This document shows, in pieces, positions 1 through 24,000 of a DNA stretch of 24,000 bases (within the stretch, counting starts at the first letter, position 1; the number at the start of each line of letters is the position of its first letter). The stretch is taken from the NCBI RefSeq assembly GCF_018433835.1, contig NZ_JAHDQM010000043.1; one strand, written 5' to 3'. The notes below the pieces were generated by a model that saw only the letters and a list, made by a program, of their open reading frames with translations, was not told the origin of the DNA and did not search any database. A program made the position numbers and the translations under genes. The stretch is from Methanoculleus sp. (lineage in GTDB: Archaea; Halobacteriota; Methanomicrobia; Methanomicrobiales; Methanoculleaceae).

Positions 1-653
1 CCCCATCGCCCGGCGAAGGCGGGCCGGGCACCGAAGTCGCGCTGAACGCGCCGTGGGACCTCGAGCTGCTGGGTGGCCATCTCTACGTCGCGATGACCGG
101 GGCGAATCAGGTCTGGCGAATGGACCTCGCCACCCACAAGATAGAACCTTACGCCGGGTCGGGCCGTGAGGCCCTGGTCGACGGTCCGCTTGAAGAGGCC
201 GCCTTCGCCCGGCCCACAGGCATCGTCACCGACGGCGAGGTGCTCTTTGTCGCCGACAGCGGGGCTTCGGCGATCCGCCGTATAAAGCGGGGGATGGTCG
301 AGACGCGCATCGGGCACTCCCCGGAAGACTTCGGCGACCTCGACACCATTGCCCGGATGGCCCGCATCCACCACCCGATGGGCATCGCCTACCGGGAGGG
401 GTCGCTCTACATCGCCGACACCCATAACCATAAGATCAAGCAGTTCGACCCGGATACCGACTGGGTCCTCACCAGGGTCGGAAGCGGCGAACGCGGCGAC
501 CGGGACGGGCTGTCGGGAGACGCGAGGCTGAACGAGCCGAACGGCCTGGTCAACTTCGCGGGGCTCTGGTACATCGCCGATACCGGCAACCATGCCGTCA
601 GAGTCTACGATCCGGTCCGCCACGTGGTCTCGACCCTGAACCTCTGGAAGTAG
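1..653 (+). CDS. NHL-repeat (beta-propeller) protein, C-terminal part; the 5' end lies outside the window
   Basis: The frame is open from nt 3 (..LNAPWDLELLGGHLYVAMTGANQVW..) to TAG 651-653. NHL-type repeats recur: LFVADSGASAIRRI, LYIADTHNHKIKQFD, WYIADTGNHAVRVYD. Confidence 0.75.
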   Translation, partial: PSPGEGGPGTEVALNAPWDLELLGGHLYVAMTGANQVWRMDLATHKIEPYAGSGREALVDGPLEEAAFARPTGIVTDGEVLFVADSGASAIRRIKRGMVETRIGHSPEDFGDLDTIARMARIHHPMGIAYREGSLYIADTHNHKIKQFDPDTDWVLTRVGSGERGDRDGLSGDARLNEPNGLVNFAGLWYIADTGNHAVRVYDPVRHVVSTLNLWK

Positions 654-748
654 GAGTGCGCCAAACCCGGTCGCCGGGCGCGAGACCAATACTTTATGTA
701 GAGGCAACGAGAGAGGAGGGGTGGAGCATACAGCCTCCAGGGGGGACC

Positions 749-1354
749 ATGCGAACGAATTACGTGCTATTCATAACCGTTCTGGCTATCGGAGCGGCGG
801 TTCTCGTCTGCGGTTGCACGGGCCCGACAGGGGGTGATGCCCCGAACCAGACGAACGGAACTCCTGCCGAAACGCCGGCCGGCGAGAACCTGACAATCGA
901 CGAGGTTGTGGTCCGGGACGGCAACTTCTCAATCCTCATCCAGGCGCTCGATGCCGCCGGGCTTGAGGGGGCACTCACCGGGCCGGGCCCCTACACGGTC
1001 TTTGCACCCACGGACGAGGCTTTCGGCCGGCTTCCGGAAACCGTAATGGAAGAGCTCTTCGACGATCCGAAGGGCAACCTCGCCGAGATCCTGCTCTACC
1101 ACATGGCTCCGGACAGATACACGGCATCCGACCTCGCCGCAAACGATACCATTGCGACCATACAGGGCAACCCGGCCGCCATCGGCGCCGCCGGCGAGAG
1201 GATGACGGTGGACGGTGCAGAGGTGGTCCGGGCCGATATGTTAGCGGCGAACGGGGTCGTTCATGCCATCGATGCGGTCATGATCCCGCCGGACGTGACT
1301 CTGCAGGCAATGAACGAAACCGCCGCAGGCGTGGCGGCGAACACGACCGGCTGA
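749..1354 (+). CDS. Exported fasciclin (FAS1) domain lipoprotein/glycoprotein
   Basis: ATG 749 opens MRTNYVLFITVLAIGAAVLVCGC, a signal peptide with a lipobox-like VCGC. FAS1 motifs are TVFAPTDEAF, LLYH and NGVVHAID. There are seven N-x-S/T sequons. The ORF-track start at 656 adds 31 non-hydrophobic codons and is less likely. Confidence 0.85.
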   Translation: MRTNYVLFITVLAIGAAVLVCGCTGPTGGDAPNQTNGTPAETPAGENLTIDEVVVRDGNFSILIQALDAAGLEGALTGPGPYTVFAPTDEAFGRLPETVMEELFDDPKGNLAEILLYHMAPDRYTASDLAANDTIATIQGNPAAIGAAGERMTVDGAEVVRADMLAANGVVHAIDAVMIPPDVTLQAMNETAAGVAANTTG

Positions 1355-1646
1355 GGCCCTCCCCGCCCCCTCTCCTACTGTCGGTGCGCCGCAGCGTATA
1401 CATTCCATACACAATAGTGCACAATTTGTATTCGCGCTCGAGAGACCCATTCCCTCAAAGACGGGGTGACACCTCAGAAGCACCCTGAGGAACTCCGGTG
1501 CTGATAATTGAGCCATATCCATCACGGACCCGCACCAGTTGCAAATCTCAACGCAAACCCCAATAACAACTGTTTTCCCACGGCCGCACAAACAGAGAGT
1601 CACAACCGGGAGGGGTCCCGGCTCTCCCGAATCTCTGAGATCGTCC

Positions 1647-4600
1647 ATGCCCCGCTTCAACCTCAGCCCGTCGCTCATCGGCCGGTTCTTCTACCACGAC
1701 TGCGAACGCTACCTCCGCTACCATGCGACCCCGGAGCAGGAGCGCGAGAACGCCGGCATCCCGGCGGCCGCGATCGACACGAGCCCGGTGACGCGAGCCC
1801 TCCTGGATGCAGGCATCCGGTGGGAGGAGGAGGTGATCCGAACGAAACTGGCAGGAAATGTGCGGCTCCCGGACGGGACGGGGCCCCTCTCCGGGCGGTC
1901 GTTCTCCATCGAAGAGAGTTTCAACCTCCTCCCCCGGCTCTCCCCGGGCGAGGCGATCTACCAGGCGACCGTCCCCGTCTCGGTCCACTTCCTGAAGAGC
2001 TACGGTCTCGATCCCGAACTGCACCGGTTCTCCCCCTGCCGTCCCGACCTCGTCAGGCTCGGCGGCGATCGGTGTCTGCAGGTCGTCGATATCAAGGCAA
2101 GTGAGGATCTCAGTGTCAGTCACCGGATCCAGGCGACGCTGTATGCCCTTATCCTCGATCACGCCCTGGATCTGCTCGGGATGGATCTCCGGGTCGACCT
2201 CTCCCGGGCAGGGATCTGGCTCTACGGCGAGGACGAACCGGAACCCTTCGGCCTGCACCTCAACATACGGGTGATCGAGGACTTCCTCCGCCATCGCCTC
2301 CCGGGCATCCTTGCCGGCCCGCCGGAGGAGGTGCCCTGGCATCTCACCTCGCGGTGCGAGTCCTGCGAGTTCTACCCCCACTGCCGCAGGGAGGCGGAGA
2401 CCTCTGCCTCGGTCTCACAGATCCCGGGCCTCTCGTCCATCGGGAGGCGCTACCTCCGGGAAGCACCATGGAACGGCGGCCTCTCCATCAACACGCTCTC
2501 CGACCTGGAGACGTTCCTTCGTGACCCGGAGAGCGACCGCTGCCTCGACAACTGCGGGTCGCTCGCCGGCCAGGGCGACCGCCTGCGGGCGACCGTCCGG
2601 GCGCTCTCCACAGGAGAGGTCGTCGCGCTCGCCGCGACCTCGCGTGCCCTCCTCGTCTACGAGGACATCGGCATCATCCTGACGCTCCAGAAGGACCCCG
2701 TCTCCGGTCGGACATACACTCTCGGGTTCAGGCGGAGCAGGGGCAGGACGGTCTACGGGACGCCCTCGCACGAAGCGATCTTCGTCGCGGAGGACCCCGC
2801 CGACTGCACCCGTGTGCGGCGCGAGTTCGTCCGGACACTCGCCGCAGAACTCGCGACCGTCGACGAGTACAACCGGGGCCGCGATTGGGCCGAGCAAAAG
2901 TCGGTGCAGACCTACGTCTACGACACCTACGAAGAGGAACTCTTCGCCCGGCTGCTCGACGAGGCAATGAAAGACCCCGAAACGGCGGAGGATGCTCTCA
3001 GGCTGCGGTTCTACTACCAGGACCCCGGCATTGCTCTCGGGACCAGCCACCCGAGCACGTCGGTCCCGTTCCCGCTCGTCGTCCTTACGCGCGAGATCCG
3101 GCGGTTGCTTGCGCTTCCCGTCCCGTTCACGCTCCGTCTGCCGGAGGTCCTCGCGGCAATCCCCTCTTCCCGGTTCGCGTACCGGCTCGACCCTGGCAGC
3201 CTCTTCTGGAACGAGCACAGCAACGCTATGAGGAGCGACGCCGTCCTCATGGCGTGGCACGGAGCACGGCCGGAGGCCGCAGACTGGGTCCGGCAGGAGG
3301 TGTCGCGCCGCCTGCTTGCGGGAGGGAGCGTCCTCGACGGGCTCCGCGAACGGGTGAAGGGCAGCCTCGTGCGGTGGCCGGAGAACTTCCGGTTCCCGCG
3401 CCCGTGGGATGCCGCGACGCCGGAGATATCGCGCCTCCTCTTCATTGCGGAGTACGAATCGGCCATGGGTGCCCGGAGGGTACAGGAACTGCGGAGCAGG
3501 CCGCGGGCTGCAAGGATCCGGGACGCCGTCAGCATCCCCGTCAAAAAGAGCGAGGGGAACTTCTGGAAGGTGCTCGCCCCCCTGGACCTCTCGCTCTTCG
3601 AACAGTCGCAGGCGTTCAGCTACCTCCTCGTGCCGGACGGCGATGCGGGTGAGGAGGCCCTCCTCGCATTCGACGACCTCCGCTACCGGAGCAGCCCGAA
3701 CCCCGGGAACAGCGGAGTCTGCTTCGCGAGGGTCCGCGACAACATCGTCGACCGGAAGGCCGGGAAGGTCAGGGGGCTTGTGCTGGAGGTGACGTACGGC
3801 CGTGATCACGCACCCTTCTCCGAGGGCGACCTCGCGGTGCTGCACCCCCGGTTCACCGATTTCACCGCACCGCGCTACGTAGACCGCCTTCTCGCCCTGG
3901 ACGAGCAGCCGGAGAACGCGTTCATCCGTCTCCTCCGGGACCCGCGGGGGTTCGCCGTTCCGGTCGCCGAGCCAGAGGAGGTCGTCGCCGACGCAGAGCG
4001 GCTCGCCCGCGATGCCGGGTTCACGAAAAGCCAGGCCCGGGCATTCCGACAGGTGACGGCGAACCGCCTGACGCTGGTCTGGGGACCTCCCGGGACCGGG
4101 AAGACGCATTTCCTCGCGGCGACCATCCTCTCCCTGGTCAAAGCCCGGCAGGCGCACGGGGAGCGGATCCGGGTGGGGGTGACGGCGTTCACCCACGCCG
4201 CCATCGAGAACCTGCTCGTCAAGGTGCAGGCCTCGGTCGATGAGTTCGACCTTGCCACAGGCCTCCCGATCTACAAGATAAAGGATATCCGGACTCCCGG
4301 GGGCGAGCGGAGCCTTGAGGTGCTGCCCCACGACCGGGCCGATACCGTCGTCGGCTACCCGTCCCTTCTCCTCGGCGGGACGGTGCACAGTTTCGGCAGG
4401 CTCGAGAAGGCCCTCCCGTCCCTCGACCTCCTGATCGTCGACGAAGCGTCGCAGATGAGGCCGGCGGAACTCGCGATGGTGCTCCCGATGCTCGGCGACG
4501 ATGGGCGGCTCGTCCTCGCGGGGGACGACCTCCAGCTCCCCCCGGTCGTCCAGGGGGCGTATCCGGCACCGGTTGACGGGCTCCCGGGGCTCGATGATTC

Positions 4601-5426
4601 CGTCTTCGCCTACCTCCGGCACCGTGACGACCCCGGCAGCCCCGTCTACACCTGCCAGCTCCAGGAGAACTGGAGGATGAACCGCACCCTCTCGGGGTTC
4701 CCGGCGGAGACGCTCTACGGCACCGGGTATGCTCCCGCCACCGACGTGATCGGTCGGCAACGGATTGCCCTTGCCCCGGGTGTGCCGGGGGAGGAATGGA
4801 CCGGGTGGATCCTCGATCCGGCATACCCGCTCGTGCTCTGTATCCTCGAGGGCGTCCGGACGACGGTGGAGAACCGGATCGAGGCGGCGCTGGTCGCGCG
4901 ACTCGCCGGGGCGCTCCGGGAGAGGCTCGTCGACCCCCGCTCGGGGGACCCGTATCCGGCGACGGAGGACGGGGATTTCCGCTTCTGGCGGCACGGCCTC
5001 TTCGTCGTCAGCCCGCACCATGCCCAGATCGGCGCCATCCGGAACCTTCTCGCCGACGTGCGGGCCTGGGAACACCCGCCGTTCGTGGACACCGTCGATA
5101 AGATGCAGGGGCAGGAGGCGGAGGGTGCAATCGTCAGTTACGGCGTAAGCGACGTCGAGACCGCCCTCGCCGAGGCCGAGTTCATCTACAGCAGGAACCG
5201 CCTGAACGTATCGCTGACCCGGAGCCGGGCGAAGTGCGTGGTCTTCCTGCCCCGCCCGCTCCTGGAGCCGCCGCTTGAACTGGTGCAGAACGAGAAGGCG
5301 GCGGCGGGGCTCCGGCACATGCTCGACCTCCAGGAGTTCTGCCGGACCCACGGTGATGCGCGGACATTCGACCTCGACGGCGAGGCAGGGGTCCGACTCA
5401 CGGTGATGCGGGCGCGGGTGGGGTGA
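1647..5426 (+). CDS. Fe-S PD-(D/E)xK (Cas4/AddB/Dna2-type) nuclease fused to an SF1B (Dna2/Upf1-like, AAA_11/AAA_12-type) helicase, 1259 aa
   Basis: N-terminal motifs: Cys19 (YHDCERY), VVDIKAS, QATLYAL (QxxxY), and CX2CX5C (RCESCEFYPHC). C-terminal motifs: Walker A WGPPGTGKTH, Walker B LLIVDEASQM, LAGDDLQLPPV, ENWRMN, VDKMQGQEA, RLNVSLTRSRAK. I chose ATG 1647; the alternative start at 1539 adds 36 unremarkable codons. Confidence 0.9.
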   Translation: MPRFNLSPSLIGRFFYHDCERYLRYHATPEQERENAGIPAAAIDTSPVTRALLDAGIRWEEEVIRTKLAGNVRLPDGTGPLSGRSFSIEESFNLLPRLSPGEAIYQATVPVSVHFLKSYGLDPELHRFSPCRPDLVRLGGDRCLQVVDIKASEDLSVSHRIQATLYALILDHALDLLGMDLRVDLSRAGIWLYGEDEPEPFGLHLNIRVIEDFLRHRLPGILAGPPEEVPWHLTSRCESCEFYPHCRREAETSASVSQIPGLSSIGRRYLREAPWNGGLSINTLSDLETFLRDPESDRCLDNCGSLAGQGDRLRATVRALSTGEVVALAATSRALLVYEDIGIILTLQKDPVSGRTYTLGFRRSRGRTVYGTPSHEAIFVAEDPADCTRVRREFVRTLAAELATVDEYNRGRDWAEQKSVQTYVYDTYEEELFARLLDEAMKDPETAEDALRLRFYYQDPGIALGTSHPSTSVPFPLVVLTREIRRLLALPVPFTLRLPEVLAAIPSSRFAYRLDPGSLFWNEHSNAMRSDAVLMAWHGARPEAADWVRQEVSRRLLAGGSVLDGLRERVKGSLVRWPENFRFPRPWDAATPEISRLLFIAEYESAMGARRVQELRSRPRAARIRDAVSIPVKKSEGNFWKVLAPLDLSLFEQSQAFSYLLVPDGDAGEEALLAFDDLRYRSSPNPGNSGVCFARVRDNIVDRKAGKVRGLVLEVTYGRDHAPFSEGDLAVLHPRFTDFTAPRYVDRLLALDEQPENAFIRLLRDPRGFAVPVAEPEEVVADAERLARDAGFTKSQARAFRQVTANRLTLVWGPPGTGKTHFLAATILSLVKARQAHGERIRVGVTAFTHAAIENLLVKVQASVDEFDLATGLPIYKIKDIRTPGGERSLEVLPHDRADTVVGYPSLLLGGTVHSFGRLEKALPSLDLLIVDEASQMRPAELAMVLPMLGDDGRLVLAGDDLQLPPVVQGAYPAPVDGLPGLDDSVFAYLRHRDDPGSPVYTCQLQENWRMNRTLSGFPAETLYGTGYAPATDVIGRQRIALAPGVPGEEWTGWILDPAYPLVLCILEGVRTTVENRIEAALVARLAGALRERLVDPRSGDPYPATEDGDFRFWRHGLFVVSPHHAQIGAIRNLLADVRAWEHPPFVDTVDKMQGQEAEGAIVSYGVSDVETALAEAEFIYSRNRLNVSLTRSRAKCVVFLPRPLLEPPLELVQNEKAAAGLRHMLDLQEFCRTHGDARTFDLDGEAGVRLTVMRARVG

Positions 5427-5598
5427 GAGGGGCTCATCGGATCGTGCCGTGAGAACAAGGCTGCTGGAACGCCCTCCGGCCCAAAAAGGCGTCTCTTCGC
5501 ATCTGTAAGGGTTTAAATCCTGAGCTTGATCAATGAAATTGGTTTTGAGTCTGTAGCAAATCCATACACGGCTTTCCACCTGATATCGCCACGCACTG

Positions 5599-5622
5599 CC
5601 CCCGCCCCCCCCGGGGCGGGGG
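5599..5622. other. Perfect 10-bp all-G:C hairpin (CCCCCGCCCC / GGGGCGGGGG, loop CCCC)
   Basis: Paired by hand: 5599-5608 is complementary to 5613-5622 with no mismatch. It lies in the 555-bp non-coding gap. Confidence 0.6.
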
Positions 5623-5637
5623 AGGAGCGCGAAGCGC

Positions 5638-5658
5638 GGGCGGGGTGGGGGTGAGGGG
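5638..5658 (+). other. Canonical G-quadruplex motif (GGG C GGGG T GGGGG TGA GGGG)
   Basis: Four G-tracts of at least 3 nt with loops of 1, 1 and 3 nt on the + strand, directly 3' of two hairpins. This is sequence potential only. Confidence 0.4.
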
Positions 5659-5981
5659 AACAGTTCCTTAACCAGATCCAAAGCACCTGAGATGGGCGTT
5701 GGAGACAGGGGAGGGGGGAGCATCCCCCCTCAAAGGCTTTCGGCCTTCTCGTGCTCCGTTCCTGTCGGAACATCGCACTCCCCGTCAGCCCCTCCCCCAA
5801 CGGCGATATGCGACTGGCCGAAGGGCAGGAGCACGAGCACCGAGGGTGCGCAGCCCCCACGGTCCAGCGTATCGGGATAACCGGGGAATACCGGGACAAC
5901 AGGGGAAGATTGCAACTCAGGTCATCATCTTACAGGGTATAGGCCCAACCTATTTTCCTCCTGTCAGACAAATGACATACT

Positions 5982-6866
5982 GTGATCGGCAGCCTCGACC
6001 CCGACCAGAACGAGCGCGAACGCCGGCTCCTCGAAGAGATCCGCGAGCAGGGGGCCACCCCGGAGAACATCCGCCTCTTCCGGGACCTCATCCTCTCGTA
6101 CTACCGTGCCCACGGCCGCGACCTCCCCTGGCGGCGGACCACCGATCCCTACCGGATCCTGGTCTCGGAGATCATGCTCCAGCAGACTCAGGTCGAGCGG
6201 GTCGCCGTGAAGTACCGCGAGTTTCTCGAACGATTCCCTGACTTCGAGAGCCTTGCCCGTGCGCCGAAAAGCGAAGTGCTCCTCGCCTGGCAGGGCATGG
6301 GCTACAACCGCCGGGCAATCGCGCTCCAGAAGACCGCACAGCGCGTCGTGGACGAGTACGGCGGCCGGCTCCCGGCCGACGTCGAGACGCTCGCAACCTT
6401 CCCCGGCATCGGGAAGGCGACCGCGTCGGCCATCTGCGCGTACGCGTTCAACATGCCGGTCGTCTACATCGAGACGAACATCCGGCGGATCTTCATCCAC
6501 TTCTTCTTCCAGGACAGGGAGGATGTCCGGGACGACGAGATACTCCCGCTCGTCGAGCAGGCTCTCGACCGTGGAAGCCCGCGGGAGTGGTATAGCGCAT
6601 TGATGGACTACGGCACTGTACTGAAGAAGCGGACGGCGAACCCGAACCGGCGGAGCGCGTCGTACTCCCGGCAGAGCCGGTTCGAGGGATCCGACCGGCA
6701 GGTCAGGGGACGGATACTCGCGCTCGTCCTCGAGGATGGGACGGTCACGGGTGAGGAGGTGGCCGCCCGGGTCGGCGAAGAGCCCGGTCGGGTGAGGAGG
6801 ATCCTCATCGACCTCACGCGGGAAGGGTTCATCGCCGAGAGCGGGGGGACGTATACCTGCAGGTGA
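5982..6866 (+). CDS. MutY/EndoIII-family HhH-GPD DNA glycosylase, atypical: no 4-Cys Fe-S loop, with a C-terminal winged-helix-like tail
   Basis: GTG start. The protein has LPWRRTTDPYRILVSEIMLQQTQV (catalytic Glu context as in MutY), the HhH LATFPGIGKATASAI, then IETNIRRI where MutY has LDGNVKRV. Only 2 Cys occur in the whole protein. Confidence 0.85.
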   Translation: MIGSLDPDQNERERRLLEEIREQGATPENIRLFRDLILSYYRAHGRDLPWRRTTDPYRILVSEIMLQQTQVERVAVKYREFLERFPDFESLARAPKSEVLLAWQGMGYNRRAIALQKTAQRVVDEYGGRLPADVETLATFPGIGKATASAICAYAFNMPVVYIETNIRRIFIHFFFQDREDVRDDEILPLVEQALDRGSPREWYSALMDYGTVLKKRTANPNRRSASYSRQSRFEGSDRQVRGRILALVLEDGTVTGEEVAARVGEEPGRVRRILIDLTREGFIAESGGTYTCR

Positions 6867-6915
6867 GAGCCCCTCCGGCAGGTTGATACCCGTATGGGAT
6901 CATCCCGGGAGAGGC

Positions 6916-7821
6916 ATGAAGATCGGCTACCCGTGCATCAACCGGAGCGTCGGCTGCTCCTCCGGCCGCACGTTCAGGCTCTCCTCCTACTCCGACGAAC
7001 GGCTGGAGGAGACCGTCCGGGAGAACCTCCGCTGTCTTCGTGAGATCCTCCGCTTCAACCGGAGAGAGTGCATCCTCTTCTTCCGGATCGCTTCAGGCCT
7101 CGTGCCGTTCGCGTCGCACCCGGTCTGCACCGCCGCCTGGCAGGACACCTTCGCCGGGACGTTCCGGGAGGTCGGCCGGTTTGTTCGCGAGCACGGGATG
7201 CGGATATCCATGCACCCCGACCAGTTCGTCGTCATCAACGCGAAAGACCCGGGCATCGTAAACAGGAGCGTCGCGGAACTCCGCTATCATGCCGCCGTCC
7301 TCGACGCCATGCACCTTGATGGAAGCGCAAAGGTCCAGATCCACGTCGGCGGCGTATACGGGGACCGGGAGGCGAGCATGGAGCGGTTCGCGAGCGTATA
7401 CTCCCTTCTTGACGAGAACATCCTCCGCCGGCTGGTCGTCGAGAACGACGACTCGCGCTACACACTGGCCGACTGTCTCCGCATCCACGAGGAGACAGGC
7501 GTCCCGGTGCTCTTCGACGTATTCCACCACCGGGTCAACCCTTCGGGCGTCGGGGTTGCCGAAGCAGTCGAACAGTCCGGCGCGACCTGGCGGCCCGAAG
7601 ACGGCATCCCGATGATCGACTACAGCACCCCAATGCCCGGCGGGCGGAGGGGGCGGCACGCAGAGAGCCTTGACGGTGCCGACTTCGAGCGGTTCCTCGC
7701 CGACACCGCGCCGGCGGATATGGACATCATGCTCGAGATCAAGGATAAAGAGAAGAGCGCTCTCGTGGCCGTCGGGATCGCTCGCCGGGACGGGCGGTTC
7801 CTCCTGCCGGCAGAGCGGTAA
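6916..7821 (+). CDS. uvdE: UV damage endonuclease UvdE/UvsE
   Basis: MKIGYPCIN.., RISMHPDQFVVIN, KVQIHVGG, LVVENDD and VLFDVFHH match the TIM-barrel UvdE metal-ligand pattern. ATG 6916 follows GGGAGAGG. The ORF-track start at 6883 is less likely. Confidence 0.9.
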   Translation: MKIGYPCINRSVGCSSGRTFRLSSYSDERLEETVRENLRCLREILRFNRRECILFFRIASGLVPFASHPVCTAAWQDTFAGTFREVGRFVREHGMRISMHPDQFVVINAKDPGIVNRSVAELRYHAAVLDAMHLDGSAKVQIHVGGVYGDREASMERFASVYSLLDENILRRLVVENDDSRYTLADCLRIHEETGVPVLFDVFHHRVNPSGVGVAEAVEQSGATWRPEDGIPMIDYSTPMPGGRRGRHAESLDGADFERFLADTAPADMDIMLEIKDKEKSALVAVGIARRDGRFLLPAER

Positions 7822-7836
7822 TCCGGGCGCTCCTCC

Positions 7837-8262
7837 TCAGGGTGTAACGACGTCTATCGTCGGCGGGACGAGCGCCGCGCTGATGGCGTGGCAGATCCCG
7901 TTGGTGCAGAACGCATCGGCCTCGACGATGGGGACGCTGTTGACGGTGATGCCTTTATCCGACGACCGTATGACAAGGTCGGTCCCGAGGCTCGACCTGA
8001 CGGCGGCAATGCTCCGGAGGTCCTCCGAGGTCAACTGCCCCGGCACGACGTGATAACTCGTGATGAGAAGGAGTTTGTCCGCGTCCTGCCGGATCTCTTC
8101 CATCCGTTCCTTTGGAACCCTCGAAAACGCCTCGTCCGTCGGGACGAAGACCGTGAACGGCCCCCTCTCGCGGAGCATCGGTTCCATGCCCGCTATCCGG
8201 ACGAGTTCGAGAAATACGGTGAGGCTGTTGGAGTCCTCCAGGGTTTCGATGATGTTCTTCAT
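7837..8262 (-). CDS. Single-domain FAS1 (fasciclin) protein without a signal peptide (paralogue 1, 141 aa)
   Basis: MKNIIETLEDSNSLTVFLELV.. has FAS1 motifs FTVFVPTDEAF, SYH and CTNGICHAIS. There is no N-terminal hydrophobic segment. GGAGAG lies 6 nt upstream of the ATG. Confidence 0.85.
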   Translation of the reverse strand: MKNIIETLEDSNSLTVFLELVRIAGMEPMLRERGPFTVFVPTDEAFSRVPKERMEEIRQDADKLLLITSYHVVPGQLTSEDLRSIAAVRSSLGTDLVIRSSDKGITVNSVPIVEADAFCTNGICHAISAALVPPTIDVVTP

Positions 8263-8296
8263 GCTGCTCTCTCCAATCGCATCACTACATGTGCCG

Positions 8297-8308
8297 AATT
8301 ATTTATAC
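8297..8308 (-). promoter_or_regulatory. TATA-like box for FAS1 paralogue 1
   Basis: The minus strand reads GTATAAATAATT, centred about 41 nt upstream of ATG 8262. A GC hairpin (CCGGGGC..GCCCCGG) downstream of paralogue 2 precedes it. Confidence 0.4.
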
Positions 8309-8352
8309 GTTCTCCCGGGGCTCCGGCCGGACGGTGCCGGCCCCGGTCTCTT

Positions 8353-8778
8353 CTATGCAGCAGCAGCCCTCGCAACGGGAGGCAGGAGCAGCATGGAGAC
8401 CGCGTGGCAGATCCCGTTGGTGCACCACGCGTCGGCCTCGACGACCAGCACGTCGTTGACCAGCACTCCCTCCGACGCAACCTCTACGGTCAGGTCTTCA
8501 CCCTGGAGCGACCGCAGGGTCCGTATGCCCAGGAGGTCGATCATGGAATGCACCCCGGGGACGATATGGTAATGCAGGGTCTCGACGAGCCGGTCGGCGT
8601 TCCGGCGGATTGCGTCGAGTTCCGACATAGGTACTGCCCGGAACGCATCGTCTTCCGGGACGAAGAGCGTATAGGGCCCTTCGGTACTCAATCGCTCTTC
8701 CATGCCGGCTGCCCGTACAAGGTCGAGAAACGTGGTAAACGATCCCGATTCCTGCAGAGTCGCGAGGATACTCTTCAT
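8353..8778 (-). CDS. Single-domain FAS1 protein without a signal peptide (paralogue 2, 141 aa)
   Basis: MKSILATLQESGSFTTFLDLV.. has YTLFVPEDDAF, HYH and CTNGICHAVS. I chose ATG 8778 by colinearity with the paralogues. The ORF-track extension to 8904 is Arg-rich and not hydrophobic. Confidence 0.85.
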   Translation of the reverse strand: MKSILATLQESGSFTTFLDLVRAAGMEERLSTEGPYTLFVPEDDAFRAVPMSELDAIRRNADRLVETLHYHIVPGVHSMIDLLGIRTLRSLQGEDLTVEVASEGVLVNDVLVVEADAWCTNGICHAVSMLLLPPVARAAAA

Positions 8779-8813
8779 GCGAACCAACTCCCGGCGGGAG
8801 ATGGAGAGACGGG

Positions 8814-8825
8814 AGTATATAAAAT
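8814..8825 (-). promoter_or_regulatory. TATA-like box for FAS1 paralogue 2
   Basis: The minus strand reads AATTTTATATAC, centred about 42 nt upstream of ATG 8778. Confidence 0.4.
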
Positions 8826-8919
8826 TACGGGTGGTTCTGCTCGGCTCACGGGGCCGGTTTCCGGCATCCCCCGACCCCCGCCGCCGGACGTACCCGGTGC
8901 ACACGCACCTGTGCGGGCT

Positions 8920-9354
8920 TCAGACCCGCCCCCTCACCCGTGCCTCGACCGCTCGCGGCAGGAGCACCCTGTCGATGACGTGATAGATGCCGTTCGTGCA
9001 CTCGACGTCGGGCTGGATGACGGCGGCGTCATTCAGCCGCATCGCCTCCGGAGGCCCCGAGATATCCAGGTGGTCGCCCTGCAGGGTCCTGATCGCCTCC
9101 ATCCGTGCCAGTTCCTGCGTGGTGAGTTTGCCCTGGATCACGTGGTACAGGATCATGCCCTCGAGCCGCCCCCGGTCGTCCGTGATAGCGTCCAGCACCT
9201 CCCGGGGAAACCCGGAATATGCTTCATTCGTTGGGAAAAACGCCGTATACTCCCCCTCTCCCCGGAGGGTCTCCGCCATCCCCCCGGCCTGCAGCATCGC
9301 AACAGAGGTGCTCAATCGGCCGTCTTCCCGGGCAGTCTCAAAGATGCTCTTCAT
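8920..9354 (-). CDS. Single-domain FAS1 protein without a signal peptide (paralogue 3, 144 aa)
   Basis: MKSIFETAREDGRLSTSVAML.. has YTAFFPTNEAY, LYH and CTNGIYHVID. ATG 9354 is preferred; GTG 9360 is possible and adds 2 codons. Confidence 0.85.
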   Translation of the reverse strand: MKSIFETAREDGRLSTSVAMLQAGGMAETLRGEGEYTAFFPTNEAYSGFPREVLDAITDDRGRLEGMILYHVIQGKLTTQELARMEAIRTLQGDHLDISGPPEAMRLNDAAVIQPDVECTNGIYHVIDRVLLPRAVEARVRGRV

Positions 9355-9377
9355 GGACACCCGAATAATTTAGCCCC

Positions 9378-9390
9378 ATATATATAATTA
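9378..9390 (-). promoter_or_regulatory. TATA-like box for FAS1 paralogue 3
   Basis: The plus strand reads CATATATATAATT, about 25-30 nt upstream of the start. This implies a leaderless or very short-leader mRNA. Confidence 0.4.
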
Positions 9391-9458
9391 CGGATATAGC
9401 GGCGCGGCGGGAAAGAAAGGGATTTCTGGCCGGACCGTGAAGTCCTGCCCGCCCGGGC

Positions 9459-9902
9459 TTATTCGCCCGCTGCGTAGGCCTCGAAGGCCTGCGAGAGCGT
9501 CACGAAGGGAACACTGTCAAGGACATGGATAATGCCGTTGTCCGCCTCCAGGTTCCCCTCGAGCACGACGGCCTCGTCCACCTGGGTACCCTGCTCGGTC
9601 TTCCTGACCATGATGGAATTCCCTTCGACGGTCTGCACGACATTCCTCGCGAGCAGCGATTCAAGCGTGCACTTATGCCCGCCGATCGTGAAGAAGTCGA
9701 TCAGGTGCGAGAGCATCTGCTTGTCGTTTAAGATCATTGCCCGGTTCGGCTCGGGGATCGCATCCCATGCCGAGTCGACCGGAGCAAAGAACGTCATCGG
9801 CCCTTCGCCCTGCAGCATCTTCTCCTCGCCGAGGGTTCGGATAATCTCGACAAGCCTTCCGAACCTTCCATCGTTCTGTAACGTATCAAAGATCTTCGCC
9901 AT
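9459..9902 (-). CDS. Single-domain FAS1 protein without a signal peptide (paralogue 4, 147 aa, most divergent)
   Basis: MAKIFDTLQNDGRFGRLVEII.. has MTFFAPVDSAW and DNGIIHVLD. The YH motif is replaced by DFF. There is no N-terminal hydrophobic segment. Confidence 0.8.
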   Translation of the reverse strand: MAKIFDTLQNDGRFGRLVEIIRTLGEEKMLQGEGPMTFFAPVDSAWDAIPEPNRAMILNDKQMLSHLIDFFTIGGHKCTLESLLARNVVQTVEGNSIMVRKTEQGTQVDEAVVLEGNLEADNGIIHVLDSVPFVTLSQAFEAYAAGE

Positions 9903-9942
9903 ACCAGGTACCTCTCGATAGGGGCCCTTCGTGGTATGTTAT

Positions 9943-9964
9943 CGTATATATGAATTATTATATT
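9943..9964 (-). promoter_or_regulatory. AT-rich TATA-like region for FAS1 paralogue 4
   Basis: The plus strand reads CGTATATATGAATTATTATATT, 40-60 nt upstream of ATG 9902. An A5 run at 9977-9981 (T5 on the minus strand) just beyond it could terminate the upstream minus-strand operon. Confidence 0.35.
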
Positions 9965-10090
9965 CAGATGGCCATTAAAAACAGGAGAGGTGATGCGTGC
10001 CCCCATCTTCGGGCCGGGCGGCGGGGTCTGTCCTCGCTCCCCGCGAAGGTCCAGTCTTCTCAGGGATCGGACCCGGCAACGGCAAAACCG

Positions 10091-10666
10091 TCATTCGCGA
10101 ATCAGGTCGCCGATATACCGCTCGAGGAGCTCGAGCGCCTCCCATTCCCGGGCGCCGCCGCACTTCCGGGCGAGACCGGTGTGGTGCTCGATCAGCCGCC
10201 TGAGCCACGGGTCGCGGCTCCTGACGTAGCGGGTGGCATGGACCGTTGCGTCCACGATGCTTGAGAACCCCCGGTTCACCGGGTGCAGCCGCAGGTCGAG
10301 CACCTCTTCGTGAACGGGGACGAGCCGGACGACGAGCGCCTCGTCGCTCGACCGCTCCACGTCGGCGGCAAACGCGGCCCAGGCTTCCGCGTCGCGGAGG
10401 CGGCAGACGACCATCCCGTCGATCTCTTCGGAGACGAAGGCCTCTTCCGGAAGGTCGTCGAAAGCGGTCCGGACGTAGATCACGGGATCGAAGACGAAGT
10501 TCGCCACCACCCAGCGGTCCCGGGCGATGTTCTTCGCCGTATGGCTCCCCCGGAAGAGGACCATGTGCAGGGAGCCGCTCCGGTTGATGATCCCCATGGG
10601 GGCGGCGTTGCAGTCGGTGGTCGCGATCACCTCGTTGATCCCCTCGGTCAGCAGTCCCACTGCCAT
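10091..10666 (-). CDS. DUF447-like (FMN-binding split-barrel-like) protein, last gene of the operon
   Basis: MAVGLLTEGINEVIATTDCNAAPMGIINRSG.. is the N-terminus I recognise from the DUF447 family found next to CitG homologues in methanogens. ATG 10666 overlaps the upstream stop by 19 nt. The ORF-track extension to 10798 is an Arg-rich shadow. Confidence 0.7.
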   Translation of the reverse strand: MAVGLLTEGINEVIATTDCNAAPMGIINRSGSLHMVLFRGSHTAKNIARDRWVVANFVFDPVIYVRTAFDDLPEEAFVSEEIDGMVVCRLRDAEAWAAFAADVERSSDEALVVRLVPVHEEVLDLRLHPVNRGFSSIVDATVHATRYVRSRDPWLRRLIEHHTGLARKCGGAREWEALELLERYIGDLIRE

Positions 10667-11454
10667 CCCTCCCCGAGCGCCACGTATATCCCGGCGATGG
10701 TTATGTCGGCGATCGAGCCCGGGTTGATGCCGGCGGTGACGCACTCGGCGTCGAAGTCGCGAAGATCGCGCCCTCCGCCGAGCACCTCGGCCGCACACCG
10801 CATCGTCCTCTCCGCCACCGCCTCCCCGTGCTTCTTCGCGATGAAGGTGTCCGGCTCCGATGCGAGGAGGTCGAGGAACGCCGCGACGATCGCTTCACGC
10901 CCACTCCCATGCGAATGCAGCAGGTCCGCGCACCGGCGGGTCAGGGCAAATCCGTTCGTCCACTCGCGGGCGACCATGTCACGGGGCGCCGAGTAGGCCA
11001 TGATGTCGGCAAGGGTCATGCCCCGCTCCCGGATGGCGGCGACCGAGGCCGGGTCGTTCACGTCCAGGTCGTCGCTCTCGGCCATCCGGACCCTCGTGAG
11101 GCCGAACGCCGCGTAAAAATCGATTGCGTCCTCGACATCGGTGCCGGCGACGACCCTCCGTGCCCCGTCGATATCTCCCCCGAGGACGAGGGGGATGAGC
11201 AGGATGAACGCCCCGAAATGGGTGTTTCCCCCGGCATGGTCGTTCGTACGCATGACCGCCTCCCGGATCAGGCTTCCGACCCGGCCGCCGGCCCTCTCGG
11301 CCGTATCGAAGACGGGTCTCGCGAGGATCGTCGAGGCGAGGAAATGCTCGATACGGGTGTCCGGATAGTCGTGGCACCTGTCCACGTTCCCGGGCTTCGG
11401 GTAGGCGCAGACCTCGAACATCATCGCCATCTGCGCACGTTCAGCTCGATTCAT
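10648..11454 (-). CDS. Triphosphoribosyl-dephospho-CoA synthase (CitG/MdcB) family homologue
   Basis: MNRAERAQMAMMFEVCAYPKPGNVDR.. carries the CitG hallmark PKPGxVdR, followed by ..GGNTHFGAFILL... ATG 11454 overlaps the upstream stop (11441-11443) by 14 nt. Confidence 0.8.
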   Translation of the reverse strand: MNRAERAQMAMMFEVCAYPKPGNVDRCHDYPDTRIEHFLASTILARPVFDTAERAGGRVGSLIREAVMRTNDHAGGNTHFGAFILLIPLVLGGDIDGARRVVAGTDVEDAIDFYAAFGLTRVRMAESDDLDVNDPASVAAIRERGMTLADIMAYSAPRDMVAREWTNGFALTRRCADLLHSHGSGREAIVAAFLDLLASEPDTFIAKKHGEAVAERTMRCAAEVLGGGRDLRDFDAECVTAGINPGSIADITIAGIYVALGEGWQWDC

Positions 11455-12580
11455 CGGCAGATTCTTCTCCACCAAATACCCTGTGCAGGATCTTCTCCGA
11501 GAGCTGGTGCTTGCACTGCATGTACTCCCGGGCAGAGAGGCCTTTCTTCTCAAGCGTCATGTTCCGGAACATGCAGGGAGAACTCATCTTGCAGCACCAG
11601 GCGAGGCTCCCGAAACAGGTGTTCTTCCCGTCGTCGAGCGGAGTTCCCTTCACCGCCTCCTGTTTGACTCTCAGGTAGTCGTTCCGGGAGAGCCCGATCC
11701 TCTCGAGGGTCGGGATGAGCGGGCAGGCCTTCACCGGCATGCAGCAGAAGGTGAGCGCCCTGATGTCGCCGCCACGGCAGAGCTGTTTCGGGGCGTTGTA
11801 CCAGCCGCCTTCATCGGCGGACCGGGTGATGGCGGCATCGAGGCCGGCGAGCGTCCAGGGATCGGACTGCCGGGCAAGCGAGACGATGTCCGCCCCGTGG
11901 GAGAAGGCGTCCATCGCCCGGTCGAACGTGTTGATGGAATTGTTCGCGATCAGCATCAGGGGAGAGGCGTTGCGGATCTGGCGGACCTTGCTGTGCCCGA
12001 AGTCCATCAGGTCCACGTGGAGGATATCCGCCCCCGCCTTCCAGACGGTGCGGGTGAGGTCGGCGTCGCTCGCCGCGACACCGGCCCGGATCTTCACCGA
12101 GACGGTCACATCCGCCGCTTTCAGGGCCCGGATGATCTCGACGAGTTTTGCCGGATGCTGCAGGAGGTACTCGCCGCACCCGGCGTCAAGCATCGGAGGC
12201 TGACGGCAGTGGGCGTCGATCTCGTAGACCACGCGATTTTCAAAAGCCTCAGCAACCTCCCCGTAGGCGGCAGGAGTACTCCCGCGGAGGTTGATGCCCG
12301 CGACAACGTCGCTCTGTTTCAGGGCATCGATCTCTTTTTCCAGCGCTTCCAGGGGATCGTCGTATAAAAACTCTTTCCGACCCGCCTCTGCCATCTGCCG
12401 GCTCGCGTCAAGGGTGGGGCCGTCGATGGAGTAGCCGCCGATGAAGGCCGCCCCGACATGAGCCGCCCGCTCGAGGACGTAGGCCGCATCCACGATCCCG
12501 GCCATGGATGCGATTGCTATCGGTGTTTTTACGATCCGATCGTTTATGAGGAGTTCAAAACGATCATATGCTTCCATCAT
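11441..12580 (-). CDS. Dus/DHODH-like TIM-barrel (flavoprotein-like) domain fused to a duplicated Cys-rich C-terminal module (resembles 'methanogenesis marker domain 9')
   Basis: The N-terminal ~260 aa have IAIASMAGIVD.., EIDAHCRQPPM, VSVKIRAG and GADILHVD, a Dus/dihydroorotate-dehydrogenase-like pattern. The C-terminus has FCCMPVKAC..LERIGLSRNDY and WCCKMSSPC..LEKKGLSAREY. Confidence 0.7.
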   Translation of the reverse strand: MMEAYDRFELLINDRIVKTPIAIASMAGIVDAAYVLERAAHVGAAFIGGYSIDGPTLDASRQMAEAGRKEFLYDDPLEALEKEIDALKQSDVVAGINLRGSTPAAYGEVAEAFENRVVYEIDAHCRQPPMLDAGCGEYLLQHPAKLVEIIRALKAADVTVSVKIRAGVAASDADLTRTVWKAGADILHVDLMDFGHSKVRQIRNASPLMLIANNSINTFDRAMDAFSHGADIVSLARQSDPWTLAGLDAAITRSADEGGWYNAPKQLCRGGDIRALTFCCMPVKACPLIPTLERIGLSRNDYLRVKQEAVKGTPLDDGKNTCFGSLAWCCKMSSPCMFRNMTLEKKGLSAREYMQCKHQLSEKILHRVFGGEESADESS

Positions 12581-13074
12581 ACTTCTCCATCTTTTGGCGG
12601 TGAGAGAGGATATTGATTTGTATCCAGGCTCGGAAGGTCGTACTCCTCACCGGAGCGGATGAGCGCACAGCAGAGCCGGAAATCGCCTATCGAGATGCCG
12701 GGGACGTTCCCATAATATTGAAGCACCCTATCCCAGGGCATGAGGTATGCCTCTTTCGCTCTCCCCGCACCGAACCGGAACTCGACGGCAAGAAACCCCC
12801 GCCGTCCGGTCCTGCGGATGAAGTCGGTGATCGCGTCTATCTGGTGGACGTTGTTTTTGTCGGAGTGGAAGTGCTGGGAGAAGTAGAGTTTCTTGCCCGA
12901 TATCGACTTGCACTCGATGGCCAGATAGTAGCGGGGGTCGAGGGAGTCCACGAGGACGTCGACGTACTGGGTATTGAATTTGCTCTGTTTGAGCCGGTAG
13001 GCGAACCCGTGAACCTGCCGGCGAGCGAAGAACCGGTTGATGCAGTAGGTGATCTCCCGTTCGAAGTTTGCCAT
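12577..13074 (-). CDS. hjc: Archaeal Holliday-junction resolvase Hjc-type PD-(D/E)xK nuclease with a C-terminal extension (165 aa)
   Basis: It is colinear with Pyrococcus Hjc as I remember it: FEREI (Glu), HGFA, YVDVLV (Asp), YLAIECKS (E-x-K), GFLAVEF. The stop overlaps the next ATG as ATGA (12577-12580). ATG 13074 is preferred over the ORF-track start at 13107. Confidence 0.8.
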   Translation of the reverse strand: MANFEREITYCINRFFARRQVHGFAYRLKQSKFNTQYVDVLVDSLDPRYYLAIECKSISGKKLYFSQHFHSDKNNVHQIDAITDFIRRTGRRGFLAVEFRFGAGRAKEAYLMPWDRVLQYYGNVPGISIGDFRLCCALIRSGEEYDLPSLDTNQYPLSPPKDGEV

Positions 13075-13110
13075 CACATAAGTTTGGGAACGGGCCCATA
13101 AAAACAATCG

Positions 13111-13130
13111 GTAATTATTTTAATATAGCA
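13111..13130. promoter_or_regulatory. Shared divergent promoter core (AT-rich TATA region) between hjc (minus) and cfbA (plus)
   Basis: GTAATTATTTTAATATAGCA is the only AT-rich block in the 75-bp gap 13075-13149. It is centred about 28 nt from cfbA ATG 13150 and about 46 nt from hjc ATG 13074. Confidence 0.5.
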
Positions 13131-13149
13131 TCGTAGTACCTTGTAACAT

Positions 13150-13557
13150 ATGGCTAAAAAGGGAATGTTACTGGTCGGACATGGCAGCAAGCTCCCCTAC
13201 AATAAAGAACTGATCGAGACCACCGCGGGACTCATCGCCGGGAAGACAGACGAGTACGTCGTCAAACCCGGCTTCATGAGCCTCAACACACCGACGGTGG
13301 AGGAACAACTCGAGGCGTTCCGGGGCGAAGATATCGATATGCTGGTCGTCGTCCCGCTCTTCCTCGCGAAAGGCGTTCACATCAACAAGGACATCCCCGA
13401 ACTCCTCGGCCTCCCCGAGGGGGCCAGGAGCGGCACGTTCCAGCTGAACGGAAAGACGGTCCCGCTCGCCTACGCAAACCCTATCGGCAGCGACCCGCTC
13501 CTTGCCGAGCTGATGCTGAAGAACGCGTCCGACGTGATCGCCGAACTGAAACCCTGA
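13150..13557 (+). CDS. cfbA: Small CbiX-type chelatase: sirohydrochlorin nickelochelatase CfbA
   Basis: The 135-aa product has LLVGHGSKLPYNKE.. and ..VVPLFLAKGVH, the CbiX(S) signature with catalytic His residues. It sits immediately upstream of cfbE/D/B. Confidence 0.85.
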   Translation: MAKKGMLLVGHGSKLPYNKELIETTAGLIAGKTDEYVVKPGFMSLNTPTVEEQLEAFRGEDIDMLVVVPLFLAKGVHINKDIPELLGLPEGARSGTFQLNGKTVPLAYANPIGSDPLLAELMLKNASDVIAELKP

Positions 13558-13562
13558 AGGAT

Positions 13563-14717
13563 ATGCGAATCCTGGTGCTGGATACCATCCACGGCGGGGC
13601 GGAACTCGCCGGGGCACTCCGTGGTGCCGGCCACCAGGTGGACGAGGTGGACGTCTACCGCGGAAAGGCCGGCATTCCCATCGAGGAGGCACTCGTCCGC
13701 ACATACGATCTCGTCACCGCACCGGTCCACCTCGACCCCGATCACCCTCTCCTCCGGCATCACGGGCCCGCGGTCCCACACCACGAGATGGTGAAGCGGG
13801 TCCTCGACGGCCGGCTCCCGCACCCTTTCATCGAGATCACCGGGGCACGGGGAAAGACCACCACCGCCCACGCCCTCGCCTCGCTACTGCCGGGCCCGGG
13901 CATCCTGCACACATCAACCGGGACCTACCGCTACCCGGAGCGGGAACTGCTCTGGAAGCGGAGCATCACGCCCGCCTCCCTGATAGTAGCAGTGCGCGAG
14001 GCAGAAAGGATCGGGGGGTGGTTGGTCGCCGAGGAGTCGCTCGGGGTCGCCGCCGCCGGGGACGTGGCGGTGCTGACCTCGCCGGAGGACTACCCGGTCG
14101 CGGCGGGAAAAAAGCACGCGATCGCGGAGAAGTGCCGGCTGCTCGCCCGGGCGCCGAAGGTCGTGTTCCCGCCCGGGATCGATATTCCAGGGGCGGTCGC
14201 CGCCGAGGGGATGGTATCCTTCGAGGGGCAGACCTGCCGGTACGCCGGGTTTGAGGTCAGCGGCACCTTTGCTAACCCGCTCTGCACCCTTGCGGGCTAC
14301 CGCACCCCCCTCATGCTCGCGGCTGCGACCGCCTGCGTGCTCGGGGTCGATCCTTCGCCCCTCGGGCGGTTCGCCGCCCTGCCCGGCCGGATGGCGGCCC
14401 GGCGGGAGGGGGATCTCCTGATCGTCGACAACGCGAACAGCGGGACGAACATGGCCACCACCGTTGAAGCCGCCTGCTACGCGAGGGAACTCTCGGGCAA
14501 CGCCCCCCTGACCATCGTCATCGGCGAGGAGGCTCGGGCGATCTGCGAGGGGTTCCCGGCGGAGGAGATCCGGCGGACGGTGGCGGCCGTCGCCCCGACA
14601 GGAATCGTCTACGTGGGGGAGGGGCACCCTGCGCCGACGCTCAATGCCGGGCTCGATGCCGCCCGGAAGATCACCCCGGCGGGCGCGATCGTCCTCGCGG
14701 TAAAGACGTGGAGATAA
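13563..14717 (+). CDS. cfbE: Coenzyme F430 synthetase CfbE (Mur-ligase family)
   Basis: Mur-ligase P-loop ITGARGKTTTAHAL. Its size, and its position 5 bp after cfbA and 4 bp before cfbD, fit the F430 cluster. Confidence 0.85.
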   Translation: MRILVLDTIHGGAELAGALRGAGHQVDEVDVYRGKAGIPIEEALVRTYDLVTAPVHLDPDHPLLRHHGPAVPHHEMVKRVLDGRLPHPFIEITGARGKTTTAHALASLLPGPGILHTSTGTYRYPERELLWKRSITPASLIVAVREAERIGGWLVAEESLGVAAAGDVAVLTSPEDYPVAAGKKHAIAEKCRLLARAPKVVFPPGIDIPGAVAAEGMVSFEGQTCRYAGFEVSGTFANPLCTLAGYRTPLMLAAATACVLGVDPSPLGRFAALPGRMAARREGDLLIVDNANSGTNMATTVEAACYARELSGNAPLTIVIGEEARAICEGFPAEEIRRTVAAVAPTGIVYVGEGHPAPTLNAGLDAARKITPAGAIVLAVKTWR

Positions 14718-14721
14718 ACGT

Positions 14722-15786
14722 ATGGACTACATTCAACCAAGACCGAGTTCTATCGTCGCGGCGCTCTACACCGCCCGCGACCTGGGGGTGGACGTGGCGA
14801 TCCTCCACGGCCCGTCGGGCTGTTCGTTCAAGCACGCCCGTCTCCTCGAGGAGGACGGCATGCGGGTGCTGACGACCTCGCTCGCCGACAACGAGTTCAT
14901 CTTCGGGGGACACGAGCCCCTTATGCGGGTGCTCCGCTACGCGGAGGAGACGTTTGCGCCCCGCCGGATGGCGGTCGTCGGGACGTGTGTTTCGATGATC
15001 ATCGGCGAAGACCTCCAGTCCGCGATCCACGACGCAGGGGTCGCGACGCCGGCGATCGCCGTGGATATCCACGCAGGGTTCCGGGAAAACATCGACGGGG
15101 TGCTTGCGACGCTCGAGCCGGCGGCCGATGCCGGCTGGATCAGCGCCGACGAACTGGAGCGCCAGCACTACCTGTTAGCAAAGGCAAACGAGGTGGAGCG
15201 GCTGCGGGGGGCGGCGTCCCGGAACTACATCGAGCCGACGCGCGGCGACCTCAAGCACGTCGCGGCACAGCGCCTCGTGGAGCTCGCCGACTCCGGTGCT
15301 ACGGGTGTTGCGGTCATGAACGCGAAGAAAGAGACTGCCTATATGTTCGCCGACGAACTCCTCGCCCTCCACGACGCCTGCCCTGACGCCGCCGTCACCT
15401 ACCTCGCAAACCTCGAAGACCGCGGCCTCCCGAAGGTCCGGGGGGATGCTGCCCGGATCCTCGCCGGGATGCGAGGGTGCGGAGTCGACCCCGGACTCCT
15501 CGGGGCGCTCGACGAGTACGGGGCAAACGGCCCCGCGATCGGGGAGCGGATCCGGGAGCTCGAACCGGACTTCGCCCTCCTCGTCGGTGTTCCGCACGCC
15601 GTCCCGCCGGAGTACACGGAAGGCATCGAGGTATTCTCGATCACGAACGGTCCCCGGCAGGTGGAGCCGCTCCGGGAGATGGGGCACCGGCACGTCATGG
15701 TCGAGATCGATCTGCACCCGAAAACCCTCGGCGTCCGGGATATCGTCGAGAGCGAGTTCGGGGCGGTCCTGCGGAGCATGCGATGA
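14722..15786 (+). CDS. cfbD: Ni-sirohydrochlorin a,c-diamide reductive cyclase subunit CfbD (NifD/NflD-like)
   Basis: MDYIQPRPSSIVAALYTARDLGVDVAILHGPSGCSFKH.. is a nitrogenase-component-1-like N-terminus with the cluster-ligand Cys. The stop overlaps the cfbB ATG as ATGA (15783-15786). Confidence 0.85.
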   Translation: MDYIQPRPSSIVAALYTARDLGVDVAILHGPSGCSFKHARLLEEDGMRVLTTSLADNEFIFGGHEPLMRVLRYAEETFAPRRMAVVGTCVSMIIGEDLQSAIHDAGVATPAIAVDIHAGFRENIDGVLATLEPAADAGWISADELERQHYLLAKANEVERLRGAASRNYIEPTRGDLKHVAAQRLVELADSGATGVAVMNAKKETAYMFADELLALHDACPDAAVTYLANLEDRGLPKVRGDAARILAGMRGCGVDPGLLGALDEYGANGPAIGERIRELEPDFALLVGVPHAVPPEYTEGIEVFSITNGPRQVEPLREMGHRHVMVEIDLHPKTLGVRDIVESEFGAVLRSMR

Positions 15787-17153
15787 AGTCCTTCCTCGTC
15801 GCCGGCGACCGCTCCGGGAGCGGGAAGACGAGCATCACCCTCGCGCTCTCGGCCCTCCTCTCCACCACCCGGACCGTCCAGACCTTCAAGGTGGGGATGG
15901 ACTACATCGACCCGTCCTACCTCGCGGGGGTGACAGGAAGGCCCTGCCGGAACCTGGACGGCTACGTGATGAGCCCGGGCGAGGTCCGGGCGGTCTTTGC
16001 GCACGGCTGCCGGGGAGCGGATATCGCCGTCGTCGAGGGAGTGCGGGGGCTCTTTGAGGGCGCAGAGGCGCTCACCGACCTCGGGAGCACCGCTGCTATC
16101 GCGAAGCAGCTCGACCTGCCGGTCGTTCTGGTCATCAACGCCCGGAGCATCACCCGGAGCGCTGCGGCGATCGTGAAGGGCTTTCAGGCGTTCGACCCGG
16201 ACGTTGACATACGGGGTGTCATCTTAAACAACGTCACCGGGACCCGCCACCGGGAGAAGGCGGTCCGTGCGATCGAGCACTACTGCGGTATTCCCGTCGT
16301 CGGCACCATCCCCCGGACGGCGGAGATGGAGCTTGCGATGCGCCACCTCGGCCTCGTCCCCTACCGGGAAGGGCAGGAAAACGGGGGGTTCCTGGAACGG
16401 ATCGACGTGATCAAGCAGAAGATCGGCGAGCACGTCGACGCGGGCGCCCTGCTCGCGCTCGCCGCGGATGTCGAGCAGCCGGCGGAGGAGAGTTCCATGT
16501 ATGCGGCTGCAGGCGATCCTGACGTCCGGATCGGCGTTGCGCTCGATGAGGCATTCAACTTCTACTACGCCGATCTCTTCGACGTGCTCTCGTCGTGCGG
16601 TGCGGAGGCGGTCCCGTTCTCCCCGATCCACGATACCCTGCCGGAGGCCGACGGCTACATCCTCGGCGGCGGCTACCCGGAGCTCTTCGGCCGTGAACTC
16701 GAGGCGAACACCGCGATGCGGGAGGGGCTCCGCGAGGCCTCCCGGAACGGCACGCCGATCTATGCGGAGTGCGGGGGGCTCATCTACCTCACCGACCGGA
16801 TGGTCCTCGCCCCGGGATTCATGGACGCGGATACGGAGAGGGTCTACGAACTCGCCGGGGTATTTTCGGGCGAAACCCGGATGCCGGCCCGTCGGATGCT
16901 CGGTTACGTGGTGGGGACGAGCGCGGCGGGGAGCCCCATGGGCGAGGCGGCCTTCCGCGGCCACGAGTTCCACTACAGCAGCGTCCGCCTCGCGCCGGAG
17001 ACCCGCTACGCCTACCGGCTGAGCCGGGGAAGCGGGATCCGGGACGGCTTCGACGGTGCGGTCCGGGACCGGACACTCGGGAGTTATACGCACCTCCACC
17101 CGGTGGCGAGCAGAGGGATGCTCGCGCACTTCGTGGACTGCTGCCGGGATTGA
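15783..17153 (+). CDS. cfbB: Ni-sirohydrochlorin a,c-diamide synthase CfbB (CbiA/CobB family amidotransferase)
   Basis: MKSFLVAGDRSGSGKTSITLAL.. is the CbiA P-loop. The C-terminal glutamine amidotransferase domain has PIYAECGGLIYL (nucleophile Cys) and GHEFHYS. The ORF-track start at 15477 is an out-of-context extension inside cfbD. Confidence 0.9.
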   Translation: MKSFLVAGDRSGSGKTSITLALSALLSTTRTVQTFKVGMDYIDPSYLAGVTGRPCRNLDGYVMSPGEVRAVFAHGCRGADIAVVEGVRGLFEGAEALTDLGSTAAIAKQLDLPVVLVINARSITRSAAAIVKGFQAFDPDVDIRGVILNNVTGTRHREKAVRAIEHYCGIPVVGTIPRTAEMELAMRHLGLVPYREGQENGGFLERIDVIKQKIGEHVDAGALLALAADVEQPAEESSMYAAAGDPDVRIGVALDEAFNFYYADLFDVLSSCGAEAVPFSPIHDTLPEADGYILGGGYPELFGRELEANTAMREGLREASRNGTPIYAECGGLIYLTDRMVLAPGFMDADTERVYELAGVFSGETRMPARRMLGYVVGTSAAGSPMGEAAFRGHEFHYSSVRLAPETRYAYRLSRGSGIRDGFDGAVRDRTLGSYTHLHPVASRGMLAHFVDCCRD

Positions 17154-17170
17154 CGGGTCGCAGGCAATAG

Positions 17171-17175
17171 TTTTT
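17171..17175 (+). terminator. Oligo-T tract downstream of cfbB
   Basis: A T5 run 18 nt after the TGA at 17151-17153. A second T5 run at 17209-17213 lies in the loop of the first hairpin repeat. Archaeal termination typically uses oligo-T. Confidence 0.4.
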
Positions 17176-17180
17176 CGAAA

Positions 17181-17255
17181 CTTCGCGTTCTTCGCGGCTT
17201 CGCGTGAGTTTTTCGGTACAGAGGGGCAGTACAGCCTCACGCGAAGAGCGCGAAG
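17181..17255 (+). repeat. Hairpin repeat unit 1 built from CTTCGCG/CGCGAAG heptamers
   Basis: CTTCGCG occurs at 17181, 17190 and 17198; CGCGAAG at 17240 and 17249. Pairing is 17198-17208 with 17236-17246 (11 bp, perfect) and 17190-17196 with 17249-17255 (7 bp). The apical loop is 27 nt. Confidence 0.7.
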
Positions 17256-17281
17256 ATTGGTAGATAGGTAGAGCAACGCCC

Positions 17282-17337
17282 CTTCGCGGCCTCGTGTGAG
17301 TTAATTGGTGAGGATAACGGCACGGCCTCACGCGAAG
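17282..17337 (+). repeat. Hairpin repeat unit 2, a diverged copy about 92 bp downstream of unit 1
   Basis: CTTCGCGGCCTCGTGTGAG (17282-17300) differs from unit 1 (17190-17208) at 2 positions. GCCTCACGCGAAG (17325-17337) is identical to 17234-17246. The stem 17292-17300/17327-17335 keeps pairing through one G:U. Confidence 0.65.
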
Positions 17338-17359
17338 TTACCCCGCTTGCCACCCCACT

Positions 17360-17368
17360 CTTTTATCC
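17360..17368 (+). promoter_or_regulatory. TATA-like box for the GGR-family gene
   Basis: CTTTTATCC is centred 30 nt upstream of ATG 17394 with no Shine-Dalgarno sequence between, so the mRNA is probably leaderless. Confidence 0.4.
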
Positions 17369-17393
17369 CCTCTCGCTCCTCACAGACGCACCG

Positions 17394-18476
17394 ATGCAAA
17401 ACCGATGCGACGTGGTCGTCGTCGGTGCGGGCCCCGCCGGCAGCACCGCCGCACGCTACGCGGCGGAGTCGGGACTCGACGTCCTCCTGATCGATAAGCG
17501 CAAAGTTATCGGCGTTCCCGTCTGCTGCGGGGAGTTCAACGCATCGCCGGCGGTCCTTGCGGAAGCGCTCCCGAGCGCCCCCGGGCTCGACGAACTCTTC
17601 CCCGTCGACCCCGGGCTCGTCCGGCGGAGGATCCGGTGCGCCGTCGCCGTCTCCCCCGGCGGCCGGGAGTACGAGTTCGATCTTGGTGGCTACACCGTTG
17701 ACCGGGACGCGTTCGACCGGCACCTCGCGGATACGGCCGTCCGTGCGGGCGCCGTGCTCTCGCCGGATACGAAGTTCCTCAGCCGGGAAGGCCGCCGGGT
17801 CACGACCAGCAGGGGCGACGTCGAGGCCGGCGTCGTGGTCGCCGCAGACGGCCCGCTCTCCCCTGTCTGCCGCTCGGCCGGGATGGAGCGGAGCGCCGTG
17901 CTCGCCCCCGCGATCACCTGCAGGGTGGAGGGGGAGTTCGGAGACCGCCTGAAGCTCTTCTTCGGAAACCGCGTTGCCCCGGGAGGGTATGCATGGATCT
18001 TCCCCAAACAGGGATGTGCAAACGTCGGGCTCGGCGTGCAGAAGAAAAGCACCCCGGTTCCCGTTCTCCTGAGAGCGTTCCTCTCGCAAAGCGGCTTTTC
18101 CGCCCGGGACGTTCAGGCGGGGTTCGTCCCCGTCTCCGGCCCCATCGGCAAGACCGTCCGTGAGAACGTCCTCGCCGTCGGCGACGCCGCGGGCCATGTC
18201 GTCGCCTCTAACGGAGGGGGTATTGCGCCCGCAATGATCTGCGGGAGGCTCGCCGGGCTTGCTGCGGCACGCCACCTGCTGCACGGCGAGCCCCTCCGGG
18301 CCTACGAGCGGGAGTGGCGGTCGGCGATAGGCCGGGAACTTCTCGCCGCCGCAAGAACGAAGAGGATGGCCGACCGGGTTTTCGGCTCCGACTTCCTGCT
18401 CGAGAGGGCCATGAGCCTGCTCGGCGGCCACGGCATCAGAAACGCAATCGTCTTTGGCGGTCTCCGGGGACGCTGA
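17394..18476 (+). CDS. Geranylgeranyl reductase family FAD-dependent oxidoreductase
   Basis: It has the Rossmann motif DVVVVGAGPAGSTAARYAAESGLDVLLIDK, then PVCCGEF, GGYAWIFPK and AVGDAAGHV, typical of archaeal GGR/ChlP-family proteins. Confidence 0.85.
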   Translation: MQNRCDVVVVGAGPAGSTAARYAAESGLDVLLIDKRKVIGVPVCCGEFNASPAVLAEALPSAPGLDELFPVDPGLVRRRIRCAVAVSPGGREYEFDLGGYTVDRDAFDRHLADTAVRAGAVLSPDTKFLSREGRRVTTSRGDVEAGVVVAADGPLSPVCRSAGMERSAVLAPAITCRVEGEFGDRLKLFFGNRVAPGGYAWIFPKQGCANVGLGVQKKSTPVPVLLRAFLSQSGFSARDVQAGFVPVSGPIGKTVRENVLAVGDAAGHVVASNGGGIAPAMICGRLAGLAAARHLLHGEPLRAYEREWRSAIGRELLAAARTKRMADRVFGSDFLLERAMSLLGGHGIRNAIVFGGLRGR

Positions 18477-18490
18477 CGGGTGCCGGGCTG

Positions 18491-18532
18491 CGCTCGGGGG
18501 GATGAGGACCCAAATCCTTATCCCCCCGGGCG
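18491..18532 (+). promoter_or_regulatory. Very stable hairpin (18-bp stem, 6-nt loop) between the GGR stop and the ATP-cone start
   Basis: Hand-paired 18491-18508 with 18515-18532, giving 16 Watson-Crick pairs plus 2 G:U pairs and the loop CCCAAA. The G:U pairs only work on the + strand RNA. The hairpin ends 6 nt before ATG 18539, and no oligo-T follows. Confidence 0.6.
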
Positions 18533-18538
18533 AGCCCG

Positions 18539-18847
18539 ATGTCATACCACCGGGAGGTGATTGAATTGGTCGATGTGGTCAAACTTGACGGTAGAAGAGA
18601 GCCGTTCGTGCGGGAGAAGGTAACCGTAAGTGCGCTCAAATCAGGAGCGCCGCCGAAAGAGGCCAGGGCGATCGGGGAAGCCATCGAGCAGGTCGCCTAC
18701 GACGGGATACCCTCCGGCGAGATCCGGCGGCGTGTGCTCGAGCAGCTCCGCGACCGGAACCCGGAGTGGGAGGAGAACTGGCTCATGTACGACCGTGCCG
18801 TGAAGAAACGCGGGGTGGAGGCGGTTGCAGGGGTTCCTGCCCTCTGA
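18539..18847 (+). CDS. Stand-alone ATP-cone domain protein (102 aa)
   Basis: VVKLDGRREPFVREKVTVSALKSG...GIPSGEIRRRVLEQLRDRNPEW fits the ATP-cone pattern (K.dG..E.F...K...s......i.t.eI...V...L). Confidence 0.65.
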   Translation: MSYHREVIELVDVVKLDGRREPFVREKVTVSALKSGAPPKEARAIGEAIEQVAYDGIPSGEIRRRVLEQLRDRNPEWEENWLMYDRAVKKRGVEAVAGVPAL

Positions 18848-18854
18848 TCTCGTC

Positions 18855-18866
18855 TCTTTTTTCTAT
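18855..18866 (+). terminator. Oligo-T terminator after the ATP-cone gene
   Basis: TCTTTTTTCTAT includes a T6 run at 18857-18862, which starts 10 nt after the TGA at 18845-18847. Confidence 0.55.
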
Positions 18867-19233
18867 CTGGATACAATGCCGCGTTTTTCATCGGTTCAGC
18901 ATGAGGCGACATCCTGGCAACCTGCCGGGAGTCCGGATAACTCTCGATTGGGGTCGTAGCCGCCAGAGCAGGACGGTCGACCGCCCGTTTCCATCCGCCC
19001 GGTGCGAAACTATATCTACTGATCCGCGCCCATAATTGTCTTATATTGTCCTATGGCGCCAGGAAATCGAAGAATGAGAACGGCTATTAAATGGCCGCTT
19101 TCGGTTCCGTCACACAACCCGGGCCCATTCGGCAATCAGCATCAGCAGATTGACACGATGTCCCACCCGCCTTCCAAGCGTTCCCCGATTGCACAGGGAA
19201 CCCGCGGCGTGGGCACGCCAGCAGGCGATATGT

Positions 19234-20655
19234 ATGCCGACAAGCGACTCAGAAGACGATACACCCTCAAGTAGTAACCAGAAAGAAACAGAAGGAACAA
19301 AGATACTCCTCGCCGATCCGAAGACCGCGATCCTCCGGCTGTCCCTGCCGATGATGATCGCGATGACCCTCATGACCCTCTACAACGTCGTCGACGCGTT
19401 CTGGGTTTCGGGCCTCGGTGCAGACGCTCTTGCCGCCGTCGGGTTCTCATTCCCGCTCTTCATAATAACCATCGGGTTAGCGAGCGGGCTCGGGACCGGG
19501 GGGGAAGCGGCTCTCTCGCGGATGATCGGCGCCCGCGACAGGGACGGCGCGAGCAGCGTCGCCATGCACACCATCCTCCTGATGACCGTCCTTGCCGTCG
19601 CCGTCACCATCCCGCTCTCCCTCTTCGCCGGGGACCTCTTCATCCTCATGGGGGCGGGCAGCGCCGTCTGCCCTGCCACCGAGTATGCCAGGATACTCTT
19701 CATGGGGACGTTCGCCCTCCTCTTCGGAGAGGTCGCCTACGCGCTCATGCACGGGGAAGGAGACGCAAAGCGGACCATGTACGCCATGGGGGCAGGAGCG
19801 GCGGCAAACATCGTCCTCGACCCGGTCCTGATATACACGTTCGATATGGGGATCGCCGGCGCAGCCTGGGCGACCATCCTTGCCGAGGTCATCGCCGCCG
19901 TCCCGATGGTCTACTGGCTCTTCGTGAAACGGAACACCTACGTCTCCATCCGCCTCCGGGAATTCTCCCCCGATCCCGCAGTCGTGCGGGACGTCCTGCA
20001 GGTCGGCCTCCCCGCCGCAGCCGAGCAGCTGGCCCTCGCACTGATGGCCCTGGTATTAAACGGCGTCATCGTCCTGATATCGAGCACCGACGCCGTCGCG
20101 GTCTACTCGGTCGGGTGGCGGGTCGTGAACATCGGCTTAACACCGATCCTCGCCATATCATCGGCGGTGGTCGCGGTCACCGGCGCCACCTACGGGGCCC
20201 GGGCGTATACGAAGATGGAGTCCGCACTCCGTTTCGCCGCGAGACTCGGGCTCGGCATCGGGCTCGGCATCGCCGCAGCCACGTTTGCCTTTGCTCCCCG
20301 GATTGCCGCAATCTTCACGGCATCGGGCGACGCTGCCGGGATCGCCCCGGAGTTGACGACGTACCTCCGGGTCATGAGCCTCGTCTACCCCATGGTCGGG
20401 TTCGGGCTCTTCTCGGCGTCGTTCTTCCAGGGGACCGGGCTTGGCGCACGCTCTCTTACGATCACGGTCATGCAGAACGTGGTTCTCTCGATCTTCCTGG
20501 TCTGGGTATTTGCAATCGAACTCGGGCTCGGCCTCTCCGGCATCTGGTGGGGGGTTGCCGCAGGGAACGCGATCGGCGCGATGCTCGGGTATGTCTGGGC
20601 ACGCCGGTATTCGGCAGGGCTCATCGTCAGGCAGGCTGCAGCGACGGCGGTGTGA
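19234..20655 (+). CDS. MATE family efflux transporter
   Basis: ILRLSLPMMIAMTLMTLYNVVDAFWVSGLG is the MATE N-terminal signature. The protein is about 12 hydrophobic segments long with two internally similar halves. ATG 19234 is preferred over TTG 19150. Confidence 0.9.
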   Translation: MPTSDSEDDTPSSSNQKETEGTKILLADPKTAILRLSLPMMIAMTLMTLYNVVDAFWVSGLGADALAAVGFSFPLFIITIGLASGLGTGGEAALSRMIGARDRDGASSVAMHTILLMTVLAVAVTIPLSLFAGDLFILMGAGSAVCPATEYARILFMGTFALLFGEVAYALMHGEGDAKRTMYAMGAGAAANIVLDPVLIYTFDMGIAGAAWATILAEVIAAVPMVYWLFVKRNTYVSIRLREFSPDPAVVRDVLQVGLPAAAEQLALALMALVLNGVIVLISSTDAVAVYSVGWRVVNIGLTPILAISSAVVAVTGATYGARAYTKMESALRFAARLGLGIGLGIAAATFAFAPRIAAIFTASGDAAGIAPELTTYLRVMSLVYPMVGFGLFSASFFQGTGLGARSLTITVMQNVVLSIFLVWVFAIELGLGLSGIWWGVAAGNAIGAMLGYVWARRYSAGLIVRQAAATAV

Positions 20656-20675
20656 AACTCCCGGGTATGGGGAGA

Positions 20676-22283
20676 TCAATCCTCATATCCGTCGCCTCCG
20701 CCATGCACCACTTCGCGCAGCGTGAACCGGAAAGATGCCCCGAGGTCCGGCCTCCCCTCCACCCGGTCCTCAACCCAGATCCGGCCGCCGTAGCGCTCGA
20801 TCAGCATCCCGACGATGTAGAGGCCGAGCCCTTCCCCGCACCCCCCGTTCCTGCCCTGGCTGAAGCGGTGGAAGACTGCCTCCTTCGTCTCGTCGGGGAT
20901 GCCGGGGCCGGTATCCTCCACGGTCACCACCACCGTGTGGTCCTCTTCGGGATAGTCCTCCACCCGGATCGCGATCCAAGCGTCCGGGCCGCCGAACTTG
21001 ACAGCGTTCCCGATGAGGTTCGTAAAGATCTCGGGAAGCAGGTCGTCGGCCCAGACCTCCGCCGACGTATCCTCGAAAGAGACGCCCGTTTCCGGGGTAC
21101 GGGCGAGCGACGCCCTGACCACGTGGCTGAGGTGGACCGGTTCAAGGTCGGACGGCTCCTGGTGAATGCGGCGGATGGTCGAGACGTTCTGGAGGATGCC
21201 GGTGCTCTTGCGGACACTGTCCTTGAGTTTCCTTGCATACTGCGCGGCGTCTCCCTCCAGCACATCAAGCAGGAGGTCGCAGTAGAGGTTCGCGACGTTC
21301 TCCGCGTTCTTGATGTCGTGGGTCATGACGTCCAGGTAGAGGTTCGTCTCGCGGTGGGCTGCCTCCAGCCGCTTGTGGAGCATGCTCCGGAGGACGCCTG
21401 AGCCGATCTCCCTCCCGATCGCCTCGAGAAGACGGCGTTCCTCGTCCCGGATTCCTTCCCTCTTCCTGCTCCCGAGAAAGAGCGCACCGACCACGACCGA
21501 CTCCGCGAGGATCGGGATGCAGGCGAGGGCACAGACCTCGAGTGACGAGAGGATCTCTTCTTCGATCGTACCGCCCTCGCCTTGCAGTTCGAGATAGCGC
21601 GGCTGTCCGGCAACGAAGACGAAATTCCAGGGCCAGTGATGGACTTTGATAGCCCTGTTGCGGGCGAGGTAGGTCTTCGGGACGGCGTGGTGGTAGCGCG
21701 TGAGTGCCAGTGTCCGCTCCGGGTTTAAGAGGTAGGTCAGTCCCAGGTCGAAGCCAAGCAGTTCCAGGGTCTTTGAGAGCGACGCCTCGAGCAGTTCGTC
21801 GAGCGAGAGGGACGACGCGGATACTCCCATGATCTGGTTGAGGACCAGGAGTTGCCTGTTCGAGGAGAGCAGTCCTTCGTCCGTCGGTTTCCGTTCGGTG
21901 ACGTCCCGCATGCCGAGCACCCACATCCCTGCGAACGGTTCCCGCTTTATCCTCCGGCTGGAGTAGACGATCCGCCGTTCTTCTCCCCGGGAGTTCTGCA
22001 CCAGGAGGTCGAGACCGGGTATCTCGCTCCCGTCACGCACCGTGGCGAGGAGTCGCCCGGCATCTTCTCTCCCCTGCAGAAGCGGCACCAGGTGCGTGTC
22101 GAGAACCTGGCAGGCGTCGCATCCCAGGATCTCCTCCTCGCGTGCCGAGAGGATATCCATGGCATAGGTGTTTGCCCAGGTCACCTGCATATCCCGGTCG
22201 AGCACGAGGGTGCCTACGCCGGGCTCGTCAAGGATCTGAAACGTCTTTCGTAATTGGGTAGATCCCGAATTCGCTCTGCTCAT
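20676..22283 (-). CDS. Soluble PAS-GAF sensor histidine kinase
   Basis: The order is a PAS-like N-terminus (..VTWANTYAMDIL..MRDVTERK), a GAF-like middle, the H-box LDVMTHDIKN, then the HATPase_c N/G boxes NLIGNAVKF, DTGPGIP and GLGLYIV. There are no TM segments. ATG 22283 is preferred over the ORF-track start at 22415. Confidence 0.9.
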   Translation of the reverse strand: MSRANSGSTQLRKTFQILDEPGVGTLVLDRDMQVTWANTYAMDILSAREEEILGCDACQVLDTHLVPLLQGREDAGRLLATVRDGSEIPGLDLLVQNSRGEERRIVYSSRRIKREPFAGMWVLGMRDVTERKPTDEGLLSSNRQLLVLNQIMGVSASSLSLDELLEASLSKTLELLGFDLGLTYLLNPERTLALTRYHHAVPKTYLARNRAIKVHHWPWNFVFVAGQPRYLELQGEGGTIEEEILSSLEVCALACIPILAESVVVGALFLGSRKREGIRDEERRLLEAIGREIGSGVLRSMLHKRLEAAHRETNLYLDVMTHDIKNAENVANLYCDLLLDVLEGDAAQYARKLKDSVRKSTGILQNVSTIRRIHQEPSDLEPVHLSHVVRASLARTPETGVSFEDTSAEVWADDLLPEIFTNLIGNAVKFGGPDAWIAIRVEDYPEEDHTVVVTVEDTGPGIPDETKEAVFHRFSQGRNGGCGEGLGLYIVGMLIERYGGRIWVEDRVEGRPDLGASFRFTLREVVHGGGDGYED

Positions 22284-22319
22284 ATGAGTATCTTGCCCCC
22301 TTGAAGTTATTATCTTGTA

Positions 22320-22333
22320 AAAAATATATAAAC
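22320..22333 (-). promoter_or_regulatory. TATA box for the histidine kinase gene
   Basis: The minus strand reads GTTTATATATTTTT, centred about 44 nt upstream of ATG 22283. Confidence 0.45.
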
Positions 22334-22551
22334 AAATCATATCCCCGGTAATAAGTGATTTGCGGTGACAGCCCGGCTTCAGCCGGATTGCCCTGCAGTT
22401 TCCCCGGCTACGCAAACGCGTCTATGGGCATGCCAAAGGCCGTTTCCGGCCATTTGCACCACGGCCTCTCGCACCTGCCGCTCCCTCCCCGCCGTGAAGG
22501 GGAGCGCACACCCTTGCGTCCCAACCGGAGTCCGGGTCTCGTGAAGGGCGC

Positions 22552-24000
22552 TTAAAGAAGCCCTATCCGGTTGAGTACCGGTGAGAGCGACGTCATATGG
22601 CCCTGGATGTAAACCGTCTCACGGGGGTCGGCGCCCATTGCGAGCGCCAGGAGCTCGGTGATATGGAGCACCGGCACCCCCATATGGTCGTACACCAGCT
22701 CGCACCCCGGGCAGTCGACGACCATCATGTCCAGGCGGTGCTGCATAAAATCCTGATAAACGAGCCGGTTCAGCCGTGAAAGTTCCAGAGGGCGGCCTTT
22801 CTGGTGCCGATCGAAGAGGTTCTTGACCCCGCCGCAGCAGTACTGCTCCATCACGCTTCTCGTGACCCTCGCCCCGGTAACCGCCGTGAGGTTCTGCAGC
22901 CCCGGCGGAATGGCGAGGGTGCCGTTCATCTTCCGGTAATGGCAGCTGACATGCACCCCGACGTGCAGTCCCGAGAGCCGCGTCTCGATGAGCCTTCTCA
23001 ATTCGTCGAGGTAGAGGGGGTAGAGGTCGAGGACGTTCGCCACTGAAAACGTTCCCGGGTCGCTCACCCCCCGCCCGATCCGGCTCAGCGCCTCGTTCAC
23101 CACTGCCCTGTTGGCGCTCCCGGAGAGCAGTTCAAGTGTGGTCGTATACGAGTCGCTGCAGGTCGGGCAGATCCCGGTGACGGGGATGTCGCCGCCCGGG
23201 TCGACCGTGTCCCGGATGACGCTGAGGTTCCGGGCGGTGAGGAGGAGCCGGTCCGCAAAGCCGGCGCCGCCCATGTAGTGCGGGGCACCCCCGCAGCAGG
23301 TTTGCGATCTCGAGGTCTTATACTGGACGCCGAGCGCGGTAAGGATCTTTTTCTGCGAGAGGTCTGCTCCGGGATAGTTGAAGGCACAGCAGGAGTTGAG
23401 GTGGAAGACCTGGTCCGGCCGGGTGAGCGAGCGTTTCGGCGCGGGATGCCCGGGCGGGGAGAAGACCGACGCCTTGAGGGGGTGGAGCAACAGCTTCCGG
23501 ACCTCGTCGACCGCTCCGGCATCCACCGGATACGGGTGCAGGATGGCCTTTGCGACGAACTTCCTGAACCTGCCCCTGCTGGTGTAGACCGGGAGAAAGG
23601 CCTGGGGGGGAAGGCCCCCACGATCGAGGAGCATCTTTCGAAAGATCGGCTGTAAGTGTTCCGTTTCGTATACGGCATTGATGATCCCGCCGATGCTGAC
23701 CGACCGCGGGCAGACCGTCTCGCAGGAGTAGCACTGGACGCAGTCTGAGAGGTTGAGCTCCGGGCGCCTGCCTGCCTGGAGTGCCGCGGTCACCTTCCGT
23801 GCAAGGTATCCCCGGTCCCCGTTCGCTCCTGGATCGTTGATCCGTGCCGGGCAATACGGCGTGCAGGAACCACATGCATTGCAGAGCTGGAAGTTCCGGA
23901 ATCGCGGGTCCTCTTCGTGCAGCAGGCGGTGGATGACCCCCTCCGTGATCGCGTCCCGGATCGCCACCAGGTCCGGCTCCGGGAGGGCTCTATCGAGCAT
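22552..24000 (-). CDS. HdrD-like Fe-S protein: HdrC-type 2x[4Fe-4S] ferredoxin domain fused to HdrB-type double CCG domain; the N-terminus may extend beyond the window
   Basis: There are two ferredoxin motifs (CNACGSCTPYCP, CVQCYSCETVCP) and two CCG domains (SCCAF..TCCGGAPHY..CPTC; SCHY..YCCGGVKN..CPGC). An ATG sits exactly at 24000, but no upstream stop is visible. Confidence 0.85.
   Translation of the reverse strand: MLDRALPEPDLVAIRDAITEGVIHRLLHEEDPRFRNFQLCNACGSCTPYCPARINDPGANGDRGYLARKVTAALQAGRRPELNLSDCVQCYSCETVCPRSVSIGGIINAVYETEHLQPIFRKMLLDRGGLPPQAFLPVYTSRGRFRKFVAKAILHPYPVDAGAVDEVRKLLLHPLKASVFSPPGHPAPKRSLTRPDQVFHLNSCCAFNYPGADLSQKKILTALGVQYKTSRSQTCCGGAPHYMGGAGFADRLLLTARNLSVIRDTVDPGGDIPVTGICPTCSDSYTTTLELLSGSANRAVVNEALSRIGRGVSDPGTFSVANVLDLYPLYLDELRRLIETRLSGLHVGVHVSCHYRKMNGTLAIPPGLQNLTAVTGARVTRSVMEQYCCGGVKNLFDRHQKGRPLELSRLNRLVYQDFMQHRLDMMVVDCPGCELVYDHMGVPVLHITELLALAMGADPRETVYIQGHMTSLSPVLNRIGLL

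What the first reader, a model, noticed from the sequence alone, without database searches (positions are those of the whole stretch)
1647..5426. Isolated giant Fe-S nuclease / unknown middle / SF1B helicase fusion: archaeal Dna2-like repair enzyme or Nhi-like single-gene defence?
Seen: this is one 1259-codon ORF.
- Nuclease module: the N-terminus carries a complete RecB/Cas4/Dna2-type signature. It has Cys19 (tgc 1701-1703), D-I-K (2088-2096), QATLYAL, and RCESCEFYPHC (CX2CX5C, tgc at 2355, 2364, 2382). This is the 1+3 Cys arrangement known to ligate a [4Fe-4S] cluster in AddB, Cas4 and Dna2. An HhH-like IPGLSSIGRRYL follows.
- Helicase module: the C-terminal ~430 aa carry Upf1/Dna2-like SF1B motifs, with Walker A at 4081-4107.
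- Middle region: the ~550 aa between the two modules have no motif I can name. One exception is a stretch from codon 345 (GIILTLQKDPVSGRTYTLGF ... VQTYVYDTYEEELFARLL). It resembles the RNase H-like exonuclease module that follows the Cas4-like domain in TM0106-type RecB nucleases. The positions expected to hold D-x-E read T-L-Q here, so if homologous the module would be catalytically dead. This is inference.
- Context: the gene sits between 292-bp and 555-bp non-coding flanks, which is unusual in this otherwise tightly packed window.
Nuclease+SF1B fusions occur both as housekeeping Dna2-like enzymes and as the anti-phage Nhi (nuclease-helicase immunity) type. Sequence alone cannot decide between them.
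Basis: partly seen in the sequence, partly recalled or inferred. Interest (0 to 1): 0.7.

Follow-up and report, generated by a model that had tools for sequence, protein, structure and literature searches.

The report
Dna2-like iron-sulfur nuclease-helicase in Methanoculleus
This is a real 1259-residue enzyme that joins an iron-sulfur DNA nuclease to a DNA motor as in eukaryotic Dna2, with a dead exonuclease-like domain between them; its rare, horizontally spread family mostly sits among anti-virus genes, but in this methanogen genus it is a stable chromosomal gene next to DNA-repair genes.

Summary

Across 100 homologues D148/K150, Q162/Y166, C237/C240/C246 and the helicase motifs are invariant, and C19 and D134 are at least 90% conserved. 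AlphaFold gives one compact body (pLDDT 90, pTM 0.86). Its best solved match is mouse Dna2, aligned over the whole length.

The unnamed middle resolves into four parts: a helical linker, an RNase H/DEDD-like domain with T-L-Q in place of D-x-E (predicted inactive), a helical block and a beta-barrel.

It is not Nhi. PADLOC's Nhi model does not hit it, and Nhi has a different nuclease and helicase type. It is also not a canonical Dna2 orthologue.

The family is rare (149 clusters at E<=1e-30). Methanogen members nest among bacterial ones. In 8 of 9 loci outside Methanoculleus it lies in defence or mobile islands (BREX-4, Tiamat, R-M, GmrSD, TA). A split version precedes DpdJ-like helicases, once beside dpdA/dpdB.

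In Methanoculleus it is syntenic in the four genomes checked, diverges at the rate of its neighbours, and sits upstream of HhH-GPD and UvdE.

Repair versus defence stays open, at roughly 45:35. The enzymology is the firmer part of the call.

The parts
1647..5426 (+). Complete gene: 1259 codons plus TGA. It encodes a Dna2-like Fe-S nuclease / SF1B helicase.
   Evidence: Full-length homologues at 34-98% identity.
1647..2411 (+). aa 1-255: PD-(D/E)XK (RecB/Cas4/AddB/Dna2-type) nuclease domain. Catalytic residues: D134 (2046-2048), D148-I-K150 (2088-2096), Q162...Y166 (2130-2144).
   Evidence: D148, K150, Q162 and Y166 invariant and D134 at least 90% in 100 sequences; D134 invariant in the 29-sequence alignment. 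PDDEXK_1 matches 17/19 members and Cas4 5/19. TIGR03491 4e-8.
1701..1703 (+). Cys19, the predicted first [4Fe-4S] ligand.
   Evidence: At least 90% conserved. Also kept in the Dpd-associated split homologues.
2355..2384 (+). C237-x2-C240-x5-C246, the three distal predicted Fe-S ligands.
   Evidence: Invariant in 100 sequences and in the split homologues. The C...CX2CX5C pattern of AddB/Cas4/Dna2 is from established knowledge; PMC5704561 states that Cas4 carries an Fe-S module and is homologous to the RecB, AddB and Dna2 nucleases.
2412..2621 (+). aa 256-325: helical linker containing IPGLSSIGRRYL. It may be HhH-like, but this is unverified.
   Evidence: Helices 264-272, 284-292, 296-300 and 310-322 in the model. 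No HHH HMM hit.
2622..3116 (+). aa 326-490: RNase H / DEDD-exonuclease-like fold, predicted catalytically inactive. T346-L-Q348 (2682-2690) replaces D-x-E; D426 is retained.
   Evidence: Models with pLDDT above 90. Weak Foldseek hits to 3'hExo/ERI1, ESRP1 RNase H-like and PIWI domains. Alignment columns. TIGR03491 alignment reaches aa 401.
3117..3530 (+). aa 491-628: helical block with long helices 544-573 and 592-616. It may be stalk-like.
   Evidence: No named family.
3531..3854 (+). aa 629-736: beta-barrel, resembling the 1B barrel of Upf1-like helicases and the barrel of Dna2.
   Evidence: Six strands between 630 and 734. Foldseek hits to Sen1 and IGHMBP2 from the middle-only model. Upf1-like targets align over about 680 columns.
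4017..5270 (+). aa 791-1208: SF1B helicase core (domains 1A and 2A). Walker A GPPGTGKT 4083-4106, Walker B D932-E933 4440-4445, motif VI T1191-R1192.
   Evidence: AAA_11 2e-19 and AAA_12 8e-17. Mouse DNA2 3.5e-14 by sequence. PADLOC DpdJ PDLC02895 7e-61 to its N-terminal SF1B head. Motif residues invariant.
1535..1646 (+). About 110 nt of upstream sequence conserved across Methanoculleus. It includes an A/T-rich CAATAACAAC box and a hairpin CCGGGAGGGGTCCCGG (1606-1621) about 25 nt before the ATG. Likely promoter plus 5' leader.
   Evidence: Alignment A6 of five Methanoculleus loci. The stem is kept with different sequences in M. caldifontis and M. chikugoensis. Function is inferred.
5982..6866 (+). 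Neighbour (context only): HhH-GPD DNA glycosylase with a C-terminal wHTH. It has its own conserved promoter-like box CCCAACCTATTTT at 5944-5956.
   Evidence: Pfam HhH-GPD 2e-16. Conserved box in alignment A5. Same position in four other Methanoculleus loci, L039, L049, L050 and L051.
6883..7821 (+). Neighbour (context only): UvdE UV-damage endonuclease.
   Evidence: Pfam UvdE 3e-59. Syntenic. UvdE itself is widespread in Methanomicrobiales.

Best explanation
The gene encodes a Dna2-type DNA-end and flap processing machine.

Proposed mechanism. A 5'->3' SF1B motor (aa 791-1208) is rigidly coupled, through a beta-barrel and a helical block, to an N-terminal PD-(D/E)XK nuclease (aa 1-255). That nuclease is braced by a [4Fe-4S] cluster ligated by C19, C237, C240 and C246. 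A free 5' single-stranded end or flap is engaged, and ATP hydrolysis drives the enzyme along the strand. The nuclease cuts the strand. The inserted RNase H/DEDD-like domain has lost the D-x-E metal ligands, so it most likely serves as a nucleic-acid-binding or scaffolding surface and not as a second nuclease.

Origin. The protein belongs to a small, horizontally mobile family that is the fused counterpart of a two-gene pair. That pair is a 771-774-aa nuclease/RNase H-like/barrel protein followed by a DpdJ-like giant helicase with an SF1B head, found on alphaproteobacterial plasmids and once beside dpdA/dpdB. Fused family members outside Methanoculleus lie in defence islands.

Role here. The Methanoculleus lineage acquired the gene once or twice and has kept it as a vertically inherited chromosomal gene. 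In this genus I think its main role is genome maintenance. That would mean resection or removal of 5' flaps and ends, including the nicked intermediates made by the adjacent UvdE and HhH-GPD enzymes, in the way RecBCD/AddAB serve both repair and degradation of unprotected foreign DNA.

Shown versus inferred. Shown: domain architecture, motif conservation, fold similarity, phyletic pattern and gene neighbourhoods. Inferred: Fe-S binding, polarity, substrate, and the biological role.
For: Architecture:
- The motifs are intact and conserved.
- The AF2 model of aa 1-1200 has pLDDT 90.2 and pTM 0.86, so it is one compact body.
- The best solved-structure matches are mouse Dna2 5ean/5eaw/5eax, E 3.5e-27 to 5e-25, aligned over 1050-1314 columns, which covers both the nuclease and helicase regions. 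Dna2 is also the best match by sequence.
- The RNase H-like domain looks dead: T346 and Q348 are conserved and D426 is kept.

Origin:
- Plasmid tblastn finds split homologues.
- The 771-774-aa partners keep C19, D134, DxK, QxxxY and CX2CX5C, and align through to the barrel.
- The downstream 2113-2173-aa proteins are full-length PADLOC DpdJ PDLC02895 (2094 bits) and NCBIfam DpdJ-like with an added SF1B head.
- The Skermanella copy lies next to dpdA, dpdB, queE and queD.

Vertical, maintenance-like behaviour in Methanoculleus:
- The gene is present in M. marisnigri, chikugoensis, horonobensis, sediminis, nereidis, formosensis, oceani and caldifontis.
- The order NHL-redoxin, fasciclin, GENE, HhH-GPD, UvdE, four fasciclins, DUF447, CitG, Dus, CbiX is conserved in L039, L049, L050 and L051.
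- Its protein identity tracks that of its neighbours: 85-88% against 87-94%, and 79% against 77-86%.
- GC content is unremarkable.
- A more divergent Methanoculleus copy (69% identity) sits two genes from RuvB, RuvA and RuvC.
Against: - Nothing biochemical has been shown for any family member.
- HhH-GPD and UvdE have their own conserved promoter-like box and are separated from the gene by 335-555 bp, so this is not an operon.
- The whole region is syntenic in the genus, so adjacency to repair genes could be chance.
- UvdE is common in other Methanomicrobiales that lack this gene, and in Methanogenium it sits next to photolyase instead. UvdE therefore does not need this partner.
- The nearest relatives (Methanosarcina, about 53% identity) and the bacterial members are in defence or mobile islands in 8 of 9 loci examined. 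By guilt by association that points to immunity.
- One strain (MH98A) carries the gene split into 802 + 457 aa, so it is dispensable there, unless that is a sequencing error.
- The TM-score to Dna2 is only 0.32-0.39, so the relative domain placement differs.
Confidence: 0.45

Rival explanations
1. It is a dedicated single-protein anti-virus or anti-plasmid effector, analogous to Nhi but unrelated to it. It would recognise and degrade foreign replication intermediates or free ssDNA ends. The Methanoculleus copy would simply be a defence gene that happens to be stably retained.
For: - The family is rare and patchy: 615, 373 and 149 clusters at E<=1e-3, 1e-10 and 1e-30 among 1.84 billion representatives.
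- The methanogen clade nests among bacterial members at 48-51% identity, which fits horizontal transfer.
- Verified defence neighbours:
  - M. mazei: toxin-antitoxin genes plus BREX type 4, with BrxP at 751 bits, BrxC, PglZ and BrxL.
  - Methanosarcina Mfa9: HepT/MNT, PemK and type I R-M.
  - Competibacteraceae: transposases, BrxC_BrxD, WYL, ParB and DUF932.
  - Syntrophorhabdaceae: UvrD-Cas4 fusion, NERD-UvrD (PADLOC C3a187, 267 bits), WYL and DUF2779.
  - Spirochaete: NERD-UvrD, a Res-like helicase, an N6_N4 methyltransferase and a UvrD-Cas4 fusion. This is the context that PMC5704561 predicts to be defence.
  - P0103: HNH, SNF2, AAA_15/21 and an Eco57I methyltransferase.
  - P0115: Tiamat TmtA at 521 bits, NERD-UvrD, a Shedu domain and a recombinase.
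  - Fibrella: GmrSD, a CAP12 TIR protein, patatin and a TIR-LRR-Roc protein.
- The split relatives belong to Dpd-like loci.
- A preprint notes DNA2-like helicase/nuclease fusions with BRIGADE systems of haloarchaea (10.1101/2025.09.15.676423).
Against: - Conservation across named Methanoculleus species, a fixed locus in the four genomes checked and a neighbour-like substitution rate are atypical of defence genes.
- No recognisable defence gene lies in the 24-kb window.
- No PADLOC model covers the N-terminal 790 aa.
- No experimental validation exists for any member.
Confidence: 0.35
2. It is the archaeal orthologue of eukaryotic Dna2, working at the replication fork in Okazaki-fragment long-flap processing as a core housekeeping gene.
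For: - Its best sequence and fold matches among solved structures are Dna2.
- JGI pipelines label several members 'DNA replication ATP-dependent helicase Dna2'.
- It has the same Cys pattern and the same domain order.
Against: - It is absent from other Methanomicrobiales genera in a search that lists hits down to 34% identity.
- Archaeal and bacterial members share about 50% identity and interleave in the tree.
- The Pfam scan returned only generic PDDEXK_1 and Cas4 models for the nuclease part, both below threshold, and no Dna2-specific family.
- A profile of the nuclease domain finds no solved Dna2 by sequence.
- An extra region of about 300 aa (RNase H-like domain plus helical block) is not accounted for by the Dna2 match.
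- No replication genes lie nearby.
Confidence: 0.05
3. It acts on RNA or RNA:DNA hybrids, for example in R-loop removal or RNA-primed intermediates. The Upf1/Sen1-like motor would translocate on RNA, and the degenerate RNase H-like domain would recognise the hybrid.
For: - The helicase belongs to the Upf1/Sen1/IGHMBP2/MkoA-like group, which includes RNA helicases.
- A conserved but non-catalytic RNase H-like domain is retained under selection: E339 is invariant, and T346, Q348, N409, Q421, Y423 and D426 are at least 90% conserved.
Against: - The nuclease is of the DNA-specific RecB/Cas4/Dna2 type.
- The closest helicase relatives are Dna2 and the DpdJ-type head, both from DNA systems.
- There is no direct evidence for RNA binding.
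Confidence: 0.08

Closest known systems
Eukaryotic Dna2 nuclease-helicase (mouse Dna2, PDB 5EAN/5EAW/5EAX)
   Same: An N-terminal PD-(D/E)XK nuclease bracketed by a C...CX2CX5C Fe-S motif, then a barrel, then a C-terminal SF1B helicase. It is the best sequence match (3.5e-14) and the best fold match (3.5e-27, whole-length alignment).
   Different: About 15% identity and TM-score only 0.32-0.39. This protein has an extra dead RNase H-like domain plus a helical block (aa 326-628). The Pfam scan returned no Dna2-specific family. The phyletic pattern is patchy and shaped by horizontal transfer, not universal.
TM0106-family RecB-like nucleases (NCBIfam TIGR03491)
   Same: A RecB/Cas4-like Fe-S nuclease followed by an RNase H-like module. 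The HMM aligns aa 141-401 to profile positions 108-347 at 4e-8. The Dpd-associated split partner also hits it at 2e-12.
   Different: The score of 32.7 bits is far below the 97.45 cut-off. Here the RNase H-like module lacks D-x-E. The module is extended by a barrel and fused to an SF1B helicase.
Two-gene pair on alphaproteobacterial plasmids: a 771-774-aa nuclease protein followed by a DpdJ-like giant helicase (PADLOC PDLC02895)
   Same: The 771-774-aa protein is homologous to aa 1 to about 770 of this protein, with 26% identity and all nuclease and Cys motifs kept. The SF1B head of the giant helicase is the best PADLOC match of this protein's helicase (7e-61). The window protein therefore looks like the fused form of that pair.
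   Different: There the helicase head is fused to a YprA-type SF2 DpdJ core. The pair comes with two further conserved genes and, in Skermanella, with dpdA/dpdB/queE/queD. The window has no dpd genes and no YprA module.
Nhi (nuclease-helicase immunity, S. epidermidis SERP2475)
   Same: It works on the same plan: a single polypeptide with an N-terminal PD-(D/E)XK nuclease and an SF1B-class helicase, horizontally spread, near defence genes (preprint 10.1101/776245).
   Different: Nhi has an HsdR-like nuclease without Fe-S cysteines, a DUF2075/Dda-like helicase and a VOC-like C-terminal domain, and it occurs in Firmicutes, Bacteroidetes and Proteobacteria. The PADLOC Nhi model (PDLC02372) does not hit this protein at E<=1. 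PF09848 scores only 15 bits against a cut-off of 24.
UvrD-Cas4 fusions, AddAB and RecBCD
   Same: An SF1 helicase coupled to a RecB/Cas4-family nuclease. AddB, Cas4 and Dna2 share the Fe-S module. UvrD-Cas4 fusions are predicted defence components (PMC5704561) and are neighbours of family members in two bacterial loci.
   Different: Those have SF1A (UvrD-like, 3'->5') motors with the nuclease at the C-terminus. Here the motor is SF1B and the nuclease is at the N-terminus.

Membership tests
Dna2 (eukaryotic/archaeal replication-repair nuclease-helicase) | PD-(D/E)XK nuclease with four Cys in a C...CX2CX5C arrangement flanking the active site | tested here: met
   C19, C237, C240, C246 together with D134, D148, K150, Q162, Y166, all conserved. 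Actual cluster binding was not tested.
Dna2 (eukaryotic/archaeal replication-repair nuclease-helicase) | Nuclease N-terminal to an SF1B helicase, with an intervening barrel; overall fold similar to solved Dna2 | tested here: met
   Mouse Dna2 is the top Foldseek hit, aligned over the whole length (E 3.5e-27). TM-score is only 0.32-0.39. The barrel lies at aa 629-736.
Dna2 (eukaryotic/archaeal replication-repair nuclease-helicase) | Sequence membership: a Dna2-specific nuclease model or a nuclease-domain match to Dna2 | tested here: not met
   No Dna2-specific family was returned at E<=1 in the Pfam scan. A profile of aa 1-335 finds no Dna2 chain in the PDB. Only the helicase part matches Dna2 by sequence.
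Dna2 (eukaryotic/archaeal replication-repair nuclease-helicase) | Orthologue-like phyletic pattern: vertical, broadly present in the lineage | tested here: not met
   Among Methanomicrobiales it was found only in Methanoculleus. Methanogen sequences nest among bacterial ones. The family is rare.
Dna2 (eukaryotic/archaeal replication-repair nuclease-helicase) | 5'->3' translocation, ssDNA threading through the nuclease tunnel, 5'-flap cleavage | not testable with these tools
   This needs biochemistry.
Nhi (nuclease-helicase immunity) | Match to the Nhi profile (PADLOC PDLC02372) | tested here: not met
   The model exists in the library (it appears) but is absent from the hits of this protein at E<=1.
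Nhi (nuclease-helicase immunity) | HsdR-like PD-(D/E)XK nuclease, DUF2075/Dda-like helicase and VOC-like C-terminal domain (preprint 10.1101/776245) | tested here: not met
   The nuclease is Cas4/RecB-type with Fe-S Cys. PF09848 scores 15 bits against a cut-off of 24. No VOC/glyoxalase domain is present.
Nhi (nuclease-helicase immunity) | Experimentally shown protection against viruses | not testable with these tools
   A challenge assay is required.
TM0106 family RecB-like nuclease (TIGR03491) | Score above the curated cut-off of the family model | tested here: not met
   32.7 bits against a cut-off of 97.45, E 4e-8, aa 141-401 to profile positions 108-347 of 462. It is related but outside the family.
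TM0106 family RecB-like nuclease (TIGR03491) | RNase H-like C-terminal module with a DEDD-type acidic active site | tested here: not met
   The fold is present, but D-x-E is replaced by the conserved T346-L-Q348. No RNase H-family Pfam model was returned at E<=1.
Dpd system component (DpdJ, PADLOC PDLC02895 type) | Full-length match including the YprA-type SF2 core, and dpdA/dpdB in the neighbourhood | tested here: not met
   Only profile positions 7-459 of 2112 (the SF1B head) match. No dpd genes are in the window. The genuine pair is seen in Skermanella.
SF1B Upf1/Dna2-like helicases (Pfam AAA_11 + AAA_12) | Both Pfam domains above the gathering threshold, with intact Walker A, Walker B and motif VI | tested here: met
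   AAA_11 70.6 bits and AAA_12 61.9 bits, cut-off 27 for each. G813-T820, D932-E933 and R1192 are invariant.

The most novel reading that the evidence does not exclude
The family is an unvalidated single-protein immune effector. It would be the fused form of a nuclease partner plus the SF1B head of DpdJ-like helicases, and its dead RNase H-like domain would sense a foreign nucleic-acid structure such as RNA-primed or ssDNA replication intermediates. In Methanoculleus it would have been domesticated into a core genome-maintenance enzyme. That would be a documented defence-to-repair exaptation, and an archaeal functional stand-in for RecBCD/AddAB-type end processing.
Probability: 0.2. Interest if true: 0.75.

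Novelty: new variant of a known kind. Interest (0 to 1): 0.5.

Why it matters
Nuclease-helicase fusions sit on the border between DNA repair and immunity; RecBCD does both. This family offers a clean case for studying that border, for three reasons.

- It has a Dna2-like architecture, confidently modelled, with an extra degenerate exonuclease-like domain that is conserved but probably non-catalytic.
- It has a clear evolutionary link to a two-gene module of Dpd-like defence loci.
- One archaeal genus holds it as a stable chromosomal gene beside base-excision and UV-nick repair genes.

If it is a defence protein, it adds a new single-gene system that also occurs in methanogens, whose virus defences are little studied. 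If it is a repair enzyme, it would indicate how these methanogens process 5' flaps and DNA ends.

No member has been characterised experimentally. Databases only carry the generic name 'bifunctional RecB family nuclease/DEAD/DEAH box helicase'.

Tried and rejected
- A profile of the nuclease domain (A4) against PDB sequences found nothing relevant; the only hit was a spurious L38 match at E 0.07.
It returned only 6 full-length loci, so it could not provide a presence/absence matrix.
- Rfam found nothing in the window. The long flanks hold no known RNA.
- The 499-aa plus-strand ORF at 7888-9387 and the plus-strand ORFs at 9950-11667 first looked like unknown neighbours. They are antisense artefacts over fasciclin, DUF447 and CitG genes on the minus strand.
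- The Nhi journal paper could not be retrieved by DOI or PMID, so the bioRxiv version was used.
- The idea that the nuclease-helicase, HhH-GPD and UvdE arrived together as one transferred block was considered and not supported. UvdE is widespread in other Methanomicrobiales at about 63% identity and sits elsewhere in Methanogenium.
- A GC anomaly as a sign of recent transfer was looked for. There is none.

Full report

Yes. Window 1647-5426 (+) translates without interruption to 1259 aa plus TGA.
- Cys19 = TGC 1701-1703.
- D-I-K = 2088-2096.
- QATLYAL = 2130-2150.
- RCESCEFYPHC = 2352-2384, with TGC at 2355, 2364 and 2382.
- IPGLSSIGRRYL = 2421-2456.
- T-L-Q = 2682-2690.

The flanking gaps are 292 bp and 555 bp as stated. 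They are two of the three longest gaps in the window.

**2. Are the motifs more than chance?**

The protein search returned 130 homologues, nearly all full length, from 98% down to 34% identity.

In an alignment of 100 of them the following are invariant: D148, K150, Q162, Y166, C237, C240, C246, the Walker A (G813-T820), the Walker B (D932-E933) and motif VI R1192. C19 and D134 are at least 90% conserved.

Pfam detects AAA_11 (2e-19) and AAA_12 (8e-17) above threshold. PDDEXK_1 is sub-threshold for this sequence (3e-3). However, it matches 17 of 19 diverse N-terminal domains of the family, and Cas4 matches 5 of 19 with a best E-value of 5.5e-10. NCBIfam TIGR03491 (TM0106 RecB-like nuclease) aligns aa 141-401 at 4e-8, below its cut-off.

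That condition is not met.

**3. Anatomy**

Two AlphaFold2 models were built with a 100-sequence alignment:
- aa 255-790: pLDDT 91.6, pTM 0.88.
- aa 1-1200: pLDDT 90.2, pTM 0.86.

The high pTM of the long model indicates one compact multi-domain body. From the secondary structure and the searches, the domains are:

| Residues | Assignment |
|---|---|
| 1-255 | PD-(D/E)XK nuclease with the 1+3 Cys |
| 256-325 | Helical linker holding the HhH-like peptide (no HMM support) |
| 326-490 | alpha/beta domain with RNase H-like strand and helix order |
| 491-628 | Helical block with two long helices |
| 629-736 | Six-stranded beta-barrel |
| 791-1208 | SF1B helicase domains 1A and 2A |

Foldseek of the full model against the PDB ranks mouse Dna2 first. 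The entries 5ean, 5eaw and 5eax score E 3.5e-27 to 5e-25. Their alignments span 1050-1314 columns, so they cover both nuclease and helicase, but the TM-score is only 0.32-0.39. Sen1, IGHMBP2 and Upf1 follow, aligning over about 680 columns (barrel plus helicase).

The middle-only model has no PDB hit at E<1e-3. Its best weak hits are 3'hExo/ERI1 (a DEDDh exonuclease), the ESRP1 RNase H-like domain, Argonaute PIWI domains, and the Sen1 and IGHMBP2 accessory regions.

In the alignment the first strand of the RNase H-like domain reads L-T-L-Q, with T346 and Q348 at least 90% conserved where DEDD exonucleases have D-x-E. The Asp after the fourth strand (Y-V-[YF]-D426) is largely kept.

**4. Organism and local context**

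The closest proteins are from Methanoculleus. The window carries coenzyme F430 biosynthesis genes, which fits a methanogen.

After correcting for antisense ORFs, the gene order in the window is:
- NHL-redoxin fragment
- fasciclin
- the nuclease-helicase gene
- HhH-GPD glycosylase with wHTH (5982-6866)
- UvdE (6883-7821)
- four fasciclin genes on the minus strand
- DUF447
- CitG
- a Dus-like gene
- an Hjc-like gene
- CbiX/CfbA and onward

No recognisable defence gene lies in the 24 kb.

**5. Phyletic pattern inside the genus**

Cluster members name M. marisnigri JR1, M. chikugoensis, M. horonobensis, M. sediminis, M. nereidis and M. formosensis. M. oceani and M. caldifontis are named in the homologue list. 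MH98A carries the gene split into 802 + 457 aa.

The same gene order is found in M. oceani, two M. marisnigri-like metagenomic contigs and M. caldifontis. Protein identity tracks that of the neighbours: 85-88% against 87-94%, and for M. caldifontis 79% against 77-86%. GC content is ordinary.

This is vertical inheritance under ordinary purifying selection.

A more divergent Methanoculleus lineage (69% identity) has the gene at another locus, between formate dehydrogenase genes and an MFS transporter followed by RuvB, RuvA and RuvC.

HhH-GPD has its own conserved promoter-like box about 30 nt before its start codon. The nuclease-helicase has a conserved upstream segment of about 110 nt with a hairpin. 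These are therefore separate transcription units.

**6. Phyletic pattern outside the genus**

No other Methanomicrobiales genus appears among hits that reach down to 34% identity. The next relatives are Methanosarcinaceae at about 53%, then Desulfobacterota, Chloroflexota, Spirochaetota, Competibacteraceae and Actinomycetota at 37-51%.

In a distance tree the methanogen sequences form one clade nested among bacterial ones.

An exhaustive HMMER search with aa 1-790 finds only 615, 373 and 149 representative clusters at E<=1e-3, 1e-10 and 1e-30, out of 1.84 billion.

By contrast, the neighbouring UvdE has homologues at about 63% identity in Methanoregula and Methanogenium. In Methanogenium marinum it sits beside photolyase with no nuclease-helicase nearby. 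The nuclease-helicase is therefore a Methanoculleus-specific addition and not an ancestral partner of UvdE.

**7. Neighbourhoods elsewhere**

| Locus | Neighbours |
|---|---|
| M. mazei | PemK, MqsA and nucleotidyltransferase toxin-antitoxin genes upstream; complete BREX type 4 downstream (BrxP 751 bits, BrxC, PglZ, BrxL) |
| Methanosarcina sp. Mfa9 | HepT/MNT, PemK, a DEAD helicase, type I R-M |
| Competibacteraceae | Transposases, BrxC_BrxD, WYL-WCX regulator, Bro-N, ParB, DUF932 |
| Syntrophorhabdaceae | PhdYeFM/ParE, UvrD-PDDEXK fusion, NERD-UvrD (PADLOC C3a187, 267 bits), RecQ, WYL, DUF2779 |
| Spirochaete | RNase T, NERD-UvrD, Res-like helicase with S24 peptidase, N6_N4 methyltransferase, UvrD-PDDEXK |
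| P0103 contig | HNH, SNF2, AAA_15/21, Eco57I-type methyltransferase |
| P0115 contigs | Serine recombinase, Tiamat TmtA (521 bits), NERD-UvrD, ImmA-like genes, a Shedu domain |
| Fibrella (27% identity) | GmrSD, a CAP12 TIR protein, D12 methyltransferase, patatin, a TIR-LRR-Roc protein |
| Ardenticatenaceae | Uninformative |

The Spirochaete arrangement is the one Hudaiberdiev et al. predicted to be defence (PMC5704561).

In total, 8 of 9 loci are defence or mobile islands. A NERD-UvrD helicase recurs in three unrelated bacterial loci.

**8. A split relative in Dpd-like loci**

tblastn of aa 1-790 against plasmids finds 23-29% identical matches.

In Methylobacterium, Skermanella and Caulobacter plasmids the match is a 771-774-aa protein. 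It keeps C19, D134, D-x-K, Q-x3-Y and CX2CX5C, and it aligns through to the barrel.

It overlaps by 4 bp a downstream gene for a 2113-2173-aa protein. That protein is a full-length match to PADLOC DpdJ model PDLC02895 (2094 bits). It consists of an N-terminal SF1B head plus a YprA-type DpdJ core.

That SF1B head is the best PADLOC match of the window protein's helicase, at 7e-61.

In Skermanella the pair follows dpdB, dpdA, dpdB, queE and queD. In Caulobacter it follows ImuA, an SOS-response peptidase, DinB and a 3'-5' exonuclease.

The window protein is therefore best described as the fused form of a nuclease/RNase H-like/barrel protein and its SF1B partner.

A recent preprint also notes large DNA2-like helicase/nuclease fusions accompanying BRIGADE systems in haloarchaea (10.1101/2025.09.15.676423). 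A Salinibaculum megaplasmid carries a 1567-aa protein with the same NCBI name.

**9. How it most likely works**

Taken together, the architecture argues for Dna2-like enzymology. An SF1B motor moves 5'->3' on single-stranded DNA, coupled to an Fe-S-braced RecB-type nuclease that cuts the strand. Polarity, Fe-S binding and substrate are inferred from family knowledge and were not tested here.

The conserved but degenerate RNase H-like domain most likely binds nucleic acid or acts as scaffold.

The biological role is where the evidence divides:
- Family-level evidence points to immunity or conflict with mobile elements: rarity, horizontal transfer, defence islands, and the Dpd-linked split form.
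- Clade-level evidence in Methanoculleus points to genome maintenance: conservation across named species, synteny in the genomes checked, a neighbour-like rate, and adjacency to HhH-GPD/UvdE or to RuvABC.

I rate a maintenance role in this genome slightly ahead, at about 0.45. The model is RecBCD/AddAB, which serve both repair and degradation of foreign DNA. A dedicated defence role comes second at about 0.35. A canonical replication Dna2 orthologue (0.05) and an RNA or R-loop role (0.08) are minor options.

**10. Comparison with known families**

- It works like Dna2 but fails sequence and phyletic tests for orthology.
- It is related to, but scores below the cut-off of, the TM0106 RecB-like family.
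- It matches only the SF1B head of DpdJ-type proteins.
- It is not Nhi. The PADLOC Nhi model does not hit it, and Nhi's domains are different.

**11. Novelty and score**

The family already carries a generic NCBI name but has no experimental characterisation.

The following appear not to be described in the papers I could search: the inserted dead RNase H-like domain, the link to the Dpd-associated gene pair, and the contrast between defence-island residence in most lineages and stable, repair-adjacent residence in one archaeal genus. I class it as a new variant of a known kind, with interest 0.5.

Noticed in passing
window 7837-9902 (minus strand), overlapping the plus-strand ORF 7888-9387: Four tandem fasciclin-domain genes of 141-183 aa lie on the minus strand, and a fifth fasciclin gene is at 656-1354 (+). 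The long 499-aa plus-strand ORF over them has no family hit and is an antisense artefact of the high GC content. The nuclease-helicase/HhH-GPD/UvdE trio is thus bracketed by fasciclin paralogues.
   Followed up: partly
window 5592-5629, 5713-5732 and 5788-5798: The 555-bp spacer after the gene holds G/C-rich palindromes (CCCCGCCCCCCCCGGGGCGGGGG; GGGGAGGGGGGAGCATCCCCCC). They are partly conserved in M. oceani and the M. marisnigri-like contigs. M. caldifontis has CGCGAAG-type repeats there instead. Two draft assemblies (L001, L002) end within about 200 bp of the gene's stop, which suggests the spacer is repetitive enough to break assemblies.
   Followed up: partly
window 1606-1621: A hairpin CCGGGAGGGGTCCCGG lies about 25 nt upstream of the ATG. 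The stem is kept with different sequences in M. caldifontis and M. chikugoensis. It may be a 5'-leader element.
   Followed up: partly
L045 13829-15676; L046 8137-9825; L053 19756-21474: A NERD-UvrD helicase of 562-615 aa (PADLOC C3a187, 267 bits for the L045 copy) is a neighbour of family members in three unrelated bacterial contigs. A UvrD-PDDEXK fusion is a neighbour in two of them. This could be a multi-helicase module.
   Followed up: partly
L055 8995-19491; L057 8989-19788; L058 5004-14852: Three alphaproteobacterial plasmids share a conserved four-gene cassette: a nuclease partner of about 771-774 aa, an SF1B-YprA DpdJ-like protein of about 2100-2170 aa, then two convergent hypothetical genes (about 231 aa and more than 1100 aa). 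Only the Skermanella copy sits next to dpdA/dpdB. The Caulobacter copy sits next to ImuA, DinB and an SOS-response peptidase.
   Followed up: partly
L041 13925-23822: Methanosarcina mazei carries a complete BREX type 4 system (BrxP, BrxC, PglZ, BrxL) immediately downstream of the homologue, with toxin-antitoxin genes upstream.
   Followed up: yes
L040 15021-17099: A divergent Methanoculleus MAG encodes bacterial-type RuvB, RuvA and RuvC two genes downstream of its copy of the nuclease-helicase. That is unusual for an archaeon.
   Followed up: no
L002 (Methanoculleus sp. MH98A), proteins P0129 and P0143: In this strain the gene is annotated as two proteins of 802 and 457 aa. This is either a frameshift pseudogene or a sequencing error.
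   Followed up: no
window 12577-17153: An Hjc-like resolvase-fold gene (12577-13107, minus strand) lies next to a coenzyme F430 biosynthesis cluster: CbiX/CfbA, a CfbE-like gene, a nitrogenase-like CfbC/D gene and a CobB-like amidase. The listed ORF 15477-17153 overlaps 14722-15786 by 310 bp, so its true start is probably later.
   Followed up: no
window 18546-19149: This is the largest non-coding gap in the window (604 bp). It lies between a 405-aa gene with no family hit (17328-18545, minus strand) and a MatE transporter gene. It was not examined.
   Followed up: no
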